Assembly (NCBI GenBank): GCA_045863855.1
Contig: BTVV01000009.1
Coordinates: forward strand, 1-64,000
Direction of reading: 5' to 3'
From: Planctomycetota bacterium
GTDB taxonomy: Bacteria; Planctomycetota; SZUA-567; H5-PLA8
Length of the DNA: 64,000 bases
This document shows positions 1 through 64,000 of this stretch, one piece after another. Position numbers and translations under genes: made by a program. The notes beneath the pieces were generated by a model, which did not search any database, was not told where the DNA came from, and saw only the letters and a list, made by a program, of their open reading frames with translations. Numbering within the stretch: the stretch's first letter is position 1; every line of letters starts with the position of its first letter.

Positions 1-126
1 GATGGCGGCCGGACGTCTCCCGTTGGTCGACGTGACAGGGTTCTCGCAACTCGCTACTGATGGCGGCCGGACGTCTCCCGTTGGTCGACGTGACAGGGTT
101 CTCGCGCCTCGCAACTCGCAACTCGC
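1..126. repeat. Tandem duplication (47 bp exact, 58-bp period) followed by CTCGCAA heptamer repeats; REP-like
   Basis: 1-47 is identical to 59-105 (GATGGCGGCCGGACGTCTCCCGTTGGTCGACGTGACAGGGTTCTCGC). CTCGCAA occurs at 43-49, 108-114 and 115-121. Confidence 0.85.
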
Positions 127-222
127 TGCCGTCGCGCTACAGACACCGCTTCAGCACCGCTTCCGGCGCGGCGGCGGAATATCCTGACGGCGCTGCGGAC
201 GTTCTCGCTGCTGATCCTTCTA

Positions 223-2295
223 TTGATGATTCTGGGTCCGGCGCTGCGCTTGCCGCGGGCGAAGGACGACGAGACGTTCGTGGCGCTGATGCTGGACCAT
301 TCGCGAAGCATGTCGATCGAGGACGCGGCGAACGGGCGTTCGCGCTTCGTGGCGGCGAAGGAATTGCTGGCCGGGCCGGGCGGCGACGGTGAGGGCGGCT
401 TGGCGGGAAAGCTGGCTTCGACGTGCGCGCTGCGGGTCTTCGAGTTCGACGACGATGCGCGGCGCTGGCGGCCGCCGGGCGCGGAAGCGCCGGATGGCGA
501 TCGGACGAACCTGTACCGTTCGGTGCGTGACGTGGAGCAGGAGTTGCGCGGGGTGCCGCTGGCAGCGGTGGTGCTGCTGGGCGACGGCGGGCATAACGCG
601 GGCGGCGTGCCGCTGGACATCGCCCGGCATTTGAAATCCCGCGAGACGAAATTTTACGCGGTTGGCTACGGTTCGCCGAATCCTCCGCAGGATTACGAAG
701 TGGTGCGCGTGGCATCTCCGCGCGAGGTGCGGCGCAACACGACCGTCGACGCCTTCGCCACCGTGCGCGCGACGGGCTTCAGCGAAGAGTTCACGGTGTA
801 CCTCAAACATGCCGAGGCCGAAGGCGTGCTGGGTTCGGTGAAGGTCCAGCCGCAGGCTGGGCAGGATATGTATCGCGTGCATTTCCGCTTCTACCCCGAC
901 AAGGCGGGCCTGCAGAAGTACCAGGTTTTCATCAAGCCCGACCCGAAGGAACGGATCGCCGAGAACAATTCGTTCGAGCTGGCGGTGGACGTAAAGGAAG
1001 GCCGCCTGCCGGTGCTGTACGTGGAAGGCAGCCCGCGGACGGAGTTCCGTTTCATCCGGCGCGCGCTTTTCCGCGACCCGGATTTCCGGATCGTCTCGAT
1101 CCTGCGCACGGGCGAAGGGCAAGCCTACGTGCAGGGCGGCGAAGACATGCCGGAGCTGGCCAAGGGTTTCCCGGCAACGAAAGAGCTGCTCTATAAGTTC
1201 GAAGCCGTGATCTTCGGGGACATCGAGGCGGAGTATTTCACGAAGGACCAGTTGGCGCTGCTGGAAGGGTTCGTGCGGGAGCGCGGGGGCGGGTTCGCGA
1301 TGCTGGGCGGCGTCAACTCGTTCAACCTGGGCGGTTACCAGGGTGGCGCGGTGGAGAAGATGCTGCCGGTGACGCTGGGCGGGAAGAACGATTCGTATTC
1401 GGACGAGCACTTCAAGCTCGCCGTGCCCGAAGACGCGTTGAAGCATCCGATTCTGCATCAGGACGACGATCCTGACGAAAACCGCAAGATCTGGCAGCAG
1501 GTGCCCGAACTGAAGGGCTACAACGTCGTGATGGACCTGAAGAGCGGCGCGCAGTTGCTGGGGCGCAACCCCGGGACGGGGAAGCCGATCCTGGCGGTGC
1601 AGAGCTACGGGCTGGGGCGCGTGGCGGCGTTCGCGACGGGCGGAAGCTGGTACTGGCGCATGTCGGTGACGACGGACGTGGAGATTCAGGAGAAGTTCTG
1701 GCGGCAGCTCGTGCGCTGGCTGGCCGTGGGCAGCAAAGAGAAGGTTTCGGTGAGCCTGGACCGCGATATCTACGCGAAGGGCGAGCACGTGATCATCCGC
1801 GCGACGGTGTTGGACCCGGCGCTGGAAGCGGTGAACGACGCGGCGGTGAAGGCGATCGTGAAGGATCCGTTCGGGAACGAAGAGGAGTTGGAACTGCCCT
1901 GGGTGCTGACGCAGGACGGGGTGTACCAAGCTCGGTACATTCCGCGCGATCACGGCGACTTCCAGGTGACGGTGAAGGCGGAAAGTTCGCGCCTGCCCAA
2001 CGGAGGCGAAGCGGGGACCGGATTCGCGGTGACGCGGCCGTTCCTGGAGTTCAACCAAGCGGGGCTCAACGAGACGCTCCTTTCGGACATGGCGCGGATC
2101 ACCGGCGGCGCGTACTTCTCGGAAGCCGACGGCGCGAAGGTGGCCGGCGAGATCGAATCGCTCTTGCGCAAGCGGCAGCAGGGCGGCGCGTATGTGGAAG
2201 AGAAGGATCTCTGGGACGCGCCGGTCTTTTTTCTGGCGCTGATCGTGCTGTTGGGCGCGGAGTGGAGTTTGCGCCGGCGGGCGGGGTTGGCGTAG
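223..2295 (+). CDS. Membrane-anchored VWA + Ig-like + glutamine-amidotransferase-like (DUF1355-type) protein; true 5' end appears missing
   Basis: MIDAS-like DHSRSMS, LLGDG, 'FVRERGGGFAMLGG', and a C-terminal TM ending EWSLRRRAGLA. The frame is open from 94 with a TM-like segment (ILTALRTFSLLILLLMILG) but has no start codon before 223. Confidence 0.8.
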   Translation: MMILGPALRLPRAKDDETFVALMLDHSRSMSIEDAANGRSRFVAAKELLAGPGGDGEGGLAGKLASTCALRVFEFDDDARRWRPPGAEAPDGDRTNLYRSVRDVEQELRGVPLAAVVLLGDGGHNAGGVPLDIARHLKSRETKFYAVGYGSPNPPQDYEVVRVASPREVRRNTTVDAFATVRATGFSEEFTVYLKHAEAEGVLGSVKVQPQAGQDMYRVHFRFYPDKAGLQKYQVFIKPDPKERIAENNSFELAVDVKEGRLPVLYVEGSPRTEFRFIRRALFRDPDFRIVSILRTGEGQAYVQGGEDMPELAKGFPATKELLYKFEAVIFGDIEAEYFTKDQLALLEGFVRERGGGFAMLGGVNSFNLGGYQGGAVEKMLPVTLGGKNDSYSDEHFKLAVPEDALKHPILHQDDDPDENRKIWQQVPELKGYNVVMDLKSGAQLLGRNPGTGKPILAVQSYGLGRVAAFATGGSWYWRMSVTTDVEIQEKFWRQLVRWLAVGSKEKVSVSLDRDIYAKGEHVIIRATVLDPALEAVNDAAVKAIVKDPFGNEEELELPWVLTQDGVYQARYIPRDHGDFQVTVKAESSRLPNGGEAGTGFAVTRPFLEFNQAGLNETLLSDMARITGGAYFSEADGAKVAGEIESLLRKRQQGGAYVEEKDLWDAPVFFLALIVLLGAEWSLRRRAGLA

Positions 2296-2447
2296 GCCTG
2301 AGGGTTGGGAGAAGGGCACGACGTAAAAAGTAATGAACGGCGCCGAACGCCGAAGGGTAAGAGATAAGGTTGAGCGGGATGAGCGGGCGGAGCTTTTCTG
2401 TTTGGTTTTTTGAATGTTCAATTCCTTTCGGTGTTTAGGAACGGCGC

Positions 2448-3494
2448 ATGAAATTCGTGTGGCTCAAGGTGGTGCTGGCGCTATGGGCAGGCGCCGCGGC
2501 GTTGCAGGCCGGTGAGGCGGCAAAGGCGCATGCGTTGATCGTGGCCGGCGAAAGCGGCGAGGCGCCGTTCACCACGCTTTTTCCGGAATGGGCGCAACGC
2601 TTTCAAACGCTGCTGACGGCGAAGGCGGGGATCGCTCCGGAGCGCGTGGCGGTTCTGGTGGAGCAGCCGGATGCGTTGAAGAGCGTGGCGCGCGGGCCGT
2701 CGACGCTGGCGGAGGTGAAGAAGGCGCTGGCGGGCTGGGCGGCCGAGGTGAAGCCCGGCGACGCGGTGGTGGTGGTTCTGCTGGGGCACGGGACGGGAGA
2801 TGCGGGCGGCTCGAAGTTGTGTCTGGCCGGTCCCGATCTGACGGCGGCGGAGCTGGCGGAAGCGCTGAAGCAGGTGCCTACGCGGGACGTGTGCGTGGTG
2901 CACGCGGGTTCGGCGTCGCACGGTTTCGTGGCCGCGCTGAGCCATCCGGACCGGATCGTAATTGCTTCGACGAATAACCCGGGGCAAGGCAACGCGACCT
3001 ACTTCGCGGAGTTTTTCCTGCGCGCGTGGGAGCAGCCGGGGGCGGATGCGAACGGTAACGGCAAGGTGGAGTGGCTGGAGCTGTTCAACCGTTCGGCGCA
3101 GGAGTGCGCGAAGTGGTATCTGCGGCAATACTACGACGGAAAAGAGTGGCGCACGGAAGGGAAGCAATCGCGGGCGCTGTGGCAGAAGTTCTACGGTTCG
3201 AATCCGGAGAAGAAGATGGGCGCTCCGATGGACCCCGAGGCGGAGGACGCCGAGCCGCAGTTGGGCGAGTGGGGCGAACAATGGATGGGTCGGCGGATGT
3301 GCACGGAGTTCGCGCAATTGGACGACAACGGGGACCGGGTGGGCAGCGCGGTCTTCAACAACACAGCGCTCACGCCGCTGAAAGGGAGCGAGCCCGGCGA
3401 AGACGGGAAGCAGGCGTCGGCGGCGGTTCCGGGCCAGCCGCGCGGGCTGGCGGGGCTGCCGGAGTTCAAAGATCCCGAGCAGAAGTCGCCGTGA
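2448..3494 (+). CDS. Secreted caspase/legumain (clan CD)-fold protein, catalytic Cys apparently replaced
   Basis: Signal peptide; ALIVAG first strand; LLGHG His-Gly motif; HAGSASHGF at the expected Cys position; EF-hand-like DANGNGKVEWLE. Confidence 0.65.
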   Translation: MKFVWLKVVLALWAGAAALQAGEAAKAHALIVAGESGEAPFTTLFPEWAQRFQTLLTAKAGIAPERVAVLVEQPDALKSVARGPSTLAEVKKALAGWAAEVKPGDAVVVVLLGHGTGDAGGSKLCLAGPDLTAAELAEALKQVPTRDVCVVHAGSASHGFVAALSHPDRIVIASTNNPGQGNATYFAEFFLRAWEQPGADANGNGKVEWLELFNRSAQECAKWYLRQYYDGKEWRTEGKQSRALWQKFYGSNPEKKMGAPMDPEAEDAEPQLGEWGEQWMGRRMCTEFAQLDDNGDRVGSAVFNNTALTPLKGSEPGEDGKQASAAVPGQPRGLAGLPEFKDPEQKSP

Positions 3495-3496
3495 GC

Positions 3497-5536
3497 ATGC
3501 GCCGGGTGTGCGTGGGTGCGCTGTTAGCGGCGTGGCTGAGTTCCGTGGGGGCTTAGGCGGGCGCCCCCGCGACGCCGGCGGAACCGCCTCGGCTGGTCTG
3601 GCGGGCCGAGACGCGCGTGAAGCGCGCCGAAGGGGTCTTTCCCGATCCCAGCGATCCTGACCGAGTGCTGGTGGCCACGCGCCTGGGGCTGGCCGAGACG
3701 CGCGACGACGGACAATCCTGGACCGACATCCCGAATACCGGGCGCGCCGAACTGGGGCGCATCGCGGATCTGCGCTTCTGCGCGCAGGATCCTCGATTGG
3801 CGTTTTTGGGCAGCCGCGAACTGGGGGTCTTCCGTTCGGAAGACGGCGGGCGGACGTGGTCGAACGCCGGAAACGCGGATAAGGGCCTGGCCGACAACAA
3901 GGTCGCCAAGCTGGTGATGTACCCGGGCGATCTTTCGCGCCGCACGATTTACGTGACGCACGGCGAAGGCGTGGGAGGCTTGAGCAAGAGCGTCGACGGC
4001 GGGAAGACGTGGACGGTGCTGGCGCCTAAGCAGTACGCGGAAGAGCTGGTTTTTCAGGGCACCAAGGCGTTTGCGGGCGGGGGTGCGCTGGAAGAGCCGG
4101 ACATCTGGGGCGTGTACCGGAGCATCGACGGCGGGCGTTTCTGGGGCGAATTGGCGCGCGATATCAGGCCGCTTTCGAGCCTTTCGTCCGCGGCGTCGGG
4201 CGACGAGCCGCTCTTTGGGCTGCGCGGCGGGCGGCTGATGCACGCGGAGAGCGGCGACCGCTTCGGTCCGGAAGAGCCGGGTCAATGGGTCTCGCTGTTC
4301 GCGGCGCCGGGGAACGGCAAGGCGGGTCTATGGCTGTATGCGTACGATCCCTTCAAGCACGGGCTGATCGTGAGCGGGGATGGGTTCAAGACGTACCGCG
4401 CGGAGAACGAAGGGTTGTACGTCGACGCGCTGGTAAAGTCGGGGGCGAGCGCTGCGGCGAACGCGAACGGATCGACGATTTACGTGAGCGTAAACGGGCA
4501 GCTTTACGTGGGGCGCGCGGTATATCCGACGGGTCCGATCTTGTCGCGCGCGAAGGCCGATCCGGGCACGCTGGAGCTGCCGTACTACAGTTACCTGAGC
4601 TACATGGGCGGGTTGCGCGCGCAGCTTCAGAAGCTGGCTTCGGCGCGGCATGCGGGCCGGATGGCGGTGGGAATGCAGGAAAAGGCGAAGAAGCTGGCGG
4701 CGTGGTCGGACGGGACGCCGGTGGCGTTCCGGGTGGCGGTGAAGCCGGGCGAGAGCGGATCGCCGGTGAAGGAAGTGCGGCTGGACTTGAGTCCCTTGCA
4801 AGGTCCGGGTTCGGCGGTGTTGTTGGACGACGGGCAGCACGGCGACGGCGCGGCGGGGGACGGGATTTACGGCTGCGTGCATGCGCTGCGCCCGCGCGCG
4901 GTGGCGCTTTCGGAGCAGAACGGGGGCGGGCTTCCGGGTTCGATCGTGCTGCGCGCGACGGCAACGGACGAAGCGGGCAAGTCGAACACGGCGGCGCTGG
5001 TATTCGCGGCATGGCCGCGGCGCGAACACGTGGGCTTCTGGGACGGCGAGGACAACAGTTGGGGCCGCGCACTGGCGGCGGAAGGCGACTGCGAACTGGC
5101 CGCGCACGAAGCGGAAGCGCATTCGGGGTCTCGCTGCCTGCGGGCATTTTCGCGCGGCGGCGCGTGGAGCATCGGCTGGGGCGTCGATGCGTGGGGCGAC
5201 GGCGGCGGCGCGGGGCGCAATCTTTCGGCTCAGGATACGCTGGTGCTGTGGATCAAGACGCCGCAGCCGGATACGCGCGACGTGAAGATACAACTGATGG
5301 ACATGACCGACCACTGGACCGGCGCGAATCGCTCGAAGGAAGCGTGGCTGATCAAGGACGGTTACGTCAAGAGCTTCAGCGGCGCGTGGCAGGAAGTGCG
5401 CATTCCGATGCGGCGGCTGGCCGAAGGATCGGCGTTTTTCGCGGACAAATGCGGCGCGATCCTTTTGGGCGGCGACGATCCTGAAGGGCAGGCGTTCCTG
5501 GTGGACGATGTGAGCTTCGAGGTGGAAGGACCGTAA
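3497..5536 (+). pseudogene. Secreted BNR/Asp-box beta-propeller + choice-of-anchor-X-like + CBM-like protein, interrupted by in-frame TAG at 3554-3556 (nonsense mutation or sequence error)
   Basis: ATG 3497 encodes signal peptide MRRVCVGALLAAWLSSVGA, then TAG, then the same frame continues into ORF 3617-5536. Asp boxes (TRDDGQSW, SEDGGRTW, SVDGGKTW, SIDGGRFW); LLDDGQHGDGAAGDGIYG; C-terminal WQEVRIPM beta-sandwich. Confidence 0.7.
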
Positions 5537-5649
5537 CGGGTGACGCGTGAAACGCGGAACGCGCCGGGTCCGGCAGCGCGGGGCGAGTTCGCTTTACGTT
5601 ATAGGGCAGGTACACGGGATTCGATGCAGGCGTTGTTCTGGAGACGGCC

Positions 5650-7113
5650 ATGACGGTGCGCGGCGGTTTGCTTGTACTGGCGATGCTTGGCGCGGTTTCC
5701 GCCGCCGGCGGAGAGGATTGGCACAAGGACTATCAGGAGCTGCGCACGCTGCGCGATCAAAACAAGTGGCAGCAGGCGCTGGTGAAGGGCCGCGAGATGT
5801 ACGGCACGTTCGCGATGGATCCGAACAAGATCCGTGAGATCGCGGAGTTGATGGGCGATGCGTGCCGCCGCGGCAAGGAATGGGATCAGGCGGTGCGGGT
5901 GTACGCGGAGTACGCGGAGAAGGTTCCGGGCGACGAGAAGGCGAAGCAGTGGTCGCTGAAGGCGCAGGCGGATACGGAGCGCGATGGGCAGCGCAACGAG
6001 AAGGCGCTGGCGGCGTATCAGAAGATACTCGACACGTACCCGAAGGCCGGCCCGCTCTGCGCGGACGCTCGGTTGCAGCGAGGGTACATCCACAAAGACC
6101 GCACCCGCGATTACGAAGCGGCGATCGCGGAACTCGTCCAGGTCGAGCAGACCGATAATCAGGACCGCGCGCGGTTGTCGTCGGCTCTGATGGGCATGGC
6201 GGATTGCCATCTGGTTCAGAAGCGTCCGGCGGAGGCGCTGGCGCTGTATAAGCGCGTGCTGACGGATTTCGTGAAGGATCAGCCGCATTGGACGCTTCGC
6301 GGCGCGAAGGGCAATTCGATCCGTGCGATCAACGAGGGGCAACTTTGGGCGGACGGCGTTCCGTTTCTGGCCCAGTTGGAAGCGCAGGAGACGGACTGGA
6401 AGTTCAAGAGCGAACTGGGGCTGCACCGTTCGAACGCGCTGCGGGCGTCGGGGCAGCGGGAGGCGGCGTTGAGCGCATACGCGCAATGCCAGGCGGCGTA
6501 TCCCAACGAAGCGGATTACCTGTACGAGTGCCAGAAGCAGATCGTGGCGCTGTGGGTGGAGCAGCAGAAGTTCACGGAATCGCTGGCGCACGCGAAGCTG
6601 CTCTTCGCGCTGGCCAACGACGACAAGCGGATCGTGGAAGCATGCACGATCGTCGCGGGCTGTCTGAAAGCGATCGACAGTAATCTGGAGCGCGCGAATG
6701 CGTTCCTGCGCTTTCAGAAATGGGGCCCGTTGGGCGTGGACGGGAAACCCGGCACGGACGACCTGGCCGATCCGCTGATGAAGGTGGCGTATCCGTCGGA
6801 ACCGGAGCGGACGAAGCTGCTGCAGGACGGACTGGCGAAGACGGGCGACAGCGACGGGGGCGCCCGGCAGCGCGCGTTCTTGAACCTTCTGCTGGGCCGC
6901 CCGAAGGAGGCGCTGGCGGAGTTCCGGGCGCAGTTCGCGCTGTGCGACGACGCGAATTTGCAGCGCGCGGCGCAGGAGTGGGTGCTGGTCGGGGTGAAGA
7001 CCGTGCAGGGCCATACGACCGGGCTGAAGCCGTTCTACGATTGGCTGAATTACGGCGCGGCCGGTCCGGAAGGGAAGGGCGGCGCGACGGATCCTTTCAA
7101 AGGGCTGGAGTAG
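5650..7113 (+). CDS. Secreted TPR-repeat protein
   Basis: Signal peptide; TPR-like helices (ALAAYQKILDTYP, ALALYKRVLTDF, ALSAYAQCQAAYP). Confidence 0.8.
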   Translation: MTVRGGLLVLAMLGAVSAAGGEDWHKDYQELRTLRDQNKWQQALVKGREMYGTFAMDPNKIREIAELMGDACRRGKEWDQAVRVYAEYAEKVPGDEKAKQWSLKAQADTERDGQRNEKALAAYQKILDTYPKAGPLCADARLQRGYIHKDRTRDYEAAIAELVQVEQTDNQDRARLSSALMGMADCHLVQKRPAEALALYKRVLTDFVKDQPHWTLRGAKGNSIRAINEGQLWADGVPFLAQLEAQETDWKFKSELGLHRSNALRASGQREAALSAYAQCQAAYPNEADYLYECQKQIVALWVEQQKFTESLAHAKLLFALANDDKRIVEACTIVAGCLKAIDSNLERANAFLRFQKWGPLGVDGKPGTDDLADPLMKVAYPSEPERTKLLQDGLAKTGDSDGGARQRAFLNLLLGRPKEALAEFRAQFALCDDANLQRAAQEWVLVGVKTVQGHTTGLKPFYDWLNYGAAGPEGKGGATDPFKGLE

Positions 7114-7167
7114 GCGGAAGGCTCAAGCGCGGCCTTCGGAGTGTCGAATAAGTCAGGGAAACGGCGT

Positions 7168-7896
7168 ATGAAATTTGGCTCTTGGATCTGCATTTTCCTG
7201 TGCGCCGCGCTGTGCTCGGGGCTTGTTCACGGGCAGGAGGAGGCCGGCGGCGAGGAGGTTCCGGCGGGCGACCCGGCGGCGGAAGCGGCGGCGTTGCGGG
7301 ATTTGCAGACGACGCTGGAGAAGCTTGCGGCGGACGGGACGGAGCATCCGCGCGACCGGGAGTACGCCCTTCAAGCGCTTGCGCGTGTGCGGCGCGCACT
7401 GGGTTCGTGGGGCGAGAGCGCGGCGTATTACGACGGTTTGCTCTCGCAGTGGCTTCCGGATCAATTAGCGGGGCCGGTGGTTTCGGGCGCGGTGACGGCG
7501 CGCAAGAGCAAGGACGGCGCGATTCAGGCGGCCCTGGAATTCTTCAAAAAAGAAGGCGCTGAATTCGCAAAGCACTCGGGCGCGGTGGCCCAGGCGATGC
7601 AGCGTTCGCAGCAGCATATCGAGAAGGCGTCCAAATCCTTGGAGTCCGGCGCCAAGGAGCGGGATTTGAAGCTCAAGCCATTGCCCGGCGTACGAGCGAA
7701 AGATCCGGGCGATCCGCTCTGGGTAATCCCGGAGCCGGCGTGGCTCGCGCCGCCGCCGGCTCCCAAGAAAGCTCCGCCGCCCGATGCGCCGCTGCCCGGC
7801 GCCAACCAACTGCCTTGGAACCGCCCGCCGGGCTTGCAAGCGCTGGGACCGGCGATGGTGAAGTTGGTGGAAGGGATCGGGGAAGTGAAGAAGTAA
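7168..7896 (+). CDS. Secreted hypothetical protein, helical with Pro-rich C-terminus
   Basis: ATG 7168 gives signal peptide MKFGSWICIFLCAALCSGLVHG; host-like codon usage; same orientation as neighbours. Confidence 0.65.
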   Translation: MKFGSWICIFLCAALCSGLVHGQEEAGGEEVPAGDPAAEAAALRDLQTTLEKLAADGTEHPRDREYALQALARVRRALGSWGESAAYYDGLLSQWLPDQLAGPVVSGAVTARKSKDGAIQAALEFFKKEGAEFAKHSGAVAQAMQRSQQHIEKASKSLESGAKERDLKLKPLPGVRAKDPGDPLWVIPEPAWLAPPPAPKKAPPPDAPLPGANQLPWNRPPGLQALGPAMVKLVEGIGEVKK

Positions 7897-8117
7897 TAGG
7901 TAGAGCGTAAAAAGTATCGGCAAGTAAACGGCGCCGGGCGGTATTCGCGCGAACTTCATACCTTCAACCGAGTCGATGAGCATGGGCGCTGCTTTCGGGC
8001 GGGGCTGGGGAGCGACACGGCTCGAAACAGGGTGGGGGATGGCGGCTTGTAGGAGGATGGAGGTTGGTGGAAACTGGGGAGCGGTAGGCGGTTCCGAAGG
8101 GCGGCTATAAACACGGG

Positions 8118-11100
8118 ATGCGTATGGCGTCCGAGCAGCGTTCATCGGTTGACGAGAGCGGCGCACACGGCGCGACGCCGTATCCCAACAGCTTGCGCTG
8201 GCGGGCGACGCTGGCTGTGGCGGCCCTGCTTGCGCTGACGCTGGGCGGCGCGGGTTTGTTGAACATGGCGCTGATGCGCCGTCAGGCGCTGGCGGAGCAG
8301 CGGCGCGCGGCGGAGGTGCTGGCGAGCGGGTTCGCGCGTGCTGCGGAAGGTCCGCTCCTGGCAGAAGACGACGAACGGCTGGAGCGCTTGATCGAGCGTC
8401 TGCACCGCGATCCGATGCTGGCCTTCGCTGCGGTTCAAGACGCGGAGGGGAATTTCCGCGCGGAAGCGGCATCGCGTCCGGAAGCCTGGACTCGGTTCGC
8501 GTCGACGGGGCAGGAGGACGAGACGTTCCTCCTGGCGAAGGCGCCGATCGGCGCGGACGGTACGGCTGGCTGGCTGGTGGTGGGCTGGTCGACGGAACCG
8601 CTATACGCGGCGCAGACGCGTCAGGCGCTATGGACGCTGGCGCTGGTTTGCGTGCTTGGCGCGCTGGGCACGCTGGCGGCGTACGTGGCAGTGGGGCGGT
8701 TCGCGCTGCGGCTGGGGCGGCTGGCGCGGGCGAGCGCCGAACTGGAGCGCGGGGATTTTTCGCGGGCGGTGGAATCGGATTCGGAGGACGAACTGGGCCG
8801 GCTGGCCGTCGCGTTCGATTCGATGCGCGAGGCGGTGCGGCAGCGCGACGGGGCGCTGCGCGAACAAGCCGAAAGCTTGCAGCGTACGGTGGCCGAGCGC
8901 ACGCGGGATCTTGAATTCCGGGCGCGCTTCGAGGAACTGGTGGCGGCGATCTCGACGGAGTTCATCAGCCTGCCGACCGAGAAGATCGACGCCGCGATCT
9001 CGGATGCGCTGGGGCGGATCGCGGAGCTGATCGAGGTGGACCGTTCGTGCGTGGCGTTGTTCGATACGGCGTTTACGAAAGGCACGATCACGCACGATTA
9101 CGCGCGCGAAGGATTGCGCCCGCTGAGCCAGCCGGAGCGCGAGCTTCCGCTGGAACCGTTCCCCTGGTTCAAGGACCGCCTGCTGCGGCTGGAGAGCGTC
9201 CGGCTGGAATCACCGGACGACCTGCCGTCGGATGCGCAAGCCGAGCGCGGCGTGCTGGCGTCGCGCGGGGCGGAATCGGTGCTGGTCATCCCGATGCTTT
9301 GCGCGGGGCGGCTGGTGGGGGCGGTATTTTTCGATACGGTGGGCCGGCGGCTGGCCTGGCGTGAAAATCTGGTGGCGCTGCTGCGCATCGCGGGCGAGAC
9401 GTTCGCGAACGCGCTGGAGCGCAAGCGGACCGAGCAGGCGCTGCGGCAATCGCAGGCGAATCTGGCGAGCCTGATCGACAACACCGACGACACGATCTTT
9501 TCGCTGGACCGCGCTTACCGCTTCGTGGCGTTCAACCATACGTTTTCGGAAGGTTGCCAGCGGTTGATGGGACGCCGGCCTGAGGTGGGCCTTTCGATCA
9601 TGGATCTGGTGGGCGCGGAAGAGACGGCCCGCTACCGCCCGTACTGGGACCGCGCGCTGTCGGGCGAACGATTCGCGCTGGAACATCCGTTTGGACCGCC
9701 GAATCCGCAGCGCTATTTCATTTCGAGTTTCAACCCGATCCGTACGGAGCGGGGGATCGTGGGGTTGAGCGTATTCAGCCGGGATATCACCGAGAAGCGT
9801 CGCACGGACGAGGCGCTGACGCGGGCGAAGGAAGAGGCCGAAGCCGCCGACCGCGCGAAGAGCGAATTCTTGGCGAACGTGAGCCACGAGATCCGCACGC
9901 CGATGAACGGGATCATCGGCATGACGTCGCTTTTGGGCGACACGGACCTGACACCGGAGCAGCGCGATTACCTGGAGACGATCCGGCAATCGGGGGATTC
10001 GCTGCTGGCGATCCTGAACGATGTGCTGGATTTCTCGCGGATCGAGGCGGGCCGTCTGGAAGTCGAGACGTTGGAGTTCGAGCTGCTGGACGTGTTGGAA
10101 AGTACGCTGGACCTCTTTGCGGAGCATATTCGCGCCAAAGGGCTCGAGTTGGGCCTGATGGTCGCGGGCGGTACTCCGACGGCGCTGCGCGGGGACCCGC
10201 ACCGGCTGCGTCAGGTGCTGACGAACCTGCTTTCGAACGCAGTGAAGTTCACGGAGCGCGGCGCGGTGACGATCCGCGTGGCGGGTGCGCAGCAGGAGGA
10301 AGGCCCGTCGCGCGTGCGCTTCGAAGTGTGGGACACGGGCGTGGGGATTCCGGACCACTACCGCCCGCGCGTCTTCGAGGCGTTCAGCCAGGCGGACGGT
10401 TCGCATTCGCGGCGCTACGGCGGGACGGGGCTGGGGCTGGCGATCTCGAAGCAGCTGGTGGAGATGATGGGCGGCGAGATCGGATACGAGAGCACGGTGG
10501 GCGAGGGGACCGTGTTTCGGTTCACGCTGCCGCTGGAGACGCAGCCTACGGTACTGAGCATGCTGGACCCGCTGGCGCTGTCGCCGCTGACGGACGTGCG
10601 GGTGCTGGTAGCGGCGACGCATCCGGCGGGGCGGGATCTGCTGGTGGAAGAACTGGTTTCGTGGGGATTGCGCGCGGAAGGCGTGAGCGACGGAGCTCAG
10701 GCGCTGGACCGGCTGTGCCGTGAACGCGGCAGTTCTGACCCGTTCCGTTTCCTGCTGCTCGATTCGGAGCTGGCGGAGATCGACGTATGGAGCCTGCTGG
10801 ACGCGATGCGCGGGGATCCGGGGCTGGTGGGGGCGCGGGTGGTCCTGACCATGGAGCAGCGCGACCGCGAGGTGCTGCGTCGGGCGAAGGCGGCGCAGGT
10901 GCACGCGTGGCTGGCGAAGCCGGTGCGCCCGAGCCTGCTGCTCAAGGCGCTGCTGCGCGGCTGGACGATGACGCCTGTGCATCTCCTGCAGGTCAAGCCT
11001 GCGCCGCAGACGGCGGGCATGCCGTCGCTCCAGCGCGGGCGGATATTGGTGGCGGAGGACAACCCGATCAACCAGAAGGTCGCGGGCGAACAGTTGCGCC

Positions 11101-11831
11101 GACTGGGCTGCGAAGTGGATATCGCCGCCAACGGGCACGAAGCGCTGCAGGCGCTGGAGGTGAAGGACTACGATCTCGTGCTGATGGATTGCCAGATGCC
11201 GGAACTGGACGGGTATGCGGCGACGCGGGAGCTACGGCGGCGGGAACGCGAACGCGGGGACGGCCGCTTGCCGGTGGTGGCGTTGACGGCGCACGTGATG
11301 CCGGGTGACCGCGAACGCTGCCTCGATGCTGGGATGGACGATTACCTGCCTAAACCGGTGACGCCGGAGCAGCTCGCGAAGATGCTGACGCGCTGGCTGC
11401 CCGGCGGCGTGCCGGCCGCCGCCGCGCTGGCGCCAGCGGCGCCCCCCGCGGATCCTCCCGCCGGCGCGGAAGCCGAGGGCATTCTGGATCGTGCCTTCCT
11501 GGCCACGCTGGAGGGGTTGAAAACCGAAGCAGGCCGGCCTCTTTTGGAGCGGCTGGTGGAGTTGTTCGTCGAACAAGGGGCGGAACGGATCGCTCGGATG
11601 GTGCGCGCGCAGGAAGCGGGCGCGCAGGACGATCTGGTGCGCGCAGCGCATGAGTTGAAGGGCAGCAGCGGGAACGTGGGTGCGCGGATCTTTTCGACGA
11701 CGTGCGCCGAGATCGAGCACTTGGCGCGCGAGGGTAAGGTGGAAGAGACGCGCGGGCTGGTGGCACGCAGCCGCGGCGAGTACGAGGCGGCGGTGGAGGC
11801 GTTGCAGATTGAAGTAGGACGTCGCAGTTAA
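8118..11831 (+). CDS. Hybrid sensor histidine kinase (2 TM, HAMP, GAF, PAS, HisKA, HATPase, REC, REC, Hpt)
   Basis: H-box [16 protein letters not shown]-box [16 protein letters not shown] and GGTGLGL; REC (VAEDN...LMDCQMP...PKP); Hpt AHELKGSSG. Confidence 0.95.
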
Positions 11832-11906
11832 GAACGGCAGACGACAAACGGCAAGAACCAAACAACCTTCAAACGTCCCATTCTAACTTCCATCGGCGGG
11901 GCCTTG

Positions 11907-11942
11907 AGCCGCGGGGCCGGGGTTTCCCATTGCCCCGCGGCT
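11907..11942. terminator. GC-rich hairpin between convergent genes (possible bidirectional terminator)
   Basis: AGCCGCGGGGC (11907-11917) and GCCCCGCGGCT (11932-11942) form a perfect 11-bp inverted repeat. There is no clear U-tract. Confidence 0.45.
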
Positions 11943-11967
11943 GAGGTCGCGCACGGTACGGCGTCGA

Positions 11968-12525
11968 TCAGGCGATGGCCGCTCGGCGGCGTTCGCTGCG
12001 TTCGATGAGTACGAAGAGCGTTCCGGCCAGGAGCGCCAGGCCGGTCACGAACCACCAAGGCGAGACTCCGGTGAGGCTAGGGAAGGTGGCTTTGCCGAAG
12101 TCGGCGAGGTCCAGCACTCGGGGCTTGATCCACGAATAGGTCTCGGAGTAGACGCCGGCGCCGAGGACCATGCCCAGCACGGCATATAGGGCGTGGCGGG
12201 AGCCGTCGCCGAGCGCCGCGACTCCGGTGCCGGGGCAGTACCCGGCCAGCGCCATGCCGACGCCGAAGATCAGTCCGCCCAGGGCATTGGCGACGAGCTG
12301 CGCGGATTTGACGTGGAGCTTGACCCATCCGGCCTGGTGCATGCCGTAGATGCCGATGCCGCCGACTACGATGGCGGTGAGCATGACCTTAAGGACCGTG
12401 TAATCCTTGAAGAGGAACTGTCCCAGGATGGTCCCGTAGCGCGTGACGCGCGCCTTCTGAAGTAAGAAGCCGAAGACGAGCCCGGTCAAGACGCCGGCGG
12501 TGACGAGCAGCATCGAGTCAAACAT
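11968..12525 (-). CDS. YeeE/YedE family sulfur-compound (thiosulfate) transporter, half-size subunit
   Basis: Start MFDSMLL (CAT at 12523-12525); GLVFGFLLQK; GGLIFGVGMALAGYCPG motif; overlaps the stop of the upstream partner. Confidence 0.9.
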   Translation of the reverse strand: MFDSMLLVTAGVLTGLVFGFLLQKARVTRYGTILGQFLFKDYTVLKVMLTAIVVGGIGIYGMHQAGWVKLHVKSAQLVANALGGLIFGVGMALAGYCPGTGVAALGDGSRHALYAVLGMVLGAGVYSETYSWIKPRVLDLADFGKATFPSLTGVSPWWFVTGLALLAGTLFVLIERSERRRAAIA

Positions 12526-13060
12526 GACTGCGGCCCTCCTTTCCGAAGAGTGCGAATGCGGTCGCGACGCCGGATGCGAACATCGCGGCGAAGAAGACCC
12601 AGGAACTGACGGCGAGCTGGAGCCCGCCGCTGATACCGTGGCCGCTGGTGCATCCTCCGGCCATGCGTGCGCCGTAAAGCAGGACGGCTCCGCCGACGAA
12701 CGCGGCGAGATTACGCTTCCAGGGCGCCGGTCCGAAGCGCCAAGCCCACAGCGCGGGGACCTTTTCGGTGAAATGCTCACGGCCGAGGCGCGCGGCGATC
12801 CAGGCGCCGAGGGGAAGCGCGAGCACGAGGAAGAACTGCCAGTCGAACATGGGCTTCTTGGCATTGATCTCCGCGGCGTAGTACGCATTGTCCTTGAGGC
12901 GATCGGGCGCAACAGCCTGCGTGGCGAGACCGCTCAGATGGACCATCGTGGTGCTGGTGCCGAGAGGCCTATCGAGCGCCAGAAAGGTCGCCCAACTTAG
13001 GACGCCGATCAGCGCGCCGACGACGTAGGGATTCCAGCGCGGAAGCGTGAGGGGGTTCAT
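12518..13060 (-). CDS. YeeE/YedE family sulfur-compound transporter, half-size subunit
   Basis: Start MNPLTLPRWNPYVVG; YGARMAGGCTSGHGISG motif; multiple TM helices. Confidence 0.9.
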   Translation of the reverse strand: MNPLTLPRWNPYVVGALIGVLSWATFLALDRPLGTSTTMVHLSGLATQAVAPDRLKDNAYYAAEINAKKPMFDWQFFLVLALPLGAWIAARLGREHFTEKVPALWAWRFGPAPWKRNLAAFVGGAVLLYGARMAGGCTSGHGISGGLQLAVSSWVFFAAMFASGVATAFALFGKEGRSHV

Positions 13061-13064
13061 GGCG

Positions 13065-13415
13065 TCAGTCCTCCTTGCGGGTTGCAGGCGCGAGTCCAAG
13101 CGCCGCATGCTGGTCGCGCACATGGTTGACGACGCCTTCGCAGACCACCGCGCAGAGGTCGAAGATCGAAGCGTCGTGAACGAAGTAGATCATCTGGTTG
13201 CCTTCGCGCCGCGCCCGGACCAAGCCGACTTGCTTCAGCATGCCGAGATGTTTGGAGACGGACGGCTGAGCCAGACCGAGCCCCTCGGTGAGCGTGGAAA
13301 CGGAGCAGGGCCCTTCGCGTAAGCGCATGAGCAGGCGCAGGCGGTTTTCATCGCCAAGGGCTCGCAGGCGTTCGGCGACTTTGGCGATGAGCTCGGGGGA
13401 AGGGTTTGTAGTCAT
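13065..13415 (-). CDS. ArsR/SmtB family transcriptional repressor
   Basis: ALGDENRLRLL...QPSVSKHLGMLKQVGLV..RREG winged HTH; Cys in GPCSV and DLCAVVC. Confidence 0.92.
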   Translation of the reverse strand: MTTNPSPELIAKVAERLRALGDENRLRLLMRLREGPCSVSTLTEGLGLAQPSVSKHLGMLKQVGLVRARREGNQMIYFVHDASIFDLCAVVCEGVVNHVRDQHAALGLAPATRKED

Positions 13416-13423
13416 ATCTCTAT

Positions 13424-13465
13424 ATTCCTCTGTAGGAATTAAACAATATAATTCAGGTATGTCAA
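13424..13465 (-). promoter_or_regulatory. Sigma70-type promoter of the arsR-yeeE operon with overlapping palindromic operator ATTC-N8-GAAT
   Basis: Minus-strand TTGACA (13465-13460), 16-17 nt spacer, then TTTAAT/TTAATT. Palindrome ATTCCT-CTGT-AGGAAT at 13424-13439. Confidence 0.7.
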
Positions 13466-13647
13466 GAGGCCTGGAGAAAGAATGGTTCAGGTTAACTTTA
13501 TGTACCTGAAAGTGGATGTGGTATAGATAATATAATACCTTACTTACATTGTATTTAATAATGAACTACGCACGCATTTGGAATTCCAACATTTTCTGAA
13601 CGAGACCACTTGTGCGGTGTAGGTTCCATCAGGTTCAATTGATGATC

Positions 13648-14790
13648 ATGGAGACACCAGAGACCGTGGTAAGCAACCTGCGCATCGAATTGGCTCGGCC
13701 AACACCTTCTTACCTTCAATTGGAGCAGGCGCTTCGGGAGGCGATCGCATCGCGGCGCTTGAGCCCGGGCAGCCGGCTTCCGGAGGAACGGGAGTTGGCG
13801 AAAGACTTGGGGCTCAGCCGCGGGACGGTTCGCCGCGCGCTGGCGCCGCTTGAAGTGGCCGGCCTGATCGTGCGTCGGAAGGGCCGCGGGACGTACATCG
13901 CGGATCAAACGCAGGCGCCGCCTGTTCCGCTGGAAGTTTTTCTGCGCGGCTCGCAAGAAGCGAAGATTCAGACGAGTTGGATCGGGGCGATCGTGCAGGG
14001 GATGTTCGAGGCGGCTCGGCGGCTGAACGCGGAACTGGTGCTGCGCGAGGCCGGTCCCGACGCGGGAAAGAACACGGCGGCGGGTGCTTCGCTGTTTGTG
14101 GCTCCGGAGGACCGCGCGGCGGTGCGGCGTCTGGCGGCGAGCGGTCGCGCGGTGATTTGCGTGGACTTGTCGGTGGACGGCCCGGGCATCGATTCGGTGG
14201 TTTTCGACAACACGCTGGGCGCTCGCGAGGGTGTGCGGCGGCTGATCGAAATGGGCCACCGACGGATCGCGTTCATTGGAGCGCTCTTCAGGCGCGGCGA
14301 CGGATTTGTGGAATCGTTAAACGCGCACGAGCGTCTGGCCGGATACCGTCTGGCGCTGCAGGAGGCCGGAATCGCCGAGGAATTCGTGTGGTGGATGCCG
14401 GCGGATGCGAAGGATGTGCGGGCGCGCTTCGTGCCGGCGATGCGGGCGATTCCGGAAGAGCGGCGTCCGACGGCGATCTTCGGGACGGACGAGTCGGATG
14501 CGCTGGGTGCGTGGCTGGCGGCTCAGGAGGCCGGCTGGCGGGTTCCGGCAGATTTGAGCATCGCTTCGTTCCGTAACTTCGACGCTCCGGATCCGGCGGG
14601 GATCGCGTTCAGTTCGATCTGCATCAGTCCGCTGCAGATCGGCGTGCGCGCGGTGGAAGCCGCCTTGGAGCGGGTGCATGCCGCGGCGGACGAAGTGTCT
14701 CCGGGCACGCGGATCCTGGTGCCGCACCGCTGGGTGGCTGGCGAGACGGCGGGCGAGATCCCGGGCGGAGTGGCGCTCGGAGATGCGTAG
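13648..14790 (+). CDS. GntR-HTH / LacI-type sugar-binding domain transcriptional regulator
   Basis: RLPEERELAKDLGLSRGTVRRAL...GRGTY (GntR HTH); GHRRIAF, PTAIF, VPADLSI (LacI effector domain). Start is uncertain (13612/13642/13648). Confidence 0.9.
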   Translation: METPETVVSNLRIELARPTPSYLQLEQALREAIASRRLSPGSRLPEERELAKDLGLSRGTVRRALAPLEVAGLIVRRKGRGTYIADQTQAPPVPLEVFLRGSQEAKIQTSWIGAIVQGMFEAARRLNAELVLREAGPDAGKNTAAGASLFVAPEDRAAVRRLAASGRAVICVDLSVDGPGIDSVVFDNTLGAREGVRRLIEMGHRRIAFIGALFRRGDGFVESLNAHERLAGYRLALQEAGIAEEFVWWMPADAKDVRARFVPAMRAIPEERRPTAIFGTDESDALGAWLAAQEAGWRVPADLSIASFRNFDAPDPAGIAFSSICISPLQIGVRAVEAALERVHAAADEVSPGTRILVPHRWVAGETAGEIPGGVALGDA

Positions 14791-14847
14791 CCGGTCCCCG
14801 GCCACGGACGATTTTTAGAGAACGCTTACGTCGAGACTAAAAGGAGC

Positions 14848-17715
14848 ATGACCATGAGAGAGACGGCGTTTCTGGTGCTGCTTGCGCTTTCGATCGGGGC
14901 CGCGGTTCTGCGCGCGGGCGAGAGCGATGGAATGAAGCTTTTGCTCGATTTCGAAGAAGGCGCGGACCTGGAGGCGCTGAAGGCCCACAGCGAGAACATC
15001 GCGCTGGATATCGTCCAGGACAACGGCGTGACGAGCGGAAAGAACTGCTGCCGCCTGGTGGGGAACGCCGGATCGGGCTATTCGGTCATGGAGCTGCACG
15101 GAGCCTTGCTGAAGGGCTTCGACCAATACGAGTACTTCGCGATCGATCTCTTTACCGAGCGGACGGACAAGATCAACTTCGTGATGGAATTGTGGGACGG
15201 CGATTCGAAGAATTACGCGACACGCTGCACGTACGAGGATCTGAAGACACGGCCGGGGCAGCAGACGCTGCTGTGGAAGATCGATCAGCCGAAGCGCAAC
15301 GGGAAAGAAGGGCTGGACTGGGATGAGTTGCAGCCGAAGGACAAGATCCGGCGCAACGCGCTCTCGAAGGTGAAGCTTTTCTTCGTGCCTCCCAAGGAAG
15401 GCGGGAACACGGTTTTCTGGATCGACAAGGTCCGGCTGATGAAGGCCGACGCAGTGGGCGGAACGATTAAGGTGGCACTGCCGGCTTCGGCCAAAGCGTT
15501 CGATTTCGGTTCGGCGGGCGCGGCATCGCCGGGTTGGGCGGCGGTGGACGCGAAGCATGCGGGCGTGATGGGCACGAACGTGCGCGACGCGGGACGCGAC
15601 TGGCCCGATCCTTTGACGGGGGGCGGGCTGGAGGCCGACGGCGCATATACCTTCACGGCGGACGTTCCGGACGGGAAGTACCACGCATGGCTGTGCGCGG
15701 CGCCGGTGCTGAGCGAAGCAACGCGTAAGCAGCCGTTCCGGCTGAAACTGTGCGAGCAGTTGCTGCGCAACGAAACGCTGACGACGGAGCAGTATTACGG
15801 CGAGCAGGGCATCTTCCGGCACCTGCGCACGCAGTACAGCCAGCGCGAGCACGCGCAGTGGCTCGACTACGTGCTTCCGGCATTCCCGGAATTCACCGTT
15901 CAAGTGGAGGTGCAGGGCGGGAGGCTTGTGCTGGAATCGAGCAACTACCGGATCGGCGCGCTCTTGCTGCTGCCGGCGGCGGAAGAAGGCGCATTTAAGA
16001 GTCTGTGCGCCGAGTTGCGTGCGGCGCGGCTGACGTACTTCTATAAGAATATTTTCCTCGATCCTCACGAAGCGCCGAAGGCGGCGGCGGGCGATGGATC
16101 GTACGTGCTTTGGGCGCCGAACGATACGGATGCGATCCGTCCCTGGAGCGCTCCGAGCGAGGCCGCTCGGAAGGACTCGAACGTAAAGCTGCAGGCGGCG
16201 GCGGGGCGGCGAGTGGTCGCCCGGGTGTGCGTGACGGCGTTCGAGGACCTGGGTTCGGGCGACGTGGCGCTCTCGGATCTGAGCGGCCCCGGGACGATTC
16301 CTGCCGCGGCGGGGCGGCTGTACCACCAGAATTACGTGGTGCGCGGGACGAGCGTGGACGAGCAGATGCTCCTGCCGTGGACGAATATCCGCTTCGAACC
16401 GGGGATCACGTGGGCGTACTGGGTTTGGCTGTCGGTTCCGGCCGACGCGAAGCCCGGTACCTATAAGGGTTCGTTGACCTTCAAGCCGGAGAAAGGCGCC
16501 GCGAAGTCGCTGCCGGTGGAGTTGACGGTGCATGCGTTCAAGCTGGCGGAGGACGTTCCGGCGAGCTTTGGGATGTACTACGCGCCGTGGAATTTTCCCG
16601 AAGGCTTCGACCGCCGGAAGCTGCTGAAGGAGCAGTTCGTCTTTAAGCGCGAGATCGGATTCACGGCTTCGTCGTTCGGTTCGGGAAGCGTGAAGAGTTT
16701 GAAGCCGGATGGCAAGGTGGTGGTGACGTTCGATCCGCTGCTGCCTGAATTGATCAAAGAAGTGGGGATGGGCCGCACGCCCGAGCAGATGCAGATGGGA
16801 AATTCGCTGGGCATGGCGCGGCAGATCGCCCGGTTGCTGGGTCTGCGTCCGGCGGTGGACCACAATCCGGGGATCGAGTTCACTAAGCCGGAATTAAAGG
16901 GTTACTACCAGGACGCGCTGAGGCAATACAAGGCGTTCATCGAGTCGACCGGCCTGCCGGTGGCGGTGGAGACAGTGGACGAGCCGCGCGAAGTGCCGAA
17001 TCCGTGGAACCGGAACCTGGAGCACACAAATACGTACGGCGACTGGATGGAAGAGGTGGGGTTGAATTCGTTCGTGACGCCGATGGGCGACATGCAATCG
17101 GGAAAAGATTACACGTCGCTTGCGCAGCATCATCGCATCGTCTCGGTGCATGCGTGGGAAGCGTCGCGGCGCATGATCGCGGCAACCCGGGAGCACAAGA
17201 AGACCTTATGGTTCTACAACACCGGGATGGACCGGCTCTCGTGGGGATTCTACAACTGGAAGATGGAGTCGAAGGGGCGCTGGGAGTGGCATTTCTGCTG
17301 GCAGGACCGCAAGAGTCCCGAAGGATACCCGGCGGAGAACGAATGGTATTCGCCGTTCGCGAGCCAGGACGGTTTCGCGCTGCATGCGCCGTACGCAAGC
17401 TTCCCAGGCGGGATGCTCTTCAAGTCGAACTATCTGCAAGTGGCGAAGGGCATCGAAGATTACGCCTACCTCACGACGCTGGAACGCGTGCTTGAGCAAA
17501 AGCGCACGGATGCGGCGAAGGCCGAGGCGGTGAAGGCGGCGGACGAGTTTCTGGCGGCCCTGAAGAAGAGCATCCCTGAGTTCCCGAAAGTGAAGGGTCT
17601 GGCTTCGCCGGACGCGGGGGCGCTGGTGGGCGAGGGCATGGACGCCACGGTGGGGGAGTTGTGCGGGCCGTGGCAGAGCAAATGCGCTGAGTTGATCGGA
17701 AAGCTGGCACCTTAA
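14848..17715 (+). CDS. Large secreted putative glycoside hydrolase (CBM-like N-terminus, DEP-motif barrel, DUF4091-like C-terminus)
   Basis: RBS AAGGAG; signal peptide; LLLDFE CBM-like start; VPADAKPGTYKG; VDEP; WFYN; KGIEDYAYL. Confidence 0.65.
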   Translation: MTMRETAFLVLLALSIGAAVLRAGESDGMKLLLDFEEGADLEALKAHSENIALDIVQDNGVTSGKNCCRLVGNAGSGYSVMELHGALLKGFDQYEYFAIDLFTERTDKINFVMELWDGDSKNYATRCTYEDLKTRPGQQTLLWKIDQPKRNGKEGLDWDELQPKDKIRRNALSKVKLFFVPPKEGGNTVFWIDKVRLMKADAVGGTIKVALPASAKAFDFGSAGAASPGWAAVDAKHAGVMGTNVRDAGRDWPDPLTGGGLEADGAYTFTADVPDGKYHAWLCAAPVLSEATRKQPFRLKLCEQLLRNETLTTEQYYGEQGIFRHLRTQYSQREHAQWLDYVLPAFPEFTVQVEVQGGRLVLESSNYRIGALLLLPAAEEGAFKSLCAELRAARLTYFYKNIFLDPHEAPKAAAGDGSYVLWAPNDTDAIRPWSAPSEAARKDSNVKLQAAAGRRVVARVCVTAFEDLGSGDVALSDLSGPGTIPAAAGRLYHQNYVVRGTSVDEQMLLPWTNIRFEPGITWAYWVWLSVPADAKPGTYKGSLTFKPEKGAAKSLPVELTVHAFKLAEDVPASFGMYYAPWNFPEGFDRRKLLKEQFVFKREIGFTASSFGSGSVKSLKPDGKVVVTFDPLLPELIKEVGMGRTPEQMQMGNSLGMARQIARLLGLRPAVDHNPGIEFTKPELKGYYQDALRQYKAFIESTGLPVAVETVDEPREVPNPWNRNLEHTNTYGDWMEEVGLNSFVTPMGDMQSGKDYTSLAQHHRIVSVHAWEASRRMIAATREHKKTLWFYNTGMDRLSWGFYNWKMESKGRWEWHFCWQDRKSPEGYPAENEWYSPFASQDGFALHAPYASFPGGMLFKSNYLQVAKGIEDYAYLTTLERVLEQKRTDAAKAEAVKAADEFLAALKKSIPEFPKVKGLASPDAGALVGEGMDATVGELCGPWQSKCAELIGKLAP

Positions 17716-17791
17716 GGGCCATCCGTCAAGCGATCCAGACAGGCGCTTGAGACTCAGGCGGGCAGCCCAACACGAGAAAGGGAGCGCGGCG

Positions 17792-18541
17792 ATGCAGGGG
17801 ACGATGGGCAGAGCACTGATTGGCGAACGGCAGATGGAGCAGTTTCGAGAGCTGGGCTACTTCGTGACGGAACCGGCGTTCGAGAAACATGAACTGTCGG
17901 CGATGGTGAACGAGTTCGACCGCTTGCACGCGGAGTGCATCGAAGCGGCCGAAGCCACGGGCGATGCGAAACGCATCCGCTTCGCGCGGCAGCGTCCGTT
18001 CGTGGGCGAGGCGCACTTGAAGAGTGCGACGATCGCGGCGTTCGTGAAGGCTCCGGTGTATCTGGAGGCGTGCGCCAAGCTGATCGGGCCGGACGCGGAC
18101 CTGTACTACAACCAAGTGGTGATCAAGCCGCCGGAGGAGGGTCTGGCCTTCGGCTGGCATCAGGACAGCGGGTATGGGATTACGGAACCGCTGGCGTATA
18201 TCACGTGTTGGACGGCGATCGGCCGGACGACATTGGAAAACGGGTGCGTGTGGGTGATCCCGGGCTCGCACAAGCGCGGGCTGCTGCGCCACGAGCGCGG
18301 ACCGGAATCGCTGGATGCGGTGCTTGACGACGAAACCGGCGCGATCCCGGTGGAACTGGAGGCGGGGCAGGTGGCGATCTTCAGTTCGCTGACGCTGCAT
18401 AAGAGCGGCCCGAACCGATCGAAGACACCGCGGCGCGGATACGTGCCGCAGTATCACGTGCCGCGCGTGAAGCTGACCGAGACCGGTGCGTTGACCGGCG
18501 ATCAGGTGCCGGTGCTGCGAGGCGGCCGGGCGGTAGGTTGA
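17792..18541 (+). CDS. Phytanoyl-CoA dioxygenase (PhyH) family Fe(II)/2-oxoglutarate oxygenase
   Basis: WHQD, ENGCVWVIPGSH, LHKSGPNRS..PRR motifs. Confidence 0.92.
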   Translation: MQGTMGRALIGERQMEQFRELGYFVTEPAFEKHELSAMVNEFDRLHAECIEAAEATGDAKRIRFARQRPFVGEAHLKSATIAAFVKAPVYLEACAKLIGPDADLYYNQVVIKPPEEGLAFGWHQDSGYGITEPLAYITCWTAIGRTTLENGCVWVIPGSHKRGLLRHERGPESLDAVLDDETGAIPVELEAGQVAIFSSLTLHKSGPNRSKTPRRGYVPQYHVPRVKLTETGALTGDQVPVLRGGRAVG

Positions 18542-18722
18542 GGTGCCGGTCCACAAGGGCAAACGAAAGACAGCGTATGACGGCGAGGCCGCCGGATCCG
18601 CTTGAGTAAGCGGGAAGGGAATGGGCCCGGACTGTGCTTGGAGCAGGGGTGGTGGTGCAGGCGAGTACGAATACGGCAGCAACCGCATCGTACGCAAAAA
18701 GGAATTTACAAGGAGCTTGGCG

Positions 18723-19403
18723 ATGGAAATTCGACCTCCGTTGATTCAGGTAGCGCTGGATTTCGCGACCGTCGAAGAGTCTTTGCCGGTGGCGGAAGCC
18801 GCGGTGAAGGCGGGCTGCGACTGGCTGGAAGCGGGCACGCCGCTGATCGTGGCGCAGGGCGTGAAGGCGATCGGCGCGATCGCGAAGGCGTTCCCGACGA
18901 TGCCGGTTCTGGCCGACTACAAGGCTATGGACAGCGGCGGAAAGCACGTGCTGGTGACGCAGCAGCAAGGCGCGCACATCATGACGGTCTGCGCGGGCGC
19001 GGCGGATGAGACGGTGAAGGCCGCGGTGAAGGCGGGCAAAGAGACGGGCATCCTGGTTTGCGCGGATACGATCGGCGTGAAGGATCAAGTGAAGCGCGCC
19101 AAGGAACTTGAAGCGCTGGGCGTGGACATGATTTACTTGCACTTTGCGGCGGATGAGCGGCGCGCGTTTCCTTCACGCGATACGGTTCCGTGGGTCGCGT
19201 CTGTGCTGGAGGCGGTGGATATCCCGGTGGGTGTGGCGACGTTCGAGATCGAGGACGCGGTGGCGGCGGCGAAGTTGGGCGCGGACCACTTCTCGATCGG
19301 ACATCCGATCGTAAGCAGCGAGCATACGTACGAGAAGCTGAAGCGGTACATCGATGCGGTTCGCGCGGCCCACACGCCGCGCCGCCGTGCCGCTCGAGTC
19401 TAA
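18723..19403 (+). CDS. 3-hexulose-6-phosphate synthase-like protein (HPS/KGPDC, OMP-decarboxylase superfamily)
   Basis: RBS AAGGAG; IQVALD, LEAGTP, DYKAMD (DxKxxD), YLH motifs. Confidence 0.8.
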   Translation: MEIRPPLIQVALDFATVEESLPVAEAAVKAGCDWLEAGTPLIVAQGVKAIGAIAKAFPTMPVLADYKAMDSGGKHVLVTQQQGAHIMTVCAGAADETVKAAVKAGKETGILVCADTIGVKDQVKRAKELEALGVDMIYLHFAADERRAFPSRDTVPWVASVLEAVDIPVGVATFEIEDAVAAAKLGADHFSIGHPIVSSEHTYEKLKRYIDAVRAAHTPRRRAARV

Positions 19404-19414
19404 ATCGGATGCGA

Positions 19415-19460
19415 ACGCGCGCGGCCCGGCACTCCTTGGCCGGGTCGCGCGCGTAATTTT
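19415..19460 (+). terminator. Probable intrinsic terminator
   Basis: 16-bp stem ACGCGCGCGGCCCGGC / GCCGGGTCGCGCGCGT (one G-U pair) followed by AATTTT, just after the stop at 19403. Confidence 0.65.
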
Positions 19461-19781
19461 GAGATTACCCAAAGCAATAAATCATATAACTCTCCAAAAA
19501 ACACTGGACCTATTAGCTCTGAATTCGGTTGGAATTTGCGCAGTAGTGCGTAGTCATTTGCAACACGAAATGCGCATTTTGGCCCAATAAGCCTGCATTT
19601 AGCCTGTTGGGCCGCCAGCTAGCCCGTCTAGCGCTTGTTGTCGCGTGGCAATTTAGATATGAAACAAGTGTAAATCGGGCGGGCGTGCCGCCGATACGGC
19701 CTCAATTCGATTGGGCCGATCAGAGGCGATTTATAGCACATTGCGCTGTTCGCACCGGTGCAACTTGGAGACAGGGACATC

Positions 19782-20435
19782 ATGAAGAGCAAAGTTCGTT
19801 CGGGACATGCCAAAAAGGGGCCGAAACTGGAATTGAAGGTGGACGCCAGGCAGGCTCGTAAAATGGGCATCGACGCCGACTCGAAGGGTCCTCCGAAGAC
19901 GTTGTCTCCCAATCAGGCCGGCCGCGTATTGGGCGTGACGGGCGAAGCGGTGAAGCGCTGGATCTACGATCGCCGGCTTCCGGCGACCAAGCTGACGAAC
20001 GGTTATTGGCGGATCAAAGTCGACGACCTGGAACGTTTCATCAAGTGCCGCGTGAGCGCGCCAAAGACACGGGTGCTGATTTACTCGTCCGATCCAGCAA
20101 CGTTGGAGACGTTGAGTTCGATCGTGGCTCACGAGGAACGCGAACTGCTGGTGGCCGGCAGTCTGCTCGACGCGCTGCTGAAATGTCAGGATGTGTACCC
20201 GAACATGATGCTGATCACGATGGACGGCGATGCGCAAGGTTGGAAGCTGATCGAACGCATCCGCCAGGCCGCTCATGTCCGTCCGGCTTCGGTTCTGCTC
20301 TTTTCGACCAAGGAACTGAGCGAGGCCGACTTGGATCGCGCGCTGGAGTTAAACGTTCAGGGCTACTTGCGTTTGCCCGTGGACAAAGATGCGCTGCTGA
20401 AGGAACTGGAGCGGTTGAGCCGCGGCAACACCTAG
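19782..20435 (+). CDS. Excisionase/MerR-like HTH DNA-binding protein with degenerate receiver domain
   Basis: LSPNQAGRVLGVTGEAVKRWI...GYWRI HTH; REC-like pattern (VLIYSSD, PNMMLIT, GYLRLP) without canonical D/K. Confidence 0.8.
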   Translation: MKSKVRSGHAKKGPKLELKVDARQARKMGIDADSKGPPKTLSPNQAGRVLGVTGEAVKRWIYDRRLPATKLTNGYWRIKVDDLERFIKCRVSAPKTRVLIYSSDPATLETLSSIVAHEERELLVAGSLLDALLKCQDVYPNMMLITMDGDAQGWKLIERIRQAAHVRPASVLLFSTKELSEADLDRALELNVQGYLRLPVDKDALLKELERLSRGNT

Positions 20436-20481
20436 TCTCCGGCCGCGAATTTACCCCACAAAAACCGCATTTATTGGAGCG

Positions 20482-22968
20482 CTATCGGGGGCCGATGCGT
20501 CTCGCTTGGCTGCGCCGGCCGAGACTGGGAAGCGGACCTTTTTTACCCTTCTTGCCGTAGATGCGCTGGCGGATTTTATGCCGTTTAAGCGCCAGCAGCC
20601 CCTGCCGGTCGCCGATATTCAGAAGCGCTTCGCCGACACGGTGGCATAGAAACGGGTTGGCGACGAGTCTCACCAAGGCCGGTACGGCCTCGCGGATCTT
20701 GTGCTCGCCCAGCGTGCGCACGACGGCCTCGCGGACGCTTACATCCCCGTATTCGATCATCTCCAACAAACGTTCCAGAACTTCGGGGCGCGCGGCGAAC
20801 TTGCCGAGCGCCACGACGGCGCCGCACTGCACCTCGTAATCCTTGTCCCGAGTGGCTTCGAGCAGCGGTTCGACGACGGCGGGGCTGTCCATACCCAACA
20901 GCGTGGCGACGGCCTCCTGGCGCAGGTGTTCGTCGCCGCCGGCATCGCGGAGTTGCAGCAAGCGTTCGTATACGGCCGGATGCTTGGCGAATTTGGCGAG
21001 CGCTTGGAGCGCGCCGCGCTGGACGTCGGGGTCTGGATCGCGGCTGGCCAGCAGGAGCGGCTCGATCATTTCGGGCGAGTCGAGTTCCTTCAGGCCGCGC
21101 AGGGCGAAGCGTTTGACGGAGGCGAAGGGCTGGCGCAGCGCACTAAGCAGGAAGCGCAAGCTCTTGTGTTCGGGGTAGCGCTTGAGAAACGGCTCGAGCT
21201 GCTCGCGCTGCCCGCCGCATTCGTCGAGCGCGCGTACGAGGGGCACGAGCCCGCGCGGGTCTTTCGCTTCGGCGAGGACCTCGACGACGCGGCGGAGGAC
21301 GTCGGGGTCGTCGGTGTCGGCGAGCATGGCGAGTCCCTGGCGCGCGCGCGGGCTTTGGGTGCTGGCGCGGCGCAAGGCTTCGGCCGCGGCGCGGCGCACG
21401 ACGGCGCTGGGGTGGCGCGCAGCCGCCACGAGACATTCGATGTAGCCGGGAGGCGCGGAGGCCGCGAGGGCTTCGACGAGCGCGGCGAGTTCGGCGGCTT
21501 CCCAGTCGAGGAGCGCGCGCGACCGCGCGGCTTGGCGCCCGCCGGGTTGGAAACCGGCGGCCAGGAGGTCTTCGAGCGTGCGTTTGTAGGCGGAGGCCAG
21601 TCCGGGCAGGACGATCTCGCGCGCCAGCAGCGCCCGCAGGGCGGCGATGCGGACGGCCGGATCTTCGTGGCGCGCGGCGCGCACCAGCGCGCGCCCGGCA
21701 TCTAGGCTTTCGGGGAGTTCGACGAGGCGCGCGGCGGCGAGTGCGCGCAGCGCGGGATCGGCGTCGGCGGTGGCGCGCGACCAGAGTCGCGCGGCGTCTT
21801 CGGGCAGGAGTTCGGCGAGCGCGGTGCAGGCGGCGCGGCGCAGATCGGGTTCGGCGTTGTCGAGGAAGCGGCGGACCCAGCGCAGGGCGCGGGTTCCGGC
21901 GCGGCCGAGGGCTTCGAGCGCTTGGCGCCGGACGTCGGCGTATGGGTGGTTGAGCAGCGTAGCGAGAACGGCGCCGGGATCGGCGGCGTCGTGGCGTTCG
22001 AGCGCGGCGACGGCTTCGGCGCGCAGATCCGGATCGGAATCGTGGGTCAGGCGCTGGAGGCGTCGGATCGCCCCCGCGTTCCCGGCGGGCTGAACGGCTT
22101 CGGCGGCGACGAGGGCGCGGCGTAGCCAGAGCGGTGACTCGGAACCCGCCTTGGGAGCGGCCGGTTCGGCGGCTGCCCAGCGGACCAGTTCGTCGCGCGG
22201 CCGCGCGCCGGCGCGGAGGAGGAGTTCGAGGAGTGCCGGCGGGTCGGGAGCCGGCCAATCTTGCGGATAGCCGGCGCAAGCGGAAACGATCGATGCGTGC
22301 ATGCGTTGCGCGCCGAGCCGGCGCAGTTCGTCTGCGCCGGCCTGCGCGGCTTCTCCGTTCGCGTACTCGGCGGCCCACGCGGCGGCGGCGAGTCCCAGGA
22401 GCTCGTGGTGGCGTGGCAACGCCTTGAGCGCCTCGGCTTGCAGCCGTGTATCGGCGCCGCGCAGATTGGCGAAAAGTCCTTCGATACAGGCCGGATCGGG
22501 GAAGCGCGCGGCGAGCCGGACGGCCTGGGCGCGGACGGCCGGATCGGCGTCGGCGAGGCCGCGTTGCGCGGCTTCGGCGGCGGGTTGGTTGAGAATAAGG
22601 ATGCGCGTCAGCGCACGGCGGCGCAGGCTGGCGTCGGGGTCGGCGAGCCAGAGCCCCAGCAGGAGCGCGGCGTGGGGTGGATGGAGCTGCCCCGCACGGT
22701 CGAGAGCGGCATCGCGCAACCGGGCGTCGGCATCTTCGGCGATGCGTTTCCAAAAGGGCCGGAAAGATTCGGATTGCGGGGCGGGATGGGCGGCGAGGGC
22801 GTCGAGCGCCGCCGCACGCGCGGCCGCCGTGTCCATATTGGCCAAGGCGTGCAGGCATTGAACGGCAGCGGCTACCTCGAGATGCGCGAAGGCGAGGCGT
22901 GCGTCCGCAGCTCCGCCGGGCTCAAGCAGCGCGGCGGCGAGGGCGGCGGGTTCGCGGGGCGCGGGCAT
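20482..22968 (-). CDS. HEAT-repeat (PBS lyase-like) protein
   Basis: Many D.D..VR..A..AL units (DADPAVRAQAV, DSDPDLRAEAV, HPYADVRRQAL, DPDPDVQRGAL); basic C-terminal tail. Confidence 0.9.
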   Translation of the reverse strand: MPAPREPAALAAALLEPGGAADARLAFAHLEVAAAVQCLHALANMDTAAARAAALDALAAHPAPQSESFRPFWKRIAEDADARLRDAALDRAGQLHPPHAALLLGLWLADPDASLRRRALTRILILNQPAAEAAQRGLADADPAVRAQAVRLAARFPDPACIEGLFANLRGADTRLQAEALKALPRHHELLGLAAAAWAAEYANGEAAQAGADELRRLGAQRMHASIVSACAGYPQDWPAPDPPALLELLLRAGARPRDELVRWAAAEPAAPKAGSESPLWLRRALVAAEAVQPAGNAGAIRRLQRLTHDSDPDLRAEAVAALERHDAADPGAVLATLLNHPYADVRRQALEALGRAGTRALRWVRRFLDNAEPDLRRAACTALAELLPEDAARLWSRATADADPALRALAAARLVELPESLDAGRALVRAARHEDPAVRIAALRALLAREIVLPGLASAYKRTLEDLLAAGFQPGGRQAARSRALLDWEAAELAALVEALAASAPPGYIECLVAAARHPSAVVRRAAAEALRRASTQSPRARQGLAMLADTDDPDVLRRVVEVLAEAKDPRGLVPLVRALDECGGQREQLEPFLKRYPEHKSLRFLLSALRQPFASVKRFALRGLKELDSPEMIEPLLLASRDPDPDVQRGALQALAKFAKHPAVYERLLQLRDAGGDEHLRQEAVATLLGMDSPAVVEPLLEATRDKDYEVQCGAVVALGKFAARPEVLERLLEMIEYGDVSVREAVVRTLGEHKIREAVPALVRLVANPFLCHRVGEALLNIGDRQGLLALKRHKIRQRIYGKKGKKGPLPSLGRRSQARRIGPR

Positions 22969-22972
22969 GGCC

Positions 22973-24904
22973 TTAGCCGGCGCTCCAATTTTGAATCGTA
23001 CGGATGCGTTCGCGCAGCAGGTGGGGATCCGCGAGCCGCTTTCCGGCGTCGGTTTGAAGCAGATCCAGACAGAGCGCGTCGAGCGCCGAGCTGAGTTCGG
23101 GGCGGCGCTTGGAGGGCGGTTCGACCTGACTGCTTAAGGTGAGCCGGCGAGTGACACCCAAGTCGGGGGTGCCGAAGAGCCGCGATCCGGTGAGCATTTC
23201 GTAGCAGACGACGCCTAAGGCATAATAGTCGGCGGCAGGGCCGGGAGATTGCCGTCCTTCGTCGAGCTGTTCAGGCGCGGCGTAGGGCAGCGTTCCGCCG
23301 TGGTGGCGTTCGACCCGGCGCGAATCGCGTTTCCGTCCGGCGCTCGCGTGGGCTTCGCCGGCGCGGAACCAATCGGCCATGGTGAAATCGGTGAGCAAGA
23401 TGCTGGGCTCGCCCAAGGCTTCGGCGGGCGGGAGCGACGCGCTCAGGCGCAGCAGGATGTTGCCGGGTTTGACGTCGAGGTGCACGACGCCTCGTGAGTG
23501 CGCGTAAGCGAGGGCTTCGACCGCTTGCGTGAGTACGCTGAGCGCGAAAGCGGCAGGAAGCGCGCCACGTCGCGCGATGAGCCGGTCGAGGGACGGTCCT
23601 TCGACGAGGGGCATGATCAGAAAAGGGCTGCCTTGCTGGATGCCGAAATCGAAAATCGGGACGATGTGGGGATGGTTCAGGCGCGCGGCGACTTGGGCTT
23701 CATGGCGGAAGAGCGCAAGCATTTCCTGGTCGGTGTGGAAGCTGGCCTGGAGCACCTTCAGCGCCACGTCGCGGTCGAGGACGGTATCGTAGGCGTGGTA
23801 GACGACACCCTGTCCGCCGGAACCGATCTCGCGGAGCAGTTGGTAGCGCCCGAAATCGGCCACCGGCGCGACATCCTGTGTGGCGTCTTCGTCGAAGGGT
23901 TCGTCGCGGCTGGAAGGCGGCCGCGGGGGCGGCGCGCCCTCCAGCCGGGGAACGGCCGGGTAACGCGCGGAAGACTCGATACCGGAGGGGTTGGCGCGGA
24001 CGGTCTGCGCATCGCCGCGGACTTCCTGCCATGCTTCGCGAAGGTCTTCGAGCATCGCGGCGCCGTCGGGGTAGCGCTTGGCCGGGTCGGCTTGAAGGGC
24101 GCGGTGAACGGTCCGGCGCAGGGCCGGTCCGAGATCGGGGCGCTCGGATTCGGGCGGGACATAGACGGAGCCGCGAATTTTTTCGAAGAGGAGCGTGCGG
24201 CGTTCGGCACGGGTCTTGCCCTGCCAAGCCTGATCTAGGAACGGGTGCTTGCCGGTGAGCGCTTGGTACAAGATCACACCGAGCGCGAAGCAATCGGAAT
24301 GCGGGCCGGTGGCCTCTCCGCGGGTCTGCTCGGGCGCCATGTAGAGCGGCGTGCCGAGCGTAAAGCCGCTGCGCGTGAGCGTGCTCAAATCGCGCAAGTG
24401 CGCGAGCCCGAAGTCGCTGAGAAACGCGACGCCATCCTGGAGCAGGATGTTGGTCGGCTTAAGGTCGCGGTGAACGATGCCTTCGGCGTGTGCGTAAGCG
24501 AGGGCGCGGCCGATCTGGTACGCCCATTCGACGGCGGTCCGCCGGCCGATCCCGCTCTGCATGGCCGACGCGAGGGTGCCACCGGCGATAAGCCGCATGG
24601 CGAAGAAGTAATAGGGTTCTTCGTCTCCGGCGGCGTAAATCGGGACGATGTGCGGATGTTCGAGCTTGGCCAATGCGGCAGCTTCGCGCAGAAAGCGGCG
24701 GATATTCTCGCCGGGCGTGAACAGATTTTCTTCGAGGACTTTTAAGGCAACGGAACGACCGAGCGAGATTTGCTTCGCGCGGTAGACCCGGGCCATGCTG
24801 CCCTGTCCGAGATCGGACTCGATCTCGAAGTCGCCGAGGGTTCGGCCGAGCAGCTTGGCGGGCATATCCGCGGTCCCCGAGCTTAAGATATGATTCCATG
24901 TCAT
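22973..24904 (-). CDS. Soluble Ser/Thr protein kinase with two tandem kinase domains
   Basis: Domain 1: GQGSMA, VALK, HRDLKPTN, DFG, YMAPE. Domain 2: GSGGQG, VALK, HLDVKPGN, DFT, YAAPE. Start may be 24865. Confidence 0.92.
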   Translation of the reverse strand: MTWNHILSSGTADMPAKLLGRTLGDFEIESDLGQGSMARVYRAKQISLGRSVALKVLEENLFTPGENIRRFLREAAALAKLEHPHIVPIYAAGDEEPYYFFAMRLIAGGTLASAMQSGIGRRTAVEWAYQIGRALAYAHAEGIVHRDLKPTNILLQDGVAFLSDFGLAHLRDLSTLTRSGFTLGTPLYMAPEQTRGEATGPHSDCFALGVILYQALTGKHPFLDQAWQGKTRAERRTLLFEKIRGSVYVPPESERPDLGPALRRTVHRALQADPAKRYPDGAAMLEDLREAWQEVRGDAQTVRANPSGIESSARYPAVPRLEGAPPPRPPSSRDEPFDEDATQDVAPVADFGRYQLLREIGSGGQGVVYHAYDTVLDRDVALKVLQASFHTDQEMLALFRHEAQVAARLNHPHIVPIFDFGIQQGSPFLIMPLVEGPSLDRLIARRGALPAAFALSVLTQAVEALAYAHSRGVVHLDVKPGNILLRLSASLPPAEALGEPSILLTDFTMADWFRAGEAHASAGRKRDSRRVERHHGGTLPYAAPEQLDEGRQSPGPAADYYALGVVCYEMLTGSRLFGTPDLGVTRRLTLSSQVEPPSKRRPELSSALDALCLDLLQTDAGKRLADPHLLRERIRTIQNWSAG

Positions 24905-25103
24905 TCTACCGGTCCTGGCGGAATGCCGAAAGGCGCAAGCGAGGCTCGCCTCCGAATTCGGCTGTATTTAGCGCGCCAGGCGGGAAAGATTTCGAGCGCA
25001 CGAGTTCAATTTCGACACGCACGGGTGCAAGCACGAACATTTGGGCATTCCGGCGATACGAAAGTGCGCGTATCCTGTAGAGGTGGTTCGAGGAGGAGTG
25101 GGT

Positions 25104-25526
25104 ATGTCAAACAAAGACGAACACGAAGCGCCTGAATTGGTGAGCCCCGAAGAGGGACTGGGCACCCTGATGGCGCAGATGACGCGGAAATGGGTGGATC
25201 GGATCGTGGGCACGCTGCGCGTACAACGCGCGCGCGGGGCGAATTTCGCGGCCTTGAATCGGTCGCTGCAGGCGGGCCTTCCGAACTTCGACGCGCATTC
25301 CAGACAACGGCTGTTGGATCTGGCCGGCGAACTACCGATTCCCGACGATTTCACGCCCGAGACGGTCTCGAAAGCCGAGCAACCCAAGCCGAATACGATT
25401 CATCTGAGCGTGACGCAGCCGCCCGCCGCCGATTTGGGGCCGTACAGTCTGGTCCGCTATCAAGGCACCGAATGGCTGGTGGCGGAGCAGACGGGCGCAA
25501 AATGGACCTTGAAGCTGCTGGAATAA
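25104..25526 (+). CDS. Hypothetical protein (about 140 aa)
   Basis: Strong RBS AGGAGG before ATG 25104; host-like codon usage; no motif recognised. Confidence 0.7.
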   Translation: MSNKDEHEAPELVSPEEGLGTLMAQMTRKWVDRIVGTLRVQRARGANFAALNRSLQAGLPNFDAHSRQRLLDLAGELPIPDDFTPETVSKAEQPKPNTIHLSVTQPPAADLGPYSLVRYQGTEWLVAEQTGAKWTLKLLE

Positions 25527-25589
25527 CCGCCGATTCGGACTTGAGACGGGGTTCGGGTTTCCAGCCGCTACGCGTAAAGGGAGCCGTGC

Positions 25590-26930
25590 ATGGCCAAGAA
25601 CGATTCAAGTTCGGCAGGACAATCGGTGCGACGGGGCGCGTTGTCGGAATTTTCGGAAGCTCAGGCAGCGGATTTCGTAAAGAGCCTGATTCCTGCACTT
25701 CCGCAGGAGGAAGTTTCCGAACGCAGCGAGAACGTGCCGCCGCTGGCGATCGTGGAAGGCGACTCGCCGGTGGTGCAGATGGTGAACGCGATCCTGATTC
25801 AGGCGTTGAAGAGCCGTGCGAGCGATATTCACATCGAGCCGTATCCGGACGCGGTGCGGGTGCGCTTTCGCGTGGACGGCAGTCTGGTGACGGCGCATGA
25901 ACTGCCGCACGCGGCGCAGTCGGGGGTGATCAGCCGGCTGAAGGTGATGGCGAGCCTGGATATCGCCGAGAAGCGCTTCCCGCAGGACGGACGGATTAAA
26001 CTTGGTCTGCCCGAGAAAGGAAGCAGTATCGATTTCCGGATGAGCACGCTGCCGAGCATCTTTGGGGAGAAAATCGTGCTGCGCGTTCTGGGCACGGGTC
26101 AACTTAAGGAAAGCGTGGATGAACTGGGGCTGACCGGCCAGCCGCATCGATACGTGAAAGAAGCTTTGCGCAACAGCTTTGGCATGATCGTCGTGACCGG
26201 CCCAACCGGGAGCGGCAAGACCACGACGCTGTATACGATGCTTCGGGAGCTGCGCAAACCCGACGTAAATATCGTGACTGCCGAAGATCCGGTGGAATAC
26301 AATCTTCCTGGAATTACCCAGGTTTCGGTGAAGCCGCAAATTGGCTTTACGTTCGATGTCGCCTTGAGAAGTTTCCTGCGGCAGGACCCGGATATCATCC
26401 TGGTAGGCGAGATGCGCGACTACGAGACGGCGGCAATCGCGATCAAAGCCGCACTGACGGGGCACTTGGTTTTCAGCACCGTGCATACGAACGACGCGCC
26501 GTCGACGGTGGTGCGGCTGGTGGATATGGGCATCGAGCCCTACCTGGTGGCGTCGGCAGTGAAACTGGTGGTGGCGCAACGCCTGGTTCGGCGCATCTGC
26601 GAACAGTGCAAGGAAGAGGTCGAAATCTCGACTGAAGAGCAGGAGAATCTGCACGAATCGACGCTGGCGGGGCTCGAGAAGACTTGCCGCGGGCGCGGCT
26701 GCGAAGCCTGCAATCGGACCGGATATCGGGGACGCGCGCCGGTTTACGAGGTGATGCCCATCAAGAGCAAAGACCTGAAGCGCGTGATTACCGAGGGCGG
26801 GACGGAAGTGATGGTCGCTCAGGTGGCCAAGCGCGAAGGCTTGCGGACGCTGAAGGACGAAGCCATGGCGCTGGTGAACGCGGGGGTGACATCGCTGGAG
26901 GAGGCGATGCAGATCATCGTGAGCGAGTGA
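25590..26930 (+). CDS. GspE/PilB family secretion/pilus ATPase lacking the N-terminal (MshEN/N1) domains
   Basis: ASDIHIEP, Walker A GPTGSGKTT, AEDPVEY, LRQDPDIILVGEMRD, STVHTND, Zn motif CEQC...CEAC. Confidence 0.93.
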   Translation: MAKNDSSSAGQSVRRGALSEFSEAQAADFVKSLIPALPQEEVSERSENVPPLAIVEGDSPVVQMVNAILIQALKSRASDIHIEPYPDAVRVRFRVDGSLVTAHELPHAAQSGVISRLKVMASLDIAEKRFPQDGRIKLGLPEKGSSIDFRMSTLPSIFGEKIVLRVLGTGQLKESVDELGLTGQPHRYVKEALRNSFGMIVVTGPTGSGKTTTLYTMLRELRKPDVNIVTAEDPVEYNLPGITQVSVKPQIGFTFDVALRSFLRQDPDIILVGEMRDYETAAIAIKAALTGHLVFSTVHTNDAPSTVVRLVDMGIEPYLVASAVKLVVAQRLVRRICEQCKEEVEISTEEQENLHESTLAGLEKTCRGRGCEACNRTGYRGRAPVYEVMPIKSKDLKRVITEGGTEVMVAQVAKREGLRTLKDEAMALVNAGVTSLEEAMQIIVSE

Positions 26931-27043
26931 GCCTAGACGCTAATTCGCCTAGGCCGATGGGCGGATAGGCCTCCCATAATTGCGTGTTTTTACAGTATAG
27001 GCGGAATTTAGCTGGATCGATCCTTCGTATCCATTAGGGGTTT

Positions 27044-27412
27044 ATGTCCATCGAAGCGCTGCATTCATGGAGCCGGTACGGCGCATACGTGTGTGCGGCG
27101 GCGGTAGGCATTCCTGGTATCCTGGCGACTGGGGCCATCGTTTGGGCCGCGGCGATGGGATTTGTGCGCTCCAGCGTGGGCGTGCAGCTATTTAGCGTGT
27201 ATCTATTCTCTTGTTTTGCGAGCCCGGTTTGCGGTCTAGCGGTCTTGGTTGCGAATGGTTTGATGCGCCGAGCGGCGCGGAAAGCCGACGCCGATGCGGA
27301 TTGGACGATTCTAAAGCGGACGACGTGGTGGGCCGTGGCGGCTTTGTTATCAGGAGTGGTGTGGTTATTCCTGCTTCCCTTCGTATTCTTCTCATTGGGT
27401 GGCAGCCGGTAG
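27044..27412 (+). CDS. Small 3-TM membrane protein of unknown function, atypical codon usage
   Basis: Three hydrophobic segments; many T/A-ending codons (CTA, TTA, TCA, TTT) unlike its neighbours. Confidence 0.55.
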   Translation: MSIEALHSWSRYGAYVCAAAVGIPGILATGAIVWAAAMGFVRSSVGVQLFSVYLFSCFASPVCGLAVLVANGLMRRAARKADADADWTILKRTTWWAVAALLSGVVWLFLLPFVFFSLGGSR

Positions 27413-27549
27413 CTTGCCTTGAATCCGCTTATTTTTAGATCGCATCGATAAGCCGAATTCGAGCGCCGATCGTCTCCCAGTTGCATCGAAATGCGGTTGT
27501 GGACGCATTGGGGTTTCGGCGATTCGAGCTTCTCGAGGACACCCGACTT

Positions 27550-27573
27550 GCGGGCGGGGACGCCCGCGATACC
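27550..27573. repeat. REP-like palindrome
   Basis: GCGGGCG-GGGA-CGCCCGC hairpin; the minus strand reads GGTATC-GCGGGCGTCCCCGCCCGC, a GTAG-like foot plus stem. Only one copy seen here. Confidence 0.4.
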
Positions 27574-27632
27574 TTTACAGCGCTTTTCGGCTCGACGTTT
27601 GGTCGGGCGAAACGGGTGCGAGGTACTAACGA

Positions 27633-29207
27633 GTGCGAAATCCTTCGAGTGCAGTTCTGAACTCTTTTTCTTGGTGCGTGTGGGTGTGCGCCGTGGCGCT
27701 GAACGCTTGCGCCGCGTACGGCGGTGAGGCCGCGGTTCATCCAGCCGAGGCGACCTTTCAGAAGGGCGTCGAGGCCGTGAAGGCGAAACAGTTCGAAGAA
27801 GCCGCGAAACAATTCCTGGAAGCGGCAAAGGCGGGGCACGGTACGGCGCAGCACAACCTGGGCATCCTGCAGCTGACCGGTTCGGGGGTGCCGCGCGATG
27901 TGAAGTCGGCGTTGGGGTGGTTTCAAAAGGCCGCCGAACAGGGGCAAGGCGACGCGAAGGTGCAACTCGCAGAGATGTACTTTCAGGGACTGGGCGTGGA
28001 GAAGGACGCGCCGGCGGGATTGAAGCTGCTTAGCGAAGCCGCCGATGCCGGATACGCGCCGGCCATGCTGCGGTTGGGGAATCTGTATCGGTTGGGGCTA
28101 GACGAGAACGGACAGGGCGTGGTCCCGCGCGATCTGGAAGCGTACGCGGCATGGCATCGCAAGGCGGCGAGCGCGGGGCTGTCCGACGCGCAGTATTCGA
28201 TGGGCCTGATTTACTCGGAAGGGCAGGGTGTGCGCCAGGATTTCGCTCAGGCGGCGCGCTGGTTTGGGCAAGCGGCGGAAGCGGGGCACGCTCGCGCGCA
28301 GGTTCGCTATTCGGGCGCACTGGCGCAGGGACTGGGCATTCCGAAAGATGAGGTTGGCGCGCGGGCTTGGGTGCAAAAAGCGGCCGCTCAAGGATTGGCC
28401 GACGGGCAGTTCAAGCTCGGGGTGATGTTCCGCGACGGGCTGGGGGGGAAGGCTGAACCGGAGAAAGCGGCGGAGTGGTTCGGCAAGGCTGCGGCGCAGA
28501 ATGACGGCGAAGCGCAGCATGCGTTGGCGCTCTTGCACCTGAACGGCACGGGTGTGGCTAAGGATGCCAAGCTGGCGGCGGATCTGTGCCGCAAAGCAGC
28601 CGAAGGCGGGCTGGCCGCGGCGCAAGTAACCTATGCGCTGCTGTTGATCAACGGCCACGGAGTGGGGATCGATCAGGCCGCCGCGGCGGTGTGGACGAAG
28701 CGCGCGGCAGAGCAGGGGCATCCTCAGGCGCAGCATAATTTGGGGCTGATGTACCTGAACGGAACAGGCGTGGCGCAGGATCACGCGAAGGCGGCGGCTT
28801 GTTTTCGGGCGGCGGCAGCGCGCGGAAATACAGAGTCTTCGGTCCAGTATGCGGTACTACTTTTCAAGGGCCAAGGCGTGGAGAAGGACGAGGCGGAAGC
28901 TTTTGGCTTGATGCAGCGGGCGGCCGAACAAGGCAGCCTGTTGGCGATGACGAATACGGGCATCATGTTCCGCGACGGGACCGGGACGGCGAAGGATTCG
29001 AAGGCGGCGGTGGGCTGGTTCAAGCAGGCAGCCGAGAAGGGCTGGGCGGATGCTCAATATGCATTAGGTCTCGCCTATGAACAAGGAGACGGCTTGGCCT
29101 CCGATTTGGCGTCGGCAAAGGCTTGGTACGAGAAAGCAAGTGCACAAGGGCACACTCGCGCGCAAGCCGCCTTGAAGAGGCTCACAGAAGGCGTGTTAGG
29201 TAAATAG
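27633..29207 (+). CDS. Secreted Sel1-like repeat protein (roughly 12-13 repeats)
   Basis: Repeated AQ..LG..Y..G.GV..D...A..W..KAAEQG units; N-terminal hydrophobic signal. Confidence 0.95.
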   Translation: MRNPSSAVLNSFSWCVWVCAVALNACAAYGGEAAVHPAEATFQKGVEAVKAKQFEEAAKQFLEAAKAGHGTAQHNLGILQLTGSGVPRDVKSALGWFQKAAEQGQGDAKVQLAEMYFQGLGVEKDAPAGLKLLSEAADAGYAPAMLRLGNLYRLGLDENGQGVVPRDLEAYAAWHRKAASAGLSDAQYSMGLIYSEGQGVRQDFAQAARWFGQAAEAGHARAQVRYSGALAQGLGIPKDEVGARAWVQKAAAQGLADGQFKLGVMFRDGLGGKAEPEKAAEWFGKAAAQNDGEAQHALALLHLNGTGVAKDAKLAADLCRKAAEGGLAAAQVTYALLLINGHGVGIDQAAAAVWTKRAAEQGHPQAQHNLGLMYLNGTGVAQDHAKAAACFRAAAARGNTESSVQYAVLLFKGQGVEKDEAEAFGLMQRAAEQGSLLAMTNTGIMFRDGTGTAKDSKAAVGWFKQAAEKGWADAQYALGLAYEQGDGLASDLASAKAWYEKASAQGHTRAQAALKRLTEGVLGK

Positions 29208-29386
29208 CTAAACATATATTCGACATGTATTTAATATAGTTAAAGGCATAACCGTACGTGCTACTGCACGACGTATGAATTCCGACGTGCAGGGTTGGGA
29301 TTGTGGTTGCGAAATTTGGCCTCCTAGCCTACAACCTTATTGTTGAGTCGGTCTCCGCAGATCACTAGAACGGCTGGAGCCATCCC

Positions 29387-32300
29387 ATGTTACGGCAATT
29401 GGTCGGATTGAGCGCGGTCTTACTGACCGCGACGGTCGGGCTTTGGGCCGGCGAGTCCGCGGGGCCGCAAGTAACGGGAGGCACTGCGACGTTCGCACAG
29501 AATGGCGCGAATTGGACGGTCACCACGGGTTCGAATCGGACGGTGATTCGCTGGAACAGCTTCGGCGTGCCCCAGGGTTCAACCACTCAGTTTATCCAGC
29601 CGGGGAAGGGCTCGGCGGTGCTGAACAAAGTAACGGGTTCGCTGCCGTCCGAGATTGCCGGCGCGCTGCTTTCGAATGGCCGAGTGTACCTGCTCAATCC
29701 CAACGGCATTCTGGTCGGTCCTTCGGGGGTGATTCGCACGGCGGGGTTTGTCGCGAGCACGCTGGGGGTCAACGAGGGCGAATTCCTGGAGGCGGGGACG
29801 CTGCATTTTGCCGGCGGCGGCGAGGCGTCGGTGGTGAACCTGGGGACGATCGAAGCTTCCAGCGGTCCGGTGCTGCTGATCGCGCCGCGCGTGGAGAACC
29901 ACGGGACGATCCGAGCGGCGGACGGCGTAGCGGGGCTGGTCGCGGGACGCGACGTGCTGCTGACGGCGGACGATCAGATTTACATTCAGCCTTCGGCCGA
30001 GACGCTGGGCGGCACGGGCATCGAGAATACGGGCACGATCGAAGCGGCTCGCGCCGAATTGGTGGCGCAAGGCAACTTGTACGGGCTGGCCATCAACAAC
30101 AGCGGGACGGTGAACGCGACGAGCGTAGTGGAAGAAGGCGGGCGGATCCTGCTGCGCGCCGACGGCGGACGGATCGTGAACAGCGGGACGCTCACCGCGA
30201 GGACGCTGAACGCCGACGGCAAATCGACGGGCGGTACGATCGAGGTCGCCGGCGCGGAGGTGATTCTGGACGGTCCGGCGCGGCTGGACGTGAGCGGCGA
30301 TCTGGGCGGGGGGACGATCCATGTCGGCGGGAATTACCAAGGCCAAGGCCCGCTTCCCAACGCGCAGTACGTCTGGGTCGGCTCGAACGTCGAAATCAAC
30401 GCGGACGCGCTGGAAGTGGGCGACGGCGGGACGGCGATTTTCTGGTCGGATCTGGGGACGTGGTTTTACGGTTCGCTGAGCGCCAAGGGCGGTGCGTCCG
30501 GCGGCGACGGCGGCTTCGCGGAAATCAGCGGCAAGGCCTTCCTGCGCATGGCTGGCTCGGCGGATCTGAGCGCCGCCAACGGTAGTTTAGGAACGTTGCT
30601 GTTGGACCCGACGGATATCGAGATTCAGAACGGTTCCAGTGACGGGGACGACACGGGAGCATCCGCCACGGACTTTTCGAACAACTTTCCGGGCGGCGCT
30701 CCGGCGACGAGCGTGATCTTCGAGTCTGAACTGGAAGGCCTAGCGGAAAACGCGAACGTCACGATTCAGGCCACCAACAGCGTGATCCTGAAAGATCTGA
30801 CGACGGATGGGGTGCTGGAACTGGCGCTCGCCTCAGGTTCGCTGACGATTGATGCGGGAACCTCGTTCACGTTTGAAGATACCACTAACACCATCCGCAC
30901 GAACGGCGGCGACCTGATTGTCACCGCCGCTTCGGCGACGCTGGGCGTGCTGGACACAACCGGTTCGACGGGGACTGCGACGGGCGGAAATATCTCCGTC
31001 ACGACCTCGGGCACCATCACGCTGCATCAGAATCTGACGACGCTCGACGGCAATATCACCCTTGCCGGGGCGGTATCGTTGCAGACCGACCTCACCCTGA
31101 ACACCGGCGACGGGAATGCCTCGATCACCGGCGCGCTCGACGGCAACGCGAACACTCTCACGGTGGTTTCGGGCGCGGGAACGGTGACCTTTGGCAGCGC
31201 GCTGAGCGACCTGGACACACTCGACGTGACTGGCGGGACGATCTCGCTGGGCGGAAACGTGACCACGACGGGCACGCAGGACTACCACGGCGATGTGGAG
31301 ATCGCTGGCGCGAGCGTGACGCTCACGACCACCGATAGCACCGTGACCTTCGACGGCGCGATTGAAGGCGATACCGATGGCGGCCAGGCGCTTACGGTAA
31401 GCGTCGGCAACGGCGACATCGTGCTCTCAGGCGACGTGGGCGCGACCAACGCGTTGGCCTCGCTGAACCTGACCAGCACCAGCACGACCATCGAAATCGG
31501 CGGGAACGTCACCACGGCCGGCGCGCAAGTGTACGACGGACACGTGCTGATTACCGGCGGCGACGTGACGCTCACCGGTGTGGGCATTCAGTTCACCGGC
31601 GACGTGGACGGTTCGGGCACCGAGAACTTGACGGTGGATGCGACGACGGGGACGGCCGATTTCCAGGGTGCGGTAGGCCTTCTCAATAACTTCGAGGCCT
31701 CCGGCGCGGCGATCCTCTTCGCCGGCGACGTGACCACCGACGGGACGCAGACTTACACCGGCGCCGTTGAACTTTTCGGTGACCGGACCTTCACGGCCTC
31801 CGACGCTGACATCACCTTCGACGGCGCGGTTTCGGGCAATACCGCGGCCGAAAACCTGACCGTGGACGCGGGGACCGGCGCAGTGGACTTCACCGGCGCG
31901 TTGACCGACTTGGCCTCCTTGGACGCCACCGGCACGACCATCGGCGTGGGCGCGAACGTGACGACGAGCGGAGCGCAGGACTACCACGGCGACGTTTCCG
32001 TCAACGGCACGGCGACGCTCTCGGGCACGGACTTGACCTTCGAAGGCACGGTGACAGGCTCCGGCGGACCAGACCTGACCGTTTCCGGCACAGGGACGGT
32101 GGACTTCCAGGACGAGGTGAGCGCGCTCAACAGCCTCGCCGCCACCGGCACGACGATCCAGATCGCCGCGGACGTGAGCACCACGGCTTCGCAGAGCTAC
32201 ACCGGCGACGTGATTCTATTCGGCGACCTGACGCTTAACGCGGTTGGAGTGACCTTTTCGGCGACCGTTACGGGCAACGCGACCAGCGAAGTCCTGACGA

Positions 32301-35300
32301 TCGCTTCGACAGGCGGCACGGTGGACTTCGGCGGGGAAGTCAGCGACTTGGGCAGCCTGGACGTAACGGCCGACTCCATCGAGTTCGCCGCGAACGTGAC
32401 GACGACCAACGCACAGACGTACACGGGCGACGTGGCCCTAAATGGCGATATCTTGTTCACCACCACCGATCACGACGTGACCTTCGACGGCGCGGTCACC
32501 GGCGGCGGGAACGACCTGACCGTCGCGGCCGGCGCAGGCGACGTGATCGTCACGGGCGCGGTCTCCGGCGTGGGGGCGCTCGATCTGACCGGCGCCACGA
32601 TCGAGTTAGGCGGCGATGTCACGACCACCGGCGCGCAGACCTACCAAGGCAATGTGCAGATCAACGAAAGCCTTACGCTCACGGGCGCCGGCCTCACGTT
32701 CGAGGGCACCGTCGCCGGCGGCGACGGCGATGAAGACCTCACTGTGGACGCCGGCGCGACCACGGCCGATTTCCAGGACGCGGTAAGCAAACTTTCCAGC
32801 TTCGACGTTACCGGTGCGGCGATTCAGTTGGCCACCGACGTGACGACGACCGGGCTGCAGAGCTACGACGGTGCGGTCACGATTTTTAGCTCGCTTACGC
32901 TGACGGCAGGCGACGTGACCTTCGTGAGTACCGTGGAAGGCGACACGGGTGCGGAGAGCCTGACGATCGATGCAACTGGCGGGACGGCGGATTTCGGTTC
33001 CACGGTGGATTCGATCGATGTGCTCGATGTGACGGGAGCCACGATCCGGTTCGCTGCAGACGTTACGACCGAAGGCGCGCAGACGTTCACCGGCGACGTG
33101 GAACTGACGGGGAGCGTGCTCTTCACGACCAGCAACGACGGCGTGACCTTCGACGGGAACGTGGACGGCGGCACGAACGACCTGACGGTGGACGCGGGTA
33201 CGGCGGCGGTGGAGATCGCGGGGAACGTCACGGACGTCGGGACGCTCGACTTGACCGGAACCACCATCGAATTGGGTGGGGACGTCACGACCACCGTATC
33301 GCAGACCTACCGGGGCAACGTGGTGGTCAACGCGAGCCTCACGCTGACCGGCGCGGGAATCTTGTTCGAAGGCACGGTCGCCGGCGGCGTGGGAACCGAA
33401 GACCTGACGGTGGACGCCACGACGGGCACGGCCGATTTCCAGGACGCCGTCAGCAGCCTGAACAACTTCGACGCGTCCGGCGTGGATATCTTCCTGGCCA
33501 CGGACGTGACGACTACCGGCACGCAGGATTACGACGGCTCGGTGAGGCTCTACGGGGACGTGATCCTGACGGGCAGCGGCGTGGCCTTCTCCGGAATCGT
33601 GGAAGGCGACCTCGGCTCTGAAAATCTGACTGTGGACGCCACGGGCGGCACGGCCGACTTCGGCGGCGACCTCAGCAGCCTGGCCAGCCTTGACGTGACG
33701 GCGAACACGATTCTGCTCGGCGCGGACGTAACCACCACCGGAGCGCAGGACTACAACGGCGCCGTCGAATTGCAGGCCAACGTGGCACTCACCACCAGCA
33801 CAGCCGGCGACGTGACCTTTGCCGACACGGTGGACGGTTCTGGCGCGGGCGGTCAGAACCTGACCTTGGACGTGGCCGGCGCCATCGACTTCCAGGGGGC
33901 AATCGGCTCCTCGGTGCGCTTGGGCGCTATCCAAGTGGACGATGCCACCGACCTCTCGCTGTTGGGCCTGACGGCGGGCAGCTTCACGCAGGTCGCCGGC
34001 ACGGGCACGACGACCTTCGACGGCGCCGTGGATCTGGATGCGGCGGGCGGGCTGAACGTTGCGACGGACACCATCCTTGTCAACGGCACCGTGGACACGG
34101 TGAACGGCGGCGGCGTGACGCTGACGGCGGCCAGCGCGCTGACGATCGATGCAGCGGCTGTGATGAACCTGGACGGCGCGTTCCTAGAGAACGGCGCCGG
34201 GACGGTGAACGCGGCGGGCAGCATCACCACCAGCAACGCGGATGTGACCTTCACCAACATCGTGACGCTGGACGGAGATCTGGCTGTGACGAGCGGCGGG
34301 GGCCAGATCGAATTCCTGGGCGGCGCGGTGGGATCGACCGACGGCGGGGAGTCGCTGACGCTGGACGCGGGCTCGGGCGGGTTCACCTTCGGGGGCGATT
34401 TGGGAGCGGCGGGGGCGGCGTTGAACGACCTGACGCTGACCTCGGACCAGCTCTTTACGCAGGACGTTGATATTGTCGCGGCGGGAACGGTGCTTTTGCA
34501 GACCGCCGGCGCGACGCAGAACGCCGGATTCACGGTTCAGGCCGATACGCTGCTGCTTGAGGGGACGGGCGACTTTACGCTGAATGGGGCAAACGATGTT
34601 TCGAGCTTCGGCACCAGTGGCACAGGTGTGGCCGGCGACATCGTTTTCAACAACGGTACGACGAACCTTACTACGCTGGCGATCGACACGACGGGTACGG
34701 GCAACCTGACGCTGCGCCACGACGGGACGCTGGACTTGATGGGCGCGGTGAGCCTGACGGGTTCGTTCGTCGAAGAAAACGCGGCAGGTACCGGCGCGGG
34801 TGGGCTGGTGACGCTGGCGCAGGACTTAAACGTCGCGGCCGGCGAGGACATCACCTTCAAGAGTGCGTTGGCGATCGACGGGACGGTGGAGATCTCGACG
34901 TCGGGCGCGGGCAACTTGAACTTCTTCACCATCGACGGTGCGACGGTCGATACGGATTCGATCACGCTGACGGTGGACACGGGCTCCATTACGTATACCG
35001 GCGGACTGGGCGGCGGGACGCGCTTCGACAACATCACGCTGAACACGGGTGCGGGGATCACGATCGATCAAGATTTGAGCGCGGCGACGCAGGTAACGAT
35101 CAACGCGGGCGGGAACATCGATCATTCGGACGGAACGATCTCCGCCGACACGGTCACGCTCACCACGACGGCCGGCGGTGCGACGCAGTCGGGTACGGCG
35201 AGCATCGATGCGACGACGCTGCTGGTGGAAGGCACGGGCAACTTCACGCTGAACAACGCGAACAGCGTGGACGAGTTCGGCACCAGTGGCGCAGGCGTGG

Positions 35301-38300
35301 CCGGCGACATCGTCTTCAACAACGGTACGACGAACCTTACTACGCTGGCGATCGACACGACAGGTACGGGCAACCTGACGCTGCGCCACGACGGGACGCT
35401 GGACTTGATGGGCGCGGTGAGCCTGACGGGTTCGTTCGTCGAAGAAAACGCGGCAGGTACCGGCGCGGGTGGGCTGGTGACGCTGGCGCAGGACTTAAAC
35501 GTCGCGGCCGGCGAGGACATCACCTTCAAGAGTGCGTTGGCGATCGACGGGACGGTGGAGATCTCGACGTCGGGCGCGGGCAACTTGAACTTCTTCACCA
35601 TCGACGGTGCGACGGTCGATGCGGATTCGGTAACGCTTACGCTGGGCACGGGCACGCTGGCCCTGGGTGGTGCGATCGGCGGCGGCACGCGGCTCGACAA
35701 CGTAACCTTCAACTCGGGCGCAGGTATCACCCTGAACCAGAACGTGACCGCGGCGACGCAAGTGGACGTGAGCGCGGCCGGAGCCATCGCGCAGACGGCT
35801 GGAACGATCTCCGCCGACACGGTCACGCTCACCACGTCGGCCGGCGGCGCGACGCAGTCGGGTACGGCGAGCATCGATGCGACGACGCTGCTGGTGGAAG
35901 GCACGGGCAACTTCACGCTGAACAACGCGAACAGCGTGGACGAGTTCGGCACCAGTGGCGCAGGCGTGGCCGGCGACATCGTCTTCAACAACGGCAATAC
36001 GGCGCTAACGACCTTGGCGATCGACACCACAGGCTCGGGCAACCTGACGCTGCGACACGACGGAACCTTGGACCTGTCCGACACGATCACGCTGACGGGT
36101 TCGTTCGTCGAAGAAAACGCGGCAGGTACCGGCGCGGGTGGATTGGTGACGCTGGCGCAGGATCTGAGCGTCGCGGCGAACCAGAATATTACCTTCAAGA
36201 GCGCCCTTGAAGTTTCCGGAGACCGATCGATTTCGACCTCGGGTACGGGGAACTTGAGCTTCTTCACGATCGACGGAAGCACGGCCGATACGGACGCGAT
36301 CACGCTCACCGTGGATACCGGCTCGATTACCTACTCCGGCGCCATTGGCGGCGCCACCCGCTTCGACGCGATTACGCTGAATACGGGCGCGGGGATCACG
36401 CTAGGCCAGGACCTGGACGCGGCGTCGCTGATCGAGATCAACGCGGCGGGGACGATCTCGCACACGGGCGGGTCGCTCTCGGCCGCTACGGTGCATCTGA
36501 ACACGACCGCCGGCGGCGTCTCGCAGGCCGTTGGCAGCGGTGGGATCGCGGCGACGATCTTGACGCTCGAAGGGACCGGGAATTTCTCCCTGCTCGACGC
36601 GGACAACGCGGTGGGCACGCTTGAAACCAACGGCGCGCTGGCCGGGGACTTGACCTTCGTGACCGGCTCGACGGTGACGACCGGCGACATTACCGCAGAC
36701 GCCGTGGCCGTCGAACACACCGGGGCGCTGACGCTGGGCGGGGACATCACCGCGGACTCGTTCGTCGAATCGAACGTCGGGAATACGGGCGGCAGCGCCG
36801 GCGGCGTCAACACGCTCGCCGGAGCCGAACGGACGATCGATACGAGCGGCGCGGGCGGGGCCATCACCTTCAAGAGCAACGCGACGCTGAACAGCGACCT
36901 GACGCTGAACGCAGGGGCCAGCGGCGGAACGATCACGCTGGCGAACGTGAATGACTCGGTGGCCGGCGCCGATACGCTCGACCTGACCGGCGGCGGGTTC
37001 GCCTTCGGCACGCTGGGGACGCCGAACCGCCTGGGCGAGATCGCGCTCACCACCAACCAAGCCGGTGGCATCACGGTGACAGGTACGGGCCTGAACGCCG
37101 ATCGTATCACCTTCGAAAACACCGGCGGCAACCTGACGGTCGGGTCGGCTCTGACGGCCGACGAGATCACCCTGACGGCCAACGGGATGCTCGCGGTGAA
37201 CGGTCTGCTCACGGCGCTCGACGGCGGCGCGGGCCTGGTGACGCTGAGCGGCACTGGGATCACGCAGACGGCGGGCATCCGCACCGATACGCTGGAACTG
37301 GACGGCACGGGCAGCGTGGTGCTGAATTCGGCGGCGAACCAGATCGAGGCGCTGACCGCCCTCTCGAACACTCTGGACGATGTTCAGGTGACGACGAACC
37401 CGGCGAGCGGAACGTTTACCTTGGGCGCGTTCGATACGACGGGCGCGGCCGGGACCGGCGACCTGACGGTTAACTTCGGCAGCGACAATCTGCTGATCAA
37501 CGGTCCCGTGGATCTTAAAGGTTCGTTCTCGACGGGCGCCTCGAGCGGCGGGATCACGTTGGCCGGCGACCTTACGGTGGGTAACAGCATCACCTTCACC
37601 GGAACGCTGGGCGTCTCGGGTGTGGCGTCGTTGACCAGCGGAGCCGGCGGCGGGATCACGCTGGGCGATGTGACAGGCGCGGGCGCGGACTTGACCCTGA
37701 CCGCGGGCAGCCTGGGGATCGATTTCAACGGCAACGTGGGCACCTCGGGCGGGCGCTTGAACAGCCTGACGCTGAACACCGACGGACCGGTGACGCAGGA
37801 CGCCGGCGAAAAGCTTCACGCCAATACCTTGACGCTTCTGGGCGATGCGATGTACGCGCTGCGCACGAATATCCTTACGCTCGACGGCGGCGGCGCGACG
37901 CTGGGCGGCTCGCTGTCGCTGGCCAACGACGGCGCATTGGCCGTGGACGTGAATCCGCTGACGGTCGCGGGTGACGTGACCCTGCGCACGTTGGCCGGCG
38001 CGATTACGATCAACGAAGACGTCAGTTCCACCGGCGCGGGCGGAACGGTAACTCTGGATGCGGCCGGCGGCGCCACGACGACCGGCGGATCGACGGTGAG
38101 CGCGGACAATCTGCTGCTGTCCGGAGGCGGAACGTTCGACCTGGCTACCTCGGTAGACACGGTGGCCTCGACCAACTTGGGCGCGGGTTCGGTCACGCTC
38201 GTAAACGACCAGACGCTGGCCGTGGGCGACGTCGGCGCGGGGTCGGGTTTGACGGCCGGGGGCGGGATCGACCTGACCGTCACGGCCGGAGACCTGACGC

Positions 38301-41218
38301 TTAACCGCGGGCTGAGCGCGGGGACGGGCGATGTGAGCCTCGACTGGGGCGGCACGCTGGCGCAGAACGCGGGGACGATTGCCGGCGGCACGCTGACGCT
38401 GGCCGGGGACAGCAACGCGGGCCTTGCGCTGGCGCTCAACGTGAGCGAGATCGCGGGAACGGTGACGGGTTCGAGCACGCTGGCACTGAACAATGCCGGT
38501 GTGCTGACCTTCACGGGCTTCGACGCGGATACGAATTCCCTGCGCGTAAACGCGGGAGGGGCGAACGGAGACTTGAGCGCCGCCGATCTGCTGCTCACGG
38601 GCACTGGAATTTTCAATCTCGACACAACGGTCGGCACGCTGGCGGCGAACGTGACTGGCGCGCTGACGATCGACGAAACCGACGGACTGATCGTGGGCAC
38701 CGTCAACGGCGAGAACGGTGTGCAGACCGCGGGCGGGAACGACATCAGCCTGACGGCCGGCGGAGCGCTGATCCTGAACCAGCAAGTGAATGCCGGCGCG
38801 GCGGGGGATGTGACGCTGGACTTCGCGACGCTGGGCGGCGCGGCGTTGGTGACCGGCAACGTGCTGGACCTGGCCGGAGCGAGTGGGTTCACGCTGACGA
38901 CGGACGTAAACGTGCTGCAGGGTACGCTGACGGGCGCGGCGGCGACGACCGTGAACAATACCGGCGCGCTGAACCTGAACGGGTTCGATGCAAGTGGGAT
39001 TTCGCTGCGCCTTTCGGCCGACGGCGCCACGGGCAGCGTGACGTCGAACGAACTGCAACTTAACGGCACGGGAGTCTTCAACCTCACGACGACGGTGAAC
39101 ACGCTGGCGGCCAATGTGACGGGCGCGCTGAGCGTGGACGACACCGACGGGCTGACCGTGGGCACCGTGGGCGCGGTTACGGGCGTGAACAGCAACGGCA
39201 GCGCGGTGACGCTGGGCACGAACGGCGCGGGGGTCCTGGCGTTGAACCAGGATGTGACGGCTGCCGGTGCGACGGTCATCCTCGATGCAGCCGGCGACGT
39301 GACTTCAGGTGGCGGCACCGTAACGGCCCAGACGCTGGACTTGCGCAGCGGCGGCGCCGCGACGGTGGACGCGAACGTAACGGTCCTGCGCGGGTTCTCG
39401 AACGGAAACTTGGACCTTACCAACGCGGGCCATTTGAACCTGAACAACTTCAACGCGGCAGGCGTCGATTTCCTCCTGACGGCGGCGGGCGCGGACGGAA
39501 CGGTGAGCGCCGGCGGCTTGGCGATTTTCGGCACGGGGGCTTTCGCTCTGACCTCGACGCTGGACCGCCTGGCGGGGAATGTCAACGGAGCGGTGACAAT
39601 CACCGATGCGGGCACGCTGACGATCGGGACGGTGGGCGCGCAGAACGGGCTGATCAGCACCGGGGGAGATATCCGGCTGACGGCTCCGGGCGGCCTTAAC
39701 TTGGCGCAGGACCTGCGCGCGGCGGGCTTCGAGATTCACCTGCAAGGGAATGGCGCGCTGCAGACGGGCGGAACGCTGGAGGCCGACCGGCTGCGGCTGG
39801 CCGGACCGGGTGCGTTTACGCTGACAGGCGCGACGAACGACGTGAATGTCCTGGCGGCGCAGACCAACAGCGCTCTTTCTTTTACCGATGTGGATAACCT
39901 GACCATCGGCGCGGTCGGCGTGACGGTGGGGATCGATACGAGCGGAAATAACCTGACGCTGTCGACCGGCGGCATGCTGATCTTGGCGCAGGAAGTCCGC
40001 GCGGGCTTGGCCACGACCACCTTTAATGTGGCGGCGGGCGGCGTAAACCAAGTTCCAGGCGCCCGCATCATGTCCGACCGCTTGCTGCTGACGGGCGCCG
40101 GCGCTTTCAATCTTCTGGAAGGCGGCAACCTGATCCGCACCCTGGCCGGCAACCTGACCGGCGGCGGGGCTTCGACGCTGAACTTTCGCACGGCGGGTAA
40201 CCTGTTCATCGGGACGGTCGGCGTTCAGAACGGGATCCTGACCACGGGCGGCTCGGTCACGCTGGCCGCGCCGGGCGGATTTATCCAGGTAGATCGTCCA
40301 ATCAATACGGGCGCCGGTCCGCCCGGTACGGCGACGCTGACGGGCGATATTCGCCCCGCGAATCCGATGCTCGCGGGATCGGGCGACATCACGCTCACGG
40401 CCCAGATTCTGCCGGGGGGCGGCGCGGGGAATACGACGACCTTCCAGTTGAACCCTTCGATTCCGATGGGACCGCAGGACGGCGGCTTTACGCTGCCGGA
40501 CCTCGGGAACGTAAACATCGGGATCGATACGTTCGACGATCCGGACGGGTTGGGTGCGGGCGGCGATCTTGGGACGAACGGCGACGACCTTCAGATCACG
40601 CTGCCGGAAGAGTTGCTCAAAGCGTTCAATACGGTGCTCTCGGTGACTTCGACGACGGGCTTCGAAGACGAAGGCCTGCGCAATTCGCTGGACGAGTTCC
40701 AGGCATCGGAGCAGGCGCTGACGCTGGCGCAGCAGGTGCTCGACCACGCGGCCAAAGTGCTGCGTTCGCTGCAGCCGGGCGACCCACTGCGCGAGGCGCT
40801 GCAGAAGCTGATCGACGAAGTGAACGCGGCCTCGCAGGAAGTGCGGAAATCGAACGTGGCGCTGGCCGAGTTGATCGCGAAGTTGTACGCGGACGGCCGT
40901 CCGGATCGCGTGGGCAAGGATGCGCTGGAAGGCGCGCTGAAGGGCATGCAGCGCGCAAACGAGCGGCTGCTCGTCACGTCGCGGGCGCTGGAAGCGGCAT
41001 TGAAGGCGATTCAGCAGCCGGCGGGCGCTCCGGCGGCCCCGGCGGATCGAGCGGTGCTTGAAGTGGCGGCTCAGCGCGCGCGGGAGCAGGCCACTCGCGA
41101 GGCGGCGGATGCGCGCGACCGGCAGGACCGCGTGGGCCAGGACGCGAAGTTTGCGACCCTGGAAGAATACAAGGCGCAGGAAAAAGGGCGCAAGCCGGAA
41201 GGTACCGACGGGAAATAG
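29387..41218 (+). CDS. TpsA: filamentous-haemagglutinin-family exoprotein, 3943 aa
   Basis: Signal peptide; TPS domain (IRWNSF, VLNKV, SNGRVYLLNPNGILVG); GGFAEISGK...GTLLLDP; long G/T/D beta-helix repeats; helical C-terminal region. Confidence 0.95.
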   Translation: MLRQLVGLSAVLLTATVGLWAGESAGPQVTGGTATFAQNGANWTVTTGSNRTVIRWNSFGVPQGSTTQFIQPGKGSAVLNKVTGSLPSEIAGALLSNGRVYLLNPNGILVGPSGVIRTAGFVASTLGVNEGEFLEAGTLHFAGGGEASVVNLGTIEASSGPVLLIAPRVENHGTIRAADGVAGLVAGRDVLLTADDQIYIQPSAETLGGTGIENTGTIEAARAELVAQGNLYGLAINNSGTVNATSVVEEGGRILLRADGGRIVNSGTLTARTLNADGKSTGGTIEVAGAEVILDGPARLDVSGDLGGGTIHVGGNYQGQGPLPNAQYVWVGSNVEINADALEVGDGGTAIFWSDLGTWFYGSLSAKGGASGGDGGFAEISGKAFLRMAGSADLSAANGSLGTLLLDPTDIEIQNGSSDGDDTGASATDFSNNFPGGAPATSVIFESELEGLAENANVTIQATNSVILKDLTTDGVLELALASGSLTIDAGTSFTFEDTTNTIRTNGGDLIVTAASATLGVLDTTGSTGTATGGNISVTTSGTITLHQNLTTLDGNITLAGAVSLQTDLTLNTGDGNASITGALDGNANTLTVVSGAGTVTFGSALSDLDTLDVTGGTISLGGNVTTTGTQDYHGDVEIAGASVTLTTTDSTVTFDGAIEGDTDGGQALTVSVGNGDIVLSGDVGATNALASLNLTSTSTTIEIGGNVTTAGAQVYDGHVLITGGDVTLTGVGIQFTGDVDGSGTENLTVDATTGTADFQGAVGLLNNFEASGAAILFAGDVTTDGTQTYTGAVELFGDRTFTASDADITFDGAVSGNTAAENLTVDAGTGAVDFTGALTDLASLDATGTTIGVGANVTTSGAQDYHGDVSVNGTATLSGTDLTFEGTVTGSGGPDLTVSGTGTVDFQDEVSALNSLAATGTTIQIAADVSTTASQSYTGDVILFGDLTLNAVGVTFSATVTGNATSEVLTIASTGGTVDFGGEVSDLGSLDVTADSIEFAANVTTTNAQTYTGDVALNGDILFTTTDHDVTFDGAVTGGGNDLTVAAGAGDVIVTGAVSGVGALDLTGATIELGGDVTTTGAQTYQGNVQINESLTLTGAGLTFEGTVAGGDGDEDLTVDAGATTADFQDAVSKLSSFDVTGAAIQLATDVTTTGLQSYDGAVTIFSSLTLTAGDVTFVSTVEGDTGAESLTIDATGGTADFGSTVDSIDVLDVTGATIRFAADVTTEGAQTFTGDVELTGSVLFTTSNDGVTFDGNVDGGTNDLTVDAGTAAVEIAGNVTDVGTLDLTGTTIELGGDVTTTVSQTYRGNVVVNASLTLTGAGILFEGTVAGGVGTEDLTVDATTGTADFQDAVSSLNNFDASGVDIFLATDVTTTGTQDYDGSVRLYGDVILTGSGVAFSGIVEGDLGSENLTVDATGGTADFGGDLSSLASLDVTANTILLGADVTTTGAQDYNGAVELQANVALTTSTAGDVTFADTVDGSGAGGQNLTLDVAGAIDFQGAIGSSVRLGAIQVDDATDLSLLGLTAGSFTQVAGTGTTTFDGAVDLDAAGGLNVATDTILVNGTVDTVNGGGVTLTAASALTIDAAAVMNLDGAFLENGAGTVNAAGSITTSNADVTFTNIVTLDGDLAVTSGGGQIEFLGGAVGSTDGGESLTLDAGSGGFTFGGDLGAAGAALNDLTLTSDQLFTQDVDIVAAGTVLLQTAGATQNAGFTVQADTLLLEGTGDFTLNGANDVSSFGTSGTGVAGDIVFNNGTTNLTTLAIDTTGTGNLTLRHDGTLDLMGAVSLTGSFVEENAAGTGAGGLVTLAQDLNVAAGEDITFKSALAIDGTVEISTSGAGNLNFFTIDGATVDTDSITLTVDTGSITYTGGLGGGTRFDNITLNTGAGITIDQDLSAATQVTINAGGNIDHSDGTISADTVTLTTTAGGATQSGTASIDATTLLVEGTGNFTLNNANSVDEFGTSGAGVAGDIVFNNGTTNLTTLAIDTTGTGNLTLRHDGTLDLMGAVSLTGSFVEENAAGTGAGGLVTLAQDLNVAAGEDITFKSALAIDGTVEISTSGAGNLNFFTIDGATVDADSVTLTLGTGTLALGGAIGGGTRLDNVTFNSGAGITLNQNVTAATQVDVSAAGAIAQTAGTISADTVTLTTSAGGATQSGTASIDATTLLVEGTGNFTLNNANSVDEFGTSGAGVAGDIVFNNGNTALTTLAIDTTGSGNLTLRHDGTLDLSDTITLTGSFVEENAAGTGAGGLVTLAQDLSVAANQNITFKSALEVSGDRSISTSGTGNLSFFTIDGSTADTDAITLTVDTGSITYSGAIGGATRFDAITLNTGAGITLGQDLDAASLIEINAAGTISHTGGSLSAATVHLNTTAGGVSQAVGSGGIAATILTLEGTGNFSLLDADNAVGTLETNGALAGDLTFVTGSTVTTGDITADAVAVEHTGALTLGGDITADSFVESNVGNTGGSAGGVNTLAGAERTIDTSGAGGAITFKSNATLNSDLTLNAGASGGTITLANVNDSVAGADTLDLTGGGFAFGTLGTPNRLGEIALTTNQAGGITVTGTGLNADRITFENTGGNLTVGSALTADEITLTANGMLAVNGLLTALDGGAGLVTLSGTGITQTAGIRTDTLELDGTGSVVLNSAANQIEALTALSNTLDDVQVTTNPASGTFTLGAFDTTGAAGTGDLTVNFGSDNLLINGPVDLKGSFSTGASSGGITLAGDLTVGNSITFTGTLGVSGVASLTSGAGGGITLGDVTGAGADLTLTAGSLGIDFNGNVGTSGGRLNSLTLNTDGPVTQDAGEKLHANTLTLLGDAMYALRTNILTLDGGGATLGGSLSLANDGALAVDVNPLTVAGDVTLRTLAGAITINEDVSSTGAGGTVTLDAAGGATTTGGSTVSADNLLLSGGGTFDLATSVDTVASTNLGAGSVTLVNDQTLAVGDVGAGSGLTAGGGIDLTVTAGDLTLNRGLSAGTGDVSLDWGGTLAQNAGTIAGGTLTLAGDSNAGLALALNVSEIAGTVTGSSTLALNNAGVLTFTGFDADTNSLRVNAGGANGDLSAADLLLTGTGIFNLDTTVGTLAANVTGALTIDETDGLIVGTVNGENGVQTAGGNDISLTAGGALILNQQVNAGAAGDVTLDFATLGGAALVTGNVLDLAGASGFTLTTDVNVLQGTLTGAAATTVNNTGALNLNGFDASGISLRLSADGATGSVTSNELQLNGTGVFNLTTTVNTLAANVTGALSVDDTDGLTVGTVGAVTGVNSNGSAVTLGTNGAGVLALNQDVTAAGATVILDAAGDVTSGGGTVTAQTLDLRSGGAATVDANVTVLRGFSNGNLDLTNAGHLNLNNFNAAGVDFLLTAAGADGTVSAGGLAIFGTGAFALTSTLDRLAGNVNGAVTITDAGTLTIGTVGAQNGLISTGGDIRLTAPGGLNLAQDLRAAGFEIHLQGNGALQTGGTLEADRLRLAGPGAFTLTGATNDVNVLAAQTNSALSFTDVDNLTIGAVGVTVGIDTSGNNLTLSTGGMLILAQEVRAGLATTTFNVAAGGVNQVPGARIMSDRLLLTGAGAFNLLEGGNLIRTLAGNLTGGGASTLNFRTAGNLFIGTVGVQNGILTTGGSVTLAAPGGFIQVDRPINTGAGPPGTATLTGDIRPANPMLAGSGDITLTAQILPGGGAGNTTTFQLNPSIPMGPQDGGFTLPDLGNVNIGIDTFDDPDGLGAGGDLGTNGDDLQITLPEELLKAFNTVLSVTSTTGFEDEGLRNSLDEFQASEQALTLAQQVLDHAAKVLRSLQPGDPLREALQKLIDEVNAASQEVRKSNVALAELIAKLYADGRPDRVGKDALEGALKGMQRANERLLVTSRALEAALKAIQQPAGAPAAPADRAVLEVAAQRAREQATREAADARDRQDRVGQDAKFATLEEYKAQEKGRKPEGTDGK
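34607..36420 (+). repeat. Three in-frame tandem units with a 669-bp (223-aa) period inside tpsA
   Basis: TTCGGCACCAGTGG starts at 34607, 35276 and 35945. 34607-34951 is near-identical to 35276-35620, and 35132-35325 to 35801-35994. Confidence 0.9.
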
Positions 41219-41221
41219 CCC

Positions 41222-44200
41222 ATGAGCGAAAACGAGACACCTAAAAAAGAAGACGCCGAGCCGGACGTGGTCCTGCCCTCCGAACAGTCGGAGGAGGAGC
41301 TGAAAACTCTGCTTCAGGAAGTGTGGCGCAATACGATCGCGCCGCACGAAATGAACAAAGTTCCGCTGAAGTCGGATCAGCTCAAGTCGGACGTGACCAT
41401 CGTGACGGCGCAAGCGTTGCCGCAAGGAGCCGTGGCGGCGACGGTGATGGGGAACGGCACCAGCAGCGTCCCGAAGGCGAATCCGCGAACGGTCTTCTCG
41501 CTGCCGGAGACGCAGACGGTCATCGGCTCGACCGGATCGCGGCTGGGCGTGACGGGCACCAAAACACAGATCGACGATCCCGGTGCGAAGGCCATCGAGA
41601 CAGCCGCGACCCTGATGGGGCCGCAGGGCACCAAGTCCCCGAACAAGACGCCGACCCAGACGGCCCGGGGCACCGTAACCTCCCGCGGATCGGTGACGGC
41701 GCGCGGTACGACGACGACGCGCAGCACCAGCGCCAAAGCCCTGCTCCAAGCGGCCAAGAAGCTGGCGTCGATCTCCGTTTCTCGCCTGATCGTGCAGGAA
41801 AAGAGCGTTGTCGATAAGCCCGTGGAAGCGCAGCCGCTGGATTTGGACCCGGAAGCCGGCGTAGCGGATTTCGAGATCGAGCGGGTGCTGGGTGAAGGCG
41901 GCATGGGCGTGGTGTACATCGCGCGGCAGACGGCCATCGACCGCGAAATCGCGCTCAAGATGATCAAGCCGAAGATGTCGCAGAACCCGGATATCCAGGC
42001 CGTCTTCCTGGCTGAAGCGGCAGTAACGGGCGACCTGGAACATCCGAACATCGTACCGATCTACGATCTGGGTGTGACGAGCGACGGAGTGCTGTTCTAC
42101 GCGATGAAGCACGCGAAGGGCGTGCCGTGGAAGAATGTGCTCACCCAGCGCGCGCAGCAGGACAACATCGAGATTTTAATGAAGGTGGCCGACGCGGTGG
42201 CATTCGCGCACGCGAAGGGCATCATTCACCGCGATTTGAAGCCCGAAAATATCATGTTGGGCGAGTTCGGCGAAGTTCTGGTAATGGACTGGGGTCTGGC
42301 GGCCTGCGTGAAGGACGGCGGAAAAATCGGCCGGCTCACGCCGGACAACGCGGCGGGCGGCACGCCTGCGTACATGGCGCCCGAGATGGCCACGGGCAAC
42401 GTGGAACTGATTGGCTACGTCAGCGACGTGTACCTGCTGGGCGCGATCCTGTACGAGATCGTTGCGGGCGTACGCCCGCACGCCGGCAAAGACATGATGG
42501 ATCTCCTGTTCAACATCGCGACGAACAAGATCCAGCGGACGGACAAGAAGGGCGAACTGATCGATATCGCCTTGAAGGCCATGGCCGCGAAGCCGGAGGA
42601 CCGCTACCCCAACGTCAAGGCCTTCCAAGATGCGATCCGCTCGACGCAGAAGCACTTCGAAAGCATCGCGCTTTCGGATAGCAGCCAGGAGCGGCTGAAT
42701 AAGGCGCTGAAAACAAAAGAGTACGAAGACTTCGCGCAGGCGCTCTTCGGTTTCGAAGAAGCGTTACAGATGTGGAAGTCGAACAAGGCCGCCAAACAAG
42801 GCGCACTGGATACGCGGTTGTATTACGCGAAGGCGGCAGTGGAGAAGGAAGACCTGGACTTGGCGGCTTCGCTGATCGAGCCTGCGAAGGATAAGTTCGG
42901 GAGCTTCCTCAACGAGATTAAGTCCCGCATGCGCTCGCGAGATGCGCGGCGCTTCCGGCTGCGCGCGCTGACCTACGGTTCGGCGGGCCTGGCGGCGCTC
43001 TTCCTGGTGGGCGTGACGGTGGCGTACTTCCTGGTCTCCGACGAGCGCGACCGCGCGGAGGTGGCGCGGCAGAACGCAGAACTGGCCAAGAAAGCCGAAG
43101 AACAGCAACGCCAGGAAGCCGAGAATCAGCGTGCCGAAGCGGTGCGAAGCAAGGAACAGGCGGAAGATGCGCGCGTGCGCGCCGAGACGGCGCGCAAGGA
43201 AGCCGTTTCGCAGCGCGAGCGCGCGGAGAAGGCGCTCACCGATCTGGCCCAGGAGAAGAGCAAGGTAGAAGAAGCCTACTCCAAACTGGAGAAGCAGGCT
43301 CGAGAATTGATCGAAGCTCAGCAGGCCGAGTTGGAGGCGAAGAAAAAGACGGAACTGGCGGAACTTTTGAAGAGCGAGGCTCAGAAAAAGGCGGACGAAG
43401 CGCAGGCGGAAGCCGCACGCACGGGCATGCTGATCAAGGCCTCGGAAGACTGGATCTTCGACGGCGCCGATGCCCAGAAACGCCAAGCCGCAGCGGCGGC
43501 CAAACTTGGGAAGCCGGCGCAGATGGACCTGGACCTTCCCAAAGCCGCGAAGCTGCGCATGGTGCTGGTGCCCGAAGGCGTTTTCGTCATGGGCAGTCCC
43601 GCCAAGGAGTCTTCGCGCGCGGCAGAAGAGTACCTGCATCAGGTCATGCTGCCGCAGGCGTTTTGGCTGAGCGCGACGGAAGTAACCCGCGCGCAGTGGG
43701 AAGCGCTGACGGGTCAACCCGCGCCGGCCATGAGCGAAGGCGGGGATCTGCCGGACCTCCCGGTGGTGAACGTGAGCTACAATGACATCTCAAGTCTGCT
43801 GCTTCCGAAATTGCAGCCGCTCGCGCCGGAAGGCTACGTTTTCCGTCTGCCGACGGAAGCGGAGTGGGAGTGGGCGTGCCGCGCGGGAACCAATACCGCG
43901 TATGCCGTGGGCGACGACGAAGCGGCCCTGCGTGATGCGGCGTGGTTCCGGCTGAATAGCCGCGGCGCTCCGCACCCGGTGGCGCAACGCCGCGCCAATC
44001 CGTGGGGTCTGTTCGATCTTCACGGAAATGTCTCGGAACTCTGTCACGACGCTTACGACCCGAATTACTACCTGACCGGAGCGAAAGAGGCTCCGATGAA
44101 CGTAGACAACGAGAAATTTAAAGTGGTGCGCGGCGGTTCGTGGGTGAACCTGCCGCAGCACTGCCGGTCGGCGTACCGCAGTTACGCGCACCCGGACAAT

Positions 44201-44263
44201 CGCTACGACCATTTGGGGCTGCGCGTTGCGCTGGCTCCGAAGGCCGCGAGCGGCGGACGCTAA
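41222..44263 (+). CDS. Membrane Ser/Thr kinase - TM - coiled coil - FGE-sulfatase (SUMF1-like) domain protein
   Basis: GEGGMG, IALK, HRDLKPEN, DWG, GTPAYMAPE; TM ALTYGSAGLAALFLVGVTVAYFLV; E/K/A-rich heptads; FVMGS, RLPTEAEWEWACRAG, NPWGLFDLHGNVSE, RGGSW. Confidence 0.93.
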   Translation: MSENETPKKEDAEPDVVLPSEQSEEELKTLLQEVWRNTIAPHEMNKVPLKSDQLKSDVTIVTAQALPQGAVAATVMGNGTSSVPKANPRTVFSLPETQTVIGSTGSRLGVTGTKTQIDDPGAKAIETAATLMGPQGTKSPNKTPTQTARGTVTSRGSVTARGTTTTRSTSAKALLQAAKKLASISVSRLIVQEKSVVDKPVEAQPLDLDPEAGVADFEIERVLGEGGMGVVYIARQTAIDREIALKMIKPKMSQNPDIQAVFLAEAAVTGDLEHPNIVPIYDLGVTSDGVLFYAMKHAKGVPWKNVLTQRAQQDNIEILMKVADAVAFAHAKGIIHRDLKPENIMLGEFGEVLVMDWGLAACVKDGGKIGRLTPDNAAGGTPAYMAPEMATGNVELIGYVSDVYLLGAILYEIVAGVRPHAGKDMMDLLFNIATNKIQRTDKKGELIDIALKAMAAKPEDRYPNVKAFQDAIRSTQKHFESIALSDSSQERLNKALKTKEYEDFAQALFGFEEALQMWKSNKAAKQGALDTRLYYAKAAVEKEDLDLAASLIEPAKDKFGSFLNEIKSRMRSRDARRFRLRALTYGSAGLAALFLVGVTVAYFLVSDERDRAEVARQNAELAKKAEEQQRQEAENQRAEAVRSKEQAEDARVRAETARKEAVSQRERAEKALTDLAQEKSKVEEAYSKLEKQARELIEAQQAELEAKKKTELAELLKSEAQKKADEAQAEAARTGMLIKASEDWIFDGADAQKRQAAAAAKLGKPAQMDLDLPKAAKLRMVLVPEGVFVMGSPAKESSRAAEEYLHQVMLPQAFWLSATEVTRAQWEALTGQPAPAMSEGGDLPDLPVVNVSYNDISSLLLPKLQPLAPEGYVFRLPTEAEWEWACRAGTNTAYAVGDDEAALRDAAWFRLNSRGAPHPVAQRRANPWGLFDLHGNVSELCHDAYDPNYYLTGAKEAPMNVDNEKFKVVRGGSWVNLPQHCRSAYRSYAHPDNRYDHLGLRVALAPKAASGGR

Positions 44264-44299
44264 GCGGTAAAGGACCGACCGATAAGGCTTTGCCAGGTC

Positions 44300-46129
44300 A
44301 TGGACCGCCGTAGTACGGCTGGGAAAAGCGCCGGGAAACCGGGCGCATGGAGCGTTGTTTTCCGCATGGGCAGCCTCGTGCCTAATCGCATGCACGTCGT
44401 CGCGTGGCTGCTGGCCCTCGGCCTGAGCGGGCTGAGCGTCGCGCACGGCGTGGAGGACGAGCGGCGCAAGCCCAAAGAGCCCGAGAAGCCCGCTGCTCCG
44501 GACGTGGAAATCAAAAAGCCGGAACCCGAACAGACCGAAGCCGAGAAGAATAAGGACGCCGAGAAGACCCTCGTCGAAGCGCTGATCGGGCTTCGTCTCG
44601 TGGGCCGCACCGAAGACGTGATTCCCAAAGACGCGAAAGTTTCGGGCATCGATACCTCCAGCGTGCCGATGCTGGAGTCCGATGAGTTGCACGAAAAGCT
44701 TTCGGAATTTGTGGGCAAGCCGATCTCGCTGAAGGCGATTCGCGGCATGGCGAGGGAAGTGATTCTCCATTGCCGGGCGCACGACCGGCCCTTCGTCAAT
44801 ATCTCGGTCCCCGAACAGGACATCACGGGCGGCGTGGTGCAGCTCCTGGTGGTGGAAGCGAAGGTGGGCGAAGTGCGCGTGGAAGGGAACCGCTTCTGGC
44901 GCACTGCCCAATACCGCAATGGAGTCACCCTTCAGCCCGGCGATTCGGTGAGCGAGCAGAAGCTGATCGAGGAGTTGAACTATTTCAACGAAAACGCCTT
45001 CCGCCAGGTAAAGCCGATCTTCAAGCCGGGCAAAGAGCCGAATACGACGGATTTGGTCCTAAAAGCCGAGGAGCGCTTTCCGGTGCGCTTCTACGGAGGC
45101 TACGAAGATACGGGAACGCAGAGCACCGGCTTGGATCGAATGCTGGTTGGATTCAACTGGGGCAATGCGTTCATGCACGGCCACGAGATCGGATACCAGT
45201 TCGCGGCGGACATCGACGTGGAGCGGCTCCTGAGCCACAGCGGGTACTGGCGCATTCCGCTTCCGAATAAGCACTCGCTGGCGTTTTCGGGCGGCTATTC
45301 GACCATTCAGGCGCCCCTCAATGCGGACATCGATAACGGCGGGTTCAACTGGCAGGCCAGTATGCGCTACATCGCGCCGTTGCCCAAACTGGGGCGCTAC
45401 CGGCATGAAGTGCAGATTGGATTCGATTTCAAGCAGACGAACAACAATCTGGACTTCGGCGGTGAAGCGATCTTCGATTCGACCATCGATATCGCGCAGT
45501 TCGCGCTTCAGTACAGTGGAAGCTATCCGGATGCTTGGGGCCGCACGAGTTTTTCGGTGGGCGGCTACGCGAGCCCCGGGCACTTGACGAGCCGGAACAC
45601 ATCGCACGAGTATAACGTCGCGCGGCCAGGCACCGATCCTCAGTACGCATACGGCGAGTTGAGTTTCGAACGAGCGTGGCGATTGCCGAAAGAAATCCTC
45701 CTGGTGCAGCGCTTTCATGGGCAACTGGCGACGGGACGCATGCAGAGTACGGAACAGTATTTGGCAGGCGGATACAACTCGGTGCGTGGATACGACGATC
45801 GCTTGGTCTCCGGCGATCAGGGCTTCGTGGCAAACGTGGAACTGCGCTCGCCGAATTTTCTCCTGGGTACCGTGAACGGAGATCCGCAGTACGAGAACCG
45901 CCTGCAGTTCATTGCCTTTTACGATTTTGGCCGCGTGCATAACCACGGGCGTTTGATTGGCGAAGCGAAGCGGACGGATCTGGAAAGCGTCGGCGCGGGT
46001 TTGCGTTACCGCCTCGGCAACCACGTGAACGTTCGGTTCGATTACGGCCGGCAACTCAGGCGGATCGACGGCAATACCGAAGGCGGCGACCACGGACGCG
46101 TGCACTTGGGCGTGGTAGTCAGCTATTGA
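44300..46129 (+). CDS. TpsB: ShlB/FhaC/HecB family outer-membrane transporter
   Basis: POTRA motifs (VPEQDITGGVVQLLVVE, VRVEGN); VRGY loop-6 motif; C-terminal aromatic (VVVSY). Start may be 44366 or 44390. Confidence 0.93.
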   Translation: MDRRSTAGKSAGKPGAWSVVFRMGSLVPNRMHVVAWLLALGLSGLSVAHGVEDERRKPKEPEKPAAPDVEIKKPEPEQTEAEKNKDAEKTLVEALIGLRLVGRTEDVIPKDAKVSGIDTSSVPMLESDELHEKLSEFVGKPISLKAIRGMAREVILHCRAHDRPFVNISVPEQDITGGVVQLLVVEAKVGEVRVEGNRFWRTAQYRNGVTLQPGDSVSEQKLIEELNYFNENAFRQVKPIFKPGKEPNTTDLVLKAEERFPVRFYGGYEDTGTQSTGLDRMLVGFNWGNAFMHGHEIGYQFAADIDVERLLSHSGYWRIPLPNKHSLAFSGGYSTIQAPLNADIDNGGFNWQASMRYIAPLPKLGRYRHEVQIGFDFKQTNNNLDFGGEAIFDSTIDIAQFALQYSGSYPDAWGRTSFSVGGYASPGHLTSRNTSHEYNVARPGTDPQYAYGELSFERAWRLPKEILLVQRFHGQLATGRMQSTEQYLAGGYNSVRGYDDRLVSGDQGFVANVELRSPNFLLGTVNGDPQYENRLQFIAFYDFGRVHNHGRLIGEAKRTDLESVGAGLRYRLGNHVNVRFDYGRQLRRIDGNTEGGDHGRVHLGVVVSY

Positions 46130-46220
46130 TTCCGTTGACGGCCTTGAATTTCGGTCGCTTTCGAAAGAGACTGTAAAGAGGTTTGGCCGCGCGTCACGCA
46201 AGGCGTCAGGAGTTGGTTTC

Positions 46221-47876
46221 ATGACGTCCCCACCTGCCGGCTCTAATGACATCGCAGGCAAGACGCTGAAGCCGGGCATGGCCACCATTCGCGTGCTGGC
46301 TGAGATCCAACTGGAGCGCGGCCAGCCGCTTTCGGCGGACGACTTACAAGCCATCCCCATTTTCGAAGGAATTCCGCTGGCGCAGCTTGCTCGGCTGCCG
46401 GGCTCGGTGGTGCGGCGGCAATTCAAAGCGGGCGAAGTAATCTGCCGCGAAGGCGAGTACGGGTCGACCGCGTTTTACATGCTAGACGGCCAAGTGGAGG
46501 TCTCGCTGCAGTCGCCGCTGGCGCACGTGGCGAGCCGGAAGGCGGAAACCAAGCGCGGCGGATTCTTCGGCCTGCTTCGGGATTTTACGCACCGGCTGGC
46601 CAGCGGGAAGGAAGACCCGCGGCCCCACGCGGCGAACGAGCAGCGTTATATTCCCATCGACGGATCGGTCGACCTGCCCATGAACAAGCCCATCGCGACG
46701 ATGGCCGCGGGCGACCTGTTCGGCGAGATGACGTGCCTCAATTTCAATCCGCGTTCGGCGACGGTCAAGGCATTGAGCGATTGCACGACGCTGGAGATGC
46801 TGCGCAATGTCCTGCAGGTGTTGCAGAAGAACCCCAAGTTCAAGCAGAGGCTGGAACGCAACTACCGGGATCGCGCACTGGGCCAGCATTTGCGTAGCGT
46901 CCCGATTCTGGCGGGTCTTGAAGACAAGTTCATTGACCAGTTGCGCGAGCGCGTGGAGTTGGTCTCGTACGAGCCGGGCAAGGTGATCTGCAAGCAGGAT
47001 GAGCCGGCCGATGCGTTCTACCTGATTCGAGTCGGCTGCGTGAAGGTAAGCCAGGAGCATCCCGGCGGTGAACTGGTGCTGGCGTACTTGAGCCGCGGCG
47101 AATTCTTCGGAGAGATGGGACTGTTGCAGGGCGGAAAGCGCAACGCGACGGTCTCCGCGCTGGACCACGTGGAGCTGGTCCGCATCCGTATGGCAGACTT
47201 TCGATTTATGCTGAGCTGGTACGACGACCTAAAGGAGAAGTTCGAGCAGGTGTACGAACAGCGCTCGAAGTCGATGCAGCGCGCGCAGCAGGTGGCCTCC
47301 CGTATTCCGCTGAACGATTTTCTCTCGCAAGGCCTGATGCAGGCGCAGAGTCTGCTCCTGCTGGACTTGGAACGCTGCACGCGCTGCGACGAATGCGTGC
47401 GCGCATGCGCGGACAGCCACGACGGCGTTACGCGGCTGGTGCGGGAGGGCCTGCGCTTCGATAAGTTTCTGGTCGCGACCTCGTGCCGAAGCTGCCTCGA
47501 CCCCGTTTGCATGATTGGCTGCCCGGTAGGTAGCATCCGCCGCAAGGAAAACCTGGAAGTGGTGATCGAAGATTGGTGCATCGGCTGCGAGAAGTGCGTG
47601 CAGCAGTGCCCCTATGGAAATATCGCCATCCATGAGTTTCCGGCCAAGGCCGGGGCCGCGCCGGAGGGTGGGGCGCAGGACGAGAGTGCCGAAGCGCCGG
47701 CGGCAGAGGTAAAGAAAGCCGCCATGGAAAAGAAGGCGGTGACGTGCGATCTGTGCACCGACCTTCGCGAGCCCAGTTGCGTGTATGCGTGTCCGCACGA
47801 CGCCGCGCATCGCGTGGACGCCAAGCGCTTCTTCGAAACGGGCTTGGCGAAGAAATCCAAAGTTTCGCCGCCTTGA
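46221..47876 (+). CDS. Two cyclic-nucleotide-binding domains fused to a DmsB/NrfC-type four-cluster 4Fe-4S ferredoxin domain
   Basis: GDLFGEM...PRSATV and GEFFGEM...KRNATV; CTRCDECVRAC, CRSCLDPVCMIGCP, CIGCEKCVQQCP, CDLC....EPSCVYACP. Confidence 0.9.
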   Translation: MTSPPAGSNDIAGKTLKPGMATIRVLAEIQLERGQPLSADDLQAIPIFEGIPLAQLARLPGSVVRRQFKAGEVICREGEYGSTAFYMLDGQVEVSLQSPLAHVASRKAETKRGGFFGLLRDFTHRLASGKEDPRPHAANEQRYIPIDGSVDLPMNKPIATMAAGDLFGEMTCLNFNPRSATVKALSDCTTLEMLRNVLQVLQKNPKFKQRLERNYRDRALGQHLRSVPILAGLEDKFIDQLRERVELVSYEPGKVICKQDEPADAFYLIRVGCVKVSQEHPGGELVLAYLSRGEFFGEMGLLQGGKRNATVSALDHVELVRIRMADFRFMLSWYDDLKEKFEQVYEQRSKSMQRAQQVASRIPLNDFLSQGLMQAQSLLLLDLERCTRCDECVRACADSHDGVTRLVREGLRFDKFLVATSCRSCLDPVCMIGCPVGSIRRKENLEVVIEDWCIGCEKCVQQCPYGNIAIHEFPAKAGAAPEGGAQDESAEAPAAEVKKAAMEKKAVTCDLCTDLREPSCVYACPHDAAHRVDAKRFFETGLAKKSKVSPP

Positions 47877-47914
47877 CCGTACCCGCCGCGCGGATAAGGA
47901 CGAGCCGGTCCGCA

Positions 47915-49093
47915 TCAAGCTCTACGTAACGCTTCGACGACCTTAAGCCGCGACGCATGGAGAGCCGGCAAGAAGCCTCCGATAAATCCCATCGCCAGCG
48001 CCAGGAAGGACGCGATCAGCAAGATGTTGGGCGTGACCGTAAACTCGAAAGCGGTCTCGCTGAAGGTGGCCCAATTGGTCGTACCGGTTTTCATGCCGTC
48101 GAAAATCATGCTCGCCGCGCAGCCGATGACCGCCCCGATGCTCGCCAAGCACAGCGACTCGACGATAAAAGCCACCCACAAGGACTCGGGCGAAAATCCC
48201 ATACTCAGCATGCAGCCGATCTCGCGCTTCCGCTGAGCTACGGCCGCGTACATCGTGTTCATCGCGCCGACCACGCCGCCGATGGCCATGATGAACGTAA
48301 GAATGCCGCCCAAGATCGTGATCACGCTGGCCATCAGCTCCGACTGCTTGCGGTAATACTCTTTTTCGTTCAACGCCTGCACCGATTGCAGCCGCGGATC
48401 GTCCGCGATCGTCTGTTCCAAAGTGTTGCGGGCCGCTTCGGGGTCCCCATTGGCGCGGAAGATTGCGGACTGGTACACGTCCTTGCGGTTGAAGGTGCTG
48501 ACGAAGATCGTCCCGTCCATCCATATTTCGCTCTCGAAGGAGTTCCCGTCCGCTTCGAAGATGCCCACGATCTCGAAGCGGTGCCGTCCGGAGACAAACT
48601 CGCCGCCGATGCCGAAGCCTTCCAGACGGCGAGCCAGCGCCGCACCCACGACCACCTGATTGGTGCCCCAGGCGATCCAGCGCCCTTCGCGCATTCTGAC
48701 TTCCTCGTGGACATCCAAAGATCGTGGCGATGCGCCGCGCAGGTTGATGTAGCTGTCCCCGCTGCCGTCTTTGCGCGGAAGATTGATCAGCGTCAGGCAT
48801 TCCAGACTGAAAACTTTCGCGCCATCTGGGCCAGTGGCCACGATTGGCATTTCCTCGATGATGCGGGCGACTTCGCGCCGTACCTGGCTCTGCATTTCCG
48901 CGTCGGCCCCTTTGCGCAGCACGATTACATTCCGGGGACTCCCCGATGTCGCCACCGCGCGCCGGAAACCCTCGGCAAGCGCCAAGAGCACCACGAACAC
49001 CACCACGACCAGTGCGATCCCGAATACCGCCATGGCCGATGAGCCTTTGCGAATGGCGATGCTGCGGTAGCTGTACGTAAGCGGGATCGCCAT
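47915..49093 (-). CDS. ABC transporter permease (MacB/FtsX family)
   Basis: TM - periplasmic domain - 3 TM; QRKREIG...MGFS; C-terminal EALRR. Confidence 0.92.
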   Translation of the reverse strand: MAIPLTYSYRSIAIRKGSSAMAVFGIALVVVVFVVLLALAEGFRRAVATSGSPRNVIVLRKGADAEMQSQVRREVARIIEEMPIVATGPDGAKVFSLECLTLINLPRKDGSGDSYINLRGASPRSLDVHEEVRMREGRWIAWGTNQVVVGAALARRLEGFGIGGEFVSGRHRFEIVGIFEADGNSFESEIWMDGTIFVSTFNRKDVYQSAIFRANGDPEAARNTLEQTIADDPRLQSVQALNEKEYYRKQSELMASVITILGGILTFIMAIGGVVGAMNTMYAAVAQRKREIGCMLSMGFSPESLWVAFIVESLCLASIGAVIGCAASMIFDGMKTGTTNWATFSETAFEFTVTPNILLIASFLALAMGFIGGFLPALHASRLKVVEALRRA

Positions 49094-49095
49094 GG

Positions 49096-50268
49096 CTAAA
49101 CGCTGCGCAGCGCCTCCGTGGCTTTCATGCGCATGCCCACCACCGCGGGCACGATGCCGCTCAGCACGCCGGTCAGGACCGCGATGCCCAGCGCACCCAG
49201 CAGTGAAGCCGGCGGCATGTGGAAAATCGGAAAGAAGTCCGGCTTGGGATTCACTTCGGCCACATTGAACATCCCGAAGGCTCCGCCCGCGCCTAGGACA
49301 AAGCCCAGTCCGGCAATCACCATGGATTCGCCGATCAGCAGGCGGAATACGAAGCCGTCCGTAAATCCGATCGACTTTAGGATGCCCATCTCGCGTGTCT
49401 GATCGCGCGCGCTCATCATCATCGTGTTGGCAGCCACCAGCAGCATGGTAAGCACGATCGCCGACCCGATGGAGCGCAGCAATAGTTGCAGATTGCCCAT
49501 CATCGCGACGAACTGCATGTTGAACGCTTTCTCGGTCACGGTCTTTGTCTCGAACGGGCTGTTCGCAAAGCGGCGGTCGATGGAAGTCGCGATGTCCTGA
49601 AATCGTGCCGGATCGTCCATGCTCATCAGGAAAATTCCGACTTGTCCTTTGCCGAACTCGCGGCCTTCGTCGAAGTACTTGTAATGGAAGAGCATCATGG
49701 TTCGATCGAAGGTCGGGCTGTTCGAGGTGTAGATGGCGCGTACGTTAAAAGCCCAGGGCTTGTTTCCGGGCTGGTTCCAGATGGTGCTGCGCAGGACGAT
49801 CCGGTCGCCTACCTTGATGTGCAGCCGCTCGGCCGTCTTGTCGCCTACGACGCAGCCGGCTTGATCGTTGAGCAGCGCTCGAAGCTCGTCCTGATCCGCA
49901 ATGATGACTTCCGGCACGATATCCAGGTAGTCCTTCAATTCGACCGCGAACTGGGCGAAGAATTCCTCCCGCGCGTCCTCTTGCGTATCTTTTGGCGTAT
50001 AAAGTCCGCCGAACCAGACCATCGGCGCGACGCCGCTCACGCCCTCGCATTGCTCGATATTGCTGCGGTAGGCGATCGGGATCGTAAATGCCAGCGATTC
50101 CTTGTGCTGTACCACCAAACGAGAGGCGCTGGACATCGAGACGCCCACGTTGAAGGCGTATAGCACCGACTCCAGAAAACAGTACAAAAACAGCGCGAGC
50201 GCGATGCTGACCACGGTAAGCAAGGTTCGCAGCGGTTTGCGGAGCAGGGATTTGAGCAGAAGATTCAT
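49096..50268 (-). CDS. ABC transporter permease (MacB/FtsX family)
   Basis: RKPLRTLLT; TREMGILKSIGF; C-terminal EALRSV. Confidence 0.92.
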   Translation of the reverse strand: MNLLLKSLLRKPLRTLLTVVSIALALFLYCFLESVLYAFNVGVSMSSASRLVVQHKESLAFTIPIAYRSNIEQCEGVSGVAPMVWFGGLYTPKDTQEDAREEFFAQFAVELKDYLDIVPEVIIADQDELRALLNDQAGCVVGDKTAERLHIKVGDRIVLRSTIWNQPGNKPWAFNVRAIYTSNSPTFDRTMMLFHYKYFDEGREFGKGQVGIFLMSMDDPARFQDIATSIDRRFANSPFETKTVTEKAFNMQFVAMMGNLQLLLRSIGSAIVLTMLLVAANTMMMSARDQTREMGILKSIGFTDGFVFRLLIGESMVIAGLGFVLGAGGAFGMFNVAEVNPKPDFFPIFHMPPASLLGALGIAVLTGVLSGIVPAVVGMRMKATEALRSV

Positions 50269-50284
50269 GCGAATGGGCCGGCTC

Positions 50285-51007
50285 TCATGCCTTTGGCGCC
50301 GTCGCGGAGTCCAGGGCCAGTACCCCTTTCTCCAAGTGCAACTGCCGCCGCGCGCATTGCGAAACCTTGGGATCGTGGGTCACCACGATGATCGTTTTTC
50401 CGTGATCGCGGTTTAAGGAGAGGAGCAGATCCATCACCTCCTGCGCCGAATGAGCATCCAGATCCCCGGTGGGTTCGTCGGCAAGCAGCAATTCCGGGTC
50501 GCACGCCAACGCCCGGGCGATGGCCACGCGCTGTTCCTGCCCGCCGGAAAGCTCGTCGGGCCGGTGATGCATGCGCTCGGCCAAACCGACGATCCGTAGT
50601 GCCGTTTCCACGTGCTTTTTGCGCTCGGCTTTCGTCAGCGGCAACAGCGTCAGCGGAAGTTCCACATTCTGGAAGGCCGTCAGTACCGGCAGCAGATTGA
50701 AGGATTGAAAGATGTACGAGACATGCCGCGAGCGCCATTGCGCCAGTTGGCGCGGCGAAAGTTCTCCCAAATCCTGCCCGCACACGATCAGGGTGCCGTC
50801 CGAAGGGCTGTCGAGGCCCCCAATCAGATTGAGGAGCGTCGTTTTTCCCGATCCCGACGGCCCCATCAAGGCGACGAAGTCGCCTTCCGCGATATCGAGG
50901 CTGACGCGATCCAGCGGCAGAATCAGTTCGCCGCCCTTGCGGTAGAAGCGCGTGCACTCGCGAAGCTGGATGATGGGATTGGGCATGGGCTGTGCCTGGT
51001 GGTCCAA
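50285..51007 (-). CDS. ABC transporter ATP-binding protein (LolD/MacB-like)
   Basis: [29 protein letters not shown]. Confidence 0.95.
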
Positions 51008-51018
51008 AGCTGCGTTGG

Positions 51019-52479
51019 CTATTTTTCAGGAACGACGACTTTCGCGCCGTCCCGATTCAGACCTTCGGCGCCGGAAACAACCACCGTTTCACCCGGCGCC
51101 ACGCCCTCGGTAATCTCGATCCAGTCGCCCGCCCGCGTACCCGATTTCACGGGACGGCGGAAAGCGATGCCGTCTTTAACGACCCAGACCGTCTGCCCGT
51201 TATCTTGGAGCGCACCGAAAGGGATCGCGCATTTCAGCGGTGCTTCACCGGTGTCGGCCCCGGGCGGCGCATCGTCCGGAAGAAACTTCACTCGGATGCC
51301 CATGTCGGGCAAGATGCGTTCGGCCACGAAAACGCTTTTCCCTTCCTTATTGGGCAGGAAGTCCACCCGCACCTGAACCGTCGCCTTGCTGCGGTCCGCG
51401 CGTGGCAGGATGCGCTGCAACTTGCCCGCGAAGGTCTTGCCCGGCATGGCATCGACGTTGATCGCCGCGCGCTGTCCGGGCATCACGCGGCCTAAGTACG
51501 TCTCGGCCACGTCCACCTCGGCCTGCAAGGACGCCCAATCTGCGACGGTCACGATCGATCCGCGCGCCATCTGTCCGCCCACGCTGACGGGCGCGATAAT
51601 CTCGCCCAATTCCGCCGCCTTTTCGGTTACGACGCCATCGAATGGCGCACGAATGAAGTATTCCACCAACTGCGATTCAAGTACCGCGAGGCTGGCTTCG
51701 GCGGTTGCGACGTTGGTTTGCGCCACCGCGACCGACTGCTTGGCCACCTCCGCTTGCTTCTGGCGCACGCTGACGAGCTGCTCCGAAGCTTCCCGCCGCC
51801 GCGCGATGGTCTTCATCTTCGCTTCGGCCATGCGCACTTCGGTCAGCCGGTCGTCCACTTCCGAGAATCCCATGGCCTCGGCCTGAGCGAGCTTCGTGTC
51901 GCGCTCCAGCCGGCGCTGCGCGTCATCCCACATCACTTTCATTTCGGCGACTTCGGCATCGAAGGTGGCCAAAAGCACTTTTGCGGAAACAATCTCCGCT
52001 TCGGCTTGTTCGTGCGCCGAACGCAGGCGTTCCACTTCCGCCTTTCTCCCGGCGATCTCGGCTTTGAGCTGGGCGATCTGTGCATCCAACTCATGGTGCT
52101 CGATCTCGGCGATGATCTCACCTTGCTTGACCTCCTGCGCTTCCTTGACGTTCAGCTTCGAGAGCCGGCCTACGAATTTGGCCGCAAGGACCGCTTTTCG
52201 ATCCGCCACAACATATCCTGCGGCGGTCAGTTCGGTATCTTGAGCGCCCCCTTGAGCCAATTGGTTCAAGGTCAGCACTTTAACCGCCGACGCCGTCTTC
52301 ACTTCCACGCCGCGCATGCTGCGCTGCAGGGCCGGGGCCACGACCGCCAGAATCAGGAAGATGCCGCCCACAACGAACGGCCACAGCGGCAAGCCCTTGC
52401 GTTTGCCGCTGCGGTCGATCTTCAGTTCCGCCAACTCGTCCGTGGCGCGAACGGGATGCGTCCCGGTGTCTACCTTCAT
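51019..52479 (-). CDS. Efflux periplasmic adaptor (membrane fusion protein) with long alpha-hairpin
   Basis: N-terminal TM; AAGYVV; IRAPFDGVV; EVDVAE; long coiled coil. Confidence 0.9.
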   Translation of the reverse strand: MKVDTGTHPVRATDELAELKIDRSGKRKGLPLWPFVVGGIFLILAVVAPALQRSMRGVEVKTASAVKVLTLNQLAQGGAQDTELTAAGYVVADRKAVLAAKFVGRLSKLNVKEAQEVKQGEIIAEIEHHELDAQIAQLKAEIAGRKAEVERLRSAHEQAEAEIVSAKVLLATFDAEVAEMKVMWDDAQRRLERDTKLAQAEAMGFSEVDDRLTEVRMAEAKMKTIARRREASEQLVSVRQKQAEVAKQSVAVAQTNVATAEASLAVLESQLVEYFIRAPFDGVVTEKAAELGEIIAPVSVGGQMARGSIVTVADWASLQAEVDVAETYLGRVMPGQRAAINVDAMPGKTFAGKLQRILPRADRSKATVQVRVDFLPNKEGKSVFVAERILPDMGIRVKFLPDDAPPGADTGEAPLKCAIPFGALQDNGQTVWVVKDGIAFRRPVKSGTRAGDWIEITEGVAPGETVVVSGAEGLNRDGAKVVVPEK

Positions 52480-52587
52480 GCCATGCTCCGTATCGAGGGT
52501 GCCCGCAAACCGCCAATTACAATCGCCGAGGTCGAGTAATTCAAAGGATGATTCCAGATGGGCTCGCCGCGATGTACGCGAGTTGGC

Positions 52588-52615
52588 GCAAGCGGCAAGT
52601 GATGTTATGTTATAG
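52588..52615 (+). other. Candidate dif-like (XerC/D) site
   Basis: GCAAGCGGCAA-GTGATG-TTATGTTATAG. The right arm matches E. coli XerD arm TTATGTTAAAT at 9/11; the left arm is weak. Intergenic and within the GC-skew transition. Confidence 0.3.
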
Positions 52616-52617
52616 TA

Positions 52618-53730
52618 ATGCGGTGCAAACTTCTATTACTGGTCTCTGTGTGGACGGTCTGCGCCGCAAGTTGGGGCGCAGAAACGCAAGCGGCCTCGTC
52701 CGAGTTGCCGCTCGGCGTATGGACGAAATTCCACGAACAGCGCGCCGGCGAAGGCGTAACGTTTAGACGCCAACCGCACGGCGGGAGTTGCTTCGACACT
52801 CGGCGCGGGCTCCTCGTGCTTTTCGGCAGTGACACGCACGGGAAAGACTGGACCAACAGTCCGCTCTGTTTCGATCCGCTCACTCGAACGTGGACCCGAG
52901 AATATCCCGACGATGCGTTTGAGACCTACCGCGTGACCGAAGCGGGCGCGCCGGTCTGCGGCCCCGATGGTGCGCACCCATGGGCGAGCCACACCTTCGG
53001 CGCGGTCGTTTACGATTCGCATCGCGGCGAGATGACGGTCGCGTGTTTCGACACACACCTGGAGCCCGGCCGGTTCACCTCGGTATTCAAGGATCTCTGG
53101 CCGCAAATCAAGCTTCAGCCCACATGGTTCTTCAGCAGCGAAACGAAAGCCTGGTCCATGCTGCCCAAGGGGGTCAGTTTTTTTCCTCATTGCGCCTGTT
53201 GGGATAGCGACCGCAACGCGGTGCTGGGGTATCGAGCGGACGGCTTCTACGAACTTTCCGGCGAGCCGCGTGCTTGGAAAAAAGTCGCACCCGCCGTGCC
53301 GCCGCTTACGGGTTGGCACACCAACGCGGCGTACGACGCCAAGCAGAAGGCTATGCTGGTCTTCGGGCACCACCAGAATTCGAACGAGATCGTGGCATTT
53401 TTCCCGGCGAAGGCCGAAGCGCGCTTGATGCCCACCCCGGGCGCGCGACCGCCCAAGGACCAGCATAATCCCATGGAGTTTCACCCCGGAATCGGGAAAA
53501 CCGTGGTGCTGATCGACAAGACGATTAAGAAAGACGGCGCCGAAAAGGATACGACCGAGACGTGGCTTTACGATCTTGGCGCCGACGCGTGGACGCAAGT
53601 CGAATCGGCGACGCTCCCCTTTGCTTGCGGGATGAACTACAACCTCGAATACGCGCCCAACCTCGGCGCGCTCTTGCTCGTCACGAGCAATCCGGCGACG
53701 ACGGTCTGGGCGCTGAAGCTCGCCGAGTGA
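52618..53730 (+). CDS. Secreted Kelch-like beta-propeller protein
   Basis: Signal peptide; FD.RRG.LVLFG, FDPLTRTW, YDAKQKAMLVFG, TWLYDLGADAW repeats. Confidence 0.75.
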   Translation: MRCKLLLLVSVWTVCAASWGAETQAASSELPLGVWTKFHEQRAGEGVTFRRQPHGGSCFDTRRGLLVLFGSDTHGKDWTNSPLCFDPLTRTWTREYPDDAFETYRVTEAGAPVCGPDGAHPWASHTFGAVVYDSHRGEMTVACFDTHLEPGRFTSVFKDLWPQIKLQPTWFFSSETKAWSMLPKGVSFFPHCACWDSDRNAVLGYRADGFYELSGEPRAWKKVAPAVPPLTGWHTNAAYDAKQKAMLVFGHHQNSNEIVAFFPAKAEARLMPTPGARPPKDQHNPMEFHPGIGKTVVLIDKTIKKDGAEKDTTETWLYDLGADAWTQVESATLPFACGMNYNLEYAPNLGALLLVTSNPATTVWALKLAE

Positions 53731-53733
53731 AGG

Positions 53734-56700
53734 TTATGGCGCGGAGATGCTGGCCGCCGCCTCCGCGCGATAACCCAGATCCACCCTAACGATGCGTCCA
53801 TTCAGCTTATCCGCGACGAAGGCCGAACGTTCGGTCACGCGTACGCGAATCGGCCATGCGAAGCCGATTTCAGGTTCTCCGGCGGGACTGCCCGGACCTT
53901 CCGCATCGCGATTTCCGTAGCGTCCAAAACGCGTCAGCACTTGGCCTTCGGTATCCAGCACCTCCACTCGAAACTGCATCGCGTCCGGTACGAAGATTCG
54001 GCCGAAACCGTCGGTCCCGAAGCTGGCATGCTCGCAGGTGCAGCGCAGATGATCTCGCGTTCGCGCGACCAGCGGCGAAATACCCAAGTGGGCCCACTCG
54101 AGCCCCTCGACTTTGCAGAGCGGATGCCCGCCGTAGTTGACGCCGATGGCCCAATCTCCGGCCGGGTCCAGAGTCACGCGGCCTCCCGTGGGCTTGAACT
54201 TGACGACGGAACCGTAGCAGTGCGCATACCCCAGCCACGGGCCGGGCGCCACGCCGCTGTCGCGCGGGAGCCGCCCCTCGAAAAACTTGGGCATCAATTC
54301 GTCGGGATGCTTCAGCGAGCAGGCGATATACAGCGACCCATCGCGGTCGCACGCCAGCGTCGCCGCCGGCCCCGAACTCAGCGCCGGCATCGGCAGCGCC
54401 AAGTGGCTCTCGGAGGCCAACGTGCCGTCCGCGAGGTGCTTTCGAACCACCGAACCGGACTCCTCCGCCTGGCTCGCCAGCGTGAAGACCGAACCCTCCG
54501 CATCCACGGTGAAGTAATAGCAGCGCGGCGTCTTCAGCGCGCCTTTCGCATCGCTATTCGGAAAGGGGTCGGGCTCGCCCAAAGCCGAAAAGCGTTCTAG
54601 CTTGTCTTTAGGTTTGAACGCATATAGCTTGCCATCGCGTCCCCGGAAAAAGTGTTGCGGCTTATCGCCTTTCACCAAACTCCCGTCGCGTACGTCGTAC
54701 ACATAGCCGCCGCAGTGCAGAAAGCGTTCCTCGTGGCCAACCTCGAAGGTTTGTAGCGCCTGCGACTGTTCGTCGTCGCCCACCCGCCGGCCATGGGCCG
54801 AGATCGTATCCCCGCGGTCTTCGAAGGCGGCGCCTTGATCGATGAGTTGATGAACGCGACCCGGCGCCACGCTCACCCAAAGCAACGGAGCCTCCGAGTA
54901 AGCATCCAGCGCCATAAGCGCGGGCGTTCGCCGCGCCAAAGAAAGAGCCTGCTCCGCCAATTGCCTCCCTTCGGAAAAACCGTCGAACTTCACCAACCGC
55001 TGTCCTTGCCCCGTGAGCGCCAGCACGTACACCGCTCCGGTTTTGGGATGCACCGCCACTTGCGAAGGCCGCTCGATCCGAATCGCTCCGGCGTAAGCGC
55101 CGCTGGCCTCGAAGACCGCGATGCGCCCGTTGCCTTGGTCGGCCACATACACGCGCCCTTGTGCATCCACGGCCAATCCAGTTGGATCTTGAAAGCGAGT
55201 CTCGCCGTCGCCCGGCGTTTCGAAGGTGCCCAGCCACGGCTCCGCGAAGCCGTCCTTCAGTTCCGCCGGTGCGGCGTTCAGGTCAAAGCGATAAACGGCA
55301 TGATGCGGAGTACCGCCCCAGATGGTTCGCCCTTCGAGGCCGGTAACATACGCAAAGCGACCGTCGGGACTCAGCGCCATAGCCGCCTGCCCGCGAATCA
55401 ATTCATCGGCCAAAACCGGACCCAAATAATCGGATGAGACGCCGCCGTCGGAGCCCAGGAAGAGCAATCGCTTGGGTGCGCGCATCCGGATTTCGTCAAC
55501 GCCGTTGATGACCATCAGTCTGCCGTCACCCGAGATAGCCGGTTGCTGCGGCGGAAGCGAACCGATCTGAGGCACGAAGGGATGCAGGAGAGGTTGGTAG
55601 GTCAGCGGCATCCAACCGCCTTCGGCGGTTGCCAGCACGCGCGCGCCGGCGACCTCTTCGCGCGGAAGCCGGACGGGGAAGGGGAGTGTCTGGCGTACGT
55701 AGCGCCCTTCGCGGTCGAACGCAACGATCGCATGTTGCCTGTAATGCGCACCGCCGATGGATTCCGAAATGGCGTACAGAATGCCCTTGGCATCCACCAC
55801 CAGGCCGTGAACTTTTCCCAGCCGCTGCCGGTCGCCCACCACAATCCCGCCGAACGAAGCCTTCAGGCCCAGTCCCACATGCACGCGATAGGCGCCCGCG
55901 GGCAGACGCCGCCCGTAATCGTCCTTGAAGTCCCAATCCAATTCTTGCTTCAGCGAGTCCGGTTGAAAGGGCTTGGGCGCCTTCGGCCCCAAGTGGCCCG
56001 CGGCCAGATGCCGGACCACGCGGTCTTGCGCGTCCAGAATCGAGACGGCCGCATCCACGGGAGCTTGCACCGTGAAGTGAATCGTCGCCAGTTCGCCCGC
56101 GATTCGAACCTCCGGCGCCTGCGTGAATTTCGCTTCCGCTGCTTGGGCGGCTTGGGGAAGCGCTCGTGCATCCGCGGGCGGCGCGCGTCGTTTAAGGCCA
56201 AGCGCCGCAAGATTCAGCCCTCGGCGCTCCCAAGCTGTGGCCGTCGCATCGTGCAAGGTCCGGCAGTTCTGGAATCCCAGCACGCCGAAGCGATCCGGCA
56301 TGTGGGACGAATCGGCCACGTTCCCGCGCCAGGCGAACTCGGTGTTCGCCCAAACGATGTCCTCCGAGTGATCGTCGCTGGCGCGCCCGATCGTGCGGTA
56401 ACGCAAAAAGTTGACGCCCCATACCGCCGGCAGATCGTCGGCCTCGATGCCCAGATCGCGGTAGGCGATGCGCATTTCAAGCACCCAGTGCCGCTCGTTC
56501 ACTCGCGCGCTCGTGCGCAGCGAGGACGGCTTCCAGGCTTGCCCGTCGCCGCGCGCCAAGGCCGTCTCGCCTTTGGAGTTGGCTTCCAGTATGAAATAGC
56601 CGCCCGAGGCGAGATCCCCCGTGCGCCCAACGTCGAGCAGCACTTCGCACATGTCCTGCGCCCACATTGCGCCTTTTGTAATCATCTGCGCCGGTTTTTC

Positions 56701-57789
56701 TTCTTCGCACAAAAACAGTACGTACAAATGTTCCGCGTCGCTGACCGTCCGAACGAAGGTTCGGTTGCGCAGCGGCGTGCCCGCCAGTTCGCCGTCCAGG
56801 AATCCCAACGTGATCGGTTCCGCGTGGCGCCACGCTTCATCGTCGGGTTGCCCGTCCACCTCGGGCGCTTGCGGAACGACCGGCACCAGGCGTGCGGGAC
56901 TGCCTCCGCAAAGTTCCTCAAGCTGGGGGCGGGAGAAGGCGAAACCTTCCGGAGACTTCGCGGCGGCCAGCGGATGGGCCGGAAGTGCTCGGGCCAAACG
57001 CTGAATTCGTTCGCGCTCGGCGGCGAAAGCCGGGCCGTGCGGATGAAGCAATACGCCCAGCAGCGGCCGAAAAGGATGCCGGATCCGTTCCGTATCCACG
57101 GGCCAGCCCAGTAGCTGGGTGCCCCAAGCGGGTTCCGGAGCCGCCGCAAGCGGCGCGGCGCGGTTCTTTCGAAACGCGTGCAGCCCCAGTCGGCACGTCG
57201 CAGCCGGCTGAAGGTGATCCGGGAGCGCGGTCCAGGGAACCTGAATTTCCACTGTCCACCAGCCGTACTGCTGCCCGCTGGCGGAAGCGATCCCGGGCGC
57301 AGCCCAGACCTCTCTCGAAGCACCCTCCGCTACTATCCTGCGGCAGGTGACGCCGTTCGAATTGACCGCGATTAGAAATCCGCTCTGGCCTTCTTCAGTC
57401 ACAGCACCCAGCCACAGGCCCACGGCGCAATCGTCCAGTACGCCCAGCGCATCCGTTTCGCGTGCGTCCGATTTGAGTCCGCCTTTGGGAATGCGGCCAT
57501 GAAAGCGCGCGTAGAGGTGCCGCGCATCCGTGGCGAATCGTACTTCGCCGCCGAATTTGGCCGGACCGGCCACATCGGGATGCGTATAACGCAGGTCCAA
57601 CGCTGGCGCCGAACGCCAAGCAGCGTCCCAGGGTTTGCCGTCGATGCGGGGAGGTTCGGTGCATGCCGGCGCCAGCGTATGATCGGCGCCCAGCGCCGCC
57701 TGGAGTTCCGCAAGCGTCAGGGAATCGTCCGCCGCGAGACAAGCGAAGGCGGTCATCCAGACCGCGCACAGCACCGCGGCGGTACGCAT
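53734..57789 (-). CDS. Large secreted protein: two CBM9-like domains, FlgD-Ig-like domain, NHL beta-propeller repeats
   Basis: PRIDGKP.D.AW...WTVEIQVPW and PEVDGQPDDEAW...WVLEMRIAY; VVRHLAAG...WDFKDDYG; DPTGLAVDAQGRVYVADQGN, FVADKLNGRIV. Confidence 0.75.
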   Translation of the reverse strand: MRTAAVLCAVWMTAFACLAADDSLTLAELQAALGADHTLAPACTEPPRIDGKPWDAAWRSAPALDLRYTHPDVAGPAKFGGEVRFATDARHLYARFHGRIPKGGLKSDARETDALGVLDDCAVGLWLGAVTEEGQSGFLIAVNSNGVTCRRIVAEGASREVWAAPGIASASGQQYGWWTVEIQVPWTALPDHLQPAATCRLGLHAFRKNRAAPLAAAPEPAWGTQLLGWPVDTERIRHPFRPLLGVLLHPHGPAFAAERERIQRLARALPAHPLAAAKSPEGFAFSRPQLEELCGGSPARLVPVVPQAPEVDGQPDDEAWRHAEPITLGFLDGELAGTPLRNRTFVRTVSDAEHLYVLFLCEEEKPAQMITKGAMWAQDMCEVLLDVGRTGDLASGGYFILEANSKGETALARGDGQAWKPSSLRTSARVNERHWVLEMRIAYRDLGIEADDLPAVWGVNFLRYRTIGRASDDHSEDIVWANTEFAWRGNVADSSHMPDRFGVLGFQNCRTLHDATATAWERRGLNLAALGLKRRAPPADARALPQAAQAAEAKFTQAPEVRIAGELATIHFTVQAPVDAAVSILDAQDRVVRHLAAGHLGPKAPKPFQPDSLKQELDWDFKDDYGRRLPAGAYRVHVGLGLKASFGGIVVGDRQRLGKVHGLVVDAKGILYAISESIGGAHYRQHAIVAFDREGRYVRQTLPFPVRLPREEVAGARVLATAEGGWMPLTYQPLLHPFVPQIGSLPPQQPAISGDGRLMVINGVDEIRMRAPKRLLFLGSDGGVSSDYLGPVLADELIRGQAAMALSPDGRFAYVTGLEGRTIWGGTPHHAVYRFDLNAAPAELKDGFAEPWLGTFETPGDGETRFQDPTGLAVDAQGRVYVADQGNGRIAVFEASGAYAGAIRIERPSQVAVHPKTGAVYVLALTGQGQRLVKFDGFSEGRQLAEQALSLARRTPALMALDAYSEAPLLWVSVAPGRVHQLIDQGAAFEDRGDTISAHGRRVGDDEQSQALQTFEVGHEERFLHCGGYVYDVRDGSLVKGDKPQHFFRGRDGKLYAFKPKDKLERFSALGEPDPFPNSDAKGALKTPRCYYFTVDAEGSVFTLASQAEESGSVVRKHLADGTLASESHLALPMPALSSGPAATLACDRDGSLYIACSLKHPDELMPKFFEGRLPRDSGVAPGPWLGYAHCYGSVVKFKPTGGRVTLDPAGDWAIGVNYGGHPLCKVEGLEWAHLGISPLVARTRDHLRCTCEHASFGTDGFGRIFVPDAMQFRVEVLDTEGQVLTRFGRYGNRDAEGPGSPAGEPEIGFAWPIRVRVTERSAFVADKLNGRIVRVDLGYRAEAAASISAP

Positions 57790-57818
57790 GGGGGCTCTCC
57801 TGGCGCTGAGTCGTTGGA

Positions 57819-59588
57819 TTACTTCACCGCGCGCGGGCCGTAATGCGGAAGCTCCGCCCCGAACTCGAATGCGCCCAAGTCCGGCGCCGCGCCTTTATAC
57901 CCATCGTTGAAGTTGGGCAGTACGACGCCCTTGTCGATCGCGCCCGACTTCTCGGCCAGCCGCATATCGCAAGCTTCGGGCGCCGCTTCGACTTTCGGGT
58001 CCGCCGGCGGCTTGGTGCCGTTCGCGAAGCAGGTGGAAGCGTCGATCGAATGAGCGCCTTTGTCCTTGTAGATCTCGCCGCCCGCCCGGGCATCCTCGAT
58101 CGTCTTGTAAGTCTTGCGGGCATTCCACGTGGCGAACGTCTGGAACCCGCCGTACCCGTCGTTGTCGAAATCGCAGAAGCGCATGTTCGGCGTGCCGACG
58201 TTCAGGCCCGTCCCGCCCGTGCCGAGGAACAGGTTGTTTCGCAGCAGCAGGTTGGTCACGGTCTCGTGGGCCGGCACGATATTGAAGCCGCCGCCGTTGC
58301 GCAGGCTCGTGTTGTGGAAGATTACCACCCCGCTGGTGTGGTTGTGCAGCTTGAAAGGCGAGTACGTACAGTTGTAGATCACGTTGCGGAAAAAGTAGAC
58401 CGGACCGCCGCGAATCGGCTGCGCCGTGAAGCCGTGCGCGACGTTGCGTACGCGGTTGCCCCACACGCGCACGTTGAAGTCCGCGTAGTCCGTCTCGATC
58501 CCGTCGTCGGTGCAGATGTTGCAGTCGTTATGGTAGAAGTCCGTCGACGAAAGCCCGCCGTGCCCGCAGCCGTGAACCGCGTCGCCGGTATTCTGGATCA
58601 AATTGTGGCAGACCACATGCCCCGCGCCGGTCATGTAGGTCAGGCAAAACGACTCGATGCCTTTCGTTCGCGGCCAAGTGGTCGGCCCCTGGTAATCGTT
58701 ATCGGCGATAAAATGCCGCTGGCTCTTGGTCTCGTCGCCGTTGTGAGCCGTGAAGCCTTTGGTGACCTCCCGGAAGACGCAGCGCCGGATCACCCAGTGG
58801 CTGCCTTCGTGCGCGACGATCCCGTACTCGCGCCCGCGCAGCGTCAAGCCTTCCAGCCAAATGTGCTTGAGCGCGTTGGCGCTGATCAGCCGGCCGCCTT
58901 TTTTGTGGTCCCCGCCGCCGTCAAGAATCACCTCGCCATCGCCCGCTGCGCGAAAGACCAGCGGCTTCCCCGGCGCGCCGGACTTCGGGATTACGAACGT
59001 GTCGCCTTTGCACTGTTCCTTTACGTAGGTGCCCGCGTGCAGCAGGAAGAGTGTCCCCGGCTGAGCCGCGGCCACCGCCGCATCGAGCCCCTTAAAGGGA
59101 TCTTCTTTCGTACCCGTTCCGCCGCCGGTGCCGGGCACCACGTGGACGGTAGTCAGGTCCGCCGGGGCCACCGGTTCCTGCCAAGTCGTCATCTTCAGGA
59201 CCTTCTCGGCGGCGCCGCCGTCGGGGTCTTTCAGATTGAGCTTTACTTCGTACTCCGTTGCCGGTTCCAGCCCCAGGACGCTTCCGGCGAACATCCAACC
59301 GCCTTCCACCGTGTGCTTCTTCGAAGTATTCTCTGCGTGCGGATTCGGGCGGCTGCGGAAGAGCGGAAAGCCTTGCCGCCAATCAGGTTCACTGACCTTG
59401 CGGTAGTGCACCGCAATCTCGGCATTGGCGTTGGCGTCGCCTTTGATCTTCCAGCGCACCCCTAAACAATGAATCGTGGGGATCTCCTCAACCGGCTCCC
59501 CCAGCGGCTCCGAGGCATCCTCACCGGCGCCAATCAACCCGGTAACCAGTAGAGGCAGGAGGCAGATCCAGCGAGTTCCGATGCGCAT
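57819..59588 (-). CDS. Secreted FN3-like + right-handed parallel beta-helix protein (polysaccharide-lyase-like fold)
   Basis: Signal peptide from ATG 59588; GLEPATEYEV; PGTLFLLHAGTY; DDGIETD; AIDKG...APDLGAFE. Confidence 0.75.
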   Translation of the reverse strand: MRIGTRWICLLPLLVTGLIGAGEDASEPLGEPVEEIPTIHCLGVRWKIKGDANANAEIAVHYRKVSEPDWRQGFPLFRSRPNPHAENTSKKHTVEGGWMFAGSVLGLEPATEYEVKLNLKDPDGGAAEKVLKMTTWQEPVAPADLTTVHVVPGTGGGTGTKEDPFKGLDAAVAAAQPGTLFLLHAGTYVKEQCKGDTFVIPKSGAPGKPLVFRAAGDGEVILDGGGDHKKGGRLISANALKHIWLEGLTLRGREYGIVAHEGSHWVIRRCVFREVTKGFTAHNGDETKSQRHFIADNDYQGPTTWPRTKGIESFCLTYMTGAGHVVCHNLIQNTGDAVHGCGHGGLSSTDFYHNDCNICTDDGIETDYADFNVRVWGNRVRNVAHGFTAQPIRGGPVYFFRNVIYNCTYSPFKLHNHTSGVVIFHNTSLRNGGGFNIVPAHETVTNLLLRNNLFLGTGGTGLNVGTPNMRFCDFDNDGYGGFQTFATWNARKTYKTIEDARAGGEIYKDKGAHSIDASTCFANGTKPPADPKVEAAPEACDMRLAEKSGAIDKGVVLPNFNDGYKGAAPDLGAFEFGAELPHYGPRAVK

Positions 59589-59855
59589 GCGGGTTCCTAG
59601 CTTCTCAGGAGGTATAGACAGCACCTATGGACAGTACACCGTTACTATATATAGTTCGCTCGGATTCGGGCAATTTTTTGGACACGGGCTGGAGATCCGG
59701 CCGATTGCGGCATCTACTGTCCCAGCCACGACTTGCCTTGAAGCTCCGTTGGAGTATCCGCGTCTCTCGTCAGGCGTTATAATGGAAGGGCTACTCCTTA
59801 AACGGGACGCAACGGCGTTCCAGAGCGAACTAAACCACAGGACCGGGAGCGGTCG

Positions 59856-60848
<993 letters not shown>

Positions 60849-60871
60849 CGCATCGAAAGCACCCTGACGCC

Positions 60872-61759
60872 ATGGCCGAAGCCGAGGTCGCCGAACTCCT
60901 GAAGGAAGTCCGCCGCGTTCAGATCGTGGCCAGCCGCCTCGTTAACGATCTGCTCGCCGGCGAATACCTTTCCGCCTTCAAAGGCCGCGGCATGGTCTTC
61001 GAGGAAGTCCGCGCCTACGTGCCCGGCGACGAGATCCGCAGCATCGATTGGAACGTCACCGCGCGCACCGGCGAACCGTACGTCAAACGGTTCTGCGAGG
61101 AACGCGAGCTGACCGTCCTCTTCGCCGTCGACGTCTCCGCCTCGGGTCTATTCGGCAGCCAGCGCCGCAGCAAACTTCAGACCGCCGTCCAGGTCGCCGC
61201 GGTGCTGATGTTCAGCGCGCTGCGCAACAACGATAAGGTAGGACTCGTCACCTTCGCCGACGGCGTGCGCGAGTACGTGCCGCCGCGCAAAGGGCGCGGC
61301 GCGGTGCTGCGGTTGATCCGCGACCTCCTGGCCGCCGAGCCCGTCCGCGAGCCCACCGATCTGGCTTCGGCCTTGGAGTTCGTGGGCCACGTCCAGCGCC
61401 GCCGCGCCGTGGTCTTCGTGATCAGCGATTTCCAGGCGCCCGATTGCAGCCGCGCGCTGCGCATCGCACGCCAGCGCCACGACGTCATCGCCATCACGCT
61501 GGCCGATCCGCGCGAACACGCGCTGCCCGAAGTCGGCTTCGTCACGCTCGAAGACGCCGAGACCGGCGAGATTCGGGAGGTCGACGCGCGCCACCCGCGC
61601 GTCCGGGCGCTCTTTGCGCACCGCGCCGAACAGCGCGAAGCACGCCTCGCCGAAACGCTGCGCCGCTGCGGCGTCGACCGCATGGACATTCGCACCGACC
61701 GGCCCTACGCCAGCAGTTTGCAGCGATTTTTTCGCATGCGGGAGCGGCGCTACCGATGA
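60872..61759 (+). CDS. DUF58 family protein
   Basis: FKGRGMVFEEVRAYVPGDEIRSIDWNVTAR, DVSAS, ISDF; follows moxR. Confidence 0.95.
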   Translation: MAEAEVAELLKEVRRVQIVASRLVNDLLAGEYLSAFKGRGMVFEEVRAYVPGDEIRSIDWNVTARTGEPYVKRFCEERELTVLFAVDVSASGLFGSQRRSKLQTAVQVAAVLMFSALRNNDKVGLVTFADGVREYVPPRKGRGAVLRLIRDLLAAEPVREPTDLASALEFVGHVQRRRAVVFVISDFQAPDCSRALRIARQRHDVIAITLADPREHALPEVGFVTLEDAETGEIREVDARHPRVRALFAHRAEQREARLAETLRRCGVDRMDIRTDRPYASSLQRFFRMRERRYR

Positions 61760-62817
61760 GACGCCGAATACGCCATGCTTCCGTATACGTCTTGCTGGCG
61801 GCGCTGGCGGCTTGCGCGCCGGCGCCCGATGCCGGTACCTCGAACGACGACCCGGCGGCGCTGGGCGAACCCTTGGTCCGTGAGGCCGAGAAGGGGCCCG
61901 TCAAGCTGCGCCTCGAACTGCGTCCCGCGCAACCCCGGCTCTCCGATACGGTTCGCCTGTTGCTCGAAGTCCGCGCCGCGCCGGAAGTCGAGATCGAGCC
62001 CCCAGCCTTCGCCAAATCCATGGGCGAGTTTCTCATCTCCGACTTCCACGAAGCTGCGGCGGGCCTCGAAGATGGCGTACCCGTGCGGCGCTTTCACTAC
62101 GAGTTGGAGCCCACGCAGGCCGGCCCGCACCTGATCCGCGAACTTTCGGTCACCTTTGTCGATCGGCGAGCGGCCTCGGAAGCGACGGATGCCCGAGGCG
62201 AGGTGGCGCTGGACCCGGTTCAAGTGGACGTGACCTCCGAGTTCGCCTCCGGCGCCCCCGATCTCGCGCAACTCGAACCGATGCGCGATCCCGTGGCGCT
62301 GCCCGTTCCGCCTTCGCGTTGGGCCTGGATCGTCGCCGGCGCGCTCGGGGTGCTGGCGCTCACGGGCTTGTTGCTGTACCTGCGCCGCCGCAGGCACGCG
62401 CTCGAAGCCGCCGCGCCGCAGCGGTCGCCTGAGGAGATCGCGCACGAAGCCCTCAGACTCCTGCGCGAGCGCCGCCTGCCCGAACAGGGCCAGTTCGCCG
62501 AGTTTTACGTCGAACTCACGGCCATCGTCCGCCGCTACGTCGAACTGCGCACCGCCATTCATGCGCCCGAGCAGACTACCGAAGAATTCCTTCGCGCGAT
62601 GCGCGCCGACGTGCGCTTCGATCCGGGGCAGCGGGAACGTTTGCGGCACTTCCTCGAAGCCAGTGACTTGGTCAAGTACGCGGCACAACGTCCGCGCGCC
62701 GAAGAGATCGAAGACGCCTTCGACCGCGCGCAGCAGTTCGTTGGACTGGGCGGGCAGGGGCTGTTGCGCCCGGAGCCAACTCCCGAACTCGCGGAAGCCG
62801 GCGGAGCGGCGCGATGA
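61756..62817 (+). CDS. Bat-operon membrane protein (BatD-like/DUF4381-like), possible lipoprotein
   Basis: ATGA overlap with DUF58; LAAC lipobox-like; TM helix; EQTTEEF...DLVKYA. Confidence 0.7.
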   Translation: MRRRIRHASVYVLLAALAACAPAPDAGTSNDDPAALGEPLVREAEKGPVKLRLELRPAQPRLSDTVRLLLEVRAAPEVEIEPPAFAKSMGEFLISDFHEAAAGLEDGVPVRRFHYELEPTQAGPHLIRELSVTFVDRRAASEATDARGEVALDPVQVDVTSEFASGAPDLAQLEPMRDPVALPVPPSRWAWIVAGALGVLALTGLLLYLRRRRHALEAAAPQRSPEEIAHEALRLLRERRLPEQGQFAEFYVELTAIVRRYVELRTAIHAPEQTTEEFLRAMRADVRFDPGQRERLRHFLEASDLVKYAAQRPRAEEIEDAFDRAQQFVGLGGQGLLRPEPTPELAEAGGAAR

Positions 62818-63896
62818 TCGAAACGTGGCCCACCTTCCGCGCGCCGGAATTTCTCGCCCTCTTGCCCGTCGCCGCCGGAACCGTCTACTACGCGCTGCGT
62901 CGCGCCGCGCGCCCTACCGTGCTTTACTCCAGCGTCGCCGACCTGCGCGGACTGCCGGTCTCGTGGGCCCACAGACTTAAGCAGGCCATGCCCTACGTCC
63001 GCATGCTGGGCTTGGGATGCCTCATCGTCGCCTTGGCCCGCCCGCAGCAGGGCATCACCGAGACCTTGCTGCGCACCGAAGGCATCGCCATTCAGGCCGC
63101 GCTCGATACATCGGGTTCCATGGACGCGATGGATTTCACACTCGACGGCAAGCGCAGTTCGCGCATGGAAGCCGTGAAGCGCGTTTTCACCGAGTTCGTG
63201 GCCGGGGCGCCAGCCGCCGGATTGGCCGGACGGCCCGACGATCCGATCGGCCTCGTCGCGTTCGGCGGATACGCCGACAGCCGCTGCCCGCTCACGCTCG
63301 ATCACGGCGCATTGGTCGAAGTCGTAAAGACCCTCGATACGCCCAAGCTGCTCGAAGACCGCCGCGGAAACGTCGTCAACGAAGACCTGTGGCGCGAAGA
63401 GCAGCGCACCGCCATCGGCGACGCCATCGCACTATCGCTCGGGCGGCTCAAGGAAATTACGGCCAAGAGCAAGGTCATTGTCCTGCTTTCCGACGGCGTG
63501 AACAACGCCGGCGTGGCCGATCCCGTCGAGGCCGCGCGCGCGGCGAAAGAGATGGGCATCCGTATCTACTCCATCGGCATCGGGCAGACCGGCTCGGCGC
63601 TGTTTCCCGTGCCCGATCGCTTCGGAAAGACTGTCCTGCGCCCCATGGACGTCGAACTCGACGAGCGTCTGCTGAAGGAAGTTGCGAGCATGACCGGCGG
63701 GCAATACTTCAACGCGAAAGATACCGAAGCGCTGCGCAAAGTGTACGCAGAGATCGACCGACTCGAGCGGACGGAGACCGAGCGCCGCGTGTTCACCGAT
63801 TACCACGAGCGTTACCCCGCGCCGTTATTGGCCGGGTTAGTGCTCCTGCTGCTCGACGGTGTGCTCGCGGCCACCCGGCTGCGAACGCTGCCCTGA
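62814..63896 (+). CDS. batA: BatA-type VWA domain membrane protein
   Basis: IVALARP, MIDAS DTSGSM, PLTLDH, TAIGDA, LLSDGVNN, IDRLE, C-terminal TM. Confidence 0.88.
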   Translation: MIETWPTFRAPEFLALLPVAAGTVYYALRRAARPTVLYSSVADLRGLPVSWAHRLKQAMPYVRMLGLGCLIVALARPQQGITETLLRTEGIAIQAALDTSGSMDAMDFTLDGKRSSRMEAVKRVFTEFVAGAPAAGLAGRPDDPIGLVAFGGYADSRCPLTLDHGALVEVVKTLDTPKLLEDRRGNVVNEDLWREEQRTAIGDAIALSLGRLKEITAKSKVIVLLSDGVNNAGVADPVEAARAAKEMGIRIYSIGIGQTGSALFPVPDRFGKTVLRPMDVELDERLLKEVASMTGGQYFNAKDTEALRKVYAEIDRLERTETERRVFTDYHERYPAPLLAGLVLLLLDGVLAATRLRTLP

Positions 63897-63928
63897 ATGC
63901 CTTGAACCGAAGGAGCCGTGCGTAAGCG

Positions 63929-64000
63929 ATGGAATGGGCCGAACCTGCCGCGTTTTATCTGCTCTGGCTGATCCCCGCCTGGATCGGCCTGCAGGTTTAC
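63929..64000 (+). CDS. BatB-like VWA protein, N-terminal fragment (runs off the window)
   Basis: MEWAEPAAFYLLWLIP resembles the Bat N-terminal membrane motif; position directly after batA. Confidence 0.6.
   Translation, partial: MEWAEPAAFYLLWLIPAWIGLQVY

Follow-up and report, generated by a model that had tools for sequence, protein, structure and literature searches.

The window analysed here, 64,000 nucleotides at the start of contig BTVV01000009.1 of a Planctomycetota bacterium (assembly GCA_045863855.1), carries a two-partner secretion (TPS) operon with a receptor-like Ser/Thr kinase gene between tpsA and tpsB, and the C-terminal domain (CTD) of the adhesin-like TpsA is predicted to dock in the FGE-fold head of this kinase. 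The best reading of the locus is a portable ligand-receptor module, which would couple the periplasmic tail of a secreted adhesin to Ser/Thr phosphorylation. The features of the locus are as follows:

27633..29207, +, Sel1-repeat protein (PF08238 x10), putatively an accessory factor of the TPS form
29387..41218, +, tpsA (3943 aa), TPS passenger, adhesin-like, rich in G, T, D and A and without Cys (profile matches, composition)
29477..30193, +, TPS secretion domain, aa 31-269 (PF05860, E 1.5e-26; NPNG at aa 104)
34607..36244, +, three internal tpsA repeats with a 669-bp period, two at 99% identity (repeat comparison)
40397..40591, +, Gly/Asp/Pro-rich linker ahead of the tail domain, aa 3671-3735 (composition)
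40592..41191, +, five-helix CTD, aa 3736-3935, predicted ligand (AlphaFold pLDDT 85; family search)
40892..40945, +, motif predicted to dock, aa 3836-3853, where helix 4 begins, with D3840, R3841, V3842 and D3845 (complex interface)
41222..44263, +, receptor-like Ser/Thr kinase-FGE gene (1013 aa), with transmembrane helix and coiled coil (domain matches, AlphaFold model)
41867..42655, +, kinase domain of the Hanks type, catalytic motifs intact (homologue alignment)
42656..42946, +, helical juxtamembrane domain typical of the kinase clade, aa 479-575 (clade comparison, model)
42965..43036, +, single transmembrane helix, aa 582-605 (hydropathy)
43037..43450, +, periplasmic coiled-coil stalk, aa 606-743 (length pattern, Ala every seventh residue)
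43451..44239, +, FGE-fold head, predicted to be the receptor domain, without the catalytic Cys pair (domain match, alignments)
44117..44215, +, predicted ligand site, aa 966-998 (complex interface; TvpA aligns here with its C-terminal segment)
44300..46129, +, tpsB (609 aa), Omp85-family transporter with two POTRA domains and a ShlB barrel (POTRA_2, POTRA and ShlB matches)

The three co-oriented genes are separated by 3 bp (tpsA and kinase gene) and 36 bp (kinase gene and tpsB), with no ORF listed in either gap, and the ORF coordinates thereby bear out the layout described in the initial annotation. The same order was found again in four relatives (G001, G002, G004 and G012), and a Sel1-repeat gene is located immediately 5' of tpsA in all five genomes with this layout. 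Since the host genome encodes 85 kinase ORFs and just one TPS locus, a single adjacency of this kind is weak alone; its repetition in four relatives is above chance. TPS-like matches in G003 and G005 were rejected as TPS loci, as they contain neither a TPS domain nor TpsB nor the tail. Promoter and terminator scans did not rise above chance, and no + strand terminator separates the three genes. RNA contigs from two studies of a relative (approximately 93-95% identical) span tpsA and the kinase gene, one of them bridging positions 40502-42066; they do not establish co-transcription, because RNA coverage is near-even across 19 kb and may include DNA carry-over. There was no plasmid match, no confirmed locus emerged from a metagenome contig scan, and searching a word index for longer proteins gave one match, the latter two being weak negatives.

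By their domains and motifs, tpsA and tpsB are a two-partner secretion (type Vb) pair, the sole one in the genome, and export of TpsA by TpsB is putative. By eye, TpsA begins with a signal peptide of the Sec type (aa 1-21), followed by the TPS domain, which scores 94.3 bits against PF05860 (cut-off 33.5) and also matches TIGR01901. Beyond this domain no other Pfam family exceeded its cut-off; between aa 400 and 3640, where no family matched, the repeats are too divergent to judge an FHA-1/YP/FHA-2 architecture, and VENN, RGD and Cys are all absent from the protein. TpsB displays VRGY at 495 and FYDFG at 540, and VRGY and FxDxG are listed as TpsB motifs in the available text of PMC7644211. Its true start is perhaps the ATG at 44390, as judged by eye.

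The product of the middle gene is, judging from its catalytic motifs, one transmembrane helix and an extracytoplasmic domain, a Hanks-type receptor Ser/Thr kinase, with Pfam matches to Pkinase (217-435) and FGE-sulfatase (779-1003). Residues K246, E265, H336-R337-D338, K340, N343, D356 and P387-E388 are invariant in 81/81 homologue rows, and the DFG motif reads DWG. One strong hydrophobic segment (582-608) lies just behind an Arg-rich stretch, and in 87/87 homologues the transmembrane segment has a hydropathy above 1.6; the predicted topology places the FGE head outside, as the initial annotation had supposed, and not in the cytoplasm. The AlphaFold model shows a long helix from 560 to 743, and the stalk length equals 4 modulo 7 in 64/81 homologues, that is, it changes in seven-residue steps. 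With respect to the two copper-binding cysteines of FGE, the first aligns to N976, where Cys occurs in 0/81 homologues, and the second, C981, is kept in 71/81; judged by this cysteine pair, the head would not be a formylglycine-generating enzyme. Its predicted ligand site carries a clade signature (N976, H980, S987, Y/W988, N993 and Y995), five or six positions of which are present in 67/81 clade kinases, and the same residues are variable in 15 control FGE domains. An FGE match in G146 was rejected, as it is not a kinase.

The initial annotation had rightly noted that the C-terminus of TpsA contains neither VENN nor a known toxin, but had missed that its last approximately 200 residues form a conserved five-helix domain, which is also found at the end of DUF4347 passengers from an unrelated export locus (TolC/HlyD/M50). 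No Pfam family covers this domain. Profiles built from TPS tails alone and from DUF4347 tails alone each find the other set among 1426 ORFs and match nothing else there at E below 0.5, and HHalign aligned the two kinds of tail at 96% (E 4e-9). A family search among 1.84 billion representatives returned 66 matches; the 36 that were scanned comprised 27 with DUF4347, one TPS protein, six N-terminally incomplete adhesin pieces and two false matches. The best-conserved motif of the tail is the D-R-x-x-x-D docking motif, with D or E at position 3840 in 64/65 family rows. The CTD had no sequence relative in the PDB (best E 0.04) and no ESM Atlas match. Kinship with talin or vinculin bundles was not used as evidence, the fold matches being helical bundles of a generic kind (88 residues aligned at the best Z of 11.2, which is too low to be meaningful for bundles; best Foldseek hit the HIP1R THATCH domain, E 8e-3). 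Weak tail matches in G069 and G331 sit in unrelated proteins and were rejected; others were seen in G134, G379 and G039.

In the predicted complex the FGE head receives the D-R-x-x-x-D motif in its ligand site, with ipSAE values of 0.88, 0.86 and 0.88 compared with 0.00 for the best of three controls. The runs share at least 58% of contacts with a partner pLDDT of at least 75, and the mark of the test is reached by 116/157 solved complexes and 2/215 mismatched pairs, a calibration that is only roughly valid here because the complex was folded with custom alignments. On the FGE side, the interface coincides with the stretch that serves as ligand site in C-lectin folds of the FGE type, which is C-terminal according to the available part of PMC5006420; as this site is present in solved structures, its choice by the model may partly be memory. 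The best PDB sequence match of the head is TvpA (E 4.8e-21), and the predicted site corresponds to the C-terminal segment described for the diversity-generating retroelement (DGR) proteins TvpA and Mtd in the accessible text of PMC5006420 and PMC7159879. Unlike in those proteins, the site is conserved and not hypervariable, and no reverse transcriptase was found among 31 window proteins, so that the head does not appear to be a DGR target protein. With complex prediction, topology and gene linkage in agreement, the CTD and the FGE head very probably bind each other physically, which favours the proposal in the initial annotation that the head recognises the TpsA C-terminus; none of the three observations that were to refute it there was made.

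That proposal was too narrow in one respect, its TPS-specificity: most homologues pair with a DUF4347 passenger and a TolC/HlyD/M50 locus, consisting in relatives of TolC, two HlyD proteins and an M50-HlyD fusion, with no ABC transporter among the genes scanned. In many genomes, clade kinases occur linked to genes for proteins with this tail. A GTDB scan with tails from other lineages found 13 loci, five with a clade kinase within 4 kb and five others where a single clade kinase lies in another part of the genome, next to an FHA gene. Nine of 30 tail clusters are on a contig identical in size to that of one of the 81 clade kinases (0.045 expected), and in 20 genomes outside profile building a kinase lies within 6 kb of 4/7 tail matches. 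Among 18 held-out clade-kinase loci, seven adjoin a tail-bearing gene and five a TolC/HlyD/M50 or TpsB gene; the remaining six show neither partner, four of them stopping at a contig edge. Of the 11 linked cases in a sample of 401 genomes, the majority had served as profile seeds. G433 contains three or more separate tail-kinase pairs. The linkage is not obligatory: G025, G029 and G443 carry second tail-bearing passengers without an adjacent kinase, and G035 and G040 (83-88% complete) have clade kinases and no tail that was found. Two natural losses fit a partnership between tail and FGE site, namely G036, where the tail lacks the docking motif and no clade kinase was found, and G039, the kinase of which has an FGE site of generic type and where neither a clear tail nor DUF4347 nor TPS was found. 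These unlinked and orphan cases, the kinase-rich genome, and the finding that 7/44 blind neighbour pairs also passed the complex test would be compatible with a kinase that is only co-regulated or hitch-hiking, the complex then being a false pass. We regard this as very unlikely, as the link outlasts changes of secretion system, passenger body and gene orientation (co-oriented, convergent or after the M50 gene), and as the conserved residues of both partners coincide with the predicted interface while controls gave 0.00.

The tail and kinase trees recovered the same main groups. Monophyly of the TPS-linked kinases is rejected (p-AU 0.006), and that of the TPS tails is not (p-AU 0.39). Tail identity correlates with FGE identity at r 0.95, versus 0.83 with the kinase domain, a comparison that is confounded by shared ancestry, the stalk giving the same partial correlation (0.84). 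Judged from sequence, the tail-plus-kinase pair is portable, serving passengers of the TPS type in two lineages and of the DUF4347 type in most others.

The operon resembles the CdiA/CdiB and Bordetella FhaB/FhaC systems in combining a TPS pair with a giant passenger, the C-terminal part of which stays periplasmic until contact in those systems (available text of PMC7644211 and bioRxiv 10.1101/2025.06.17.660209). It differs from them by a conserved tail, a receptor kinase in the operon, and no known toxin, pretoxin or immunity gene; with neither a polymorphic pretoxin-toxin tail nor a cdiI gene, it would not belong to the CDI (CdiBAI) systems. As initially annotated, no small immunity gene follows tpsA, where the 1013-aa kinase starts after 3 bp, although its FGE head could stand in for one. 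The tail might be a signal or toxin that enters, as with CdiA, the periplasm of a neighbour on contact, the head acting as a kin receptor or as a Tsi3-like immunity protein with an alarm kinase. The order of tpsA and kinase gene parallels that of toxin and immunity genes, the tail diverges between lineages together with the FGE site, and G433 harbours paralogous pairs; moreover, the FGE-fold protein Tsi3 binds and neutralises the effector Tse3 (bioRxiv 10.1101/2021.05.21.445229, in the part available), and shares with the present head a non-catalytic FGE domain and, by prediction, a secreted partner encoded next to it. In contrast to Tsi3, the head is fused to a membrane kinase and its partner gives no hint of being toxic or polymorphic: the tails form a single conserved family (99% identical between G000 and G002, with only 83-86% for TpsA aa 401-1200), profile scans found no catalytic motif, pretoxin or FHA-2 match, a hydrophobic hairpin is lacking (hydropathy window above 1.6 in 1/63 tails), and no orphan immunity cassettes were seen. 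The 780-1400 aa passengers with Ig/cadherin domains have no known route through a target outer membrane, and delivery of the tail is quite unlikely.

Under the preferred ligand-receptor reading, Sec would carry TpsA over the inner membrane and TpsB would then thread it N-terminus first, an order that is established for TPS. By analogy with CdiA and the LapA retention module, the folded CTD, located behind its Gly/Pro-rich linker, would be held in the periplasm, where its D-R-x-x-x-D motif is predicted to enter the non-catalytic FGE ligand site, which the stalk, with 95-138 residues at 0.15 nm each, would hold 14-21 nm away from the inner membrane. Binding, clustering or release may then shift the coiled-coil register or dimer state and so switch the kinase. 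FHA proteins may read the phospho-Thr, as suggested by the gene neighbourhood of relatives: an FHA gene, often encoding an FHA-GAF-HD phosphohydrolase, occurs within about 5 kb at 27/46 clade-kinase loci, versus 8/85 kinases in this genome, and none is present in the tpsA-kinase-tpsB operon itself. Such a trans-envelope tether would report the export or load state of the adhesin to the cytoplasm by Ser/Thr phosphorylation. We consider this complete cis-tether, outside-in model evenly poised. More tentatively, it may be a bacterial integrin-like device: the adhesin would stay threaded through its pore with its tail gripped by the lectin-fold head of the coiled-coil receptor kinase, and its load or release on contact with a surface or cell would lead to Thr phosphorylation, for which FHA proteins, cyclic-dinucleotide phosphohydrolases among them, would be the readers. 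The tail-plus-receptor cassette would have been transferred to TPS on two or more occasions and also to an undescribed TolC/HlyD/M50 export system that runs N-terminus first. The DUF4347 passengers have no Sec signal, and a periplasmic tail would require N-terminus-first TolC export and release from the inner-membrane complex.

The same predicted interface would also serve control from the inside, with the FGE head anchoring the tail until cytoplasmic signals, acting via the kinase or helical domain, loosen the grip and free the adhesin. The low-complexity linkers before the tail, with a median of about 88 qualifying windows in DUF4347 passengers (n=39) versus 0-23 in five TPS passengers, suit threading of a TolC tunnel, and the FHA-GAF-HD neighbours suggest a cyclic-dinucleotide link. 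A precedent is LapA, which an N-terminal retention module tethers in the outer-membrane pore, with LapBCE, LapD and LapG, the latter two controlling it (bioRxiv 10.1101/198937, in the part available). The present system is alike in its proposed periplasmic domain that tethers an adhesin through a pore, acted upon by an inner-membrane-controlled partner, but the candidate retention domain is C-terminal, the partner is a Ser/Thr kinase and secretion here is by TPS; with no N-terminal module, ABC transporter or LapG/LapD among the genes scanned, it would not belong to the LapA-type retained T1SS adhesins. No LapG- or LapD-like gene was found among the window proteins scanned, and a plain anchor would need none of the catalytic residues that all 81 kinase rows have kept. 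Helical tails of another kind also occur on DUF4347 passengers, in these cases with no kinase in the vicinity, which indicates that retention does not require a kinase. Control from the inside is thus unlikely.

A close parallel of the outside-in model is the TagQ/TagR-PpkA-Fha1 pathway of the Pseudomonas aeruginosa H1-T6SS, where threonine phosphorylation occurs and dimerisation is the proposed switch (available text of PMC13713981). Both have a periplasmic FGE-fold domain, a single-pass Hanks kinase and a tie to a secretion system, along with an FHA reader that is putative here and suggested by relatives. Unlike TagR, the FGE domain here is fused to the kinase via a coiled coil and is itself the predicted receptor, no separate FGE protein being involved; its predicted ligand is the passenger's own tail, and the secretion systems are type Vb or the TolC/HlyD/M50 locus. 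Neither a PP2C gene nor a type VI secretion system was found among the window proteins scanned. If the output were only feedback on secretion, the system would be a variant of the PpkA-type pathway.

Planctomycetes have receptor-like Ser/Thr kinases by the score, of which, to our knowledge, almost none has a known ligand, and we did not find the tail-kinase system in print (open-licence PMC and bioRxiv). One planctomycete kinase clade now gains a specific candidate protein ligand at residue level, and as the CTD and the FGE head are small soluble domains, no culture of the organism is needed to test their binding. The system implies that DUF4347 passengers would leave N-terminus first and be held by their C-terminus, the reverse of LapA. 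In these uncultured planctomycetes, the modelled docking of tail and kinase makes it likely that a cell would perceive, through its envelope, what state its own adhesin is in, and such surface sensing via the tail of a secreted adhesin would represent a new use of type Vb secretion.

The three genes of the locus lie co-oriented on the plus strand at the positions given by the initial annotation, and their ORFs were confirmed:

29387-41218, + strand, tpsA (ORF)
41222-44263, + strand, kinase gene (ORF)
44300-46129, + strand, tpsB (ORF)

TpsA and TpsB are a true two-partner secretion (TPS) pair. The TPS domain is the sole Pfam-named part of TpsA, and TpsB combines a ShlB barrel with a pair of POTRA domains. 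In the protein encoded between them, the Hanks kinase is intact and is accompanied by a helical juxtamembrane domain, a single TM helix preceded by an Arg-rich stretch, a long helix (the stalk), and an FGE-fold domain (the FGE head). Upstream of tpsA are located a T2SSE/PilB-type ATPase gene, which looks syntenic in the related genome G001, and then a Sel1 gene (25590-29207). A cNMP-cNMP-4Fe4S protein, of which contig C14 has a 62% paralogue, is encoded 91 bp 3' of tpsB (46221-47876); since this gene follows tpsB only in the window and in G002, it is probably outside the module. Elsewhere in the window, a HEAT-repeat protein is preceded by a tandem double-kinase-domain protein of 643 aa, both encoded on the minus strand (20482-24904), and 59856-63896 contains a MoxR AAA, DUF58, DUF4381, BatA/vWA gene run.

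As the genome contains 85 kinase ORFs (and 3 FGE ORFs) and only one TPS pair, the conservation of the adjacency needed testing. Among 41 related genomes, the tpsA-kinase-tpsB order is present in five, the window genome (G000) and G001, G002, G004 and G012, which represent two genera of one family and all have a Sel1 gene upstream. In G037, from another family, tpsA is divergent from tpsB, FHA-GAF-HD, kinase-FGE and FHA-kinase genes; G442 has the same gene run with tpsA on a separate contig. In G001, a short G run (locus L012, 13500-13540) splits tpsA approximately 400 codons before its end, detaching the C-terminal tail domain, through either a sequencing error or phase variation. G003 (L032, 2900-15244) and G005 (L034, 1988-8746) encode giant proteins sharing the segment of TpsA that follows the TPS domain, without the domain itself, and no TpsB was found in these two genomes. 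The kinase clade comprises about 80 proteins (39-69% identity), the majority from genomes without TPS.

In seven genomes (G023, G025, G027, G029, G030, G032 and G038) the clade kinase adjoins a DUF4347 gene facing away from genes for TolC, two HlyD proteins and an M50-HlyD fusion, and the C-terminal part of the DUF4347 passengers is a helical domain with homology to aa 3736-3935 of TpsA. Profiles of the TPS and DUF4347 tails retrieve each other from 1426 ORFs (HHalign 96%), and AlphaFold models the tail as five helices (pLDDT 85). This tail, covered by no Pfam family or PDB sequence, has 66 matches among 1.84 billion representatives; the 36 scanned comprise 27 DUF4347 proteins, 1 TPS protein, 6 fragments and 2 false matches. 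In each of the 50 rows measured it lies at the C-terminus or no more than about 100 residues from it, and in 44 of them a low-complexity linker precedes it; the bodies that bear it are Ig, cadherin, FG-GAP, beta-helix and lectin. The TolC, HlyD, HlyD, M50-HlyD operon, an export system for which we found no published description, stands beside LEERIVLD/DUF4347 passengers in loci L017-L022, L051-L059, L102, L106 and L109, where the passengers lack a Sec signal and no ABC transporter was seen. Helical tails unrecognised by the domain profile, possibly other tail families, end DUF4347 passengers in L103, L106 and L109.

Tail and kinase are linked beyond these genomes. A GTDB scan that used other lineages' tails as queries gave 13 loci, of which several bear Phycisphaerae titles: a clade kinase lies less than 4 kb from the tail in five loci and, in five, a single one adjoining an FHA gene is found elsewhere in the genome; none was found for two G419 loci, one of whose contigs stops 0.5 kb past the passenger, and one 2-kb contig. 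Nine of 30 tail clusters match a clade kinase by contigs of identical size (0.045 expected), and for one of them, P0148, the pairing was also observed directly at the locus. A set of 20 more genomes from the class is not wholly independent, as two of its contigs were already found in protein searches; there, a kinase is less than 6 kb away for four of seven tail matches, and 18 clade-kinase loci adjoin a tail (7), export genes (5), or neither (6, four at contig edges). Across 401 phylum genomes, a tail adjoins the kinase in 11, most of which are profile seeds, and these same 11 give the 11 best kinase matches. Additional tail-bearing passengers without a kinase next door occur in G025, G029 and G443. 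G035 and G040 have clade kinases and no tail was found in them; in G036 the tail motif is decayed and no kinase was found; in G039 the FGE site of the kinase is generic, with no clear tail seen.

The initial annotation proposed that the FGE head senses the TpsA C-terminus. Complex prediction of the tail with kinase aa 609-1008, the entire stalk included, scored 0.88, 0.86 and 0.88, versus 0.00 for the best of three controls, with at least 58% contact agreement and partner pLDDT of at least 75. Of 157 solved complexes 116 reach the score mark, as do 2 of 215 mismatched pairs; this calibration applies roughly, as own alignments were used. The model favours tail-FGE binding, which we consider likely, without demonstrating it. 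The proposal is partly supported and can be widened beyond TPS, the same tail being carried by DUF4347 passengers. Despite the whole stalk being present, confident contacts join FGE aa 910, 938 and 966-998 to tail aa 3836-3853, the most conserved motif of the tail (of 65 rows, D in 60 and E in 4 at aa 3840; R, Q or K in 57 at aa 3841; D or N in 59 at aa 3845). In alignment, the FGE segment matches the C-terminus of TvpA and the active-site segment of genuine FGE enzymes, the first Cys of which is Asn in the window protein; the ligand site of FGE-type lectin folds forms in the segment equivalent to the TvpA C-terminus (PMC5006420). The predicted site is fixed within the kinase clade and varies among 15 FGE domains read as controls (of 20 fetched; offsets not aligned), and divergent tails accompany divergent FGE sites in G037, G442, G436 and G444. 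Site choice by the model may partly be memory of solved FGE-fold structures, and the correlation of 0.95 between tail and FGE identity matrices (20 pairs) can be explained by shared ancestry. That tail and kinase do not interact at all appears improbable.

A stalk length of 4 mod 7 is found in 64 of 81 homologues and accounts for 18 of the 32 distinct lengths (60 to 263 residues), as expected for a coiled coil in which phase is important; the window stalk (138 residues) is one off this rule and broken in the structural model. An FHA gene (FHA-GAF-HD, small FHA protein or FHA-kinase) lies within about 5 kb of 27 of 46 clade-kinase loci, compared with 8 of the 85 kinases of the window genome. 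The window operon has no FHA gene; an FHA-GAF-HD homologue is located on contig C3. The small FHA proteins of Phycisphaerae-type loci, candidate direct substrates, are conserved, with an unnamed C-terminal domain, and encoded in divergent orientation beside the kinase (L051 15291-16857, L059 14748-15572, L063-L067). The kinase with its helical juxtamembrane module represents a head-swapping receptor family, in which WD40 or TPR heads replace FGE (P0088-P0120; C3:114304-117105), and a short variant that lacks both TM and head occurs in L048 and L049.

The planctomycete envelope is diderm, and we infer that the adhesin would be threaded through the export pore with its tail kept in the periplasm, where tail binding or release would switch the kinase. 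Analogies are CdiA, whose C-terminal half is periplasmic before contact (PMC7644211), LapA, whose module retains the adhesin in TolC (bioRxiv 198937), and PpkA, for which dimerisation was proposed as the switch (PMC13713981). This outside-in tether as a whole has about an even chance of being correct. Its inverse, inside-out control of adhesin retention, seems rather improbable. Delivery of the tail to act as a signal or toxin, for which FGE would be the receptor or an immunity protein similar to Tsi3 (bioRxiv 2021.05.21.445229), is unlikely: no part of TpsA is better conserved between G000 and G002 than the tail, which has no hydrophobic hairpin.

Assessed against CDI, the FGE enzyme, DGR and the LapA system, the window locus belongs to none of the four. 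Closest in working to the tether is TagR-PpkA-Fha, whereas here the sensor is fused to the kinase and the predicted ligand is the passenger. A kinase-FGE fusion is also found in chlamydial Pkn1. The tail/receptor-kinase system is without published description in the open-licence PMC and bioRxiv literature searched.

The tail and kinase trees, both unrooted and thus giving no direction of export-system change, have their main groups in common. The DUF4347-linked pair of G032 is sister to the window TPS group (support 96 for the kinases, 87/72 for the tails). A single clade of TPS-linked kinases is rejected by the kinase data (p-AU 0.006; quick tree, LG+G4), and is not rejected by the tail data, which have long branches (p-AU 0.39). 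Based on the kinase data, more than one switch of export system probably occurred in the history of the tail-kinase pair.
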